Below are positions 1-64,000 of a stretch of 64,000 bases of DNA, in pieces. This DNA comes from an uncultured Planctomycetota bacterium. GTDB taxonomy: Bacteria; Planctomycetota; Planctomycetia; Isosphaerales; Isosphaeraceae. The translations under genes and the position numbers were made by a program. Positions within the stretch are counted from its first letter, which is position 1. The number at the start of each line of letters is the position of its first letter. The stretch lies in the NCBI GenBank assembly GCA_963823665.1, contig CAWGMQ010000004.1:2720001-2784000 (forward strand), in the 5' to 3' direction. Below the pieces are notes generated by a model. The model saw nothing but the letters and a program-made list of their open reading frames with translations, did no database searches and was not told where the DNA came from.

Positions 1-2305
1 CCGATCGAGATACCGCTGCGCAAGGTTGCGTCTGCATCGGGGAGCTCATCTCGGCCAACCTGGCTTGTTGAGTACACGCTCGCGCCGGCCTCGTTCACGA
101 CAACGTACAAGAGCTGCGCGATCTGAGCGTCGGCCGTATGCGGCCGGGGCGGTGCCTGCGGCGGGGGCGTTCCCTGTGGGGCAGTGTTTCTCGGAGGCTT
201 TGGCCCGCGAGAGCGAGACGAGTCAGACCTTCCACGGCCTCCCCCGCGAGAGCCGCGCAAAGGCGGAGTCGAAGAAGCTGGGCCGCCCGCCGGTTTTTTG
301 CCCCGATCGGCCTGCTTGTTCGCTGGACTGGGTACGGCCGGCTGTGCCGATTCGCCGGCCGATGTCTGCATAGTCTCGCCGACGGCGGCACCCTCGTGCG
401 CGGCTTCAGGCGATTCGCTCGCGCCCACCTCTGGCCCCGGCGCGTCGATACCCTCCGACTCGACCGCGTTCACACCATGATTCACGTTGCTCGTCTCGCC
501 AGTCGATTCGGCCGCGGGCCCGGCTTCAATCGGCCGGGGCTCGTGGGTACTAACCCCGGAAGTATCGATGTCGTCCCCCCCACTCGGCCCGGTCTCCGCT
601 GCAATGTCCGCCTCCGGCATCGACGACTCCGGCGCACCGCCGGAGATGGGCGGCAAGGCCCCGACCGGCGTATCCGCGACTGTCGGCCCGTGTGGGTGCG
701 CCGGCGCATGATCGTTGTCGCCGGCCCCGGCCTCATGCGCGGTGGCATGATTCGCGGCAGCCTCGGAAAGGGACGCCTCGGGCGCGCTTTCGGCCGTCAC
801 TTCGGGCTCGGCCGGCGTGATTGCCTCCTCCGCAGAAGCCGGAGCAGCCTCTTGCGCGGCAGGCTCAACCGCGGCCTGCGCCTCGGCGCAACCAAGGGCG
901 GAGACGATGGTTCGACTGATGCTGCCGCCGCTGCCGCCGCTGCCGCCGCCTGAGCACGTGCGGCCGCGGCTTGCTTCTGTCTTGCGGCTTGTTCCTGTCG
1001 TGCAGCCTGTTCTTTTGCAGCCAGTTCCTTCATGGCCTGCTCGTGTTTCGCGGTCTCTTCCAGCGCGGCGGCCGCGGCCTCCGGGTCCGTGCTGAACAGG
1101 GTTCCCTCGGCGATGATCTCGGCGACGAGCTCCTCGGTCTCGCGGCAGGCCGTGCCGTTCCCGATGGCGACCACGCCCACTTCGTGCTTGGCGACCAGGT
1201 CTTTCAGGAAGACCTTGGCATCCGACCGCCTGCACTGTGGCGAATGGGGGTAGATCACGCCTTGGTCCAGTAGATTGCCGCCGCGGTCAAGCACCGCGAC
1301 CTTGCAGCCGGTTCGGAATCCAGGATCGATGGCCAGCACGACTTGCTTGGGAATCGGCGGCTGGAGCAGCAGGCTGCGCAAATTCCTTGCGAAAACTTCG
1401 ATTGCATGCCGCTCGGAGCCTTCGGTCAGCTCCCTCCGGACCTCGCGCTCCATGCTGGGCACGATCAGCCGGTCCAAGGCGTCGATCGCCGCGCCACGAA
1501 AGAGCTCGGCGTGGGGATGGGCGTCCAGCGGAAGCTGTGCGAACAGAGCGGCCTCGACCTCGGGCCGCGGCAGTTCCAGCCGCACCTTGAGCGGGCCTTC
1601 CTTGTCGCCCCGGTTGATCGCAAGCACCCGGTGCGGTGGGATCTGGGCCACCGGCTCGGAATAGTCGAAATAATCCCGGTACTCGAGCCCTTGGCCTTCG
1701 GGAATCTCGGCCTTCGAGGTGACGATCTTGCCGGTTTTCCAGATGAGCCGGCGGATCGCATCGCGCACGGCCGCCATTTCACTGATGGCCTCGGCAAGGA
1801 TGTGACCGACACCCTCGAGCACTTTTTCGGTCGATTCCAACCCCTTTTCCGCGTTGACGAATTCCTGGGCTGCGGCCGCCAGCTCAGTGAGAGTCTCGTC
1901 ACGCGTCCAGATCCGGAACGCCAGAGGCTCGAGGCCCTTTTCCCGGGCGTCGGAGGCCTTGCTTCGCTTCTTGGGCTTGAACGGAAGATAGAGATCCTCG
2001 AGCCGCTTGGGATTGTCGGCCGCGCGAATCGCAGCGGCCAGATCCGGTGTGAGCTTTCCCTGGGCCTCGATCGTCTTCAGGATCGTCTCTTTACGCTCAG
2101 CAAGGTCGCGCAGGCGCTGGACGCGAGCCTGGATCTCGCCGACGACCACCTCGTTGAGGTTGCCGGTCGCCTCTTTGCGATATCGCGTGATGAAGGGAAC
2201 CGTGTTCCCGTCATCCAGGAGTCCAACGACGCTCTCGACCTGTGAGCGCCGAATTTGCAGATCCTGCGCGATACGACCCAGGTCCACCTGAATCGGGTTG
2301 GCCAT
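1..2305 (-). CDS. tex: Tex-family RNA-binding transcriptional accessory protein; 3' end runs off the window; one frameshift near 885; large low-complexity insertion
   Basis: Tex N-terminus GNTVPFITRYRKEATG, LEDLYLPFKPK, HRVLAINRG and YqgF-like IDPGFRTGCK and IGNGTACRETE. After a shift near 885 the second frame stays open to the window edge and resumes with YVVVNEAGASVYSTS...DATLRSGISIG (about 135-1). Confidence 0.93.
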
Positions 2306-2779
2306 GTAGATTCGACTCGGCACCTGGTGAGACAAGAGCGGCGGCGACATGTCCGTCCGATACGAGGCATCGCCAGAAACTCTCACCATATCGGCGAGGC
2401 GCTGGCATTGCTCAAGGTGAGCGCACGTAGACACTTACCCATCAAAAGAGTTCGGTCACTGTAGAGGATCGAACGTGCCTTGTCAAGCGTGCGTGCTCAG
2501 GCGCACGGGGCCCTCGAGAGCCGGATTAACGGCGGCGGGGTTTCCTGGCGCGCCTCGGCAGGGCAGTCAGATTCATATGTTTGTTGCCGCACCGCCTCGG
2601 AACGTCGAAGCCGATGGATCGCGTTGCTCGGGCCCAACCCGCGACCTGGCAGACCGTCTCGAGGCCGGCCTCTGGCGATGCTCTCACGCGTGGGGTAAGC
2701 TCGCTCGACCGGCCGGTCGGTTTGACCAGATCGTTAGAGGTTACGCGGTTCAATTCGACGAACGGGGAGATCTAATACG

Positions 2780-3340
2780 ATGTCCGCCATAACGCAGAAT
2801 CGACGCATCGGGTTATTCACCGTGGGTTTGGCGCTCCTTGCCGTATCGGGTTGTATTCGGGAATCCGACGAACAGGGAGCGCATGTTATTCAATTCGCGT
2901 TGTGGGTTCCCGCCGCGATCTTTCTCGGCGGGATAGCTGCTGGTGCGGCCGGTTTTTTTCTTCGAAAGCACAACACGCGGTTTGGGTGGGGTTTGATGAT
3001 CGCGGGGCCTTTCATCGGGCTTGGCATCGGGCCGTCGATGATGTTCGAACGCGCCTCGGTCAGCAAAGAGGCGTTCGAGTTTCAAACCGGCATCTACGGA
3101 GGGACTGTCGTTCCGAAAACGCAATTTGCGGACCTCACGCAGATTCGCATGCTGGCCGAGACCACGCGAACTCGGCGCGGGGGGACGAGCACCAGTCACC
3201 ATCTGATGTGTGAAAAGAAGTCAGGCGGCGAGGTGCGCGTACCCTACAATAACGACGTCGCTCGCAAAGGCGTGGAGCTCGTTCTCAGAGAAGCGGCGGC
3301 CCGCGATATTCCGATTCTCGACCAGACCGGCGGGAAGTAG
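2780..3340 (+). CDS. hypothetical membrane lipoprotein
   Basis: Lipobox-like signal (LALLAVSGC) followed by two hydrophobic helices; 186 aa. Confidence 0.75.
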   Translation: MSAITQNRRIGLFTVGLALLAVSGCIRESDEQGAHVIQFALWVPAAIFLGGIAAGAAGFFLRKHNTRFGWGLMIAGPFIGLGIGPSMMFERASVSKEAFEFQTGIYGGTVVPKTQFADLTQIRMLAETTRTRRGGTSTSHHLMCEKKSGGEVRVPYNNDVARKGVELVLREAAARDIPILDQTGGK

Positions 3341-3345
3341 TGCGG

Positions 3346-6300
3346 TCACACGCTTTCGGATCCGGACGTCACGCTGAATGCTCGGCCCACTTGGTGGTTC
3401 TGCCCCGGCACATCGAATCGCGGTGGCCCCGGAGTCGGCTCGAGCCCCGCTTGATCTGTTCGGATGTACCCTCCCAGGCTCCAGACCAGCTCGCAGTTGT
3501 GCTGAAGGTCGAGCATGGTCAGGGTCTGGACCGCGCGGAGAACCAGGATCTGGTCGCTCCACAGGTCGGTTCGCAAGAGGACGTCGCGCATCCTAGACTG
3601 CACGACAGCCCATGGATCGCGTGAGCCCTGGCCCAGCACCACTTTGACCCAGCCGCGGGTCATTCGGCGGTGCCGCTTGAGGTAGGCTGTGATTCGCCGG
3701 CGGGAGGCTGCGTCGTAGGATGGAAAGCACGGTAGCTCGAAGAGGTCGGAAAGCGGCCGCCTTTTTCGCCGATGTACGGGATGCCAGAGTGTGCGGATAT
3801 TGACGATCGGATCGGGCAGCCTGGGCGGGAGCTTCCTCACGTCTTGCCGCCCATCGCAGGAGTACTCCATAACGGCCTTGAGCCCCTCGAGCGACAAGGC
3901 AAGGGTCGAGATATCGTCGTGGTCAAGGATGCAGGCTGCCACCAGCGCGCGCAGGGCCTCGCCGCCGCGATTGGCCAGGTAGGGAATCTCGTCGGCGAGA
4001 TAACCGGGGAGCAAGTCGAACGTCCAGCCGAAGCGATGCACCCAGCGGTGCACCCATTCCAGCCGCTTCTGATGCTGCCGGCGAAACTGCTCGGCGATGA
4101 TGCGGTCCTGCCGTGTCGCCCCGATGTAGTCGAGATCGGCCTCCATGAGCAGCTCGCCCGCGAGGCTTTCGGGCGCGGTCGGAAGCTTGAGCCCCATGTA
4201 CTCGACGTCGAAGCGGGCTCGCAGCCAGAGCGAGCCCATGAAGACAGGCTTGCGCATGCGATGGATCTTGCGCAAGGCGGCCCAGTAGGCATCAGCCGGA
4301 ACAACCTGCTGGCGGTCGACCTGAGGATGCAGGATCTCGTGCACGACACGCAGAATGCTGCGGAAACCGGCCGCGACGGCCTTTCCCAGCACGGCGAGGA
4401 GGACGAGAGGAAGCAGCACGATACGCCCGCCGGAGAGGTGGGCCTGATAGAATCCGAACGGGTTGAACGTGCGAGCAGTCAAGGGCAGCTCGTGCAGTGG
4501 AAAACTGCGGAAAGCCCGCCGGACATTCTGCTGCCGGTCGCGCCTCACAAGCTCGGCAACCTGCGGCCCGAAGCGAGCGTGAATCTCACAATCGCGCTCG
4601 GGGTCGTCTCCGAGAAAGTCGACGGCGGTGAACTCGACGGTCTCCAGAAAGGCCCCGGCCTCTTTGCGGAGGGTGCCTTCCGTTCCCACACGCGCGGTTT
4701 CACTTGCTCCAACCCGATGGATAGAGCTACCTTCCGGTACCGTATGGGGCGTCGAGAGCTCGGGCACCCATACCTCATCCGGGTCGATCTTCAGCCGGTC
4801 CGCCAGCCAGTTCCGGAACTTCTGGCGTACCGAAGGGGGCGAGCAGGCCAGGCGATCGAGCGGGATGGCGTGGCGGTTGTAGTCGAGCAAGAGCAGGGCC
4901 GTTTCCTGCACGAGCATTCGCGTGATGTAGTTGAACCAGAGATACGGGCCGCCGAAAAGGCCGCCGGCGCGGCTCAAGTCGAGCCGGTCGATGGTGCGGC
5001 CTTCTCGCAGCAAGTGCCCCAGGTGACTTCGCCGCAGGTTGCTGAGAGCCAGGTTCCCCAGGAGCTGAACCGAAGCCTTGGTGTCGCTGCGGTGGAGCGG
5101 CGATCCGTCGAGATAGTCCTGGTAGAGCAAGCGAACGTTCCGCAGGAACGCCAGCTCGCGGTTCTCGAACCAGGCAGGTTCGCTGCCTCCGGCTTCCTCG
5201 TCATGACCGGAGCCGTTGCGATGGATGGGTCTGTCGTCCGACTGCCGCAACAGCAGCTCGGGATTGATCACTCGCTGGCTGAGAAACTGCGAATCGTGGT
5301 CGCGACGGCGGGATTTGAGGGCCTTCGTGTGAGTGGCAAATTGGGCCTCGACCACCCGCTCGCAAAAATCAGCCGACTGATTGGCGATCTTGCGAAACCA
5401 CGCGCCGAGCAGCCAGAAAACCAGACAGATCACCCCGAGGATGATCACCGGCCAACCCAGGAGGGTCTGCACCTTGTCGACGACCTTCACGAACGGCGTG
5501 AAGAACGGCAGCGAGTTCACGATCAGGTAAAGAAAGAGAAACGCCGATCCCAGCCAGAGCAATCGCTTGGCGGGTGTCCGCGTGGCGTTGACGATCGTCG
5601 CACCCAGCCGGTCCAGGAAAACGGGAGGCGACAGCGTGCCGTGCAGATCGGCGAAGAAGTAGACGACGTCGAGGCCGCGCTGCATTGAGTGGCCGAGATA
5701 ATTGGCAGCCAGCGCCACGGCTTCTGCCGGGCTTTTTTCGCGGTAGGCAACCAGTCTGCGCACGAACGGCAGGCGTCGCACCAGGGGAAGATCGAAGAGG
5801 CGGACATAGCGATCGATTGCTTTCACGGCCGCGGGCCCGATCTGGTCGAGTAGCCGTTCCGGGGTCATCTGGATCAGGCGCTCGACGACCGCCTCGACGG
5901 GTATTTCGCGGCTCGTTGTTTCCGGAACGTCATCGGCCAGGGCAGGATCCGGCAAGCTCTCGACCCGGCGCTCCAGATCGAAGAGCACCCGCTCAGAAAA
6001 CCTGCGAGCTTGGTCGCGGTCCAGCCGCGCCACCGCGCTAACGCGGGCGTGCTCCAGCTCGCTGCGGAGAGCGATCAAGCGATGGCGCTCGCTTGATTCC
6101 GGTTTCTGGGCGTGCAGCGGCTCGAATAGCACGATGTTGCGGTTGAGGAGTTTGCCCATGCGGCGCACCAGACGATCGAGGAGGCGCAGCAGCACGAGCC
6201 CGACCCGCGCGAGCCTCAAGACCGGCAGGATCACCCGCAGAAACCGGAACGACCGGGCCACCCGTGCGATCCGGGCCGGCCCCCACCACGCCGAGCCGAG

Positions 6301-7947
6301 GCCGTCGGGCGCGCTCAGCAGGTCGCCCATTCGTTCCAGCTCGATCTGATGTGCGACGAATCCGAAAGGCAGCGAGGCCAGCAGATCGATCAGGACGTGG
6401 CGGAGCAAATAGCTGGTCCGGTGCGGCGCCAGCGCGAGCTTGAGCGTGAATTCGAACAGGAACACCGAGCAAACCGCCAGATCGGCCCAGGCGAAGAACA
6501 CGTGCTGTGCAGCCGAGAGCCCGCGTGGGCGCGCGCGCTCCAGCACCACCTCGGCCGCGATCAGACCGAATAGCACGAGGATGAGCACGAGCACGGTGTT
6601 TTCGAGAGTCGCGACGAATCGGCGTCCGAAGATCTTCTCCATGCGCAGCGTGAGCAGTTTCTCCTGCCAGTCGCGCTCCACCTGGCGGCTGGCGCGGCGG
6701 ACCGACCGCGCCTGCGCTCGCATCCGCTTGCGGGCACGCTCATCGCGCTGCTCCGCCAGAGTCCGCGCCGCCGCCTCGAGATCGCTTTCGGTGGTCGCCT
6801 GTGCCCCGGGCTCACCGACGGGCTCTATACTCACGGCATCCGGAATTGGACCCGGCGATGGGAGGTAGATCTCCTCCGGAAAATCAAGGGCGGCGTGGCG
6901 GCATTGCTCTGCTCGCGGCCACTCGAGGCAAGCTTCCGAGAGCCGCGCCAGGTCGTCGCCGATCAGCTTGAGCCGATCAACCGCGCGACCAAGGCTGATA
7001 TCTTCGAGGAAGGCCATCGTTTCCCCCGCCTCGTCGAGCGCTAGCTGGACGACGCGCTCACCGGGGGCAACCCGGTCGCAGAGGGTAAGCGATGCCATTT
7101 GCTCTCTGGCGGCGAGGGCGAGCTCGTCCCGACGCCGGTCCAGCCTGTCGATCCAATCGGCGCGCTGGCGCGCCAGGCGTGCGTGGAATGCGTCCTGTTC
7201 ACTGCCGTGATCGGTTGCCGTCGCTTGCGCCCGTAATCGCGTCAGGTGAAACCGATGTCCCCAGAGGGCCTCGGGCGTGGAACCCTCGACGGGCCAGGCA
7301 AGCTCGCGCACGATCCGTCGCGAAAGCAAGATCGCCTGCAAGCGCTCGCAGCCTTGGTGGAGCGGGAGATGACTCGGGTCGGGATCATGCCCTGACGCGA
7401 CGTGCAGCGAGGCGCTCAAACGAGCGAGCTCGACGTCGAGCCACGCCGTTGCCGGATCGGGCGCTTCACGATCGAGCCGATCGATGACGGCGCTATGCCA
7501 CTCGAGCTCGTTGCGCAGTCCCTCGATCGCGAGTGCTTTGTGCAGCGGATCCGGGCCGACGGCGGCCGTGATCGACCGAACTGCCGATTTGATTTCGGCC
7601 AGCCATTCTCTGGACCGGCGGGCGAGGAGCTCGTGGCGCTCGTTGCCGGGGACGAGCGTGGTCATCTGGGAGTCGGCGACTTCCTGGAGCTCGGCGAGAG
7701 CAGAGAGCATTTCGCGGCGAGTGTTCTCGATTTCTTCACTCTGGACCGACGAATCAAGGCTTCGGCGCAGGATCAATCCAGTACCGATCAGATCGAGTCG
7801 GTTCGCCAGGCTCTCGGGTCGGGAATCGATGGGCGATTCACAGAGCTTCCTCGCCCGCTCGCACCACTCGGCCGCCTGCGCCTTGATGTCATCCAATCCA
7901 CTGCTCCGTTGCTCTGGCCGACCGGTGATTGAACACCGGCGGCGCAT
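3346..7947 (-). CDS. large membrane protein (1533 aa) with an ion-transport-type voltage-sensor domain (S1-S4) and no recognisable pore
   Basis: Uninterrupted 4.6-kb ORF. S2 DLAVCSVFLFEF, S3 IDLLASLPF, S4 RIARVARSFRFLR...RLAR. Start codon uncertain. Confidence 0.85.
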   Translation of the reverse strand: MRRRCSITGRPEQRSSGLDDIKAQAAEWCERARKLCESPIDSRPESLANRLDLIGTGLILRRSLDSSVQSEEIENTRREMLSALAELQEVADSQMTTLVPGNERHELLARRSREWLAEIKSAVRSITAAVGPDPLHKALAIEGLRNELEWHSAVIDRLDREAPDPATAWLDVELARLSASLHVASGHDPDPSHLPLHQGCERLQAILLSRRIVRELAWPVEGSTPEALWGHRFHLTRLRAQATATDHGSEQDAFHARLARQRADWIDRLDRRRDELALAAREQMASLTLCDRVAPGERVVQLALDEAGETMAFLEDISLGRAVDRLKLIGDDLARLSEACLEWPRAEQCRHAALDFPEEIYLPSPGPIPDAVSIEPVGEPGAQATTESDLEAAARTLAEQRDERARKRMRAQARSVRRASRQVERDWQEKLLTLRMEKIFGRRFVATLENTVLVLILVLFGLIAAEVVLERARPRGLSAAQHVFFAWADLAVCSVFLFEFTLKLALAPHRTSYLLRHVLIDLLASLPFGFVAHQIELERMGDLLSAPDGLGSAWWGPARIARVARSFRFLRVILPVLRLARVGLVLLRLLDRLVRRMGKLLNRNIVLFEPLHAQKPESSERHRLIALRSELEHARVSAVARLDRDQARRFSERVLFDLERRVESLPDPALADDVPETTSREIPVEAVVERLIQMTPERLLDQIGPAAVKAIDRYVRLFDLPLVRRLPFVRRLVAYREKSPAEAVALAANYLGHSMQRGLDVVYFFADLHGTLSPPVFLDRLGATIVNATRTPAKRLLWLGSAFLFLYLIVNSLPFFTPFVKVVDKVQTLLGWPVIILGVICLVFWLLGAWFRKIANQSADFCERVVEAQFATHTKALKSRRRDHDSQFLSQRVINPELLLRQSDDRPIHRNGSGHDEEAGGSEPAWFENRELAFLRNVRLLYQDYLDGSPLHRSDTKASVQLLGNLALSNLRRSHLGHLLREGRTIDRLDLSRAGGLFGGPYLWFNYITRMLVQETALLLLDYNRHAIPLDRLACSPPSVRQKFRNWLADRLKIDPDEVWVPELSTPHTVPEGSSIHRVGASETARVGTEGTLRKEAGAFLETVEFTAVDFLGDDPERDCEIHARFGPQVAELVRRDRQQNVRRAFRSFPLHELPLTARTFNPFGFYQAHLSGGRIVLLPLVLLAVLGKAVAAGFRSILRVVHEILHPQVDRQQVVPADAYWAALRKIHRMRKPVFMGSLWLRARFDVEYMGLKLPTAPESLAGELLMEADLDYIGATRQDRIIAEQFRRQHQKRLEWVHRWVHRFGWTFDLLPGYLADEIPYLANRGGEALRALVAACILDHDDISTLALSLEGLKAVMEYSCDGRQDVRKLPPRLPDPIVNIRTLWHPVHRRKRRPLSDLFELPCFPSYDAASRRRITAYLKRHRRMTRGWVKVVLGQGSRDPWAVVQSRMRDVLLRTDLWSDQILVLRAVQTLTMLDLQHNCELVWSLGGYIRTDQAGLEPTPGPPRFDVPGQNHQVGRAFSVTSGSESV

Positions 7948-8132
7948 CGGTTCGAATTCTACTCGTTTGCCGCGCGCTCTTCCACGAACGGCACGGACGC
8001 TGGCGGCGAAGTTGGCTTGTCGATGGGTGGAACATGGCTTAATCTGCTGCTCTCGTGGATCGTCGTGAATCTACGGACGGGTGCCGGCCACGTCTGTCGA
8101 CGCAGTCAAACACCGACCATGGAAGGAAGCGA

Positions 8133-9512
8133 ATGCCGACCCCGGAATTGATGAGTGACGAGCTCGACCCCGGCTCCGGCGAGGGGAAATGGAATTCCTG
8201 GCTCAACAAGCTCGGCCTGCACCGGAGCGAGCTGCGCGCGTGGGCGATGTACGACTGGGCGAATTCGGCAGTGATGACCACCATCATCACCGCGGTTTTT
8301 CCCATCTACTACGAGAAGGTCGCCTGCAAGGGAGTGGTCGGGGTCGAGGAAGCCACGCAACGGTATGCAACCGCCACCGTGATCGGCATGCTGATCATCG
8401 CGCTCTTGTCACCCGTGCTGGGAACGATTGCCGACTTGAAGGGCGACAAGAAGAAAATGCTGGGCGGATTCATGGCTCTGGGGGTTTCCTCGGTCGCCGG
8501 GATGTTCTTCATCTACCAGGGACAATGGCTGCTGGCTTCCGTCCTTTTCATCCTCGCCAATATCGGCGTGAACGGCAGCTTCGTCTTCTACGACGCTTTG
8601 CTGCCGCACGTTGCGGGCAAAGACGAGATCGACCGGGTTTCGACGGCTGGCTACGCCTTTGGCTACATCGGCGGCGGCACTCTGCTGGCGATCAACCTCG
8701 CGTGGATCATGAAGCCCGCCTGGTTCGGTCTACCGACGGTGTCAGATACTTCGGCGCAGGGCACACTGCCCACGCGTCTGGCATTCCTTTCGGTCGCTGT
8801 CTGGTGGCTGGTTTTCTCGATCCCGCTGTTCCGCCGGGTGCACGAGCCAGCGGCCTCCGCCGCCGGGATTACCGAACGATTTCCGGTGCGGGCTGCATTC
8901 GCGCGCCTGTGGGAAACAGCCCGCGGCTTGGGCTCGCACCGTCAGGCCTTCCTGATGCTGCTCGCTTTCCTGATCTATAACGACGGCATCGGCACGATCA
9001 TCCGCATGGCGTCGAGCTATGGCGCGGTGATCGGCATCGATACGACGGTCATGATCGCCTCGATCGTGATCGTGCAATTCGTCGGGATTCCGTTCGCCTT
9101 CCTCTTTGGAATGCTGGCCCAGCGCATCGGCGCCAAGCGCTCGATCGGAGTCGGGCTGGTCGCCTACATGGCGATCTGCGTCCTCGGCTATTTCATGACG
9201 AGCGCGATCCACTTCGTGGCGCTGGCGGCCCTGGTGGGGGCGGTGCAGGGGGGAACGCAAGCCCTGAGCCGCTCGCTCTTCGCCAGCATGATTCCGCGCG
9301 ACAAGTCGGGCGAATTCTTCGGGTTCTTCGGTGTCGCTGAGAAATTCGCCGGGATCCTCGGGCCGGCCGTGTTTTCGGTCGCACCCAGCCGCACTGCCAT
9401 TCTGGCCGTGATCGCATTCTTCATTGTCGGTGGCTTGATGTTGTTCTTCGTCGACGTCGCCGCCGGCCAGCGCAAGGCGCGGGCCGACGAGGTTGGGCCA
9501 CTCTTCGAGTGA
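8133..9512 (+). CDS. MFS transporter, UMF1/ATG22-like family
   Basis: AWAMYDWANS, FYDALLP, DRVSTAGYAFGYIGG, QGGTQALSRSLFA and EFFGFF motifs; about 12 hydrophobic segments. Confidence 0.9.
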   Translation: MPTPELMSDELDPGSGEGKWNSWLNKLGLHRSELRAWAMYDWANSAVMTTIITAVFPIYYEKVACKGVVGVEEATQRYATATVIGMLIIALLSPVLGTIADLKGDKKKMLGGFMALGVSSVAGMFFIYQGQWLLASVLFILANIGVNGSFVFYDALLPHVAGKDEIDRVSTAGYAFGYIGGGTLLAINLAWIMKPAWFGLPTVSDTSAQGTLPTRLAFLSVAVWWLVFSIPLFRRVHEPAASAAGITERFPVRAAFARLWETARGLGSHRQAFLMLLAFLIYNDGIGTIIRMASSYGAVIGIDTTVMIASIVIVQFVGIPFAFLFGMLAQRIGAKRSIGVGLVAYMAICVLGYFMTSAIHFVALAALVGAVQGGTQALSRSLFASMIPRDKSGEFFGFFGVAEKFAGILGPAVFSVAPSRTAILAVIAFFIVGGLMLFFVDVAAGQRKARADEVGPLFE

Positions 9513-9521
9513 GGCGTCAGG

Positions 9522-10376
9522 TCAGGCTCTCGTCAAACGCTTCTGCCAGTGGGAAATGCTAATGGCCCAGGAAACGCCCAGGTAGAACGCGGGATAACAC
9601 AAGGATATCCAAGCCCATTGCAGGGTCGATGCGCTCGAGACGGTCTGCGTCTCTCCCGGAAGCTTCCAGATCAGCCAGAAGAACAGAACCGTCCAGGGAA
9701 TGCCGAGCACGGTTGCCAGCCGATTGATCCTGCCCGGCTGTGACGGGTAGAGGTGGCGCGTGGGCACGAAGGTCAGTATCGCCAGCACGACGATGACGCC
9801 GAGCGACGGCCATGGACCTAGCGGCAGCATATAGAGGTAAAAAGCGACGACGTTCCAGAGGGAGGGGAAGCCGAGGAAATAGCCATCGTCGGTCTTGGCC
9901 TGCACCTGGCAAAAACCGTACGCGCTGGCGACGAGCGGCAGGAACAACCAGGGTTCCTGACCGGGCGGCAAGATTCCGGCCCGCCAGATCAGAAGCAGTG
10001 GAAGAAACGTGTAGGTGAGAAAGTCGACCAGGTCATCGAGCCTGCGGCCGTCGAAGCTTGGAACGACTTCCTTGATTCGCACCTTGCGCGCCAGAAAGCC
10101 GTCGGTCGAATCGACAATGGTCGCGGCGGCCATCAGCAGAAACGACCATCGGAACGCTGCGGGACCCCCGTCGACCAAAAGCACGGCGATCAGGCCGGCC
10201 GCGATCAGCCCGAGTGCCGTATAGGCATGCACGCACCATCCCAGGAAGCGCTCGACCGTTCCTGCCGGTCTGGCGGGCCGGGGATGGGCGGGTTTCTGCC
10301 GTTTCCGGACCTGAAGCTTGACCAGCGTCGCCGACCGTCTGGCGATCCTTCTTAGCCCGGATTCATTGGTTCTCAT
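9522..10376 (-). CDS. pcs: phosphatidylcholine synthase-like CDP-alcohol phosphotransferase
   Basis: VHAYTALG N-terminus, CDP-alcohol motif DSTDGFLAR...FDGRRLDDLVDFLTY, and KTDDGYFLGFPSLWN, all typical of Pcs. Its ATG overlaps the permease stop codon. Confidence 0.85.
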   Translation of the reverse strand: MRTNESGLRRIARRSATLVKLQVRKRQKPAHPRPARPAGTVERFLGWCVHAYTALGLIAAGLIAVLLVDGGPAAFRWSFLLMAAATIVDSTDGFLARKVRIKEVVPSFDGRRLDDLVDFLTYTFLPLLLIWRAGILPPGQEPWLFLPLVASAYGFCQVQAKTDDGYFLGFPSLWNVVAFYLYMLPLGPWPSLGVIVVLAILTFVPTRHLYPSQPGRINRLATVLGIPWTVLFFWLIWKLPGETQTVSSASTLQWAWISLCYPAFYLGVSWAISISHWQKRLTRA

Positions 10377-12013
10377 GATCGAGCCGCTTCTGGTTCACCC
10401 GATGCGTACAGGCCGATCCAGCCGTTTTCAACCGTTTGATTCTTCGATTCCGCGGGATTCTGGTCAAGGTCTTCTGCTGCAGCGTGCACTGCCACGATGC
10501 CGGTCCGCTTTCGTTGATAGAGAACATAATACGCAGCACCGGCTGCAACGAGCGAGAGGGTTGCCAGGGGCGCCGCAAACCGGCCCAAGGGATGCTCCCC
10601 GTAAATCTCCAAGCGCGGCCAGCTCATATTGATCACGACGAACAGCCCCCAAAGCGCGGCGGCGACGTTGACCGGCAAACCAAATCGCCCCAGAGAGAAA
10701 TACGCCCGCGGCGCGGCGGCATTGGGTCCATTGCGTGGAGCATCTTGGCGATGCAGGGACGAGCCCGGTGCAGGCGCAGGTGATTTTCGCCGCGATATCA
10801 AGAGTGGAATGGTGACCATCAGATATGCCAGGTTGGCCCAGATGACGGCCATCGAACAGAGCAATTCGATCACGTTGGGAAGGCTCGAGTTCACAATCAG
10901 GATCGCGCCGGCCAGGAAACCGATCACGAGCGCAGGGACACCCGGCGCCCGGGTGCGCGGCGAGACGTGCGAAAGCACGTCGGCAAAGGGAAGGTTCCGA
11001 TCGCGCGCCATCGCGAACATCAGCCGGACTGCTGCGGCGTGTACGGCCAGCGCGCACACGAAGACGGCGAAGATCACTTCAACCAGGAGCAGGACACCGA
11101 GCTTATCTCCGAGGACATTTCTGACCAGAAACGGCAGGCCGCCCGAGATCGTGCCGAGCTCCTCGAGAGCGGGGTCGCTGACGGCGAGAATGCCGAAGAG
11201 AATGAGCAGCGCGCCCGCGAGCCCGGCGGCGGCGAGTGCTCGCAGGATCGCCCAGGGCGCGCGCCGGCGCGGGTCGCCGGTCTCCTCGGCGAGGGCCCCT
11301 GCGGTGTCGAACCCGTACATCACGTACGACGCCATGAGGGCAGCCGCCAGGAAAGGGCCGAGGTAGCCGAAGGGTTGTCCTTGTCCTTTCCCCATCGTGT
11401 CGAACAGGATCACCGGCCCGCGGCGAACTCTGAGCGCGAGCAGCACGATCAAGAGTCCCACTCCGCAAAGCTCGGCGATCACGCCGACGTTGTTGATTCG
11501 CGCGAGATGCCGCACTCCGATCGAATTAATCAGTGTCGAGACTGCGATCAGCGCGCAGCCCAGCAAGACCGCGTTCAAGGCCGCGCTCGAGCGATCGCCG
11601 GGATCACCGACGAGCTGAAACGCAGGCGCGATCTGAGGCAAGGTCGCCTGCAAGGCCAGGGCGACGGCAGCCAGGCTGATGACCGATCCCGAGAGGTACA
11701 CCCAGCCCGCCATCCAGCCGATCGAACGCGAGCTGAGCCTGGCGGACCATTGATAGACACCGCCCGAGAGGGGATATCTTGCCGCGAGCTCCGCGAAACA
11801 GAGAGCGACTGCGCCCTGGCCAAGGAAGACGGCCGGCCAGGTCCAGTAAAAGGCCGGCCCCCCCGCGCGGTATCCCAGATAGAACGTCTGGAAGACGCCC
11901 GTCAGGACCGAGATGTACGAAAACCCCGCGGCAAATGACGAAAAGCTGCCGAGCGTCCGGTCGAGAACCTGCTTGTAGCCGAAGGTGGCGAGGTCTCGAG
12001 TGTCGTCCGACAT
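10373..12013 (-). CDS. APC-superfamily permease of amino acid/choline transporter (ACT, Hnm1/Uga4-like) type; probable choline/ethanolamine importer
   Basis: FGYKQVLDR...FSSFAAGFS, GGPA, AELAARYPLSGGVYQW, GFD...LAEET and RLMFAMARD motifs; about 12 TM helices. Substrate inferred from operon context. Confidence 0.85.
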   Translation of the reverse strand: MSDDTRDLATFGYKQVLDRTLGSFSSFAAGFSYISVLTGVFQTFYLGYRAGGPAFYWTWPAVFLGQGAVALCFAELAARYPLSGGVYQWSARLSSRSIGWMAGWVYLSGSVISLAAVALALQATLPQIAPAFQLVGDPGDRSSAALNAVLLGCALIAVSTLINSIGVRHLARINNVGVIAELCGVGLLIVLLALRVRRGPVILFDTMGKGQGQPFGYLGPFLAAALMASYVMYGFDTAGALAEETGDPRRRAPWAILRALAAAGLAGALLILFGILAVSDPALEELGTISGGLPFLVRNVLGDKLGVLLLVEVIFAVFVCALAVHAAAVRLMFAMARDRNLPFADVLSHVSPRTRAPGVPALVIGFLAGAILIVNSSLPNVIELLCSMAVIWANLAYLMVTIPLLISRRKSPAPAPGSSLHRQDAPRNGPNAAAPRAYFSLGRFGLPVNVAAALWGLFVVINMSWPRLEIYGEHPLGRFAAPLATLSLVAAGAAYYVLYQRKRTGIVAVHAAAEDLDQNPAESKNQTVENGWIGLYASGEPEAARS

Positions 12014-12021
12014 GCCGGGGA

Positions 12022-12832
12022 TCAGCCTTTTCTGGTCGCCAGGAAATTGCCCCACTTCATGTCGCCGTTCTTGCAGAAGCCGACTTTCATCTCCCAGCGA
12101 TCGACCAGGTACTTCAAGTCGGCCTCGGAGAACGCCGCAAGGAACTCGCCCGAATGATCGACAAGTCGAGCGGTTTCACTGTTCAAAATCTCGACGAATC
12201 GCGCAGTCGCGTCGTCGACGACCACGTCGCTAAAACCCGCGGCCTCGAGCAATCGGCCGTATTGCGCGGGCTCGACGACGTTATAGCCGGTGGATTCGAT
12301 GTATTTCTCGAACTCCGGCGATGCGGGTGTCTTTCCCCGAGCGTAATCCGTGATCACGAGCCGTCCGCCGGGAGCCGAGAGGTCAAAAAGCCGCGAAAAC
12401 AGCCGGCCCTTGTCGGGAATATGCATGAACGCATCGCGGCTCCAGATGATGTCGAATGGCTCCGCGAACTTCTCTTCGAGCACGTCTCCCAGCACGAACT
12501 TGCACCGAGTCATTCATTCCGAGTTCCGCCGCGCGCTCGTGGGCCACGGCAACCATTTCTTCCGCCAGGTCGATGCCGATGACCTTGGCACCATACGTCT
12601 TTGCCAGGTGAAATGCCGCTCCTCCGATGCCGCTGCCGACGTCGAGCACGCGAGCGCCTGCTCGCAATGACGGGCTCAGCCGGGCGCACAGGTCGTCGGT
12701 CGTCCGGGCGCCGCCGGTGCTGATGTAACCCGCGCCGAAGATCATCTCGTATCTCAAGATGCTGCTGCGGCTGTACTGGCCATGATTGTCGAACTTGGGT
12801 CGGGCGGCTGGCGCCGCGGGGGTCGTCGTCAT
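12022..12832 (-). CDS. phosphoethanolamine N-methyltransferase (single-domain PMT/PEAMT-like); one frameshift near 12502
   Basis: Joining ORFs 12383-12889 and 12022-12513 gives QYSRSSILRYEMIFGAGYISTGG, VLDVGSGIGG, IWSRDAFMHIPDK, ITDY and WGNFLATRK. These are collinear with the plant PEAMT C-terminal domain and Plasmodium PMT as I recall them. Confidence 0.85.
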
Positions 12833-12920
12833 GTGGTCTCTCAAATTGAAAACCGGCCAGCTCGCTGGCGGATGATCTCGGTTCCGCAACTACCAAAGAC
12901 GGCGGGCCGGGATGCTTATT

Positions 12921-13898
12921 CTACTCGAGAGCCGCCCGCGCGGCACGATAAGCCTCGAGATTCTCGCGGGCGTAGCTCGCGTAGTCGAACTCGATGTCGG
13001 ACGCGACCGTCTGGATGGTCGACCAGAGCGTTTCGCGCAGAAGTGCGACAACCCGGAAGATCTGGAACTCAGCCAGGGCCGCCGTGGGCAACGGGCCCGG
13101 ATAGGCATCGACCAAGGCACGCTGTGCCGCGGCGCTCATTCCCGCAGCGGTCGTCGCATGCGCCAGATCGAAAAGTGGATGGCCCACGCCCGCGTATTCC
13201 CAGTCGAGCAGCCAGAACCGTCGGCCGTCGTCAATCACGTTCGCCGGCATCATGTCGTTGTGACAGAGGACCGGGCGAAACGGCGCGATCCGCCGTGATA
13301 GAGCGGTGATATCTTCAATAATCTGATTGATGTCGTGCGGAAGTGACGCTTTGAGCCGCGCCGCGGTGTGCGCATAGGTGCGCACGGTCTGAAACGCGCA
13401 GAAATAGAGAACCTCGCCCGTCAAGACGGCCCAACCTTCGTGCAGGTGGCCAAGCAGGGCCGCCAGGCGAGGGAGCATGGCCGGCTCGCGAATTGTGACT
13501 GGATCAAGTGTTCGACCGTCGACGAACCGGGTCACCAGGAGCCCGCGCTCGTGATGAATGATCTCGGGCGCCAGACCGCGAAGGCTGGCGGCCTGGTGAC
13601 ACACCATTTCGTTCCGCCGGTCGACCCCAACGAGCGGGAGCTCATGGCAGATGCGAGCAAAATACGATTGCCCTCCCGTTCGAACTGCGAAGTTGCGGTT
13701 CGAGAGCCCGCCCGAGATCGGCTCGATCGAGAACGCACCGCGCACGAGACCAAGCTTCCGAAGCCGATCGATCAGCTCTCGCTCCGGGCGATTGCGCCGA
13801 CGCCTGAAAGGAAGCCGCTGTACACCCAGCGCACGCTTCCAGTCGAGCTTTAGCTTGGCGACCGGACCGCCGTGGTTCCGGTCCGGCGCAAACAGCAT
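12921..13898 (-). CDS. choline/ethanolamine kinase (APH/choline kinase family)
   Basis: GGLSNRNF, Brenner motif CHNDMMPAN, choline-kinase motif DWEYAGVGHPLFDLA. Start codon uncertain. Confidence 0.88.
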   Translation of the reverse strand: MLFAPDRNHGGPVAKLKLDWKRALGVQRLPFRRRRNRPERELIDRLRKLGLVRGAFSIEPISGGLSNRNFAVRTGGQSYFARICHELPLVGVDRRNEMVCHQAASLRGLAPEIIHHERGLLVTRFVDGRTLDPVTIREPAMLPRLAALLGHLHEGWAVLTGEVLYFCAFQTVRTYAHTAARLKASLPHDINQIIEDITALSRRIAPFRPVLCHNDMMPANVIDDGRRFWLLDWEYAGVGHPLFDLAHATTAAGMSAAAQRALVDAYPGPLPTAALAEFQIFRVVALLRETLWSTIQTVASDIEFDYASYARENLEAYRAARAALE

Positions 13899-14053
13899 CG
13901 ATTCGTGTTCGTTGGAAAACACAGAATTGTTTCCAGGCGGTGGGGGCGTCAGCGTGAACGCGCTGCGGTCAATTGAACGATGGATTATACTGCCCGGGAG
14001 AATGCCTACGCGATGGTCAAGCCGTCATTTCGGATCCGGATAGGAGGAATCGC

Positions 14054-14866
14054 ATGGCGACTGCCCCCCACCGCCCGCGGGCCCGCAAGGTTGAATACCC
14101 TACCAGCGACGGAAAGCCCATGGCGGAAACTGAAATCCACCGTGACGACATGATCGACCTGATCCAGACGTTGCAGCACCACTATGCCGACGCGCCGATG
14201 GTTTGTGTATCAGGCAACATGCTGATGTACTATGAGGAAGGAAATCGTCGCAAGCATCTCTCTCCGGACGTCTTCGTCGTGCGGGGCATTCTTAACAAGG
14301 AGCGCAAATATTACCTCATCTGGGAGGAAGGGAAGGCGCCGGATGTGGTGATCGAGATCACCTCGAAAACGACCAAACGCGAAGACCAGGGGAAGAAACG
14401 CGACCTCTATCGCGACGTCTTGCGCGTGCCGGAATACTTCCTGTTCGATCCGACGGAAGATTATCTGAAGCCGCCGCTGCAAGGTTTTCGTCTGGAGGGC
14501 GACGAGTACATTCGGATCGAACCCATCGACGGCCGGCTTCCCAGCGAAGTTCTCGGGCTACACCTCGAGCGAGATGGAAAAGAGCTCCGGCTCTACGATC
14601 CCGAAATGCGCTCTCGGCTGTCGAAACCCCGCGAGCGACAAAAAGCGGCCGAGCAGCGAGCGGAGACGGCCGAGCAGCGAGCGGAGACGGCCGAGCAGCG
14701 AGCGGAGACGGCCGAGCAGCGAGCGGAGACGGCCGAGCAGCGAGCGAAGACGGCTGAGCAACGAGCAGAGGCTGAGAGCGTTCTCAATCAAAAGATCGCC
14801 GCCGAGAAGGAAGAACTCGAGCGCGAGCTAGAAGCTCTCCGCCGGAAGTCGAGCTCGGGCCATTAA
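14054..14866 (+). CDS. Uma2 (DUF820) family PD-(D/E)xK putative endonuclease with C-terminal coiled-coil repeats
   Basis: YPTSDGKPMAET, SPDVFVV, PDVVIEITS and VPEYFLFDP motifs; AGGAGG RBS upstream of the ATG at 14054. Confidence 0.92.
   Translation: MATAPHRPRARKVEYPTSDGKPMAETEIHRDDMIDLIQTLQHHYADAPMVCVSGNMLMYYEEGNRRKHLSPDVFVVRGILNKERKYYLIWEEGKAPDVVIEITSKTTKREDQGKKRDLYRDVLRVPEYFLFDPTEDYLKPPLQGFRLEGDEYIRIEPIDGRLPSEVLGLHLERDGKELRLYDPEMRSRLSKPRERQKAAEQRAETAEQRAETAEQRAETAEQRAETAEQRAKTAEQRAEAESVLNQKIAAEKEELERELEALRRKSSSGH
14648..14770 (+). repeat. 21-bp coding tandem repeat (AEQRAET)n
   Basis: GCCGAGCAGCGAGCGGAGACG as 4 perfect copies plus 2 degenerate copies. Confidence 0.95.
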
Positions 14867-17800
14867 TTACCGCCGGCCCATCCGCTCAAGCGCCCTGCCA
14901 GCCATCGCACCCGCCAGAGCAGGGGACCCAGACCGCGATTTCCTCGCATCCACATCTGCCACGATCGACGGCGCCTGAAAGACAAACGGCGGCGACTTGA
15001 GTCGCACACGCACACCCGCCGAGCCGCCAATCGGCGGCAGAATCGTCCGTGCCGTTCCTCCCCGGCCTCGGCTGACCGAGCCGCTCAATATCGTCTTCCT
15101 GGCCACCGTGCCGATCAAATCCAGTTCGGCCGCATTTCCGGACGCGCTGCGAAACATCTCCATGAACCCGCCTTTGGTCAACTGGAGCGACACGACATTT
15201 CGCGAAGAGTCCGTATAGACGAGCCGTTTCCCAGCCCCAAACGTGACGTAGAGCGGAGTGCCGACAATCCCGTTGAAACCGATCAGCAAGTTGTTCGACG
15301 AGTCTGTCAATCCATTGTTCAAAAGCGTGCTCGTCTGCCCGTCAACCGTCACCTGCCAGAAGGTGTTGGGCGATAAGGGAACACTCGGGGTAATCGTCAC
15401 AGTCTGCGACGCCGCGTTGTAGACCGCCGAGCTCAGGCTGACGTAATTTCCGGCGCTGCTGCCGAAAGTTCCATTCGCTCCGGCCGAGTATGCGAAGTAA
15501 CCGAAGCTGGCCAGATTCTGCGCTCGCACGGCAACCAGCGGCTTGCTGAAGCCAAGCACGATTGCCGAGATCGCCTGGCCGCTCATGATCAACTGCTCGG
15601 AGGTCAGCCTGGGGGCGACCAGGTTGATCGGCGGTGGTGGTGGCGGGGGCGGTGCGGGTAGCTCGCTGATCGAGAGCGTCGCGGTGCCGATCGCCCCGAG
15701 CGTGGCCCCGTCGCCAGGCTGGCTGAGCGTCAAATTGACCGTCGTCGTTGCGGCCGACTGACTGAGATTGGGAAGGATCGTGATCGGAAAGGTCTGCAAC
15801 GAGTAAGGCTGGCCGGGCAGAAACGTCAATATTCCCGAAGCAGCAGCATATTGCTTGCCCGCGATCGCGGTGCCGTTGCTGGTGGCGTACGAGACCGTCA
15901 CGAGCGCGCTCAAGTTGCCCACGCGCTCGACCTGAATGTTTGCCACGCCCGCCGCGGAATTGACGGCATACTGCGCCGTCGTGAACTGCACGCTCACGGG
16001 CTGTGCAGTCAGGTCGGCTGCGAATTCCGAGGTATCGCCTGTGGCTAGATTTGTTGCGGTGGCGCTGACCCAGGTGTTCGCCGGAATGCCGTTTTGCGGT
16101 GACAGCAAGGCCACGGCCAATCCATTCGCGCCGGTCGTGACTGCCTGAGATCCCAGCAGGGTTTGCCCCTGGCCGTAACCGGTCGGATCGGGCGTCGTGT
16201 TGCTGAAGAACTGGATGAGGAACGACGTATTCGGGAGGCTGCTCAAGCTTGCCTGCGCTGCACCTGCTGCTCCGCCGACGACGGCAGTCATCACCGGCGT
16301 GTTCTCTAGATCGTTGGGCCCGACCCGCACACCCGGGCCATTTGGAGTGACACCACTGGGAGGGTCGCCCGCCGCGACCAGATCGATGCCCAGGTGTCCG
16401 TTCGAGAAGATGCTGTTTGAGAGGATCGAGTCGCCCGTTCCCGACTGCACGCTCACCCCTGCCGCCACGCTAAACGCAATCGTGTTCCCAGCTCCCGTCG
16501 CCGTTCCCCCGATCGTATTGTTCGAGGCGCCATTGCTCACGATCACTCCGTTGATCTCGTTGCCCAGATTCAGTGTGCCGCTCGTATCGGTTCCAACGTA
16601 GTTTCCTTCGATGACGTTGAGCTCGGCGGTCGAGCCGTCGAGGCGAATTCCCCACTGGTTGGCGGAGATCACGTTGCGCGCCGCGGAGCTCGTGCCACCC
16701 ACCGTGTTGCCAAAGGCACCTTCGATCAGGACCCCCTCGCCCGAGTTGCCCAGCTCGGCCGTGCCCGACTTGTCGGTGCCGACCAGGTTGCCCTCGATCA
16801 GGTTCTGGGTCGACGTGGCGCCGTCGATCTCGATGCCCACGAGGTTGCCCGAAATCACTTGCTCACTCTGGCTGTCTCCTTCGATCGTGTTGCCGGACGC
16901 GTTGTCGATCTGGATGCCGCTTTGGGCATTGCCCAGGTCGGCAGTGCCCGTGGAATCGGTGCCGATCAAGTTACCCTGGACGGTCACGCCCTGGGCCAAC
17001 GCACCGGAGATCAGGACGCCGATCAGGTTGTCCGAGATGACATTGCCGGTGCCGATCAGCGTGCCGGGCGAGTAGTCGGCCACACCGGCGCCCGACATTG
17101 CCGAGCGCCGCCGTGCCGTCCGCGGTCAAACCGATGATGTCGTTCTCGATCGAGTTACCTGTCGCGTTCGCGCCCGTCACGTAAACGCCAGCCCCTTTGT
17201 TCGAGGAGATCACGTTGCCATCGGCCGACGCGGGGCCGCCGACCATGTTGTCCGGCGCGTCGTCGATGCGCACGCCGTCGGCCGAATTGCCGGGCTGTCC
17301 GTTGCCGAATGCGTAGCCGCCTCCGGGTGCCGCGCCGATGTAGTTGGCCTCGACAAGATTACTCGTCGCACCGACTCCGATGATATGCACGCCAAATCCG
17401 TGATTCGCCGAAATGACGTTGCCCGACCCCGAGGCAGCGCCGCCGATGACATTGCTTGATGAATAGACGATTCCCGATGGATTGCCGGCGCTTCCCGACG
17501 ACTCGATGGCGACTCCGTCCGAACCATTGCCGGCTGTGAAATAGAGCCCGCTCGAGGCGGGCCCGATTACCCCGATCTCATTGCCAAGAATCTGGTTGCC
17601 CGATGCCCCGGGTATCAGCAAGACGCCTTGCCCCCCGTTGCCGCTGATCACGTTTGCGTCCTGGGGCTTGGTGCCGCCTACCGTCGCGTTGGCGGAGCCG
17701 AGTGAGATCCCTTCCTGAGTGTTGCCTAGCCCTCCTAGCGCCACGTTGTTCGGCGACGGGCAGCGCGATACCCGTCAGCGGATCGACGGGATAGACCAGA

Positions 17801-20800
17801 AACTCTCCGATCGCGTTGCCTTGGATCAGATCGCCTACGTTGTCCGGATCAGGAACGGAAACACCGATGCCGAAACCCTCGATGGCGAGTCCGCGAATCA
17901 CACTCTGCGAAGTGTCCAGAACCAGTCCGGTTGACCCGCCGGTCTGGTTGCCGTTCAAAATCACCCGGATTTGCGCATTGTCTCCATCGATTGCTGCGGT
18001 CGTATTGGTGACCGATGATATCAGCATTGGGTTACCGATCAGTGCTCCGCCGGCAGTGACCGTCTGGACATGTATGTTCGCGTTCGACCCCCCGGTGAGA
18101 TCGTTGGAGGCGATGAGATTCGGAATGGCTTCGTCCGCGTCGGCTCCCTGAAATGCTATCGCGAACGTGCCCGGAAGTGACTCCGTGACTGAAACGTTGG
18201 CATTTCCGAGCACAAGGGCGAGCGCCTGCTGGACCTCGTCGGCCGACGCCGAATAGGAAATGGGAGGCGTCGTGCCTACTGGCAGAGGCGCCAATGTGGA
18301 GAGGGTGAAGGTGCCGCCGGTGGGCTCTCCGCCGATGGTCAGATCCTGGACCGCCGAGCTGACCTGGTCGGGGTAGCGGTAAGGCACCGCGACATTGGCC
18401 TGGGTGAACCCGTCAATCGACACCGGATGCGTGATCGCTGGTAGCGGGCTGTCGAGCGAGATCGTCCAGATCTGGTTGACCGGGTCGAATCCGGGAACGG
18501 GAATGTTCTCGTTCCCGGCTGTCGACGCGGGGATCTCGAAGACGATGTCGTCAACTCCGGGATTGGGGTCGTCGTTTGCGGCGGTGATCGCGTCGCGCAG
18601 GGTTCCCGGGCCTGAATCACCCGTGTTGGTGACGACGAAGGTGAGCGGATTTCCGGTGGAGTTGTTGATGATGGTGAGAGTGGCGAGAGCGATCGAGCCC
18701 AGGGTGGCGCCGCCAGCGGGCTGGCTCAAGGTCAGGTTGACGGTGGAAAAAGTGGTTGGGCGGTTGGGGTTGGGCAGGATTGGGATCGAGAAGGTTGCGT
18801 CGGTCTGATCGGGCGCGAACGAGACGATGCCGGAGACGGCGGAGTAATCCTGTCCGGCAACCGCTGAGCCGCTGGAGGTGGCATAGCCGATCGAGACGGC
18901 CACGGCGAGGTTGCCGGAGCGCTGGATGTCGATCGAGGCTGTTCCAGCCGTGGACTGGACGGTGGGAGCGGCGTTCGCGAACGAGATGGTGACGGCTTGC
19001 GCAGCGACTGCGTTGGAGAATCCGGAGGAATCGCCGGTGGATTGGTTGGTCGCGGTGAGCGTCATGAAGGTGCCGACGGCCAGGCCGCTCGCGACGGTGA
19101 AGTTGATGGTCGCGGTGCCAGTGGCGCCGGTTGTCACAACGGTTGAGCCCAAGAACGTCTGCCCCTGGCCCACTCCAGACGGGTCTGGAATCGCGCTGCT
19201 GAAAAACTGGATCAGAAAGCTCGTATCAGCGACGCTCGTGAGCGAGCCCTGGACGTTACTCCCGGTGCCGCCACCCGCGACTCCGGTGACGGTTGGAGCG
19301 CTTTGCATGTGGTTGCCATTTTCGAGCGCGATTCCTTGCTGTCCGTTGAACGCGATGCCGTTCGAGAGGATTGAATCGCCCGTTCCCGATTCGACGAGCA
19401 CGCCCGCTTCAACGTTAAAGCCGATCACATTTCCCTGTCCGCCGCCTGTGCCGCCGATCGTGTTGTTCGAGGCGTTTGAGCTAAGGAGGACTCCGTTGAT
19501 TTCATTGCCAAGCGGGGCAGTGCCGCTCGAATCCGTGCCGACGTAGTTCCCTTCAATCAAGTTGCCGCTCGCGGCGGCGCCGTCGATTTGAATGCCACAC
19601 TGATTGGCGGAAATCACGTTGCGTGCCGCCGCCGTGGTGCCGCCGACCGTGTTGTTCGGGGCCCCTTCGATCAAGATGCCTTGGTTCGAGTTGCCAAGGT
19701 CGGCCGTGCCCGACTTGTTGGTGCCGATCAGGTTGCCCTCAATCAGGTTCCCAGTCGACGTGGCGCCGTCGATCTCGATTCCCGCGAGGTTGCCGGAAAT
19801 CACCTGCACTCCCAGGTTGTCGGCTTCAATCGTGTTCCCGGCCGAGTTGACAATTTGAATTCCGTCCTCGGCATTACCCAGATCGGCGATTCCTGTGGAA
19901 TCCGTGCCGATCAGGTTGTCTCGAACAATCACGCCGGTTGCCGTTGCACCCGAGATCAAGATTCCTGTCAGGTTGTCGGATATGACGTTGCCCGGTCCGA
20001 TCAGCGTTCCGGGCGAATAGTCGGCCACGCCGGCGCCGACGTTGCCCAGCACGGCGCTGCCGTCGGCGGTCAGTCCGATGATGTTGTTTTCAATCGAGTT
20101 GCCCAGACCATCGGCCCCCGTCACATAGACTCCAGCTCCTTTGTTCGACGAGATCACGTTGCCGTCGGAGTTTGCGGGCCCACCGACCTGATTGTCCGGC
20201 GCGTCGTCGATCCGCACCCCGTCGAGTGAATTGCCCGGCTGGCCGTTGCCGAAGACGTAGCCGCCTCCGGGGGCCGCCCCGATGTAATTTGCCTCGACGA
20301 GATTTCGCGTGGCACCGACGCCGACCAGGAGAACTCCGTAACCGTGATTGGCTGAAATGACATTGCCCGCGCCGGAGGCGGCGCCACCGATGACATTGCT
20401 CGACGCATAGACGATGCCGGCAGGGTTGGCAGCCGAGCCCGTCGATTCGACGTCGACCCCGTCTGCGCCGTTGCCGTCGGTGAAATAAACGCCACTCGCC
20501 GCGGGCCCGATGACCCCAATCTGGTTTCCGAGCACCTGATTTCCCGATGCGCCAGGCTCGATCAAGACACCTTGCGCACCGTTGCCGCCGATCACGTTGG
20601 CGTCTTGGGGCTCAGTGCCGCCGACCGTCGCGTTGGCGCAGCCGAGCAGAATCCCTTCCTGAGTGTTTCCCTGCCCGGCCAGAGCGACCGAGTTGGGCGG
20701 CGGAAGCGCGGTGCCCGCGAGCGGGTCGACCGGGTAGACCAGGTATTCTCCGATCGCGTTTCCCTGGATCAGATCGCCGACATTCAAAGGCCCTGGAATC

Positions 20801-23800
20801 GAGACACCGACACCGAATCCCTCGATGGCCAGACCGCGAATGAGGCTCTCCGAAGTGTCGAGCTCGAGCCCGGTCGCGCCGCCGGTCTGGCTTCCGTCCA
20901 GGATCACGCGAATCTGGGCATTATTGCCGTCGATGGCAGCGGTTGTATCGGGGACCGACGAGATCAACGTTGGAGAGCCGATCGGTACGCCGCCGATCGT
21001 GACGGTCTCGATCTGGATGGTCGGCGTGAGTCCTCCGGATAGGTCATTCGCGGCGATCAGATTGGGAATCGCTTCGTCCGCATCGGCGCCCTGAAACGTG
21101 ATCGCGAGCGTACCCGGCGTCGTCTGGATGACCGAGACACTGCTTGACCCCAGGATCGTGTCGAGCGCTTGCTGCACTTGCGCGGCGGTCGCGGTGAACG
21201 GGATCGGCGGTGTTGTGCCGATGGGCAGAGGCGCCAGCGTCGAGAGGCTGAACGTGCCGCCGGTCGGTTGCCCGCCGATGGTCAGATCTTGCGTTGCCGA
21301 GGTGACTTGATCCGGGTACCGGTAGGGCACCGCGATATTGGCCTCGGTGAACCCGTCGATCGAGACCGGATGGGTGATCGCTGGTAGCGGGCTGTCGAGC
21401 GAGATCGTCCAGACCTGGTTGACGGGGTCGAATCCGGGAACGGGAATGTTCTCGTTCCCGGCCGTCGACGCGGGGATCTCGAAGACGATGTCGTCAACTC
21501 CGGGATTGGGATCGTTGTTTGCGGCGCTGATCGCGTCGCGCAGGGTTCCCGGGCCTGAATCACCCGTGTTGGTGACGACGAAGGTGAGCGGATTTCCGGT
21601 GGAGTTGTTGATGATGGTGAGAGTGGCGAGAGCGATCGAGCCCAGGGTGGCGCCGCCGGCAGGCAGGCTCAAGGTCAGGTTGACGGTGGAAAAAGTGGTT
21701 GGGCGGTTGGGGTTGGGCAGGATTGGGATCGAGAAGGTTGCGTCGGTCTGATCGGGCGCGAACGTGACGACGCCGGAGACAGCAGAGTAATCCTGTCCGG
21801 CCACCGCGGAGCCGTTCGAGGTGGCATAGCCGATCGAGACGGCCACGGCGAGGTTGCCGGAGCGCTGGATGTCGATCGAGGCCGAGCCGGCGGTGGATTG
21901 GACCGTGGGAGCGGCGTTCGCGAACGAGATGGTGACGGCCTGGGCAGCGACTGCGTTGGAGAATCCGGAGGAATCGCCGGTGGATTGGTTGGTCGCGGTG
22001 AGCGTCATGAAGGTGCCGACGGCCAGGCCGCTCGCGACGGTGAAGTTGATGGTCGCGGTGCCACCGGCGCCGGTTGTCACGACGGTTGATCCCAAGAACG
22101 TCTGCCCCTGGCCCACTCCGGATGGATCCGCGATCAGGCTGCTAAAGAACTGGATGAGGAAGCTGGTATCGGGCAGGCTCGCCAGCGAGCCGACGACGTT
22201 ACTCCCCGTTCCCCCGCCGGCGACGCCGGTCACGGTGGGCGCAGCTTGTAGATCGTTGCCGCTTTCCAGTGCAATCCCCTGCTGTCCGTTCGACACGATG
22301 CTGTTCGATAGGATCGAGTCACCGGTTCCTGACTCGACCAGGACCCCAGCCTGGACGTTGTAAGCGATCACATTTCCTTGACCTCCGCCCGTGCCGCCGA
22401 TCGTGTTGTTGGATGCGCTATTCGTCAGGAGAATTCCGTTGATCTCGTTCCCAAGCGGGTTATTGCTGGTGATGTCCGTGCCAACGTAATTTCCTTCGAT
22501 CAAGTTGCCAGTGGCGGTGGCGCCGTCGATCTGAATGCCCCACTGATTGGCGGAAATCAAATTGCGTGCCGCTGCGGTCGTGCCCCCGACCGTGTTATTG
22601 ACAGCGCCTTCGATCAAGATTCCCTGGTTCGAGTTGCCCCGGTCGGCTGTGCCCGACTTGTCGGTGCCGATCAAGTTGTCCTGAATCAGGTTTTCGGTCG
22701 ATGTCACGCCGTCGATTTCAATTCCAGCCAGGTTGCCTGAAATCACCTGTGTGCCGAGGTTGTCGCCTTCGATTGTGTTTCCCGAGGAGTTAACGATCTG
22801 AATTCCGTCCTCGGTGTTTCCCAGGTCGCCGCTCCCCGTAGAATCGGTGCCGATCAAGTTGTCGCGAACGATCACACCAGTCGCCGTGGCTCCCGAGATC
22901 AAGATGCCGATCAGGTTGTCGGATATCACGTTGCCAGGGCCGATCGATGTGCCGGGAGAAAAGTTGGCGACGCCCGCGCCGTCGTTGCCCAGCACGGCTG
23001 TTCCGGCCGAGGTGAGCCCGATGATGTTGTTCTCGACGGAATTGCCGGCCGCGTCCGCGCCGGTGACGTAAACCCCGGCCCCCTGGTTCGAGGAAATCAC
23101 GTTGCCGTCAGAGGCGACGGGGCCGCCAATCTGGTTGTCGGGCGCATCGTCCAGTCGCACGCCGTCGGCCGAGTTTCCTGGATTGCCGGTTCCGAAGACG
23201 TAGCCGCCCCCGGGAGCAATGCCGATATAGTTGGCTTCGACCAGGTTCCGCGTCGCGCCCACGCCGCTCAAGTGAACGCCATACCCGTTGTTGACCGAGA
23301 TCACATTTCCCGAGCCTGCAACCGCACCGCCGATCACGTTGCTCGAGGAATAGACGATGCCCGACGGGTCGGCCGCCGTGCCCGAGGACTGGATCCACAC
23401 CCCGTCAGCGCCGTTGCCGAGCTGGAAATAAAGCCCGTTCGTCGACGGCCCGATGACTCCGATCTGGTTTCCGAGAATCTGATTGCCGGAGCTTCCCGGC
23501 ATCATCAAGATTCCTTGCTCACCATTGCCGGAAATCACGTTGTTCTCATCCGGGTTATAGCCGCCCACCGTCGCGTTGGCCGAGTCGAGCAGGATTCCTT
23601 CCTGGCTGTTTCCCGCCCCGGCCAGAGTCACCGTGGCCGGCGCAGGCAGCGGGTCACCGGTGCCCTGGTCGACGGGGTAAGCCAGATAGGGGCCGATGAA
23701 GTTGCCCTGGATGATATCGCCCACGTCGGTCGGCTGCGGAATCGAGATACCGATGCCGAAACCCTCGATGGCGAGGCCGCGGATGACGCTCTGCGACGTG

Positions 23801-24644
23801 TCAAGCACGAGCCCGGTTGCGCCTCCGGTCTGGCTTCCGTCCAGGATCAACCGGACCTGTGCGTTGTTGCCGTCGATCGCCGCCAAGGTGTTGGGCGCTG
23901 AAGTGATCTCGCTCGGCACCGAAAGAGAACCCGGCCGTTTCGGTTTCCACGTCGACGCTTGGGGTTGTTCCTCCCACCAGACTGGCATTCGGCAAGAGAT
24001 TCGGGACCGGCTCTCCTGCGTAAGCCCCTTGAAATGCGATCAACAGCGTATCCTGCGGTAGATTCCCGCCGCTGACTGCAACGTTGCCTGCACCGACGAT
24101 CGCCTCGAGGGCAGCCTGCACCTGAGCCTCGGTCGCTGTGATCGGAAGCGCGGCGGTCGTGCCGATGGGAAGGGGCGCCGACGTGGTCAACGTGAACGTG
24201 CCGCCAGTCGGTGCCGCCGAGGACGGTTAGCGTCTGCACCGCCGACGTGATCTCGTCAGAATAGCGATAGGGCACGTCATCATGCGCTTGCGAGAAGCCG
24301 TCGATCGAGATCGGATGGGTGATCACCGGTAAAGGACTATTGAGCGTGATCGTCCATGTTTGGTTAACGGGATCAAAGCCCGGCACCGGCACATTCAGCT
24401 CCGGCGCGGTCGAGGCCGGGATGTTGAAGACGATGTCGAATGGGTCCGGATCCGCGTCCTGGTTCGCGGCCAGGATCGCCGAGCGCAACGTCCCGGCGGC
24501 CGTCGAGTCGTCCGTCACGTTCACAACGTAAGGTTGCGACGCCAGCAACTGCCGTGATTCGAGCTTTTCGAGCCCGGGCGTCATGCGCCGTGCCTGTGCG
24601 AATCGGCGGGCCAACCTCATACGGCGGCGTGACGGGCGAAACAT
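14867..24644 (-). CDS. giant secreted parallel beta-helix / Calx-beta repeat protein (~3250 aa), split by 4 frameshifts (~24215, ~23932, ~17757, ~17092)
   Basis: Planctomycete export-signal-like LEKLESRQLLA; many NxIxGNxIG and NTIGG repeats; three Calx-beta-like domains (YATSNGSAVAGQDY...TF); poly-Pro linker and C-terminal domain. Five consecutive ORFs join in register when compared with the internal repeats. Confidence 0.88.
18385..22119 (-). repeat. internal direct repeat with 2943-bp period; near-identical blocks at ~18385-19176 and ~21328-22119
   Basis: The same sequence recurs at +2943 (for example 19141 vs 22084; antisense ORFs 18395/21338 and 18339/21282). Confidence 0.93.
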
Positions 24645-24973
24645 GGAGATGGCTCATCCTGCGCATGTGTCAGCGGGCATGGACCTTCCGTGGCGCACGC
24701 CGAGCCGACCGAAAATCCGGACCCTCCGGCCTTGATCGTTCATTGCCGCGCTTGAGGCGCGAACTTCGAGGCTTCTGGAAGAAGCTTAGGACAGATCGCG
24801 GGCACCGGTTTCCGGATCCGGCCGAATTCGAATTCCCCGAGCGCAGAGTAGGTTAGACTCTACTTAGCACGGACTCACGCTCGGCGGTGGTTTGCCCGCG
24901 CCCTGGTTTCGAAAAAGCAGACGGCGCCAACCCGATCCACGTGGCCGCTCTCTACCAACCTTGAGGTGCATCG

Positions 24974-25963
24974 ATGAGTGAACGGCTAAGGCGCCGGCCC
25001 GTGGCGGCGCTGGCCCTTGTTGTTTTGCTGTGTCTGGCCGGTTTGCGAAGCTGGGGTCGATCGTTCGGGCTTTTCAAGCCGACCAAGCCGGCAACCGATT
25101 TGACGGAGCTTCGGTATGGTCCGCACGAGCGCAACGTGCTCGATCTGTGGAAAGCAAAGCCGCAACCTGGGCGCCCCAACGGCCCGAGTCCGCTCGTCGT
25201 TTACTTCCACGGCGGTGGTTTTCGCGGCGGCGACAAGTCGAGCGTGCCCGCATGGCTGGTGCGCGACTGCCTGGATGAGGGGATCTCGATCGCGTCGGCC
25301 AATTATCGGCTGTCGCAGACCGCCACGTTTCCCGCGCCGATGCTCGACGGTGCTCGCGCCATCCAGTTTCTGCGGCACAACGCGGTTGAGCTGGGAATCA
25401 ATCCGGATCGCATCGCCGCGTCGGGAAGCTCGGCCGGCGCCGGGATTGCGCTCTGGGTCGCGTTTCACGACGATCTGGCTGACTCCAAGAGCAATGACCC
25501 GGTTGCCCGGCGGTCGTCGCGTGTTTGCTGCGTGGGGGTTGACGGTGCCCAGACTTCGTATGACCCGCGGTTCATCAAGACCCACATCGGCGGCCGTGCC
25601 CACGAGCATTCGGCACTCCGCGAGTTCTACGGCATCAAGTCGGACGCCGAGCTGGACTTGCCGCGGATTCACAAACTCTTTGAAGAGGCCTCGCCGATCA
25701 ATTACGTTACCTCGGACGACCCCTCGGTGATCTTGTTTTACGCCGAGCCCGATAAACCCCTTCCGCCTGACGCGAAACCCGGCCAGGGCATTCATCACCC
25801 GCGCTTCGGCAAGGTGCTCAAATCCAAGCTCGACACGCTCGGCATTGAATGCATCATGCGGCACTGGGGCGACTATCCCAGTCAGGAAGATCCCGTCGAA
25901 GATATGTGCCGCGACATGACCGGCTTCTTTGCGCGGCAGTTCCAGGCCAGGCGCTCGAGATAA
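24974..25963 (+). CDS. exported alpha/beta hydrolase (HSL-like esterase/lipase)
   Basis: N-terminal signal-like segment, HGGGF oxyanion motif, NYRL and GSSAG nucleophile elbow. Confidence 0.9.
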   Translation: MSERLRRRPVAALALVVLLCLAGLRSWGRSFGLFKPTKPATDLTELRYGPHERNVLDLWKAKPQPGRPNGPSPLVVYFHGGGFRGGDKSSVPAWLVRDCLDEGISIASANYRLSQTATFPAPMLDGARAIQFLRHNAVELGINPDRIAASGSSAGAGIALWVAFHDDLADSKSNDPVARRSSRVCCVGVDGAQTSYDPRFIKTHIGGRAHEHSALREFYGIKSDAELDLPRIHKLFEEASPINYVTSDDPSVILFYAEPDKPLPPDAKPGQGIHHPRFGKVLKSKLDTLGIECIMRHWGDYPSQEDPVEDMCRDMTGFFARQFQARRSR

Positions 25964-25986
25964 AGCCGTTCGTGCACGCAGAATCG

Positions 25987-26039
25987 CTCGTTCCCATGCT
26001 CCACATGGCAACAGCCTTGGTGCCGCTCCGCGTCGTGCT
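25987..26039 (+). repeat. REP-like element family B, degenerate copy
   Basis: CTCGTTCC-N18-N7-GTGCCGCTCCGCG aligns without gaps to the reverse complement of 39283-39335; lies between convergent genes. Confidence 0.65.
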
Positions 26040-26105
26040 CACTGTGAAGAGGAGGGACCGAGGCAGTCGCCGGCCAGGTGCCCGACGACCACCTCGCGCC
26101 GCGGT

Positions 26106-27728
26106 TCAGGAAATCTTGATGCCGCCCAGACCGTTGTTGAGCAGCGTGTTGCCCGTCAGAACGGTATCGGTGCCGTCGTTCACGAAGATGCCCCAGCCTG
26201 CGTTCGAGTCGATCGTGCAGTTGATCACCGACGTGTGCGCCGTGTCGACGATCGAGACGCCGTCACCCGGGCTGCCTGCCTGCGGGCCGAAGCCGTTGGA
26301 GTCGATTGTGTCGGCTTCCACCAGGTTGCCGTTGCCTGCGTCGTTCAGCGCGACGCCGCGGTGGTCGTTGCCGGAGATGGTGTTGCCCGCTCCGGAGGCC
26401 GTCCCACCTATGGTGTTTTTGGACGAACCGCCGTCGACCATCACGCCGTCGAGAGCGTTCGGCACGGCGCTGGTGTTCGTGGAATTCATGCCGATCACGT
26501 TGCCCTCGACCATGGTCCCTGTTGAACATCCTGTGAGGTGCACACCGTCCTCCAGGTTGCCTGAAATGGTGTTGCCGGATCCGGCGGTGGTTCCCCCGAT
26601 TGTGTTATTGAACGAATTGCCATCGATCAGCACGCCGCTATCGTCATTGGGCACGGCCGCGGTGCCCGCCGCGTTGGTGCCGATCAAGTTTCCTTCGACC
26701 AGATTGGCCGACGAGCCGCCGCTGATGTGCACACCGCGGAGCTCGTTGCCGGAGAGGACGTTGCCCGTTCCCGCGGTCGTTCCACCGATCGTGTTGTTCT
26801 CCGAGCCGCCATCGATCAGCACCCCGCTATCCTCGTTCGGTACGGCTCGATTGCCCGCGGCATTGGTGCCGATAAAGTTTCCCTCGACCAGGTTGCCGGA
26901 CGATCCTCCAGAAATGTGCACGCCGCGAAGATCGTTGCCCGAAAGGACGTTGCGAGCACACGCGGTGGTGCCGCCGATCAGGTTGTTGTCGGCCCCGTTA
27001 TCGAGATAGACGCCGCTATCGCCGTTACCCATGGCGGCCGTCCCTGTCGCGTTTGTGCCAATCCAGTTTCCTTGAACGACAATGTCGTCGGCGCCGCTCA
27101 ACACAACTCCGTGGGCCTGGTTGCCTGAGATCAGGTTGCCGGCATCGCTTGTCGTTCCTCCCACGGTATCGTGCGACGAGCTGCCCGAAATCACGACGCC
27201 GTTGCCGCCGTTCCCGGCCTTGCTACCCGTTGCGTTGACCCCGATGTAGTCATCAGCAATCACGTCTCCTGAGGCCGAAACGACGTCCACGCCATCGCCG
27301 CCAAAGTTCACGATGGCCAGGCCTTTGACCTTGCTGTTGGAAGCTGTGAGCTTCAGACCCACGGCAGACGCGCTCGCGCAATTGCCGTTGAGCACAATCC
27401 GGGGCGCCGCACCCGTGCCGGGCTGGGTGTTGCCGTCAATCACGACGGGATTGGAGATCGCCGGCAACGCCGACTGAAGCGCGATGGTCTCGGTACCGCC
27501 GGAGCCGATGTTGAAGTCGATGGCGTTCACCGCCGACCCCGTCGTGGCGTTCGACGAGACGATGGCCTGGCGCAGGCTGCCGGTGCCGCTGTCATTGGTG
27601 TTGGTGACGGTGAACGTGCTGAGGAGTTGCCGGCCCTCGAGTCCTTCGAGGAACGGTTGACCCCGGCGATTCTGCCGGCGACGGGTGATTCGGTTGATTT
27701 GACGTCCGGAAAACCAGAAGGTGGTCAT
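26106..27728 (-). CDS. secreted right-handed parallel beta-helix repeat protein
   Basis: LEGLEGRQLLS signal, VTNTNDSGTGSLRQAI, and ~61-aa repeats (DSGVLIDGGS.NNTIGG...GNVLSGN..RGVHISGG). Confidence 0.9.
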   Translation of the reverse strand: MTTFWFSGRQINRITRRRQNRRGQPFLEGLEGRQLLSTFTVTNTNDSGTGSLRQAIVSSNATTGSAVNAIDFNIGSGGTETIALQSALPAISNPVVIDGNTQPGTGAAPRIVLNGNCASASAVGLKLTASNSKVKGLAIVNFGGDGVDVVSASGDVIADDYIGVNATGSKAGNGGNGVVISGSSSHDTVGGTTSDAGNLISGNQAHGVVLSGADDIVVQGNWIGTNATGTAAMGNGDSGVYLDNGADNNLIGGTTACARNVLSGNDLRGVHISGGSSGNLVEGNFIGTNAAGNRAVPNEDSGVLIDGGSENNTIGGTTAGTGNVLSGNELRGVHISGGSSANLVEGNLIGTNAAGTAAVPNDDSGVLIDGNSFNNTIGGTTAGSGNTISGNLEDGVHLTGCSTGTMVEGNVIGMNSTNTSAVPNALDGVMVDGGSSKNTIGGTASGAGNTISGNDHRGVALNDAGNGNLVEADTIDSNGFGPQAGSPGDGVSIVDTAHTSVINCTIDSNAGWGIFVNDGTDTVLTGNTLLNNGLGGIKIS

Positions 27729-27928
27729 GGCGCTCGTCTCCACTCGGGCGCGGAGCGCGAGCCGGCAACCCGGGCACCGCCCGGATCTCACTCCCGCTCG
27801 CACTCCGGCCTCGTTCCCTTGTTCCCCGAGCCTCGCACTCTCGCGGCCCGGATGTTTCTCTAATCAGGAGAGAAGCAAACGGAATGATTCGTGACGTTTG
27901 AACGGGCGATTCTTTTGCGAGTCGAAGC

Positions 27929-28072
27929 GGAAGGGCGGCGTTGATGCAGAGGAGACCTGCGGTCGCAAGCGGGGCGGGGTCGGAGACCCGCGCCCAACAT
28001 GGGAAGGGCGGCGTTGATGCAGAGGAGACCTGCGGTCGCAAGCGGGGCGGGGTCGGAGACCCGCGCCCAACA
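27929..28072. repeat. intergenic perfect 71-bp direct repeat x2 (period 73) with internal hairpins; REP-like
   Basis: 27929-27999 is identical to 28002-28072; contains GACC-TGC-GGTC and GGGTC-GGA-GACCC stems. Confidence 0.93.
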
Positions 28073-28260
28073 GCCGAGACCACACGAGCGAGAGTCCGCC
28101 GACGATAATAACCCAAAGCCAGCGAGGTTTGCGGTGATTGACATCGCACCCGGTTGGGCACCGTTGCTCCTTCACGCCGCGCCAGGAAGATTGTTGTCCG
28201 GTGGATCGTCCGGCCGGGCAGTACAATCAGATGACGAAGGCATCGGGCTGAGGAGGCGGC

Positions 28261-31200
28261 ATGATCAAGGGCACTTTGCCGGGACGGGCGCTCGAACCGC
28301 TGCGGACGCTATTCGGCGCGGGCACGACGGCCGGTTTGACCGACGGCCAGTTGCTCGAGCGATTCGCGGGCCGATGCGGCCATGATGCCGAAGCTGCTTT
28401 CGCCGCCTTGGTGTCACGCCACGGCCCGATGGTTCGGCGCGTCTGCCGCTCGCTGCTCGCCGACGCCAATGACGCTGATGATGCCTTCCAGGCTACGTTT
28501 CTTGTCCTCGCTCGAAAGGCCGGAGCGATCAGGCGCCCCGAGCTGCTCGCCAACTGGCTTTATGGAACGGCGCATCGTGCAGCCCGAACACTCAAAACCC
28601 GGGCCGCACGCCGGCTCAAGCACGAGACGCGGGAGGCCGTCATGGCTCACACGCGAGTGTCCAGCATCCAGATGATCTTGCACAACAGGCAACGCGCCGT
28701 GAAGAGGCCCGGATCATCCATGAGGAGCTGGCCCGGCTGCCGGGAACTTGCCGGATGGCCGTGGTGCTCTGCGAGCTGGAAGCGCGTCCCCAGCATGAGG
28801 TCGCCCAGCTTCTGCGCTGTTCGGATCGGACCCTTCGCCGGCGGCTGGATCGAGCGCGCCAACTGCTGCGGCTGCGGCTGGCTCGCCGGGGACTGGCGCC
28901 CACGGCCGGGCTAGTAGCAGCGGCTCTAGGGCCTGGGCCAGCCTCTGCGGCAATTCCACAAATCACAGTCGAAACAATGGCCCGGGCCGCGGTCCGTTTC
29001 GCGGCCGGGCAGGCTACAGCCGGGGTCGTCCCGGCATCGGCATCGGCTCTTGCGGAAGGAGTGATCACGACCATGCTCTGGACCAAGCTGAAAGCGATCG
29101 CGGGTGCCGGGTGTGCAGTCCTTGTGCTCGGTGTTGGGGTCGGAGTCGGGGAAGGTACCTGGGTCAGACATGAAGCGTTGGCCCAGGACCGTGAAAAACG
29201 CGCTGAATCAACACGCGCGGGAAATAAAGGAGCCCGTGCTGCTCTCCCATCCCCGGCGGAACAATATCAGGCACTTGTGCAAAGGTTCGACGTCGCCATG
29301 GCGGCGTACAACAAGCTCGGCGAGAACGCACAGACTCAAGCGGAACGAGAGGCCGCCTACAAGGGGCATCGCCTTCCCGAGCTGGAGTTCAACCCGCAAT
29401 TCCTTGCGCTGGCCGAGCGCTACCCGAATGATCCGGTTGCCATCGATTCTTTGTCGTGGATCCTTGAGAAAACCATGCGGTACTGGGATAGTTATCACCA
29501 GGCCCGCGGTGATGCGCTCGAGCGCACCATGGAGATTCTCGCTCGCGATCATCTCGCGAATCCGCGCCTGGGCGTCGTTTGCCTGAAGCTCACCCTTTAC
29601 CCCTCACCGCGGCGCGATCAGTTCCTTCGGGCGGTTGCTTCGCGGAGCTCCGATCGGGTCGTGCGCGGGCGGGCAACGCTGGCGCTCGCTCAGTATCTGA
29701 AGAATAAGGGTGAATTTGTGGCGAGCCTGCAGAAGCCGGGGTCGCCGCAGGAAGAGAAAACAGTGTTCGAGATTTATGGACCCGAATACCTCGGTCAACT
29801 CCGCGCATCCGATCCGGCGGCGATGCTGGCCGAGGCCGATCGGCTGTTTGCACGCGTGTCCACCGACTTCGCCGACGTGGCTTTAGCGCCGCCAGGCGAT
29901 CAGCCTTCGCGTGAGACCCTTGCGGACGTCGCCGCGCGCGACCGGCGAAGGCCGCCGCCCGGCAATTCGCAAACGAGCGTGCCCGATGAACCCGCGGACG
30001 GGTTCCGATCCATCGACGAAGCCTTCCGCTCGGGCGTCAAGGCTGCCAACGAGGCCGCCGAAAAAGCGCAGAAGGATGCGGGCAAGACCGGGATGGACGA
30101 GGTTAGCTTGCAAGCCTACATCAGGGCGTATCCGAAATGGACCGATGCCGGTGTCTCGATGTGGCGGCTGGCCCAGGCGTACCCGCGCAACCAGGCGGCG
30201 TTCAATGCTTTGATATGGCTCGTCGAGCAAGGGCCCCGTTTTTTCGATTCGCGGCCGGAGCGCGACGCCGTGCTGTCTCAGGTTGTCGACGTGTTCGTTC
30301 GTGACCATCTCGAAACGATTGCCGGGCACCTCACCGATCGAAATGTCGCGATGGCCCTGAGCTTGGGCGAGCCGCTGCCGGCCACTTACCGCGAGCGACT
30401 CCTGCGGGCGCTCTTCACGCGATGCCGCGACCGCATCGCGAGAGGGCGGATGGGACTTATCCTCGCCCGATATCTCATGGCCGAAGCCGAGTGCATCGAG
30501 CGGCTCAACCGCCCCGGAGCCGAGTCTCGAGCGCCCGTGGGAGCTCATCTTTCTCGATCCTGCGGTTGCCGATCAACTCCGGAAGGCAGACCGCCAGGCG
30601 ATTGGCCGTCAGGCTGAAGAAGTGCTCAACCGCCTCATTACTGATTACGGCGACGTGGCCCATGTCGAAGGCCAGGTCGTGACGAGCGACACGCTTGCGA
30701 CCATCGCCAGGCGCGAGCTGTTCGAGATTCAGAGACTCTCCGTCGGCTGCCAGGCGCCGGAAATCGTCGGCGAGGATTCGGATGGCAAGCCCATGAAACT
30801 CTCCGAGTTCCGCGGCAAGGTTGTGCTGCTCGACTTCGGCAGCCACGAGCACTGCGGCGGCTGCAAGGTCGTCTACCCGCGGCTGCGCGGCACGCTCGAG
30901 CGCCTGCATGGCCGGCCGTTCGTGATCCTGGGAATCAATAACTTCGACCAGCGCGACAAGCTCAAAGAGGCGATCGCACACGGTGAAATCACCTGGCGAT
31001 GCTGGTGGGACAGCGACAAGCCCGTCACACCCGGCCCGATCACGACAACCTGGAACATTCGCGGCTATCCCACCTTCGTCCTGATCGACCACCGCGGCGT
31101 GATCCGCTCCAAGAAGGATAACCACCCCTTTGCCCCGTGGTTCGACAGCAGCGTTGATTTGCTGGTGAAAGAGGCGGAATCGGATCAGGCACGCCGGTGA
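28261..31200 (+). CDS. membrane-anchored ECF sigma-70 factor fused to two helical modules and a C-terminal thioredoxin-like (TlpA) domain; frameshifts at ~28660 and ~30530
   Basis: LTDGQLLERF, AFAALVSRHGPMV and DAFQATFLVLARKA (region 2); HEELARLP...RLDRAR..LR.RL (region 4); a TM segment after WTKLK; then GCQAPEIVGED.DGKPMKLSEFRGKVVLLDF...CGGC and WNIRGYPTFVLIDHRG. Confidence 0.87.
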
Positions 31201-31326
31201 TCGAGCGAGCCCGAGCGGGTGTCATTGGAACGCTCGCGGGTGTCGCATCCGGCTCGCCGCATCGTTACAGTAATCTTGGTGCGGGTAGAGAGCGGTCGGT
31301 CGCGATGTCCTACGATTCCCAGAGCC

Positions 31327-31764
31327 ATGTCAGAGCCGCGCAAAGCCTTCCCGATTTTTGGCGTGATCGCTGTCGTGCTCGGAGCGGTTCTCGGTTCTTA
31401 TGCGGTGCAAATGGCGTTCTCGAATCGCACCGCCGACATCGAACGCGCCCTGACAATGGCCTCGAACGAGGCCAACAAGAACGTGCCGCTCATGCTGGAT
31501 GCGGAAACCCGCCTGGATGGAACGAGCGCGGGCCCCGGCCGGGTATTGATCTACAACTATACGCTCGTCAATGTGACGAAAGGCGAGGGCTTGAACACAC
31601 AGAAGTTCGAGGAAGTGACGCGGCCGAACATCATCAGAGAGTACAAGACAACCCCCGGACTCAAGGCGCTGCGAGAGGCCGATGTTTCCATGCACCATCG
31701 GTTTTCGGATAAGGACGGGGTGTTTATCATCGAGATCGTCATTGCGCCGGACGATCTCAAGTGA
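31327..31764 (+). CDS. hypothetical single-TM protein
   Basis: N-terminal hydrophobic helix followed by a protein-like soluble domain (NKNVPLMLDAETRLD). Confidence 0.75.
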   Translation: MSEPRKAFPIFGVIAVVLGAVLGSYAVQMAFSNRTADIERALTMASNEANKNVPLMLDAETRLDGTSAGPGRVLIYNYTLVNVTKGEGLNTQKFEEVTRPNIIREYKTTPGLKALREADVSMHHRFSDKDGVFIIEIVIAPDDLK

Positions 31765-31827
31765 GACGTGGTAACCGTCAGGCGAGGGCGTTTGGATCGC
31801 TCGGCGCCGGCTCTCGCCAGGGCCGTG

Positions 31828-32154
31828 TTAACTCCGCGGCCCATGCGGCGTCTTCTTCGGTAAGTGGCGGCTCCGCAGGCGCGCCCGCGTAATCGAATGC
31901 CCCCCGGCGGTACGGGCCTGAAAGGTGATCAGCTTGTGCCCCTGAGATGAGTCACGAATTTCGACAAAGTGATGTCGAATGGGGTCCACCGAAATGATCC
32001 CCAACTCTGGACGCATTTCCAAACGGGCGTAATACGGGTCCGGCAAGCATTGGTTCAGCTCGCTTCGCATTTCGGCTGCCAAGGCGTGGTGGAAATCCGG
32101 CCATATATGCGGCGCTTGGAGGTACGGGTCCATGCCCGGGAGAGGTGACGGCAT
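31828..32154 (-). pseudogene. truncated DUF4058-family gene remnant
   Basis: Typical start MPSPLPGMDPYL..P..WPDFH and FVEIRD, but internally shortened, and similarity is lost after KLITF. Confidence 0.7.
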
Positions 32155-32301
32155 TGCTACGGCTTCCAGAAGAAAAAGAGTCGATCAACGATCGTACCAT
32201 CTCGCTCGCATACGCTCGACGAGCGCCGCCTCGCGCCTCGCGCGAGAAGGGCGTTGCTGGTGCCGGGAGTCAGGCTAAAGCCTAACCTACTCAATGCACA
32301 A

Positions 32302-33099
32302 TCACCGCGAAGTATCGGCCACGACGCGGCCGCAAGCCGTATCGAGCTCAGCCAGAAGAGCATCGATGTCCCGGAATGGCCGATCGGAGATGTTGGCCCA
32401 GCGGAGTGCGCCGCCGCGATCGATCAAGAATGTCCCATGCAAGGCTTCCCCGTCGTCAGGACTTGAAGCCGGAATCGGCTTCCAGACACCGTATGCCAGG
32501 GCGACCGAATGGTCCGGGTCGCTCAGGAGAGGAATCTTCAGGCTTCCGTACTTGCGCATCCGCTCCCGCGTCAACTCGGGAGGGTCTGCACTGACGGCCC
32601 AGACTTGCCCGCCCCGCTCTCGGAACCGCGGCAGCGCTGCCTCGAGTTCAACAAGATGCGTCATGCATGCCATGCAGGTGGATCCCAGGTAAAACACGAC
32701 AACAATGGGCCCGACAGTCGCCTGGGCGCCCAGATCCCGGGTCTTCCCCGTTGTGTCACGCAAAACGAGCGGCGGGGCAGGGTGGCCGAGCAGAGGGTGC
32801 GATTGGCTCCGGACACGACGCCTGCCGTTATCGCGGTGCTCGTCGGCCGAGGGCACGGCCCGCGCCCGCTCGGCCATGATCTGCCGCATCAGATCGACCT
32901 GCACGATGCCTCGCGAATGGCCGCCGCGGTCGACCGTCGGATCGACCGTCGACCGGTGAAGTATGCCGCCAACCGGTAGTACAGGGCGCTGTCTATACAG
33001 CGTGAACCCCGTCCAGGCCAGTGATAAGGCGCTGGCAGCGATCAGGGCTGACGCGCAGGCCGGTTTCTTCATCATCGCGCGAGCTCCTTTTCGGCTCAC
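32302..33099 (-). CDS. AhpC/TSA peroxiredoxin-like (thioredoxin-fold) exported protein
   Basis: GHPAP.L.L.D..G, VVVFYLGSTCMAC, VSAD, LLSDPDHSVALAYGV and GTFLID motifs; GTG start overlaps the upstream stop (alternative ATG at 33075). Confidence 0.85.
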   Translation of the reverse strand: MSRKGARAMMKKPACASALIAASALSLAWTGFTLYRQRPVLPVGGILHRSTVDPTVDRGGHSRGIVQVDLMRQIMAERARAVPSADEHRDNGRRRVRSQSHPLLGHPAPPLVLRDTTGKTRDLGAQATVGPIVVVFYLGSTCMACMTHLVELEAALPRFRERGGQVWAVSADPPELTRERMRKYGSLKIPLLSDPDHSVALAYGVWKPIPASSPDDGEALHGTFLIDRGGALRWANISDRPFRDIDALLAELDTACGRVVADTSR

Positions 33100-33389
33100 T
33101 GGAAGAACGGTTTCGACTCGCGCATCTCATACGCCTGTTTCTCGGCCCCGCCCCAGTCGCCGTCCTGGGCCTTCTTGGCGATTGCCTGAAGGTCCTTGTA
33201 GCTTGCGTCGGAGAGCTCGCCCGAGTCATGGCGCTCCTCGATTCGCAGGATGTCCTTGTCCAGCTCTTTCTGGTTCTTGAGCGAAATGGCGGTCAAAAGC
33301 GCCTCGAGCTCGCGGCGATTCTTCAGTTCGCGAACCGACGGCTCGCCGCAGCCGGCAAATAGCAGCACGAGAGCCACAAGCAGGGTCAT
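33096..33389 (-). CDS. small lipoprotein (DUF1559-associated)
   Basis: Lipobox LLFAGC; immediately downstream of the DUF1559 gene. Confidence 0.75.
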   Translation of the reverse strand: MTLLVALVLLFAGCGEPSVRELKNRRELEALLTAISLKNQKELDKDILRIEERHDSGELSDASYKDLQAIAKKAQDGDWGGAEKQAYEMRESKPFFQ

Positions 33390-33438
33390 TCGTAATTTCT
33401 GACCGCCCGCCGGGAGCCTACTCGTCTCAGGCTGCCCT

Positions 33439-34509
33439 TCAATAGGAATCGGCACTGATCACCTCCCCGTTGCTGCGGCTAGAGAGAGCCTGCCAGGCCA
33501 GCAAGTTAATCGCCTGCTTGATGAACCGAACGGATCCGTCCCCCATCAGCACATTGGCGCCGCCGGGGTGCAGCGAGTAGAACTCGTCGGTGTGACCGAG
33601 GGGGCTGTTGGGCGGGTGGATGACCACCGGGTCCTCATAGAGCGACGGCCCGCTGTGGGAGGCAAGGATCGCGCCGGGGTAATCGTAATTGACCCCCAGG
33701 CCGCCGGTCCCCAGGCTGGCGAAGGCGCCATAGGCGAAGTGCCGGTAGCCGGGAATGATCCCTACCCACGTGGCATCAGCCAGATAAGCCGTCTTCTCGC
33801 TCGCGAAAACCGTGTTGCTCAATCCGTCGGTTACCCCGGCGTAGCGAACGCGGCTATTCCGGTAGAGTGGTCCGTTATCTCCCAGCACAGGATCGTCGTA
33901 GTTGACATAAGCCGGCGTCATGCTCGTGTCGTTCCAGCCCATGTTGTACTGGTAGTTGGCGCGGGCGAAGTACTGGTTCGCCACCGGCAGCAGGTTCAGG
34001 TTGGCGTCGACCATCGGGCACGTGGGGGTCGGGTTGTTCGCCGACGGGCAGTTAAAGATGTTGATCTGGACCAAGACCACCGTCCCGTTGCCCGCCACCC
34101 ACGTCGGCAGGTTGACGTTCATCGCGTTGTAAAGCGGGGCCTGTTCGGCATAGGGCAGTAGCAGAGCCAGCCAGCCCCATCCCGGGCCGCTGTCCAGCGA
34201 GTGCGGGTCCGGATTATAGCCCGGCACCGCGATCTGCGTTGGCAGCGTCGCCGCGGCCGCCGAGTCGCAGTTGCCGCTGCTGCAATAACTGATGTATCCC
34301 GGAACGATACAACCGACGGCCGACTCGTAGTTGGCGATGGCCAACCCGATTTGTTTCAGGTTATTGGTGCACTGCGCCCGCCTTGCTGCCTCGCGGGCTG
34401 CCTGAACCGCCGGCAGAAGCAAGGCAATCAGCACCGAAATAATGGCAATAACCACCAACAGCTCAATCAACGTGAATCCGCGCGTGAAATGTTTGATACG
34501 CAAAGCCAT
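33439..34509 (-). CDS. DUF1559 prepilin-type N-terminal cleavage/methylation protein
   Basis: GFTLIELLVVIAII...LLPAVQAAREAARR.QC.NNLKQIGLA; TDGLSNT; H-x9-DG motif HPGGANVLMGDGSVRF. Confidence 0.96.
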   Translation of the reverse strand: MALRIKHFTRGFTLIELLVVIAIISVLIALLLPAVQAAREAARRAQCTNNLKQIGLAIANYESAVGCIVPGYISYCSSGNCDSAAAATLPTQIAVPGYNPDPHSLDSGPGWGWLALLLPYAEQAPLYNAMNVNLPTWVAGNGTVVLVQINIFNCPSANNPTPTCPMVDANLNLLPVANQYFARANYQYNMGWNDTSMTPAYVNYDDPVLGDNGPLYRNSRVRYAGVTDGLSNTVFASEKTAYLADATWVGIIPGYRHFAYGAFASLGTGGLGVNYDYPGAILASHSGPSLYEDPVVIHPPNSPLGHTDEFYSLHPGGANVLMGDGSVRFIKQAINLLAWQALSSRSNGEVISADSY

Positions 34510-34527
34510 CGACGACCCACCGTGAGA

Positions 34528-34561
34528 TTTTGGTTGACCAAAAATAAGATTTTAGTAATCT
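34528..34561. promoter_or_regulatory. candidate operator palindromes upstream of the DUF1559 operon
   Basis: TTTTGGT-TG-ACCAAAA (34528-34543) and AGATT-N5-AATCT in an AT-rich island just upstream of the start codon. Confidence 0.4.
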
Positions 34562-34744
34562 ATCGACTCCATTGGACGAAAGTCCATAGAAGAATTTCGG
34601 AATTCGAAAGGATCAACAAAAGTGCCCAAATGCGCACTTTAGGCAAGGCCAAGTCTACGCCAAGCTCGGGCGCGAACAGGCCTGGTTCAATTGCGGGTAA
34701 CACCGCCCACGAAATAGCGCGACGCCAGAGAGAGACTAACCGGA

Positions 34745-34770
34745 ACCCTCGCTTACGCTTCGGGCTAGTG
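34745..34770 (-). repeat. short intergenic repeat (ACTAGCCCGAAGCGTAAGCGAGGG type)
   Basis: Resembles a dispersed planctomycete repeat I recognise from memory; degenerate relatives at ~28108-28127 and ~34797-34818. Confidence 0.5.
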
Positions 34771-34930
34771 TAGTCGCCAGGACGGGTGCGCAACGTGTAA
34801 CCCGAACCGCCGCGCGATCGAACTAGGCCCGCGAAGAGCCTGAAGCAGATCGGGTTGAAAGACGCATGGCGACAAGCGACTGATGGGAGGGCTCGCGCGC
34901 TCGACGTGCGTTGCCGCTTGCGAAAAGATG

Positions 34931-36277
34931 TCAGCGTCGCGCCAGAGTTATGAAGTCGTCCACCGCGACGTGGCCTATCGAGGGATCGCGACCGCGGGCG
35001 TCAGCCACGAGCGGCGCGAGCACTCCTCCGACCGCGGCTGCGAGCAGGGCGAGAATGCAATGTCCGACGATCAAGAAGGGATCCGCGTAGGCCGGCAAGG
35101 GTCTGCCCGCTTCCGTGATCATCATGAACCCGTCTCTGACCGTGAAGCTGAGATCACACTGTCGCAAACAAAGAGCCAGGCTGTTCTTGAGTGCGGTGCC
35201 CTCGACGTCAATTATCACTTTTGACGTCATCGTCTGCCGCGCGAATTGCAGGCCGACGGGATCAACGTAAATCGGAATTCCTTTGTAGTCGCCGGTCGTG
35301 GTTTGGTTCTTGATGTACTTGAGGACGTCCTCGAGCGGTGCCCCCTTGGGGAAGTGCATCGGAATCGGCATCTCGAGTGCCTTCAGAATGGATTTGTTCC
35401 GAGAGTTGTTCCTTTCCGACGCGTCGCGGAAGTCACTCCAGTGCGGGACTGCGTCCCCGCGGAGGGCGTTCAACAAGTGCGTGGTCGGCGGGTACGGCCA
35501 GCCGGCGTCGCTCGTGTCGCCTGTTCTCCCGAATGTGAAATACATGTAGCCCCAACCGAAAAGGGCAGCCCCCAACCACATCGTCCGCCGTTTTCCTCGA
35601 CCGCCGAGCGCTCCCAGAGTCGCCAGACCCAGCATCCCGCAGGTCAGAAGAAACACCACGCCGGCCCACAAGCCCGGAGCCGACTTTGAGGCAGCAAGCG
35701 CGAATGCGGCGACCAGCGCGGAGCCGGTAAGCCACATCAATGCCGGTCGCCGCCACCAGGTCGTGGGCAACCGGTCGGATGCGGACGTTTCAGCGACAGC
35801 TTGCTCGCGATCCCGACTTGCGGCTGCTGAGAGCACGTTCGCTGCCGCACCCCCGAGGATCGCCGCCACAAGCGCCCACAGGCAATGAGCGATGTGCAGG
35901 AAAGTCCAGTGAAGAGAACCGGTTCGAGACCAGGCCGCCTTCTGAATGGTCGGGTCAAATTTCGAGCTGAGAAAGAGCAGCAAGGCTGTGGTCGGCAAGC
36001 TATCAAAGTTGATCTCGGACCAGAATGCCAGCACCAGGTAGCCGATTCCGAACAGGGCGAAGCCGAGCCACCACGTTCGCTCGCCGCGAGGCCGGTAGAC
36101 AGCGCAGACGATTGCCAGGCCGAGCACGCTCCAGACCAGCATCAACATCGCGCCGGCCCACGCGGGAGTGGAAGCCCGCAGCGCAGCGACAGCGAGTGCC
36201 GCCACCGCAACCGCGGCCATCAACCCGGCGATCGAAAAGCGAATCCGGCGCAAGAGATGTTGCCTCGACGTCGTCAA
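34931..36277 (-). CDS. multi-pass membrane protein with a duplicated TM module and an STN-like soluble domain
   Basis: Two copies of WAG..(L)...LGLA...RG.R..WLG.ALFG.GY; soluble LEDVLKYIK...IPIYVDPVGL...LSFTVRDG segment. Confidence 0.8.
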   Translation of the reverse strand: MTTSRQHLLRRIRFSIAGLMAAVAVAALAVAALRASTPAWAGAMLMLVWSVLGLAIVCAVYRPRGERTWWLGFALFGIGYLVLAFWSEINFDSLPTTALLLFLSSKFDPTIQKAAWSRTGSLHWTFLHIAHCLWALVAAILGGAAANVLSAAASRDREQAVAETSASDRLPTTWWRRPALMWLTGSALVAAFALAASKSAPGLWAGVVFLLTCGMLGLATLGALGGRGKRRTMWLGAALFGWGYMYFTFGRTGDTSDAGWPYPPTTHLLNALRGDAVPHWSDFRDASERNNSRNKSILKALEMPIPMHFPKGAPLEDVLKYIKNQTTTGDYKGIPIYVDPVGLQFARQTMTSKVIIDVEGTALKNSLALCLRQCDLSFTVRDGFMMITEAGRPLPAYADPFLIVGHCILALLAAAVGGVLAPLVADARGRDPSIGHVAVDDFITLARR

Positions 36278-36295
36278 ATCTGAGCAAGTGCCATT

Positions 36296-39195
36296 TCATG
36301 GATTTTGAATGCGGATCTCGCCGAGGTCAATTGTTTGGCCGGCTTTGACGGTAAACTCTTTTCGCACCTGCGGGCCGCTCGCCTCGCGAGACGTCGTGCG
36401 GTCGATGACACGGTAGGATGCGCCCGGGATGAGCGCCGGAAAGGTGATCACGCCGTGGGCGTCCGGCGCAGGGAGTTTCGCGTAGTTGACCGGGTCGAGG
36501 CTGGGCAGATCAGATTCGTCGGCCAATGTCTCGGCCGCTCGCATCTGCGTGGCCCCAGGTGCGACTACCATGGAAATTAGCCACCGACCGCCTCGGAGCG
36601 CCTTGACGGGTTTCCCGTGTGGATCAATCAGACGCATCACCGCCGAGCCGCAAGGCGCGAGCGTCACGACAATCGTCCCGCGCGGCGCGGATTTCGCCGT
36701 GAGAAAGGCGGTCGCAGCCAGCTTGCGCTTCGGTTCAAGGAAATGGACGGGAGTCTCGACTTCGGGATCGAGCCCGTGCATCACGAACCGCCCGTGTTGC
36801 GCGACGGAATGGTACCCCTTGAACCAAGCGATCGCGCGCGTCGGCTTGATCACTCGGCTTATCATCCAGATGTTTTCCGCCGGCTTGCCGTCCGGATCGA
36901 GAACCTCGCCCCTGACCGTCACACCGCGGCGGAGCACCACGTTGACGACCGGGCCCTGCGCGCCCGGCTTCAGGTCCAAGAAGATGGCGCTGTGCCAGTA
37001 ATACCGGCGGCCGCCGAACCGGCCTTCGTCGACGATCCGCCCATCAAACGCCTGGAGCACGAAATCATCGGTGGGACCCATGACCGAGAGGTAGCCCGGG
37101 CTCGGCAGTGCGGCAAGTTGAAACGAGCCGTCCAATTCGGAATCGACATCGGGGCTTCCGCTGTTTGCCCGGCCTTGTTGCTCTTCGCGAGAAATGAAAC
37201 GGAGGCTCGCCCGTGCAACCGGTTTGCCTGATCCTTCCTCGGTGACCTTACCGGCGAGAGTAACGCCCCGCGGCAGGGCCAGGTCGATGGAGTGCTCGAC
37301 GGCGCCCTTGGGCCAGTCAAACTCTTGCCAGAGGGAAAGATGTGTTTGGCCGCCCCGCGGCGGCGGAAAGGCAGTGACCAGATAACGATCACTCCGTGCG
37401 GCATTGGCGCGAAATCGTCCCTCCGCGTCGGCTCGCATCTCCAACGGAACAATCGGCCGCCCGGGGCCGAGTGAGGAGTGCACGACCAGCCGGGCACCAG
37501 CGGCTGGCTTGCCGGAGTCTGCATACGTAATGCGGCCCGAAACAATCTGGGCCGGTTCGAGCGCCGCTTTCATTTCCTTGGGCCCAGGACGATCATCGGT
37601 GTCAACGTCGACGGATTGTAGGGCAAATCGCGGGTCGTTAACTTCGAGCGAGACACGAAACCCTCGGCCCACCCCCCGCACCGTGAAGCGGCCGTCGGCG
37701 TCGGTGACCACAGGCTGCGGCCAGCCCGCCGATGACTTTCCGCGGGCCGATCCCGGTCGTGTGCCTTCGACGCCGTCCTCTCGCGGTCCTCGAATCGACT
37801 GGGCTCCGCGACTCATGGTGCTGACCCAAAGCTCGACGCCTTGCACGGGGCGCCCCTGCACATCGAACAGCCGCCCCTGGATGAACTGCTCCGGAAACAG
37901 ACTGATTTCCGCTTGGGGCTTTTCGGCGTCCGGGTCGAGCTCGACCCAGCCCGCACCGTAGCCGGGTGCAGTTGCGATCGCCCCGACATTCTCGTGCTGT
38001 GATGAGCCTGTGCGAGCCGCGTCGAGACGGAAGTGTCCCGAGTCATTCGAGCGGGCTTCGCCGATCGGCGCGGGGCTCAAGAGCACCAAGGTCCGCCCCC
38101 GTATTTTGCCACGTGCGTAGGCGAGGATCGTTGCGCCCGCCATGGGTTTGCCCCCCGGGTCGAGCACACGCCCGGTGACGAACATCCGGCCGGGAGGAGC
38201 GCGTCGCCATCGGATTTGGCCGCGACCTGCTCCCGAGCCTGCCGAACAACACGCGAGCGCTCCAGCGGAATAGTGCTCGCGAGGGAACCGGTCAAGTAGC
38301 TGCCTCCCCCGACAAGAGCTCCGGAGAGTAAAAGCGCCAGTGCGACGAGGGCCATTCTCCGCAGCAGCATGGTTTGGAGCACCTTTCGGGCAAGCGACGT
38401 GGCGGCACCAGTAGCACACTCGTTCCCCACCCGCCCCGCCACGAAGCTCATCGCGGCAGAAGTTGTGGTATCGCACAGATTCGATGAGACCGACGTTGAT
38501 GCCCAGTGCTGGCTCGATGCCCAGCCCAGCGCAGCAATCGGCAAGGCGAGACCGCGGCGAGCGAGTGCCGCACGCAGCTTCTCTCGAGCGCGGGCCAACC
38601 GGCTGCGCACCGTTCCGACCGGCCAGTTGAGTCGACCGGCGATCTCGTCAATCGTTTGGCCTTCGAAGTAACGCAACACCACCGCAACCCGGAATGCGTT
38701 GGGCAACCGGTCGATTTCCTGGTGCAAACCCTCGGTTTGCTCGCGGGCCAGCGCTGTCTCCTCGGCGGACGGAACGCGAAGGTCGTGCTCGGCAGTGGAA
38801 TCCCGGCCCGAACTGGCGGTACGATTTCCCAAGTCATACTCGCGGAGACGCCCCAGTCGTGCCTTCGCGTGCCGCGCTGTCCGCAGCGAAACGCCGTAGA
38901 GCCAGTTTGGCAGCAGGTCCGGGTCGCGAATCGACGCCGCGCGCCGGGCGAGAACAAAGAACACAGCCTGGAAAACATCCTCGGCGTGATGCTTGTCGTG
39001 CAAAAGCTTGCTGCAGAGGCCGAGTACCATCGGACCATGGCGGCGCACCAGCGCCGTAAACGCGGCCTGTCGAGTGGGTTCGCGCCCGGCATTGAATTGC
39101 TCGAGGAGCTGCCGGTCCGTCAGTCCGGCAATCGCTCCACCGCTCCACAATGTCTCGAGCTGTTTGACCAGACTCGCCGATGCGGACCGTGCCAT
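36296..39195 (-). CDS. membrane-anchored ECF sigma-70 factor with carboxypeptidase-regulatory-like (transthyretin-fold) repeats; frameshift at ~38200
   Basis: LTDRQLLEQF, AFTALVRRHGPMV, GTVRSRLARAREKLR, a TM helix, then repeated GRVLDP.GKP and TDADGRF units. Confidence 0.88.
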
Positions 39196-39282
39196 GGTTG
39201 TCGGCTCTCTCGAACAGTCCTCGTTCCGGAAGCTCCCCGAACTAAGGAACGGGTCGGAAAGAACTTCCGCTGACTTACGTGA

Positions 39283-39335
39283 AGCGCGCCGCGGAGCGGC
39301 ACAAACACCGTTCCGACGCAGAGCGTCGGAACGAG
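39283..39335 (-). repeat. REP-like element family B with perfect 11-bp hairpin
   Basis: CGTTCCGACGC-AGA-GCGTCGGAACG at 39309-39333; second copy at 25987-26039. Confidence 0.75.
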
Positions 39336-39581
39336 GACTTTCCTTCGTGGTACGGTTGATATCGAAATCGGGAGGTTAATTCCGGCCTGCTGCTAAAGGC
39401 TTTGTGGCCCCAGAGTCTCGTGGAGCAGTCTTTCCTGAACGGATACTGCCGCGATGGCGTTGATTCTATCCCCGGTTGTGATCGAATACTCTAGTCCACG
39501 AGCGAAATCGCCGGCGGATCACCGGATCTGACCGATCTCAAACCACCTCGCCATCGAGACCATCCGGAAGCGAAAGGCTCG

Positions 39582-42500
39582 ATGACTACCTCCCTCGATC
39601 AACGAGCATCCGCCGAACGACGGCCGACCAGCTCCTGGATTACCGCTGATTTCTTGGCCGACCGCGCATTGCTTCTCCTCATGGTCGCGGCCGCGTTCCT
39701 GCTGGGTTGCCAGCAGCTCTTCGACGCTGACTTCTGGTGGCACCTGAAGAGCGGGCAGTGGATTCTGGAAAAGCGGGAAGTCCCCACCGTCGACCCGTTC
39801 ACATTTGCTTCTGCCGATCGCCCCTGGATCGATCTGTCGTGGCTGTTTCAGGTGACGCTTGCGGCGGCTTTTGCGGCGGCCGGAGTGCCGGGCGCGATCG
39901 TGATGACCGCGGCGGTGTGCGCGGCTGCGATCGTGGTTGTCTTGATCCTTCGCGATCGTCGATCTCCGTTCTGGCTGATCACCGTCTGCTGGATACCCGC
40001 GCTCGCGCTCATGAGCGCTCGATTTGTGCCAAGACCGGAGATCTTTTCGGTACTCTGGCTGGCTCTTTACCTGACCATCCTGTTGAAGGCCGATGTTTCG
40101 CCGGCGCTGGCGTGGTTGCTGCCTTTGATTCAGGTGTTTTGGGTGAACACGCATGGGCTGTTTGTCCTGGGGCCGATTGTCCTCTTCGCCTATCTGGCTG
40201 ACCGGTTCGCTCGGTCTGCGCGGGCTCCCAGCGAGCCTGGCGATCTGCGGCCGCCCGCCTCGAAGCTAAGGTGGGCTCACCTGGGCGGGGCATCGGTGGT
40301 GGTCTGCGTCGCCTGCCTGGTAAACCCGTACGGGCTGCGCGGAGCGCTCTTTCCACTGGAATTGTTCCCCAAGATCACGGCCTGGGGCGGTGTCTATAAG
40401 TCGTACATCGCTGAATTCGGCGATCTCCGCGACTTCGTGCGCAAGCAGGGTCCGACGGCTGCTGGCAGCCTTTACTTGAGGATCGAGTGCTTGCTGGTCT
40501 GGTTGATTCCGCCGAGCTTCATCGTGCCGGCGGTCTGGCGGCTGGGTGGATTGGGTCCAGGCTGGCGGGCGATTCATGTTGGCGGCTTCGGAGCGGCGCT
40601 GGGGCTGATTTTCCTGAGCGTGCTCGGGTTTCCCGCTCCGGGAACGCCTCCACCGATGGTCTGGATGGCCCAGATGGCAGCGCCTGCGATGACTCTGCTG
40701 GGAATCTTTTCCGCGGCCCTTCTCTTTCGTTCGTCTCGCCGAGCGGCCACTCTGGCCGTCACTGGCTGCCTTGCCACGGCACTTTCAATGCTCTGGCTGC
40801 GATTGCATCTGTTCGGAGAAGGGCCAGGGCCCGCGGCGTGGCTCGGTGCGATCAACGTGGGCGAGATCGTCCTGGGCTGGGGCACCGTCCTGGTCATGGT
40901 CGTTGCCGCGTGGCTCGTGCTCCGCGCCGGTGGCCGGGTATTCATCCTGGTTATCGCAAGTCTGTTCGGCTATCTGGCTCTCCAGGCGATCCGCAACATG
41001 AACTTGTTTGGGTTGGCGTCCGGAATCGTGCTGAGCTGGAACCTCGGCGGCTGGGCTCGCGACATGACGTCAATCGACGGCGATGTGTCGCGCCAAAGAC
41101 CGGTGCCGGTGTTCGCGCGCCTTGCCGCCCGAGCGCTGGTCGCGATGGTCGTTGGACTGATGATTTTCACTACAGTGACTGATCGATTCTTCCACGCCAC
41201 GGGCGAGCCGCGGCAATTCGGGCTGCGCGAGTCACCGTTGGCATTTGCCCACGCAGCCGCCCGGTTCGCAGGGCAGACTGGCATGCCCGACCGTGCGCTG
41301 GCCTACGATCTCAACCAGGCAGGCGTTTACGTTTTTCACAACTGGCCAGTCCGCAGAGTATTCATGGATGGCCGCCTCGAAGTGCCGGAACGTGCCACGT
41401 TCGAGACGTACGTCCGGCTCGAGAATATGCTGAATGAAGGCCGGCGCGGCTGGGCCGAACCGTTGCATCGGATGGGCGAGCCGCTCATCCTGCTGGGTCA
41501 TGCCAAGGAATTCGGCGCGGAGGCGACGTTTCTGGTTGATCCAGGCTGGCGCTGCGTCTACTTCGACGCGATTGCGTCGGTTTTCCTATCGAACAGTCGA
41601 AGCGACTTGAAGGCGACTTTTCCCGGTGTCGACTTCGCCGCGCGGCTGTTTCGCGATCAAGAATGGCGAGCCGCGCAGCCTGAGGCGAGGGGTATCGCCG
41701 AAGGTAAGGCGCTGCTCAACCTGGCTTCGGCGCTCGAATATCGAGAAGGGGCTTCCGGCGAGCTGCCGATTTCCGTCGCGCTCGCGGCCGGGCATCGCTT
41801 TCGTCAGGCGATTGCCGTCGATGGAACGAGATCCTTAACCTGGGCGTTGCTCGGGATGTCATGCTGGAACATGATCGCCGACCTGCGCACTCCGCCGCCG
41901 GGGCCGGCCGAGCCCTGGGAGATCGCGCGCGGCATCTTGCCGGCGCAGGCAAGCTATTGTTTCCGGCGAGCACTCGCGCTCGACCCTTCTGACCAGAATG
42001 CCAGGGCCTCGCTGTTGCGTTCACTGGAGATGCGCGGCATGGCCGAACCAGAGCGTGGGCTCTTCGAGCATGAGAACTTGGTACGGGATGGCGTGAGCGA
42101 TCCATTGGTTCCGGGTGCGGAGATCGCCAATCCTGAGCGGCTGGCGCGGCGGATTGCCGAGGAGCTTCAAGCCGGCCGCTTCGAGGCGGTTTTCGCCTGT
42201 TTCGCCGATGCCGAAGCTCGGGGAATCAAGCCTGACTGGGCGACCGTCGATCGCGTTGGGACCACGCTTTTGCATCTTGGCGAGCCGGCGGTCGCGCGAC
42301 GAGTCTGGGAGCACGCACCAGGTGCTCCGACAACTGCTTTGCGTCTCAGCCGCATCGCCACGGCGGCGTTAGCCTCCCAGGATTTCCAGTCCGCGAAAGA
42401 AGGCTATGAATCCGCGCTCGCGCTTGATTCTGGGCTGGGTGAAGCGTGGTTCGGCCTTGCGCTTCTTCACGCGCAACGTGGTGACGCCAAGGAGGCGTCC

Positions 42501-42596
42501 GCCGCTTGCGAGGGCGGGCTGCGTCGATCGCCGAGCGAGGCGCAAGCCGGGGCAATCCGGGTTCTCCAGAGCCTGTGCGCCAATCCCCGCTCCTAA
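39582..42596 (+). CDS. large polytopic membrane protein, GT-C glycosyltransferase-like, with C-terminal TPRs
   Basis: DADFWWHLKSGQWI, DPFTF, WLFQ, RPEIFS, WVNTHG, NPYG and VFMDGRLE motifs; many TM helices; TPR-like C-terminus (ALALDSGLGEAWFGLA). Confidence 0.75.
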   Translation: MTTSLDQRASAERRPTSSWITADFLADRALLLLMVAAAFLLGCQQLFDADFWWHLKSGQWILEKREVPTVDPFTFASADRPWIDLSWLFQVTLAAAFAAAGVPGAIVMTAAVCAAAIVVVLILRDRRSPFWLITVCWIPALALMSARFVPRPEIFSVLWLALYLTILLKADVSPALAWLLPLIQVFWVNTHGLFVLGPIVLFAYLADRFARSARAPSEPGDLRPPASKLRWAHLGGASVVVCVACLVNPYGLRGALFPLELFPKITAWGGVYKSYIAEFGDLRDFVRKQGPTAAGSLYLRIECLLVWLIPPSFIVPAVWRLGGLGPGWRAIHVGGFGAALGLIFLSVLGFPAPGTPPPMVWMAQMAAPAMTLLGIFSAALLFRSSRRAATLAVTGCLATALSMLWLRLHLFGEGPGPAAWLGAINVGEIVLGWGTVLVMVVAAWLVLRAGGRVFILVIASLFGYLALQAIRNMNLFGLASGIVLSWNLGGWARDMTSIDGDVSRQRPVPVFARLAARALVAMVVGLMIFTTVTDRFFHATGEPRQFGLRESPLAFAHAAARFAGQTGMPDRALAYDLNQAGVYVFHNWPVRRVFMDGRLEVPERATFETYVRLENMLNEGRRGWAEPLHRMGEPLILLGHAKEFGAEATFLVDPGWRCVYFDAIASVFLSNSRSDLKATFPGVDFAARLFRDQEWRAAQPEARGIAEGKALLNLASALEYREGASGELPISVALAAGHRFRQAIAVDGTRSLTWALLGMSCWNMIADLRTPPPGPAEPWEIARGILPAQASYCFRRALALDPSDQNARASLLRSLEMRGMAEPERGLFEHENLVRDGVSDPLVPGAEIANPERLARRIAEELQAGRFEAVFACFADAEARGIKPDWATVDRVGTTLLHLGEPAVARRVWEHAPGAPTTALRLSRIATAALASQDFQSAKEGYESALALDSGLGEAWFGLALLHAQRGDAKEASAACEGGLRRSPSEAQAGAIRVLQSLCANPRS

Positions 42597-44383
42597 TAGG
42601 ATTTTCGCAAGCGCTCCCGCCCGTAAACAAGTCCACCGGGTGATCTCGGTGAAATCCGGAAAACGAGATAAGTGCGGTCGTCGCGGACGGACGGTCCGCG
42701 GGCGATGATCTCGACGTGGCCAAGCCGCTCTAGCCCGGGCAAATCGCGCTCCCGGCCCACAACCACAAACACTGAGGGATCATGGCTCTGGCCACGAGCC
42801 GAATCGGCCGATTGTAGATTCGAGCGTGCACCACGCCACCTGATGTGGCTGCAGTCCCGTAGTGAGGCGGCACCCTGGTGCCAGCAGACGGGCCGGCCCA
42901 GGTAGAAGAGTCGAACGGCCAGGTCGTGGGGAACGGCGCCGAACGGGCACTCGTAAGGCAGCCGGTCCCAGTCATCGTAGAGTAAGGTGAGCGACGCGGT
43001 GGATGGGATCGCCCGGCCGATCGACTCGTAGAAGCCCCATTCGATTCCGCGGCGGTGGAAGCGTGGCGCAATCAGCCACAGGCACGTGCCGTACGCGACA
43101 GCAATCGTGACGAACCCACTCCAGGCTGCGGTGCGCAGCCGCGACCGATTCCAGCCGCGGCGCCTCAGCCATTCCCCAATGTCCGAGAGCGCCATCCCGG
43201 CCCAGATGGACCAGGGCACCTGGGCCGCAATCGCGTAATGAGCGTTTTTCACCGACGGTAGGGCAAGGAGTGCCAGCGGGGCTGCGGTCCACACCCAGAG
43301 CAGGCGATCACCGAGCCTGACCGCCGGCGGAACCTCGAAATGGATCGACTGCTCACCATGGCGCCGGCCGACACGCGCGAGATCGAGTGCGCGGCCGAGC
43401 GATCGGTATGAGCCGGCAAGGGCGAGGGGTGTCCACGGAAGCGCCTGTGCCAAGATCGAAGGAATGTACTCCCACCAGGGTTCACCGGCAAAGGGGCCGG
43501 CACCGATCGGCCCATTCAGGCGGTCGGCGACGTGCATGCTCCAGAGCGCAAGCGCACCGCCGCCGTGGCGTGCGATCATGAGCAGCGGCCAGGCCAGAGC
43601 CAGGGAAATGGCCAGGAACCACCCGGCGGGAAAGAAAAGCCTGCGAAGTGTGAGGCCGTCGCGTTGCCAGAGTAGCATCGCGGCGACGATTGGCATCACA
43701 ATCGCCGCGCCGAAGCCAATGCCCTTCACGAGGGCCGTGGCCCCCAGCAGGCCGAAGAACATCCACCGGGCGAGCCGCCAACGCTGACCGGCGTGCTCGT
43801 GCTCCGCGCTGGTGGTCGTGGTCGCCGCGGCTGCGAGCAGCTTGTCGAACGCGACGAGCGACCAGGTGATCATGCACGCAAGGAGGACGTCGGCCTCGGC
43901 CAGCCGGCCGCGGAACACTGTCCACGCGGTTGTGGCCTGGATGGCGCCCGAGAGCATGGCGATCGTCGGACCGAAGTGCCGCGTGGCGAGCACGGCGACG
44001 CCCAGTGTCAAAGCGATTGCCGCCAGGGCCGAGGGAAGTCGGGCCACTGCCTCATTCACGCCGCCTGAAAGTCGTCCCACCGCTGCGGCGAGCCACCAGG
44101 GCAAGGGAGGTTTCTCGAGCCACGGCAGACCCCCGATTGTGGGGTAGGTCCACTCGCCGGAATGGAGAATCTCTCTCGCTCCTTGTGCAACGAACGCCTC
44201 ATGATAGGTCAATCGGGCCGATCGCCCCAGACCCGGAAACAAGGTCAGGGCGGCCAAACCTATCAAGCAGGCGAGATGCAAAGGGCTGGGAGCCTGGGCG
44301 CGTAGTGCGACCGATGGTCGTCGGTCCGAGACCGTGCGCAAGAGCGCGCTTCCTTTGTGAGACGTGAAGGGGCCGGTCGACAT
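42593..44383 (-). CDS. ArnT/PMT-family (GT83/GT39-like) glycosyltransferase
   Basis: HEAFVAQGAREI, WLEKPPLPWW, ARLPSA, LVKG and PWT motifs. Confidence 0.88.
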   Translation of the reverse strand: MSTGPFTSHKGSALLRTVSDRRPSVALRAQAPSPLHLACLIGLAALTLFPGLGRSARLTYHEAFVAQGAREILHSGEWTYPTIGGLPWLEKPPLPWWLAAAVGRLSGGVNEAVARLPSALAAIALTLGVAVLATRHFGPTIAMLSGAIQATTAWTVFRGRLAEADVLLACMITWSLVAFDKLLAAAATTTTSAEHEHAGQRWRLARWMFFGLLGATALVKGIGFGAAIVMPIVAAMLLWQRDGLTLRRLFFPAGWFLAISLALAWPLLMIARHGGGALALWSMHVADRLNGPIGAGPFAGEPWWEYIPSILAQALPWTPLALAGSYRSLGRALDLARVGRRHGEQSIHFEVPPAVRLGDRLLWVWTAAPLALLALPSVKNAHYAIAAQVPWSIWAGMALSDIGEWLRRRGWNRSRLRTAAWSGFVTIAVAYGTCLWLIAPRFHRRGIEWGFYESIGRAIPSTASLTLLYDDWDRLPYECPFGAVPHDLAVRLFYLGRPVCWHQGAASLRDCSHIRWRGARSNLQSADSARGQSHDPSVFVVVGRERDLPGLERLGHVEIIARGPSVRDDRTYLVFRISPRSPGGLVYGRERLRKSY

Positions 44384-44456
44384 CCTGTCTTGCGGCGCAC
44401 GGGATCATCCAGAAAGCGACCGCAAGTGTCAATGCGAAGCCGCAACTATGGCGAGC

Positions 44457-45176
44457 TCACTTCCGGGGTGTCGGCTTATCGTCGCCTTCGTCGGTCCACT
44501 GGCGGCCGACCTGGTCGATGGAACGCGGCAGTGAAACCTTGGGGACTTCGTATCCAATCGACTGGCATCGCTTCTCGCGGATCGCTGCGCTGTTGACCTT
44601 GAACTCCTTGTCGCGCGCGGCGATCACGTCATCGGCGAGCTGACCGTCACCGGTGACTGCCCACATCAAGAGCGGTTCGCCCATGGGCACCGGAGTGCTC
44701 GGGTCGGGCCAGGTGTGCCAGGTCTTTCCCCAAGTGGTGAGCAATGCCTTCATGAAGGCATCTTCTCCCTCTGGCTTCATGGTGGGCGCAATCAGTCCGC
44801 CGGCGAGCACCTCATAGGTGTGCGGGTGCCAGTATTTCTTCTCCGTTTCGGGCAGCTCGCGATAAATTCGGTCGGAAACGATGTATTCGACCCCGATCAA
44901 TCTGGCGTTCTTCTCATAAGAATCGTAAAGCAAGCACTGATGCATCTCGTCGGATCGGGACATGCAGTAGTGCTGCGTGATTAGCTGGAATTTCGGGTTA
45001 TTTTTGGCAATGTGAATGCCGCAGAAGTGCAGGTGAAGTGCCTGCGCCGGGGCCATCATACCCCGGTCGGCATTTTCCTTGTCGCTGCCTGCGTGTCCAT
45101 CGGACCCGCGTGCCTCGCCGCCCAAGGAAACGCCGATTCCTGAACCTACGATTCCAAGCCAGTGCCGCCGATCCAT
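44457..45176 (-). CDS. DUF1264 / oil-body-associated-protein (OBAP) family protein with Tat-like signal
   Basis: HYC...HQCLLYD...ARLIGVEYIVS, WHPHTYEV and GKTWHTW motifs; N-terminal MDRRHWLG. Confidence 0.88.
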   Translation of the reverse strand: MDRRHWLGIVGSGIGVSLGGEARGSDGHAGSDKENADRGMMAPAQALHLHFCGIHIAKNNPKFQLITQHYCMSRSDEMHQCLLYDSYEKNARLIGVEYIVSDRIYRELPETEKKYWHPHTYEVLAGGLIAPTMKPEGEDAFMKALLTTWGKTWHTWPDPSTPVPMGEPLLMWAVTGDGQLADDVIAARDKEFKVNSAAIREKRCQSIGYEVPKVSLPRSIDQVGRQWTDEGDDKPTPRK

Positions 45177-45336
45177 CGTTTATGTCCTCGCAATCGATAA
45201 AGGATAGGCCTCTCATCTATGCCCGTGTGGGCAGGCACAGGCCGTGTGCCGGACGTCCCTCGCCATTGATGAAGACACGGGCTCGAATCTACACTGAGGT
45301 TGGGTGGGAAGTCGATACTGGGCCGAGGGCACATTG

Positions 45337-46309
45337 ATGCGCACCGATTGCACGGCTGCTGGTGGTCGCAGAAATCAGCGGTCGCCGCGAACGCTTATCA
45401 TTGCGACGCTGTCAACGACGCTCGTGTGCGGGTGTAACGCAGAAGAGGCCGCCCACTATGCCAGCTATAGCCGCACAAAACTCGGGGATGCGCCCGCCGC
45501 GGGGAAGTCGGAACCAGCGCCCACTACGCGCACCAGCCCAGAAGGCCGGCGAGGGTTCCACTGCGCCTCGCAAGACCGAGCGGAAGATCATCTACGACGC
45601 TCGCATCGAGCTGGTGGTCGACAGCCTTTCTGCTACGGAGCAGGCGATTTTGAAGATCATCAAGGAGAACGATGGTTTTCTTGCCGAGTCGGACCAGACC
45701 AGCGCCCAGCAAAACCAGCGGCACGCGACGTGGCGGGTGCGCGTGCCGGTGGCGAATTTTGACGCGTTCGTGGGGGCCGCGGTCAAGCTCGGGGAGGTGC
45801 AGCGGAATCATGTGGGATCGCAGGATGTCACCGAAGAGTACCTTGACCTGGACGCCCGGATCCGCAACAAGCGCGAGGAAGAGAAACGCTTGCTCAAGCA
45901 CCTGGCGGATTCGACGGGCAAGCTGGACGACATATTGGCTGTGGAGCGCGAGCTGAGCCGGGTGCGCGGAGAGGCCGAGCAAATGGAAGGCCGGCTTCGG
46001 TTTCTCGCCGACCGGGCCGATCTTTCGACCGTCACGATCGAGGCCAATGAATGGAAGGACTACAAGCCGTCGGTTGCCGCGTCGTTTGGAACGCAGATCA
46101 GCCGCACGTTCTTCAACTCCGTCGAGCGGCTCGTCGAGTTCGGCAAGGGATTCTCGATTGTGGTTGTTGCGCTCTTGCCCTGGATACCGCTGATGCTGAT
46201 CGGATTGGTGCTGGCGAGGTGGCTTATTCGTTACGCGAATAGGTCTGCGCGGCGCACAGCGGGGCGCACCGAACTCCTTCTCTCGCCTCAACCGGAGGCG
46301 AGGGGCTGA
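45337..46309 (+). CDS. DUF4349 domain lipoprotein; frameshift(s) in the N-terminal region (~45440)
   Basis: RKIIYDARIELVV, RVPV..FD.F, QDVTEEYLDLDARI and VERELSRVRGE.EQMEG motifs, plus a C-terminal TM. The lipobox TLVCGC lies in another frame. Confidence 0.85.
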
Positions 46310-46326
46310 ATGGGCTTTTGAGCGGG

Positions 46327-46356
46327 CGGCACACGGAGTGTGCCTGCTACACCGGA
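46327..46356 (-). repeat. GTAG-type REP element family A, copy 1
   Basis: Minus strand reads GTAGCA-GGCACAC-TCC-GTGTGCC; 29 of 30 nt identical to 56043-56072. Confidence 0.85.
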
Positions 46357-46611
46357 GCAATGGCACAGCCAGTGCCACACGTGCGTCGCACGCATGCCGG
46401 ACTTTGACGGTCGCTTCGATTCGCACGATTTTATCAATTCATGAAAGCACAAAGTTGGCGGCGGGAGTTGCGACGGGGCAATTCCGCCGTACATTCTTAT
46501 TAAAGCAGTTTGTGCCGGCTCGACGCGCGGCGGCCGCGTTCGGGGACAAGGGTGACGTGGGAGCAAGGAATTCAGGGAAAACGAGCTTTCCGGAAACGAA
46601 GGGAGTGAAAT

Positions 46612-48345
46612 ATGACCACTTCAGCACAAATCAGACGCAATCAGCAGAATGCCAAACATAGCACTGGTCCTCGGACGATTGAGGGGAAGAGTCGTTCGAA
46701 ATACAACGCCGTGAAGCATGCTTGTACCGCGAAGCTCGTATTGCTGCCGGCGGAGCAGCCTACGGAGTTCAACAAGCGGACAATAGCGTTTTTTGAGCAT
46801 TTCATGCCGCAGAATCCGTACGAGGTGGTTCTGACGGAGGACGCGGTTTATTGCTCATGGCAGCTCCAGCGGTGTCGCGAGGCGGCGTGGTCGCGGATGC
46901 ATCAGAAGGCTGTCATGGGCGATGCCGACGAACTGCAACGGCTGGAGAACGAGGTGACCGAGCTGTCGGGGGAGCTGTTCCGCGCACCGAACGGGAGGCC
47001 GACCGCGCTGCCGCAGTCTGAACTGCCGGATGCGGAAGCGGGCAAAGCGAGCAAAGGGAAGTACGTCGCCGCGGGGGACGAGCGCCCGGGACGCGTGCTC
47101 CGGGGGCTTGAGTCGAACGAGTTCGGCGTCAGTTGGCTGCTCATCGAGTGGAATGCGCTGCTTGCGCCGATTGAGCGGGGCGAGGGATGGAACGCGTCGG
47201 AGCGATTTCGCGCCACGCGGCTGCTGGGGATTCATCCCATGGACGCCTATTTGAATGACGATCTCACGTCGATGCTCCAGGCGTGCCAGACGCTCGACCC
47301 GACGGCGGGATGCCTGGTCAGCGAGGTGTGGAACGGCGTTGTGTCAGCGAATGACCTGCCGGCGCTTGAAAACCAATATCAGCGGCTGGTCGAGCAGAGG
47401 CCCACGATGGACCGGGACGCGGCGCGGGAGCATTTGATCGGGATGGTTCGCCTGGAGGTCGAGCGACTCGAAGGAAAGGCACGCGAGCATCAGATGCGGG
47501 CCGAGCTCAAGGCCGAGCTGGGGCACGATCTCGCCAAGTTCGATCTGAGCCACGAGGGGCTGCTCATGTTGCGGTACGAATTTGCATGGCGCCGGTTGAT
47601 GGACAGGAAGACGAAGGAGCTGGAGAAACTGAACGAGGAACGATCGAAGAAAGGCTGGGGACGCAGCAACACCTATCTTCGGCCGTCGGCGGGTTGGCTG
47701 CAAACAGATGATCATGATCTTCAGGATGATGATCATGATCATGAACAAGACGTTTGCGCCGGTTTGAACGGTGGTGACGAGGCTACGGCTGGTGTGGATA
47801 CGGATGAGCAATCGCCGGCGGTTGTACCGCGGCGCCATGAGGCTGCTGGGCTGGGTCTTGCGGTTTTGCGAAACGAACCCAAGGACGTAAATCATGCGAC
47901 TGGAGGGACAACGGATGATACGGGGGGCTCGTTGCGAAACGAACCCAAGGACGTAAGTCGCGCGGTTGAAGGGACAACGGATGATGCGGGGGGCTCGTTG
48001 CGAAACGAACCCAAGGACGTAAATGGTGCGATAGAAGGGACAACGGAAGATGCGAGGGGCTCGTTCCGAAACGAACCCACCGTGGTTTCCGAGGCTGTTG
48101 CGGTCGGTCGCGGCGACGGCGACGACAAAGACGAATTGGTGCGAAACGAACGCGGGGTGGTGCGGTCTGTGCGGTTTGATAAGGGCGTGATCGGGGCGAT
48201 GCGTGATTCGCAGCAGCTCTTGCGACCGGGGATTGGTCTGCGGGACGCCGTTCGACTCGGAAATCGAGATGGCGGGGACGGCGGAGGGTCGCGGCGTGAG
48301 CGGAGGCTCAGGAAGAAGGAGGAGGCGCGGGCAGGGGCGAGATGA
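46612..48345 (+). CDS. uncharacterised N..NA..STGP.T..GK family protein with C-terminal RNEP repeats
   Basis: QIRRNQQNAKHSTGPRTIEGKSRSKYNAVKH N-terminus; GGAG RBS; Asp/His-rich linker; 22-aa repeats. Confidence 0.85.
   Translation: MTTSAQIRRNQQNAKHSTGPRTIEGKSRSKYNAVKHACTAKLVLLPAEQPTEFNKRTIAFFEHFMPQNPYEVVLTEDAVYCSWQLQRCREAAWSRMHQKAVMGDADELQRLENEVTELSGELFRAPNGRPTALPQSELPDAEAGKASKGKYVAAGDERPGRVLRGLESNEFGVSWLLIEWNALLAPIERGEGWNASERFRATRLLGIHPMDAYLNDDLTSMLQACQTLDPTAGCLVSEVWNGVVSANDLPALENQYQRLVEQRPTMDRDAAREHLIGMVRLEVERLEGKAREHQMRAELKAELGHDLAKFDLSHEGLLMLRYEFAWRRLMDRKTKELEKLNEERSKKGWGRSNTYLRPSAGWLQTDDHDLQDDDHDHEQDVCAGLNGGDEATAGVDTDEQSPAVVPRRHEAAGLGLAVLRNEPKDVNHATGGTTDDTGGSLRNEPKDVSRAVEGTTDDAGGSLRNEPKDVNGAIEGTTEDARGSFRNEPTVVSEAVAVGRGDGDDKDELVRNERGVVRSVRFDKGVIGAMRDSQQLLRPGIGLRDAVRLGNRDGGDGGGSRRERRLRKKEEARAGAR
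47866..48151 (+). repeat. 66-bp coding tandem repeat with core TTGCGAAACGAACCC
   Basis: Cores at 47866, 47932, 47998 and 48064, plus an out-of-register partial core at 48139. Confidence 0.92.
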
Positions 48346-48350
48346 GCGTT

Positions 48351-48388
48351 TGTCAGTTGTCAGTTGCCAGTTGCCAGTTGTCAGTTGT
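48351..48388. repeat. heptamer short tandem repeat (CAGTTGT/CAGTTGC)x5
   Basis: TGTCAGTTGTCAGTTGCCAGTTGCCAGTTGTCAGTTGT directly after the stop codon. Confidence 0.9.
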
Positions 48389-48978
48389 TTGTTGGGTCTT
48401 TGACAATTTGAATGAATGGTGAAAGCGCCGACTTGAGTGGCGGCCGTGAACGGCTGGGGGTTCGCGGCGCGCCACTCGGCGCTGGTGGGCTTTCGGTCTC
48501 AATTCAAGGGTGCGTCGGCACGCCTGCGATCGACTCGGTTTTGGCTTCCTTGAAGTCAGGGAGCACGAAATCAGCAGGGGCGGGTGGGAATGCAGTGCTC
48601 GGGACTGACACCGTGCACCACTCAGCGATTCCGGAACGCGACAAAACGAATGTCTCCTCGGTAGGCCCGTTCGAATCGGTGCGAGTTCGACCCGTGATTT
48701 CATAAGTCATTGAACAGAAGGTAACGAAGGCAACAAAGAAGAAGGGGATTCTGGTCCCGATCTTGGGCGCCTGGCGTCGAATCCTCTTCTTCGCCGCCCG
48801 GGTGCGAGGGAGAAGAAACTCTCTCGCTTCGAAACCTGGATAAGCGCTTTGACTGGCCAAGTTCAACTTCTCACCGGGCCAGCCTCGCACTCCCGAAATC
48901 GCGAAATGCCGTTTCGTTGGTTTCTCTGCGCCGATCTGTAAGTCCTCGTTTGCACGAGCGGTTTGGCCAGCACGGCGC

Positions 48979-49260
48979 TCATGGCATGATCGGTTTGGCG
49001 ACGGCGGTGTTCAGATCGAGTGTGCTTCCCAGGTACCTTGCGAGGATGACAACAAACCGGCGCTCGTCGTTCTGATATTTATCGCCGGAGCGCATTAATT
49101 CGGTGAGCGAGGCTCTCCCTTCTGGTGCGCCGGGGGCTGCTTCGGCGAGGTACGCTTGCTCGGCGGCATCGCAACGCTTGGCGGCATCGGCGAGAATTCC
49201 ATGCTCCATTCTTGAAAGCTCGCCGAGCGACAGCTCGCAATCCAGATAGATTCGCTCCAC
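48979..49260 (-). CDS. small hypothetical protein
   Basis: 93-aa ORF with helical, protein-like composition, co-oriented with the his cluster. Confidence 0.5.
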   Translation of the reverse strand: MERIYLDCELSLGELSRMEHGILADAAKRCDAAEQAYLAEAAPGAPEGRASLTELMRSGDKYQNDERRFVVILARYLGSTLDLNTAVAKPIMP

Positions 49261-49371
49261 GTCATCGCAATCCGTCTTCTACTGCCCGGCCGCCCGGGGT
49301 TGCTCACAAGTTTTACCAGAATTCGTCCGATGCCGGCCGAGACAGCACAAGCCACAGCCTGATCGCCGCCG

Positions 49372-49815
49372 TCACTCCGGAGGCATCTCCTCTTCCTGCG
49401 GCATCTCCTCTTCCTGCGGCTCTTCCTCGAGCAGCCAGAGTGGATGGCGGGCGATTTCTACGTCTTCGGAGACCAGGAGCAAATCGTATCGTCCGGGGGC
49501 CGAGACACGAATTTTCAGATCGCGGAATGCGAAGCGGTGAGGCATCAGGGGGTCGTCGTGCTTGACGGGCGGGTCGGCGCGCACTGCCCAGAGAAGATCG
49601 CCCTGTGAATCTTCGAGGCGCAGCTCGAGCCGGTACTTGCCATGGAGCTCGGTCAGGTGTGCGTAAACCGCAAATTTGATCGACCCGGGAAATGCAGCGA
49701 GGCGGAATGCGCTGCGAGGCGCGAAGAGAAGGTATTCGCCGGAATGGTGGTCCTCGAAGATCTCGCGACAGACCACAAACGCCTGGACGTAGGGCTCCGG
49801 GGGTAGCTTCTTCAT
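49372..49815 (-). CDS. hypothetical protein (DUF6941-like) with 18-bp C-terminal repeat
   Basis: P.VQAFVVC.EIFED..SG...L N-terminus and PGRYD.LL motif; GGCATCTCCTCTTCCTGC x2 at 49382-49417 (PQEEEM). Confidence 0.65.
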   Translation of the reverse strand: MKKLPPEPYVQAFVVCREIFEDHHSGEYLLFAPRSAFRLAAFPGSIKFAVYAHLTELHGKYRLELRLEDSQGDLLWAVRADPPVKHDDPLMPHRFAFRDLKIRVSAPGRYDLLLVSEDVEIARHPLWLLEEEPQEEEMPQEEEMPPE

Positions 49816-49847
49816 GATGTGCCGCCAGTCTTGCGCGAAAACCCCGA

Positions 49848-50921
49848 TCACGAGTGGCCGTCCACTCTGCCGCCGGTGGGGTCGGTTCCGGCGAGTCTGA
49901 GGAGCCGGGCGGCCAGGTTATTGTAAGTTGACGGACTGTCGCGGTCGAATACAACTCGCGGCGACAGCCCCACGACGCGGCCGGCGCCGAGTCGCAGCAG
50001 AGCGCGGCGGCAGGCCGTGAGCTTGCCGGACGGCAGTAATGCCGTTACCCGCCAGCCGGGGTTGCCTCGGTCGTCCCAGATCTCGCCGCGGGCGATGTGC
50101 GAGGCACCCTGGTCGCGCAGATGGTCGGCAACCAGGGCGGCACGTTCGCGGCCGCCGGTCTCGGCTCCGCCAACAACTTCGACGTGCAGCCACCCCTCCG
50201 CGCCCCGAACACCGTCGATTGAATCGAGCAGAAGTGCGAGGGCTCCGGTTTCGCTCTCGCTGGCCAGCGCGGCCAGGCCCGGCGCGTGGCCGATCAAGCA
50301 GGCGGCGGAGACCAGAACGGTGCCGTCCTCGATTTCGCGAAGGCGATTGTCCTTGAGCGTGATCCCGGAGCTTGCCAGGTCGACGATCACGTCGGCGATT
50401 CCCAGGCTCGGATGCAGCTCCAGAGCGCCTTCGGAATTTACCAACTGGTAGTAATAGATCCCATGCCGGCGAAAGTACTGGCGCACGAGCGCAGGGTACT
50501 TGGTTGAAACACGGAACGTGCGGCCGGATGCTTTGAACTCGGTGGTGAGGTCGATCAAGTCCATGATGTGGCTGACGTCGATCCAGCTCTCGGGGACGGC
50601 CACGGCCAGCCGGCAGCCACCGAAGCCAAGGTCGGGAATCACGACCTGAGCCTTGTCGGCCTCGAGCGCGTGCTCGGCGAAGACGTCGTAGCCCGTCACA
50701 CCAAGCTGGCACCGCCCTTCTTGCACCTGGACGACGATATCGGAAGGCCTCATGAAAACGACATGGAAGCGGCTGTGGCCCACGATTGTCGCTTCATACT
50801 GGCGGTCACTGGCCCGGCGCACGCGGTATCCGGCAGTCTTGAGCAGCTCGATCGTCCCGTCGTAGAGGTTTCCCTTGGACGGAAGCGCCAGCCGGATGGT
50901 GTCGATCGCGCCGGTGTTCAT
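49848..50921 (-). CDS. hisG: ATP phosphoribosyltransferase
   Basis: RLALPSKG, LGVTGYD, DLGFGGCRLAVAVP, STKYP, GALE.HP..GIADVIVDL.SSG.TL..N.L motifs. Confidence 0.95.
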   Translation of the reverse strand: MNTGAIDTIRLALPSKGNLYDGTIELLKTAGYRVRRASDRQYEATIVGHSRFHVVFMRPSDIVVQVQEGRCQLGVTGYDVFAEHALEADKAQVVIPDLGFGGCRLAVAVPESWIDVSHIMDLIDLTTEFKASGRTFRVSTKYPALVRQYFRRHGIYYYQLVNSEGALELHPSLGIADVIVDLASSGITLKDNRLREIEDGTVLVSAACLIGHAPGLAALASESETGALALLLDSIDGVRGAEGWLHVEVVGGAETGGRERAALVADHLRDQGASHIARGEIWDDRGNPGWRVTALLPSGKLTACRRALLRLGAGRVVGLSPRVVFDRDSPSTYNNLAARLLRLAGTDPTGGRVDGHS

Positions 50922-50955
50922 TTGCGGAGGATTCTTGTTGAGAACCAGAATTCGA

Positions 50956-52220
50956 TCAAGGGGCAGCCGCGCCGGGCGGCCGCGCCGCGCAGGCCTCGGC
51001 AAGACGCTCGAGCCCGAATGCAAAGCCGGCCCCGCGGTCGTCGCGGCTGCTGCCGAGCACGTGGGCCAGCCCGTCGTACCGGCCACCACCGCAGACTTCG
51101 AGCGAGCCCGAAGGGGCACTGACCTCGAGCCCGAAGATCATCTGGGTATAGAAGCCGATGCCCCGGCTGAATCCGAGGTCGAGCTCGACGCGTGCCTCGA
51201 GGACGCCACGCCGGGCGAGCTCTGCGACCAGCTCGCCTAGCGCGGCGACCGAAACCGGGGCGAGTGCGGCGAACTTCTCATTGAGCCGGACCATGACTTC
51301 CCAGGCCGGCCCGTGCAGCCCGGCCAGAACATGAAACTGGTCGCGTACTCGCCCCAGAATGTCAGACAGCGAGTGGCTCAAATTCCACTTCCGGCGCAGG
51401 CGGTGGATGATCTCGTGACCCGAGCGCCGGCCGGTGACATGGGGCACGAGCTGGCGGAACAAGCGATCCACGCCCCGATCGTCGGCCGTGCTCACGGCCG
51501 GCACGATCAGATCGGCCTCACCTCCGGACCGGAGCCAGCCCACCAGGCGGTCGAGCACGGCGTCCAAGGCCTGGATCCCCTGGTCCTCGGCGGCCGCGGC
51601 GCTCATCATCTCGACCAGCGCCGAGCTTGCCTCGGGCGGCAGCCCGGCGTGCGCCATGATCTCCAGAATCAACCCGACATGGCCGATCCGGACGGTTCGC
51701 ATCTCGACCCGAAACTGCTGCGAGCGACCGGTCGGCGAGAGCGATCACCTCGGCGTCGGCAGCAGGGCCGCCGGCGCCCAGCAGCTCGACTCCGACCTGG
51801 TTGAACTCGCGCAGCCGGTTCGAGCCTGTCTCGCCTTCGTAGCGAAAGACGGGCCCGGAGCTGCTGACCCGCCAGGGCAGGGGGGGGCACTCGCGCGCCT
51901 GGGTAAAGGCGCGGACGATGCTTGCCGTCAGCTCGGGTCGGAGGCAAACTCCCGACGGGCCCCCCGAATCGAGCTCGAAGAGCTTGGAGACGATACCCGC
52001 GCCGCTCTTGCGCTCGTGCAGCTCGGTGAATTCGAGGATCGGCGTGCGTATCATCTCGTATCCGGCATGCGGCGAAGCTCTCAAGAAGCCGCCGCTCGAG
52101 CTCGCCGTACCGTGCGCAGTCCGGCGGCAGCCAGTCGCGTGTGCCGCGAACCAGCTCGATGGCCCGTTCGAGCGCCGGGTCGTCCTCTACCCGCCGAAGT
52201 CCGGCGGCCGGTGCGGTCAT
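50956..52220 (-). CDS. hisZ: ATP phosphoribosyltransferase regulatory subunit; frameshifts at ~52068 and ~51712
   Basis: HisRS-like (RGTRDWLP, TPILE, LRPELTAS, VFRYE, REFNQVGVELLG, GGGRYD.L, GFAFGLERL) with no anticodon domain; sits between hisS and hisG. Confidence 0.88.
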
Positions 52221-53587
52221 TTGCCGGCCCCTTCGTGCCTGATGATCTCGAGGGCACCTTGAACAGAATCTTCGAGCACCGACCAGGCCAGCCCCTTGTC
52301 TTCGTGGCGGTCGGCGAGGTGGCGCAGATTGAAGACCTGCTTGCTTTCCTCTTCCGGCCCTACGATCACCGCCAGCTTGTGGCCCCGCGCCGAACCGTAT
52401 CCCATTTGCTTGCCGATCGAAATCGCGTCTGGATATACCTCGGCGGCGATGCCGGTCGCGCGCAGCCGCGCCGCCATGCTGAACGCGACGACAGGATTGG
52501 TGCCCGGAAAGCTCGCGACCAGGACCTGCGCGGTTGTTGCACGCGACGAAAGCTTGCCGGCTTCCTCGAGCAGCGCCATCAGTCGATCCAGTCCGATCGA
52601 AGCGCCGACGCCGGGCAAACGGCGGGGCGTGAAGAGGCTGGCAAGGTTGTCGTATCTTCCACCCGAAGCCACGCTGCCGAATTTCTCCCAGCCATTGATC
52701 GTGGTCTCGAATACGATGCCCGTGTAGTAGTCAAGCCCGCGGGCAAGACCGAGATCGATTGCGATGTGATCTCGCGGAACGAGGGCGGCCTCGAGAAGCT
52801 CAACAACCGTCTTGAGATTTGCTATGCCCAGAAGGGCACCAGGGCTGCTTTCGAGGGCAGTCCGGGCCTGGTCCAGTACCTCGACTCCGCCGCGGGAGGA
52901 ATCGGTGAAAGCGAGAACGTTCGCGGCTTTTTCCTCGGACAGGCCGGCGCCGCCGGATCCATCGCTGCGCATGAGCTCTTCGGTCACGGCAGTACGACCG
53001 ATCTTCGCCAGCTTGTCCAGTGCACGGAGCACCGGGGCGCTCTTGCCCGAAAGGCCCTCCCGCTCGAGGAAGCCGTCGAGGATCTTGCGGTGATTGAGGG
53101 TGATCGTGAAGTCGGGAACTCCGGCCGCGGCAAGCGCCGAGTAAATCACCTGCGCCGTTTCGGCGTCGGCCAGGACGCTCTCGGTGCCGATCGTGTCGAA
53201 GTCGCACTGGACGAATTCGCGAAACCGGCCCTTTGCCGGGCGCTCGCCGCGAAAAACCGAGCCGATCGCGTACCGCTTGAACGGAACACCGAGCTCGTCG
53301 ATGTGCTTGGCGACGAACCGGGCGAGCGGGACGGTCAAGTCGAATCGCAAGGCCAGCTCGCCGGGCGTGCCGCCCTTGTTGGTGACCTCGAAGATCTGCC
53401 TCAGCACTTCGTCGGACCCGGCTCCCTTGCCGGTCAAGACCTCCATTCGCTCGATGTGGGGCGATTCGATCGGCAGGAAGCCGAAGCTCGAGAAGACCTG
53501 GCGGAATAGCCCGAGCATTCGCTCGCGGGGGATCATCACCGCGGGAGTGAGGTCTCGCAATCCGCTGGCCACTCTGGGGTCGATCAT
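52217..53587 (-). CDS. hisS: histidine--tRNA ligase
   Basis: ALRFDLTVPLAR, VFRGERPAKGRFREF.QCDFD, LARGLDYYTG, GGRYDNL and GLDRL motifs, plus a C-terminal anticodon-binding domain. Confidence 0.97.
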   Translation of the reverse strand: MIDPRVASGLRDLTPAVMIPRERMLGLFRQVFSSFGFLPIESPHIERMEVLTGKGAGSDEVLRQIFEVTNKGGTPGELALRFDLTVPLARFVAKHIDELGVPFKRYAIGSVFRGERPAKGRFREFVQCDFDTIGTESVLADAETAQVIYSALAAAGVPDFTITLNHRKILDGFLEREGLSGKSAPVLRALDKLAKIGRTAVTEELMRSDGSGGAGLSEEKAANVLAFTDSSRGGVEVLDQARTALESSPGALLGIANLKTVVELLEAALVPRDHIAIDLGLARGLDYYTGIVFETTINGWEKFGSVASGGRYDNLASLFTPRRLPGVGASIGLDRLMALLEEAGKLSSRATTAQVLVASFPGTNPVVAFSMAARLRATGIAAEVYPDAISIGKQMGYGSARGHKLAVIVGPEEESKQVFNLRHLADRHEDKGLAWSVLEDSVQGALEIIRHEGAGK

Positions 53588-54625
53588 GGTTTGTCCATTC
53601 TCGAGGGAGGCGACACGTGCAGGCTTCCCGGGCGGGAGGCATACTGTCCGCCGCTGTCCGCCGCGATCCGCTTGAGGTGGTCGCCGGCCAGGCCGCCGGC
53701 CAGATCGATGCAATGAATCGGAACCTTGCGAACGTTCTGCTTGGCGACCTCGTCGACGGTGCCCTCGGGAAACTCACCGTCGGAGAGCAGGAAGACGGCA
53801 TCGGGCTTGAGCGAGATCGCCTGCTTGATGGCGAGCCTGGGGTCGGTTCCGCCGTCGGGCTCGATCACCCGGAGCCAGGCAATCAACTGATTTTTTGCCT
53901 GGAGTGTCGGCCGTCCTGGGTCTGGGCCCGCCCGGCATGGGAATCGACTCGTGGTTGTAGAAGATCACCTCAAACTTCTGCGGCTCGTGGAGCGAAAGGA
54001 CGCTGTGCCTGAGCTCGAGCGTCGCGCGGGTGAGGCGATCGTCGTCGACCATGCTGCCGGAACAGTCCACGACGTAGATGAAGAACTGGCCGCGGGCACG
54101 GATGCCGAAGAACGTCGTCTTCCGCCAAGCCGGAAGCTCGTACCAATCGGAATCATCGCTGTAGCGATCTTCCGGTGAGCTGCCGGGCGGCTGGAGGAAA
54201 GCACTCCGAGGCTTCTTCATCTCGTCCTGGGTGAGGACACGAATCTCGGTGTCGCGGTTCGATTTTGCGGCTTTGCTCCCGGCGGCTTTCGCTTGTTTCT
54301 TGGCCTTGCCCGGCTTGCGGGCCGCCGAGCTCGATTCGCTCTCACCGGTCGCCTTGGCTGTTCCGACTGCCTTCTTCGACTCGGAACCAGCAGCGCCCTT
54401 GGCGTCGGCCTTCTTCTCGTTTGATTTTGAATCGGTTGAGGCGCCTTTCTCCTGAGTCTCTCGCTCAGAGTGCGCCGGAGCGGCGGTTGCGCCGTCATCC
54501 GCAGCCGGGCTGGCAATCGCCGTCATTAAGCCGATGACAATGACCCAGACCACGGATACAACTCCGGAAAAGGCATACTCCACAATCGAGACGAGTTTAC
54601 CACAATGGACAAGTGCCGTGCGCAT
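53584..54625 (-). CDS. von Willebrand factor A domain protein; frameshift at ~53900
   Basis: FFGI, YVVDCSGSM (MIDAS DxSxS), GGTDP, FLLSDGEF and LKRIAADSGGQY motifs; its stop overlaps the hisS ATG. Confidence 0.85.
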
Positions 54626-55068
54626 CTGTGCGTTCCGGGTAATATAGAGACGATTGCGGTCCTTGACTCCGATTGCTAACACGCGGACTCAATGCTCCCA
54701 CTTTGCTTCCTTCTGTCCAACCAAACCTGCCTTCACCGGAGACATAACAAGCCTGCGAACATAGATGCATCCAAGATCGCTTGTTCGCGATCCCGAATGC
54801 CGGCGGTAGCGTCTGGGTGCGACCGGTCCGTCGTGCTGGCGCGATCGTGATCGCATCGGCCGCCTGAACGCTCGATCCAAATCGCTCTATCTTTTCTATA
54901 TGTTTTCGGTTATCATCGAAAGCTGGTTGGTCTGTCGCCCTGGCTCGAAGAGAGCCCTGACTTGGATCGGTGCCTCGCCTTCCCCACCGACAGGCCTCGT
55001 TGTCCGTTCGTCTTTCGACCCTTCCGCTCTTCCAGTGGGTCGCGTCGCATTCGCCCAGGAGTTCAGCG

Positions 55069-55464
55069 GTGGGCAAGAAGCTTTACGTAGGCAATCTGTC
55101 GTATGGGGTCAGTAATTCCGCCTTGGAACAGTTGTTCTCGCAATTCGGCACCGTGCAGAGTGCGCAGGTGATCCAGGATCGTGCGACGGGCCGGAGCAAG
55201 GGCTTTGGTTTCGTCGAGATGGACAACGACGCTCAGGCTCAGGCTGCGATCGACGGGCTTCACGAAAGGGAGGTCGATGGTCGTCGCCTGACTGTTAACG
55301 AAGCCCGGCCGCGCGAGGATCGTGGCGGAGGCGGTGGTGGTGGGGGTGGCTACGGCGGCGGCGGCGGCGGAAGTCGCGGAGGTCGCGGAGGCGGCGGGGG
55401 TGGCTACGGCGGGGGTGGCGGCGGCGGCGGTTACGGCGGTGGCGGCGGAGGCCGCCGGTACTGA
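55069..55464 (+). CDS. RRM RNA-binding protein with glycine-rich tail
   Basis: KLYVGNL (RNP2), KGFGFVEM (RNP1), LTVNEARP and GGG/RGG tail; AGGAG RBS before the GTG start. Confidence 0.96.
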   Translation: MGKKLYVGNLSYGVSNSALEQLFSQFGTVQSAQVIQDRATGRSKGFGFVEMDNDAQAQAAIDGLHEREVDGRRLTVNEARPREDRGGGGGGGGGYGGGGGGSRGGRGGGGGGYGGGGGGGGYGGGGGGRRY

Positions 55465-55517
55465 TCGATCGTCCCGGATGCCCTTCACTTGGACACAAGG
55501 CGCACCGGTCAACGAGC

Positions 55518-55556
55518 CGCTGTGCACGTGCGAGCTGCGCACTCACAGCGAGTTTT
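55518..55556 (+). terminator. possible intrinsic terminator / 3' hairpin after the RRM gene
   Basis: CGCTGTG...GTGCG-N5-CGCAC...CACAGCG stem followed by AGTTTT. Confidence 0.35.
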
Positions 55557-55648
55557 CTACCGATGCCTTCGTAGCCGCTTGGCGTGCCGCAGACCACGCG
55601 GTTGCATGTCGATCCTTCCCTATCCTCATCCTGTATGGAAAACCTCGG

Positions 55649-55955
55649 ATGAATCCCAAGCACTTTCACACACCGGTTTCCACTCGGCTGCGCTGCCCGA
55701 TTTGCCACCAGCCCGTCTACTCGCGTGGCGGTATTCATCCCGCAGTGCGCGATGCGGCAAGCCGAGCCCGCGCTGCACGAGCCGGAAGAAGCGCTTGAAA
55801 TCGTTGCCGAGGACCAGAAGGCGGCACTGCCTGTCGTCCCTGCGGTCGCTGTACCCAAGATCAAAACGGCCGCCCGCCCCGTATCCACGTCTGTTACTGG
55901 TGGCAAGGTCCGACCCGTTGCTGCGCCAGTCGGCGCTGGCAAGGCCGGCCGCTAG
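55649..55955 (+). CDS. small CCHC-type zinc-finger-like protein; frameshift at ~55741
   Basis: CPICHQPVYSRGGIHP joins QCAMRQ in the next frame, giving C-x2-C-x11-H-x2-C. Confidence 0.6.
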
Positions 55956-56042
55956 ACGGCTTCTCGCGATTCGTGTCGGGCGAGGCAACCGGGTATGCCG
56001 CGCTGGCGGAGCCGGTGGCACGCAACCGGCGACTTCGGCGGA

Positions 56043-56072
56043 CGGCACGCGGAGTGTGCCTGCTACACCGGA
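56043..56072 (-). repeat. GTAG-type REP element family A, copy 2
   Basis: CGGCACGCGGAGTGTGCCTGCTACACCGGA; one mismatch to 46327-46356. Confidence 0.85.
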
Positions 56073-56296
56073 CCGGTGGCACCCAGGCCGGTCTCGTAAT
56101 CGTGCGACGCTATTTTGGTCGCATCGCGGGCCGGTTCATCTTACCAGCCTCGTTGACCGTTTCATCTTTCCAGCCTCTAGGATCGCTCATCTGTCTTCTA
56201 TAGAATAAAGAGCGATTTGCAGGATCATTCACCGGCGAGGAAGCAAGAACGAAGGGCACCCGTCAGAATGGCGGGTGGCACGCGGAGAGGCTGCGC

Positions 56297-57126
56297 ATGC
56301 TGGCCAAGCGGATCATCCCTTGCCTCGATGTCGATCATGGCCGTGTGGTCAAGGGGACCAACTTCAAGAACCTCAAGGATGCGGGCGACCCTGTCGCCGT
56401 GGCCGCGCGTTATGATGAAGAGGGCGCGGACGAGTTGGTCTTTCTGGACATCACCGCCAGTCACGAGGGGCGGGCGATCTTGCTGGACGTGGTCTCGTCG
56501 AACCGCCGAGGTATGCTTCATGCCGCTGACAGTCGGCGGCGGCATTCGGAGTCTGGACGACATCCGGATGCTGTTGAACGCGGGGGCAGACAAGGTCTCG
56601 ATCAACTCGGCGGCGGTGCGTGACCCGGCTCTGGTGCGACAGGCAGCTCGCCGGTTCGGCAGTCAGTGCATCGTTGTGAACATCGACCCCAAGCGAGTCA
56701 ATCGCGATGGACGTCTAGTATGGGAGGTGTTCATTAACGGGGGCCGGGTTGCAACCGGGCTCGAGGCGGTCGCGTGGGCCCGCGAAGTCGAGCAGTCCGG
56801 CGCCGGAGAGATTGTTCTGACCAGCATGGACTGCGACGGTACTCAGAACGGGTATGACCTGGAGATGACGCGGGCCGTGGTTGAAAGCGTGGAAATCCCG
56901 GTCGTGGCTTCGGGAGGGGCCGGCAACCCCGAGCACTTGCGAGCGGTGCTTGACCGAGGCCGGAGCCAGCGCCGCACTCGCCGCGAGCATTTTCCACTAC
57001 GAGCGCTACTCGATCCGCGAGACGAAGGAATACCTGGCGAGCCGGGGCGTGCCGGTTCGAATCACCGACTTGAAGAAGCCGCAGACGTTCCGCAAACTTA
57101 ATCATGAAAGCTGCTCCATTCCCTGA
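56297..57126 (+). CDS. hisF: imidazole glycerol phosphate synthase cyclase subunit; frameshifts at ~56495 and ~56953
   Basis: [63 protein letters not shown] and AALAASIFH motifs. Confidence 0.95.
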
Positions 57127-57168
57127 AGCTAATTCTCGAGTCCTGGCAACCGAAGGAGTGCAATCTCC

Positions 57169-58327
57169 ATGGCGACGGTCGCTGAAGCACCCGTTGATGC
57201 AATGCCCGATGAGCCCGAGGCGAACAAGCTGTTCCGGATGGTGATGCGATTCAAGGGCTCGGACCTTCACCTCAAGGTGGGGATGGCGCCGGCCATGCGC
57301 CTGGCCGGAGTGCTGCGGCTCATGCAGCTTCCCGCCGCTCACAGGGTCCGAGATGGAACGGCTGATGTTTCCCCTGCTGAGCGTGCGCCAGAAGACCATC
57401 CTCGACGATACCGGCGGCATCGACTTCGCGCACATCATCTTCGAACCTAACGGCGACGAGACCCGGTTCCGAGTCAACCTGTTCAAACAGCGCGGCCGCT
57501 TGAGCCTGGTGGCCCGCCGTGTGAACACCTCGATTCCGGATTTCGAGGGGCTGGGCCTTCCCCCGGTCATGGGCGAGATCGCCAGCCACGATCAAGGAAT
57601 CGTCATCCTGGCGGGCGTCACGGGCTCGGGTAAATCGACGAGCATCGCGGCGATGCTCCAGTACGTGAACACGCGCGAGCGTTGCCACATCGTCACGATT
57701 GAAGACCCGATCGAATTCACATTCAAGGACGACAAGTGCATCATCAATCAGCGTGAGGTGGGGATCGATGTCGTCAACTGGGATACGGCGCTCAAGCATG
57801 CCGTCCGCCAGGACCCGGACATCATCCTGGTGGGTGAGATGCGTGATCGCGAGACATTCAACGCGGCAATGCATGCGGCCGAGACCGGCCACCTGGTGTT
57901 CGGGACCATCCATGCCTCGACCGCTCCTTCGACGATCAGCCGTATTCTCGATCTCTTCCCGCAGGACATGCACAACGCGATGCGGCAGAACCTCGCCTTC
58001 AATCTCAAGGCGATCGTCGCGCAGAAGCTGCTGCCCACCACCAAGGACTGGGCGGCTGCCACCGGCCAGACGCGAGCGCCGCTCGTGGAAGTCATGCGAA
58101 TGAATCCGACCGTGAAGAAATTGATCCTCCAGGAAGAAGACATCAAGCTGGCGCAGGCGATCCGGCTGGGCAAGGAAGAAGGAATGGTCGATTTTACTGA
58201 GAGCTTGCGGCAGCTCGTCGTGGCTGAGAAGGTGGAACGCGCCGTCGCCTTCGAAAACGCACCCAACCCCGAGCTGCTGCGAATGGCGCTCAAGGGCATC
58301 ACGCTTCCCGAACAAGGCATCCTGTGA
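57169..58327 (+). CDS. pilT: type IV pilus retraction ATPase (PilT/PilU family); frameshift at ~57332
   Basis: SDLHLKVG, RFRVNLF, GVTGSGKST, TIEDPIEF, QREVG, RQDPDIILVGEMRD and AETGHLVFGTIH motifs. Confidence 0.9.
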
Positions 58328-58380
58328 TTCAAGCTGGCCGCGTCCCGATTGGTCGCGACGCTCCGTTAGAAAGGTGAGCA

Positions 58381-60135
58381 ATGTACCGCCTGTTCCCGGC
58401 GCTCCTGGCATTTCTTGTTCTGACCTTGTTCGCCGTCACGGCGACGCAGGCGGCAGAGCCAGTCTCGGATTTCTTGATGCTGGCCCAGATTCCGCACATG
58501 ACGCGCGGGCCGGGGATGTACCTCAACCTTTTCAAGTTCGTTCCGGTGGTGATCATCTACATTCTCTGGGCGTGGACGACCAACTGGGTCGAACACGACA
58601 CGAAGGAGCTCATCAACCTTCGCTTCGCCGTCTGGAACAGCGCGGTGTTCTTTTCCGGTGTGCTTGGGCTGGCGCTCGTGCTGGCGATTCCGATCTACTT
58701 CATCGGGCTTGGTCTCTTGCTGCTGGCGTATTTCGTGCCACTCATGTCGTACATTTACGCCCGCAATCAGACCGTGCCCGACGACCAGAAGGTGCTCACG
58801 CCGTATCACCTTGGGGAAGTGTGCAACGACATCTTGCACAAGCTGGGAATGAAGGCGCTCTTCAACAAGGACGTCGGCACGGTCGACCGCTCCGGGCCGC
58901 CGATCGTGTTCGTGGGCAAGACCCAGGGCTCAGCCAAGGAAGATCCGACGCGCGTTCGCCAGGCCGAGGAATCCCGGTCGTACATGGCCGCCAAGGAACT
59001 GGTCTACGACGCGGTCCTGCGGCGCTCGACCGACATCCACCTGGAGCCCACCACCGAGCAGCTTTCGGTGCGGTACCGGATCGACGGCATTCTGCACGCC
59101 GCCGAGCCGTTCGACCGGCCGACCGGAGATGCCGTGGTGAACGTATTCAAGGTGCTCTCGGCGATGGACATCTCGGAGAAGCGCAAGCCCCAGGACGGCT
59201 CGTTCGGCGCGACTCTGGCAGGGCGCAGCCTCGATTTCCGCGTGGCGACATCGGGGTCGAAAGCGGGCGAGAAGCTGGTGATGCGAATCCTGGACAACAG
59301 CTCGTCCGTGACCAAGATGGAAGACCTGGGAATGCGGCCGAAGCTGATCGAGCAGGTGCGCGGCCTGGTTACCCAGCCTCACGGAATGTTCCTCTGCTGC
59401 GGCCCGACCGGCGCCGGCAAATCGACGACGCTGTACGCCGCGCTTCGCGAAATCGATCGTTACCAGAAGAACATCATCACGGTCGAAGACCCGATCGAGT
59501 ACCAGCTCGACAACGTCACGCAGATGGAGGTGAACACCAAGGCTGGGCAGACGTTTGCCACGAGCCTGCGCTCGATCCTGCGCCAGGATCCGGACGTCAT
59601 CATGATCGGCGAAATCCGCGATCAAGAGACTGCTTCGATCGCCTGCCAGGCTGCCAACACCGGGCACATGGTGTTCTCGACCGTTCACTCCAACGACGCG
59701 GTGACGGCCTTGTTCCGGTTGCTCGACCTGGGTGTCGAGCCGTTCATGATCGCGTCGGCGCTTTCCGGGGTGCTCGGCCAGCGGTTGGTGCGGCTGCTCT
59801 GTGAAGCATGTAAGGAGCCGTACAAGCCCAAGCCGGAATTCTTGAAGAAAGCGAATCTGCCCGCGGACAAGGTCGACGTTTTCTATCGGCGGCCCGAGAA
59901 TCCCGAGGAGGTTTGCCAGCAATGCGGCGGCACGGGCTACTTCGGCCGTACCGGCATCTACGAGCTACTGGTGCTGACGGAGGCCATGCGCGAGATGATC
60001 CGCGAGAATCCATCGATCAACAAGATCAAGGCCGAGGCCCGCAAAGCGGGCATGATTTATCTGCAAGAGGACGGTCTGCGCCAGGTGATCCAGGGCCGCA
60101 CCTCGATCGAAGAACTGCTGCGAGTTGTCAAATAA
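58381..60135 (+). CDS. GspE/PilB-family secretion ATPase with N-terminal transmembrane segments
   Basis: TDIHLEP, RYRIDG, PQDG, GPTGAGKSTT, TVEDPIEY and LRQDPD motifs, CxxC...CxxC and GRTGIYE; hydrophobic helices in the first ~125 aa. Confidence 0.93.
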   Translation: MYRLFPALLAFLVLTLFAVTATQAAEPVSDFLMLAQIPHMTRGPGMYLNLFKFVPVVIIYILWAWTTNWVEHDTKELINLRFAVWNSAVFFSGVLGLALVLAIPIYFIGLGLLLLAYFVPLMSYIYARNQTVPDDQKVLTPYHLGEVCNDILHKLGMKALFNKDVGTVDRSGPPIVFVGKTQGSAKEDPTRVRQAEESRSYMAAKELVYDAVLRRSTDIHLEPTTEQLSVRYRIDGILHAAEPFDRPTGDAVVNVFKVLSAMDISEKRKPQDGSFGATLAGRSLDFRVATSGSKAGEKLVMRILDNSSSVTKMEDLGMRPKLIEQVRGLVTQPHGMFLCCGPTGAGKSTTLYAALREIDRYQKNIITVEDPIEYQLDNVTQMEVNTKAGQTFATSLRSILRQDPDVIMIGEIRDQETASIACQAANTGHMVFSTVHSNDAVTALFRLLDLGVEPFMIASALSGVLGQRLVRLLCEACKEPYKPKPEFLKKANLPADKVDVFYRRPENPEEVCQQCGGTGYFGRTGIYELLVLTEAMREMIRENPSINKIKAEARKAGMIYLQEDGLRQVIQGRTSIEELLRVVK

Positions 60136-60235
60136 TGAGCCGCACGACAATCGTGCGAATAGCAAAGTCGACCAGGATAGGGTGTTCAGCACCTCTGCGA
60201 TTCAAAGATCGGACCCAACTAGCGAGGTCATCCGC

Positions 60236-60961
60236 ATGAAGTTGCTCATCGATTTCATCATCCTGTTCCTGGCGCTGGGCATGGCCTACGCCCTGGTGAG
60301 TGAAGGACTCTGGGGCGCGGCCTTGATGTTCTTCAACGTACTCTTCGCCGCGATGATCGCGTTCAATTTTTATGAGCCGCTCGCTAGATTGCTCGATTCG
60401 ACCGGAATCAACTGGGGGTTCTCCGACACGCTTTGCATGCTCGGTTTATTCTGCGTAGCGCTCGTGGTCTTGCGGATGACGACCGAGACGATTGCGCCGG
60501 CCATGGTGAGGTTTCCAATGCCCGTCTATCATGCCGGCCGGATCATCTTTGGGCTGGCCGGCGGAGCGGTGACCACCGCCGTCATCGTTCTGGCGTTCCA
60601 TGCAGCGCCCGTTCACAAGAAGATCTTCAACGCGGTTGATTACAAATCGAAACCGCCGTTTGGTTTAGGTCTCGACCACCTGTGGCTGGGGTTCTTCCAG
60701 TATGAAACGGGGGCAGTCTTCTCGAACACGGGGTACGGCCGTCCCGATCCTTACCGCACGTATGGACAGGGGGGGCGAGTGAACGTGTTTGATCCCAGGG
60801 CGGTATGGCTACTCGATCATTATGATGCCAGGCCATATGGAACGGGTTCGTCGGTCAGCGGTGGTGGTGAAGACACGCCCGAGGCACCGCCTCCCACGAC
60901 CCCAGGCGGCGGAGGCGGCGGCCGTGCCGGTGGCCGAGGTGGCGGGGCGGCGCCGCCGTGA
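60236..60961 (+). CDS. CvpA-like membrane protein
   Basis: Four TM helices, EGLWGA...A..IAFNFYEPLA, and a G.IFG..GG motif. Confidence 0.7.
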   Translation: MKLLIDFIILFLALGMAYALVSEGLWGAALMFFNVLFAAMIAFNFYEPLARLLDSTGINWGFSDTLCMLGLFCVALVVLRMTTETIAPAMVRFPMPVYHAGRIIFGLAGGAVTTAVIVLAFHAAPVHKKIFNAVDYKSKPPFGLGLDHLWLGFFQYETGAVFSNTGYGRPDPYRTYGQGGRVNVFDPRAVWLLDHYDARPYGTGSSVSGGGEDTPEAPPPTTPGGGGGGRAGGRGGGAAPP

Positions 60962-61021
60962 TCGGGCACCGGGTGGGACTACCGTGCGCGAGGCGACAAG
61001 ACGACCACGTTCGTGCGAGGG

Positions 61022-62041
61022 TCATTGGTTCGTCTGTGCCGCCGCGCTCGGAGTGAGGTAGGGCTTCATCTGCACGAGCTCGAATTTCGAGCGGGCGGAG
61101 TGCCCGGTTGTCTGCTGAATGTTTAGGCGGTAAACCCCGATTTGATTGCTCGTTGTTTCAATGACGTAAAGAGGCGCCTGTCCGGCAGTGCCGGGGCCCA
61201 GCGATCCGGTGGACATGAGAAAACGGGGGCGTGGGCCGCGATCGAAGTCGACCTTGAAGTCGGCGGCCAGGTCGCGCTCGACGAAGGATTCGATGATCGT
61301 CGTTGATTGCGGCGATTTCTGGTATACAGGAAGTGACGCCCGCAAGCGCCGGGCTTTGTAGTCGAGGATGTAGAGCGCGTCGAGCGGGACTGCTGCCTTG
61401 GTCGACTGGTCGTAGCTAACCAGGACCGGTCCGGTCATCATGATTGACTTCCCGACGTGGTCGGTGCCCTCGTCTTTACTCTCTTTGCTGGCCGGGTCGT
61501 CTTTACTGGCCGCGCTCGCGTTGTCATACGCCTTCAACTGCAAGAGCTCGAACTTCGGCCGGCCAGACTTGCCGGTTGAACCCGGAGCGCCGAAGCCGTA
61601 GACACCGATCTGAGTGGTGGTGGTCTCGATCACGTACAGGGGAGACCAACCGGAAGTGTACGGCCCGAGCGAGCCCGTCGTCATGAGGAAGTGAGGGCGT
61701 GCGCCGCGATCGAGATCGATCTTGAAGTCTGAGGCCAGGTCGCGCTCGACGAACGAGTCGATGATCGTCGTGGAGTGAGTCGATTGGCGGTATGTTGGCA
61801 GCGACGCCCGCAACCGGCCGTTCTTGTAATCAAGGATGTACAGGGCCTCGAGGGGGATCGGCGCCTTGGTCGCCTCGTCGTAACGAACGGACAGAGGGCC
61901 GGTTGCCATGATCATTTCACCCGCGCGGTCGACACCGTCGGCAAATAGCGTGGCCGATGGAACGAAGGTCAAGAACGGGCCCGCGATGAGGGCGAGGAGC
62001 AGAAGGGACGTGCGCGCAAGGCGCGAATAACAGACGCTCAT
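61022..62041 (-). CDS. exported hypothetical protein made of two tandem homologous domains
   Basis: Signal-like N-terminus; two ~125-aa copies (ALYILDYK..RLRASLP, FVERDLA.DFK.D, PLYVIETT) with a 468-bp period. Confidence 0.85.
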   Translation of the reverse strand: MSVCYSRLARTSLLLLALIAGPFLTFVPSATLFADGVDRAGEMIMATGPLSVRYDEATKAPIPLEALYILDYKNGRLRASLPTYRQSTHSTTIIDSFVERDLASDFKIDLDRGARPHFLMTTGSLGPYTSGWSPLYVIETTTTQIGVYGFGAPGSTGKSGRPKFELLQLKAYDNASAASKDDPASKESKDEGTDHVGKSIMMTGPVLVSYDQSTKAAVPLDALYILDYKARRLRASLPVYQKSPQSTTIIESFVERDLAADFKVDFDRGPRPRFLMSTGSLGPGTAGQAPLYVIETTSNQIGVYRLNIQQTTGHSARSKFELVQMKPYLTPSAAAQTNQ

Positions 62042-62223
62042 GACTCGTCGACTCCTTTCATGATCCGGTCTATCGATAATCCGGTACTCCGACCGGAGCC
62101 GGCCAGACAGCGTTTCCTCAAGCGGCACCCTGGCCTGGGCGCCTGGGCGTGCATTGTGCGACGATGGATAAATTGCGTCCAGCCCAACAGGCGGATGAAT
62201 GCGGGGCGGAAGGGATTACGAGC

Positions 62224-63828
62224 ATGATGACGTCTTGGAGCTGGATTCTGGGGCTCTGCTTGCTGCTCCAGGTTCCTCCGCCCTCGCGTGCCGAAGGTGC
62301 GAAAGGCGGTCTTCTCGTCGAGCGGCGTTCGATCATCGCTCGCGAAACGGCAGAGCTGGCGTCGCTCGCCACCCTACTGGCGCGGCAGGGAAAGACGGAG
62401 GAGCTGAACCGCATCAGGGTCGAGATTCCGCGCCTGGACGTGCAAGACGGGCCGACGCGATTCATGCCGCTGCCAGAAGTGATCGAGCGGCGCAAGTCAC
62501 CGGCGCCCGCCTCGCCGCCGGCAGGCGCCCGCGACATCCGGAAACGGGCTGCGACAGGCCTGTTCGAGGTCGCTCAGAAGGCCGCACGCTCCGAGCGGGC
62601 ACAGTATGCCCTTGCGAGCATTTGCCTGCGCGCCGTGCTCGAGCGCGATCCCGATCACAAGGAAGCCCGCCGGCTGCTGGGATATGTTCCTCACGAGGGA
62701 GGCTGGGCGACACCGTTCGCGGTGAGCGAGCTCAAGAAGAACAATGTCAACCACCCGATCTTCGGATGGGTGCCGGCCGATTGGGTGCCGAATCTGGAGC
62801 GCGGCGAGCTGCCGGCGCCGTCGCGAAAAGGCCAGAGAGTGCTTCAATGGCTGCCGGTTGCGGAAGCAGATCGGCTCAGGGCCGGTTGGAACCCGCCGTG
62901 GAAGGTCACCACCGAGCATTTCGAGATTCAGTCGGACGTGCCGCTGGCCGAAGCCATCACGTTCGGCCGCCAGCTCGAGGCCTTTCACGAGCTGTTCACG
63001 TCGCTGCTCGCCGATATTCTGGGCGAGGAGATCCCCATCGTCCGCCTCTTCAAAAATCCGTCAATCGACGCCCTAAGCCTGCCGGGAGTCAGGCAGCATC
63101 AGGTTTATTACTACGCTTCCAAGGAGGAGTTTGTCGACAAGCTGGGAGCCAGGCTCGGTCCGGAGGCTGCGCTCAACCTGGGCTTCTACGATCCTCCCAA
63201 ATCCGGGCACGGCCGCGTCCCGGCGTATTTCTATCGAGACCCGAACGGGCAGATTCCGGAAACCGCCACGCTTTACCACGAAGTGTCGCACCAGTTGCTA
63301 TTCGAGACGGCCGGCCCCAATTCGTACACGAAGAACTTTGGTAATTTCTGGGTATTCGAGGGCCTGGGCACCTATTTTGAGACCGTCACACCGCAGGCGG
63401 ATGGGTCGCTCGAAGTTGGGGGGCTGGTCGGCCCCCGGATTGCCGAGGCGTATCAGTCTCTGGTGGTCCGGCGCGGCTCGATACCACTTGAGGAATTCGT
63501 GGCCTTCGACGAGACAAAGTTCCGTGACAAGCTGCAGATCTATCAGAACTACCAGCAAGCGATGGCCTTGACTGTCTTCCTGATGCAGTGGAACCACGGA
63601 GTCTACCGGGAAGACTTTCTGGACTATGTGCGCGACGCTTATCACGGGCGGATCAAACGCGCGACCGGGCGATCGGCCCTTCGAAACCGGTTGCATCAGC
63701 CCTACACGACGCTCGAGCAGCAGTTTCTGACTTTTCTGCGTGACGGCTTTGCGGCTGGGAGTGGGGCGGAGACCTCCGAGCCGAAGCAGGCTGCCCCGGG
63801 CAGGATCCGAACCGTGCCGGATCGGTGA
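62224..63828 (+). CDS. DUF1570-like exported putative zinc metallopeptidase
   Basis: Signal peptide, DPDH.EARRLLGY, TEHFEI.S, HEVSHQL (HExxH) and WVFEGLGTYFE motifs. Confidence 0.85.
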   Translation: MMTSWSWILGLCLLLQVPPPSRAEGAKGGLLVERRSIIARETAELASLATLLARQGKTEELNRIRVEIPRLDVQDGPTRFMPLPEVIERRKSPAPASPPAGARDIRKRAATGLFEVAQKAARSERAQYALASICLRAVLERDPDHKEARRLLGYVPHEGGWATPFAVSELKKNNVNHPIFGWVPADWVPNLERGELPAPSRKGQRVLQWLPVAEADRLRAGWNPPWKVTTEHFEIQSDVPLAEAITFGRQLEAFHELFTSLLADILGEEIPIVRLFKNPSIDALSLPGVRQHQVYYYASKEEFVDKLGARLGPEAALNLGFYDPPKSGHGRVPAYFYRDPNGQIPETATLYHEVSHQLLFETAGPNSYTKNFGNFWVFEGLGTYFETVTPQADGSLEVGGLVGPRIAEAYQSLVVRRGSIPLEEFVAFDETKFRDKLQIYQNYQQAMALTVFLMQWNHGVYREDFLDYVRDAYHGRIKRATGRSALRNRLHQPYTTLEQQFLTFLRDGFAAGSGAETSEPKQAAPGRIRTVPDR

Positions 63829-63909
63829 TGAATATGCGATCGCTCGCCGCGTGCGATAAGAGTTTCATCAGCGAGCGATCATGGCCTGGAGAAGGCGACG
63901 GGAAGGTTG

Positions 63910-64000
63910 TTACTCGCCGACGTACGGGAGCAGCGCCATGAAGCGAGCGCGCTTAATGGCGGCGCTGGCGGCACGCTGAAATGTGGCGCAGCTTCCGCTG
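63910..64000 (-). CDS. rpsR: 30S ribosomal protein S18, C-terminal part (5' end outside the window)
   Basis: Minus strand reads SGSCATFQRAASAAIKRARFMALLPYVGE-stop; not listed in the ORF track. Confidence 0.9.
   Translation of the reverse strand, partial: SGSCATFQRAASAAIKRARFMALLPYVGE

Follow-up and report, generated by a model that had tools for sequence, protein, structure and literature searches.

Organization and distribution of the locus

The window, a stretch of 64,000 nucleotides from an Isosphaeraceae genome that is 92% complete (G000), carries on its minus strand the following four genes, given in the order of transcription:

12921..13922, minus strand: kinase (choline/ethanolamine-kinase-family phosphotransferase), 333 aa from GTG 13922 or 325 aa from ATG 13898
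12022..12832, minus strand: PMT homolog, single-domain, about 269 aa, split near 12499 by one extra base
10373..12013, minus strand: APC-superfamily permease (PF13520), 546 aa, predicted choline/ethanolamine importer
9522..10376, minus strand: Pcs-family CDP-alcohol phosphotransferase, 284 aa, with five Pcs models as its best NCBIfam matches

The initial annotation had described four co-oriented, tightly packed genes, and this is borne out by all three recomputed spacings: 88 bp between kinase and methyltransferase, 8 bp between methyltransferase and permease, and an ATGA stop/start overlap of permease and Pcs at 10373-10376. The extra base in the methyltransferase reading frame, seen by comparison with the intact ortholog of a same-genus genome (G001, 89% DNA identity), is probably an assembly error; the gene is full length, with no internal stop, in 40 of the 49 genomes that carry it.

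We surveyed 74 Isosphaeraceae genomes, which are related to one another; 49 of them carry the methyltransferase. In the 11 relatives whose methyltransferase match is strong, the locus includes Pcs in 10, the permease in seven, the kinase in five and all four genes in three. The association of the four genes exceeds chance, and the operon belongs to the Isosphaeraceae: the synteny, proposed for examination across Planctomycetota and other phyla, is conserved within the family but not beyond it (0 of 400 other planctomycete genomes). Cultured carriers of the methyltransferase include Paludisphaera borealis (WP_076345837.1) and Aquisphaera insulae (WP_165232183.1).

The methyltransferase is a PMT homolog

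The G001 ortholog has Arabidopsis PMT2 as its best PDB match (E 2e-65). In the structure comparison it reaches Z 37.0 with AtPMT1 and 35.7 with PfPMT (rmsd 1.5 Å), the next family following at Z 29, and its top 15 structural matches are all PMTs (Z 31.9-37.0). The enzyme is thus a true PMT homolog. The active-site residues are assigned following two papers on PMTs (PMC4357015, PMC6705855). Gln19, Tyr20, Tyr28, Asp133, His137, Tyr163 and Tyr183 are kept in 120 of 120 close homologs and Lys250 in 119; this set includes the catalytic Tyr/His dyad (Tyr20, His137) and Asp133, the equivalent of Asp128, and the equivalents of the phosphate-binding Tyr27, Tyr160, Tyr181 and Lys247 are found in 120, 120, 120 and 119 of the homologs, respectively.

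The equivalent of the phosphate-binding Arg179 is a threonine in 119 of the 120, so we file the protein as a PMT-like variant and not as a canonical PMT member. Arg246, present in all 120, precedes Lys250 by a single turn of the helix 237-255. In a set of 112 diverse PMT domains the old arginine occurs in 61 and the new one in 35; none has both, and 16 have neither. The swap is therefore not obligatory, and the pattern suggests that the phosphate-site arginine was relocated, with mutually exclusive old and new positions.

Pcs and the permease

The five Pcs models match the transferase with 101-145 bits, NF045887 being the highest (145 bits, cut-off 300); these NCBIfam models are lineage-specific equivalogs, and every score lies below its curated cut-off. 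The motifs HxxTxxG, DxxDGxxAR...G..LD..xD and GFPxxWN are present, and H50, T53, G56, D89, D92, G93, A96, R97, G110, D114, D118 and G169-W174 are invariant in 33 sequences. The active-site columns are identical between genomes with and without the methyltransferase, which speaks against the altered Pcs specificity considered earlier. Pcs is single-copy in G000; the other three of its four PF01066 genes are PgsA and a pair located in glycan loci. All 49 methyltransferase genomes carry Pcs, at 4 kb or less in 40 of them, and this supports the earlier proposal that phospho-base methylation feeds Pcs.

The permease belongs to the APC superfamily (PF13520, E 9e-45), and no close solved structure was found for it. 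Its description as "Hnm1-like" is loose, because the match to the Hnm1-containing TIGR00907 is only 160 bits (cut-off 598), and TIGR03428 is the best NCBIfam match (478 bits, cut-off 740). Of 33 Pcs loci, 27 have the permease next to Pcs, among them those of all five methyltransferase-free genomes examined. Since it travels with Pcs and not with the methyltransferase, it more likely imports free choline.

The kinase

The kinase matches PF01633 with E 4e-23 (82.7 bits, cut-off 29), and also PF01636; its best PDB match is 3dxq (E 3e-22), with LicA (4r77) at E 2e-14. The HND..N (Brenner) and DWEY motifs are intact, and H221, D223, N228, D240 and Y243 are invariant in 20 sequences. In the NCBIfam ranking GntI comes first (176 bits, cut-off 357), followed by ThiK, and the closest relatives on plasmids are found in gene clusters for betaine transporters and oxidoreductases. 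It is the only PF01633 gene of G000.

No kinase match was found in 15 of the 49 methyltransferase genomes, and PF01633 is absent from all five near-complete ones tested. Ethanolamine import followed by phosphorylation, which the initial annotation had inferred, is therefore not supported as the core of the pathway, and reverse kinase flux is disfavoured on the same grounds. The kinase is a predicted salvage enzyme, optional within the Isosphaeraceae.

A candidate source of phosphoethanolamine

A homolog of phospho-serine/threonine decarboxylases is encoded in all 49 methyltransferase genomes, SmCobD-like in 33 and CobD-like in 16, with both types or neither in none. In G000 it lies on another contig (G000:C5:1719517-1720653) and has 46% identity over 371 aa to SMUL_1544 of Sulfurospirillum (PDB 6oux, E 3e-107). 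SMUL_1544/SmCobD is annotated as the serine-O-phosphate decarboxylase of norcobamide synthesis. Serine is the residue before the PLP lysine in each of 30 serine-type copies; this residue (242) presumably bears on substrate specificity. The CobD-like type has threonine there in 16 of 16 readable copies, as in threonine-phosphate enzymes. The G000 protein is thus a predicted serine-O-phosphate decarboxylase. It has in common with SMUL_1544 the N-terminal GxHSPS...DACxLSNPYA block, whereas the Sulfurospirillum gene lies in a cbiB-cobU-cobQ operon and the Isosphaeraceae gene stands alone, 31 of 34 serine-type carriers being without CbiB.

In genomes without CbiB, a decarboxylase occurs almost only together with the methyltransferase. 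Forty genomes have a decarboxylase and no CbiB, and 39 of these have the methyltransferase; among 19 genomes with neither methyltransferase nor CbiB, 18 also lack the decarboxylase. As the surveyed genomes are kin, and the 33 serine-type carriers may be one clade, this match may reflect one or two events. CbiB was not found in G000, and its hisC is a separate gene inside the his cluster. The CobD-like gene adjoins the methyltransferase in three genomes (G060, G098 and G099), and in an unrelated metagenome locus (L125) the gene directly 3' of a PMT gene encodes a homolog with 53% identity to the decarboxylase of G000.

Other genes of PC synthesis were sought in G000. PssA and Psd (PF02666) were not found, and the one PmtA model used (NF045881) gave no match at 1e-15. 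The missing step from phosphocholine to free choline, pointed out at the outset, is real in the searches made: in PF12804, the family searched for LicC, none of the nine matches reads as LicC, a PF06888 phosphatase is absent, the loci read have no phosphatase gene next to that of the kinase, the methyltransferase, Pcs or the decarboxylase, and the distribution of TIGR03351 does not track the methyltransferase.

A putative route to phosphatidylcholine

From the observed genes, homologies, residues and distribution we infer every substrate and flux of the following route. A predicted serine-O-phosphate decarboxylase, encoded outside the operon, would convert phosphoserine to phosphoethanolamine, which the PMT homolog would methylate three times to phosphocholine. 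A postulated phosphatase, included because the chemistry requires one, would release choline, and Pcs would join this to CDP-diacylglycerol to give phosphatidylcholine (PC). The permease would bring in free choline (perhaps also ethanolamine or its methylated forms) that goes straight to Pcs, and the kinase, where present, would phosphorylate ethanolamine bases obtained by scavenging, whose methylation the PMT homolog could then complete. The operon would then be two joined modules that make PC from choline that the cell itself derives from serine, with an unlinked decarboxylase and the postulated phosphatase, a reading to which we give a probability of roughly two in three.

The operon could instead, as in the model of the initial annotation, serve salvage only, with environmental ethanolamine or methyl-ethanolamines being imported, phosphorylated, methylated and dephosphorylated, and the decarboxylase distribution a coincidence of ancestry. 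In 18 of 49 genomes no more than 3.2 kb separates kinase and methyltransferase, kinase-PMT pairs occur in six of the 13 metagenome loci inspected, and the serine-type decarboxylase is beside the operon in none of 30 loci. We nevertheless consider this unlikely, given the 15 genomes in which methyltransferase and Pcs are retained with no kinase match and the near confinement of CbiB-less decarboxylases to methyltransferase genomes.

Slightly less probable is that the methyltransferase lost phosphate binding and turns free ethanolamine (or MMEA/DMEA) directly into choline for Pcs, any phosphatase acting earlier. The loss of the Arg179 equivalent and the dispensable kinase would fit, and a phosphocholine phosphatase would no longer be needed; however, the three phosphate-binding tyrosines, the lysine and the new arginine are retained, and a co-transcribed kinase would consume the substrate. 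Furthermore, other relocated-arginine enzymes (P0234, P0209) are fusions with an aminoethylphosphonate aminotransferase or cytidylyltransferase, which points to phosph(on)ate substrates.

We regard it as quite improbable that phosphocholine serves not (only) PC but as an osmolyte, a surface decoration or otherwise, with Pcs and permease a separate choline-salvage pair that shares the operon by accident. The two modules are apart in nine of 49 genomes, marine kinase-PMT loci lack Pcs and contain betaine transporters and oxidoreductases of the GcvT type, and the loci read contain no phosphatase, but none of 19 Pcs-free genomes has the methyltransferase, which in four genomes directly abuts Pcs with no permease between, and no LicC was found that would activate phosphocholine. 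Synthesis of PE (or MMPE/DMPE) from free bases by Pcs, with the PMT homolog methylating the lipid in place of PmtA, would suit the absence of above-cut-off PmtA from all 74 genomes, and Pcs enzymes can accept methyl-ethanolamines, but it is very improbable given the conserved phosphate-monoester site and a methyltransferase with no predicted membrane segment. Nor does PMC12493201 list PE, MMPE or DMPE as major lipids of Singulisphaera acidiphila.

Relation to known pathways

The proposed route through phosphocholine and Pcs has in common with the SDPM pathway of plants, nematodes and Plasmodium (AtPMT1/2, PfPMT, CePMT-2) the enzyme family and fold, the catalytic Tyr/His dyad and the phosphate-binding tyrosines and lysine. 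Unlike the SDPM enzymes, the Isosphaeraceae homolog is bacterial and single-domain, with the phosphate-site arginine moved. SDPM starts with serine decarboxylase and ethanolamine kinase and ends through CDP-choline, whereas here entry by phosphoserine decarboxylation and exit by free choline and Pcs are predicted.

The Pcs pathway of Sinorhizobium, Agrobacterium, Brucella, Legionella and Pseudomonas likewise has a motif-intact Pcs-family enzyme beside a transporter, which in the Isosphaeraceae is an APC permease and not ChoXWV. According to PMC8371380 and PMC6805115, known Pcs routes rely on externally supplied choline, while an internal source is predicted here. The CDP-choline route of Treponema denticola (LicA, LicC, Cpt) and lic operons also group a choline-kinase-family gene, a transporter and a CDP-alcohol transferase; in the Isosphaeraceae LicC was not found, the transferase is Pcs-type and a PMT is present. 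The PmtA pathway shares with the predicted route three SAM-dependent N-methylations ending in PC, but uses another methyltransferase family; the substrate predicted here is soluble, and PssA, Psd and PmtA were not detected in G000.

Implications

Reviews list four bacterial PC routes (PMC6805115), and according to one of them no evidence exists that prokaryotes synthesize choline de novo (PMC7368946). If correct, our reading would add a fifth route, and with it choline biosynthesis in bacteria, by combining a methyltransferase of plant type with a decarboxylase of the B12 pathway and Pcs. Such a route would account for PC in a family with a Psd homolog in only 18 of 74 genomes, give a function to several hundred unassigned methyltransferases (585 matches at E 1e-30), exemplify an active-site arginine swap, and open choline or PC production in E. 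coli with three or four genes. For S. acidiphila, which belongs to the family, construction of a gene deletion is reported in PMC12493201.

On balance, we somewhat favour a complete de novo choline pathway in the Isosphaeraceae, from phosphoserine through phosphoethanolamine, phosphocholine and choline to PC, for which no bacterial counterpart has been described. The cobamide-pathway decarboxylase would have been recruited to it twice, together with a PMT with a relocated arginine, and this PE-less lineage would be prototrophic for choline, which it might supply in soils and peat.

Operon layout and gene neighbourhood

The arrangement described in the initial annotation, four co-oriented and tightly packed genes, was confirmed in the window (C4:2720001-2784000 of G000, the genome of the studied bacterium; 16.5 Mb, 12 contigs, 92% complete, relatives named Isosphaeraceae). 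In order of transcription, the genes are:

13922/13898-12921, minus strand: kinase, first gene of the operon
12832-12022, minus strand: single-domain phosphoethanolamine N-methyltransferase (PMT) homolog, hereafter MT, after an 88-bp gap
12013-10373, minus strand: permease, after an 8-bp gap
10376-9522, minus strand: phosphatidylcholine (PC) synthase family enzyme, Pcs, with an ATGA overlap with the permease gene

Compared with the intact ortholog in the relative G001, the MT gene of G000 carries a one-base insertion near 12499, probably an error of assembly: MT reads through at full length, with no internal stop, in 40 of 49 family copies, and frameshifts likewise interrupt housekeeping genes in this genome, hisD, hisC and hisB among them. 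None of the sequencing runs searched matches the stretch at high identity, and no read spans the frameshift.

Convergent on pcs is an ATG22-like MFS transporter gene (8055-9512, plus strand), a neighbour in 15 of 33 loci and preceded in some relatives by a peptidase-like gene; it is part of another unit, not of the operon. The region 3346-7947 (minus strand) encodes a 1533-aa protein, conserved in G001 and at locus L042; its residues 450-598 match an ion-transport domain (PF00520) weakly, below cut-off, between large flanks of no recognised family. On the kinase side lie a gene for a Uma2-family protein with C-terminal heptad repeats (14051-14866, plus strand; AEQRAET, six times), a gene duplicated in G001, and a region encoding large repetitive Gly/Asn-rich beta-helix-like proteins with internally duplicated blocks (14867-23988, minus strand; 2136 aa plus frameshifted pieces); several relatives have genes of this kind upstream of their operon. 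An OlsC/LpxO-like lipid hydroxylase gene (L211:3342-4034) adjoins permease-pcs in the relative G092.

Distribution in the family

Among 74 Isosphaeraceae genomes at least 85% complete, MT occurs in 49, Pcs in 55 and the kinase (at E 1e-15) in 35; among named species, Paludisphaera borealis and Aquisphaera insulae carry MT. Pcs accompanies MT in 49 of 49 genomes, and MT is found in none of the 19 Pcs-free genomes. The synteny is conserved within the family: MT and Pcs lie within 4 kb of each other in 40 of the 49 family genomes, and in 400 other planctomycete genomes we found neither MT nor the decarboxylase described below (best 6 and best 4 candidates per genome scored). The kinase is within 3.2 kb of MT in 18 of the 49. 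In 14 genomes all three genes cluster, and 11 of these clusters contain a gap the size of the permease gene.

Of 33 Pcs loci, 27 have the permease next to Pcs, all five MT-free genomes examined among them, and in split operons (relatives G092, G098, G100, G061 and G099) permease-Pcs lies apart from MT, which keeps the kinase or decarboxylase where linked. The altered Pcs specificity proposed initially found no support, as no active-site column separates genomes with MT from those without; no solved structure of a Pcs was matched by sequence search. Since the permease stays with Pcs even without MT, the units part in split operons and the Pcs site is unchanged, the genes form two modules, one (permease-Pcs) predicted for free-choline salvage and one for phospho-base methylation. 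Salvage of ethanolamine bases as the only function would agree with the kinase lying close to MT in those 18 genomes; set against the 15 MT genomes that have no kinase match, we regard it as improbable.

A decarboxylase as possible substrate source

The initial annotation placed imported ethanolamine, phosphorylated by the kinase, at the core of the pathway. This does not hold across the family: 15 of 49 MT genomes have no kinase match (a PF01633 gene is absent from 5/5 near-complete ones tested), whereas a decarboxylase homolog is present in all 49.

This homolog is of two types. In G060, a PLP gene of CobD-like type sits between the kinase and MT genes, and G098 and G099 have one oriented divergently from MT. 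Its best model is TIGR01140 (237 bits versus a cut-off of 291), it occurs in 22 of 74 family genomes but not in G000, and seven copies, all from MT genomes, form a separate clade in a tree that took in 17 of 29 loci. In the metagenome locus L125, a PMT gene is followed by a PLP gene, whose 53%-identical homolog in G000 (C5:1719517-1720653; L301:8497-9654) matches PDB 6oux, the serine-O-phosphate decarboxylase SMUL_1544 of Sulfurospirillum, at E 3e-107, with HisC and CobD far lower (E 5e-24 or weaker). The G000 protein is 46% identical to the product of a gene that lies between cbiB and cobU in Sulfurospirillum and bears the annotation 'norcobamide biosynthesis serine-O-phosphate decarboxylase'; following this annotation, we take the gene product to convert phosphoserine to phosphoethanolamine. 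Assignment as HisC was ruled out by a separate hisD-hisC-hisB cluster, and two PF00282 genes of G000, considered as plant-type serine decarboxylases, resemble diaminobutyrate decarboxylases instead. Longer proteins (~830 aa) carry the serine-type domain fused to PF27533.

The serine type occurs in 34 of 74 family genomes, excluding a G006 match at 34% identity. The MT genomes divide into 33 with the serine type and 16 with the CobD-like type, none having both or neither. In B12 synthesis the decarboxylase product is consumed by CbiB, which is present in 16 of 74 family genomes and absent from G000. A decarboxylase without CbiB was found in 40 genomes, 39 of which carry MT; the exception, G067 (980 contigs), has Pcs and kinase. 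A decarboxylase without MT occurs in seven genomes, six with CbiB, and 18 of the 19 genomes with neither MT nor CbiB have no decarboxylase. Three observations count against the decarboxylase as substrate source: the serine type is probably a trait of one subclade, its gene stands alone in 30/30 loci read, and the residue before the PLP lysine is Thr in 16/16 readable CobD-like copies (of 29) versus Ser in 30/30 of the serine type.

Homology and phosphate site of the methyltransferase

The best solved-structure sequence matches of MT are the PMTs of plants, nematodes and Plasmodium (E from 2e-65 to 2e-40, against 1e-19 for the next family). Its predicted model (pLDDT 91) gave Z 37.0 to AtPMT1 and Z 35.7 to PfPMT (rmsd 1.5 Å over 252 residues), the first non-PMT match having Z 29.0. 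In the best 120 of 585 homologs found at E 1e-30, the residues Gln19, Tyr20, Tyr28, Asp133, His137, Tyr163 and Tyr183 never vary, and Lys250 is kept in 119 (numbering of the G001 ortholog, L023:6945-7754, 270 aa). These residues correspond to the dyad and phosphate ligands named in two reports on Plasmodium PMTs (PMC4357015, PMC6705855). The phosphate ligand Arg179 of PMTs is not retained (Thr181 in 119/120), and Arg246, one helical turn ahead of Lys250, is present in 120/120, at a position that is glycine in most eukaryote-type PMTs.

From 150 PMT representatives at 50% identity we dropped 38 partial ones; the 112 full domains have Arg181 only (61), Arg246 only (35), neither (16) or both (0). 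Because most Arg246 rows sit in three groups of a quick tree, its gain reflects few events and not 35; outside these groups, Arg246 is found in 3 of 19 rows without Arg181 versus 0 of 61 with it (Fisher p 0.012, kinship ignored). We infer from these patterns that the arginine has been relocated in MT and phosphate binding kept.

Arg246 is also present in P0234 and P0209, proteins from a more distant group that are fused one to a 2-aminoethylphosphonate aminotransferase and one to a cytidylyltransferase. With the 21-row RY clade of the quick tree they make up a PMT-related group with Gln to Arg, Tyr to Ser and His to Tyr changes, whose members are candidate phosphonate methyltransferases. Searching for fusions of MT with a partner, we found only three long, weak eukaryote-type matches. 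Among the matches listed, at least eight family loci and one Hydrogenedentales locus exceed 50% identity to MT; the closest outside the family (L047:3823-4593, Hydrogenedentales MAG, 51%) has the relocated arginine and a Tyr replacing the catalytic His, and its 6-kb contig carries no Pcs or kinase.

PMT homologs were noted earlier in some bacteria (Burkholderia). For PMTs with the canonical arginine in other bacteria, a choline-kinase-family gene is adjacent in 6 of the best 13 metagenome loci (80 returned); these six lack Pcs and instead have GcvT-type oxidoreductases or ABC transporters of the betaine type nearby. One such PMT gene, on a Burkholderia plasmid, adjoins a TauD gene. The kinase-PMT pair is thus a module of older origin, in favour of a phosphorylated PMT substrate. 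Methylation of the free base by MT, also raised initially, would suit the loss of Arg179; set against the conserved phosphate ligands and this pairing, it appears slightly less probable even than salvage alone.

Marine-type clusters were noted at L123:1023-2871, L124:5848-7693, L126, L127:1688-5780, L128 and L132:2412-6744, and at L259 and L261. In them a canonical PMT accompanies a choline-kinase-family gene, a DeoR regulator, a betaine-type ABC transporter and an FAD oxidoreductase of GcvT type; the versions on roseobacter plasmids lack PMT and pair the kinase and oxidoreductase genes with one of the inositol-monophosphatase family. These clusters possibly encode an undescribed route demethylating or interconverting phosphorylated methyl-ethanolamines.

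From phosphocholine to PC

In phosphocholine, the only hydroxyl of choline carries the phosphate, so canonical Pcs requires its removal. The gap between phosphocholine and free choline seen initially was borne out: in G000 we found no LicC among nine PF12804 matches read by eye and no PHOSPHO1-type phosphatase (PF06888), and no phosphatase gene recurs beside kinase, MT, Pcs or decarboxylase in the loci read. Reverse kinase flux is not a general solution, because 15 MT genomes are without the kinase. A PhnX-like HAD (TIGR03351) beside the decarboxylase in G098 was rejected, as it does not track MT (strong matches in MT-free genomes, none in G000), and none of four PF12710 matches in G000 (one HAD-IB, two HADs of generic type and a fragment of a HAD read as secreted type) is operon-linked. 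A broad cytoplasmic phosphatase would be the simplest fill. Phosphocholine made for another product would accommodate this gap; with Pcs accompanying MT throughout, we consider it quite unlikely.

G000 (92% complete) has no Psd, a homolog of which occurs in 18 of 74 family genomes, and no PssA among its four PF01066 genes; PmtA is absent from G000 and above cut-off in 0 of 74 (single model used). Lipid methylation by MT would fill the place of PmtA; beside the conserved phosphate site of MT, it is the least probable reading.

Proposed route

We favour, with a probability of about 0.66, a route in which the decarboxylase would convert phosphoserine to phosphoethanolamine, MT would methylate this to phosphocholine, a putative phosphatase would release choline and Pcs would use it to form PC, with permease and kinase as a salvage entry beside the de novo route. 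Its substrates, phosphatase and flux we infer from the genes, homology, residues and distribution observed.

One source lists four bacterial PC pathways (PMC6805115), and another states that, as of 2020, evidence that prokaryotes make choline de novo was lacking (PMC7368946). A PMT-Pcs system was not found described in the literature searched, most subscription papers being outside its reach. Every enzyme family was already known; the enzyme combination, the phosphoserine entry, the exit via Pcs and the arginine relocation appear to be new. In Singulisphaera acidiphila, which belongs to the family, the major lipids are TMOL, PC, PG and PA (PMC12493201). The medium of this species may supply choline; its lipids, taken as those of a family member, would fit the presence of PC without PE.
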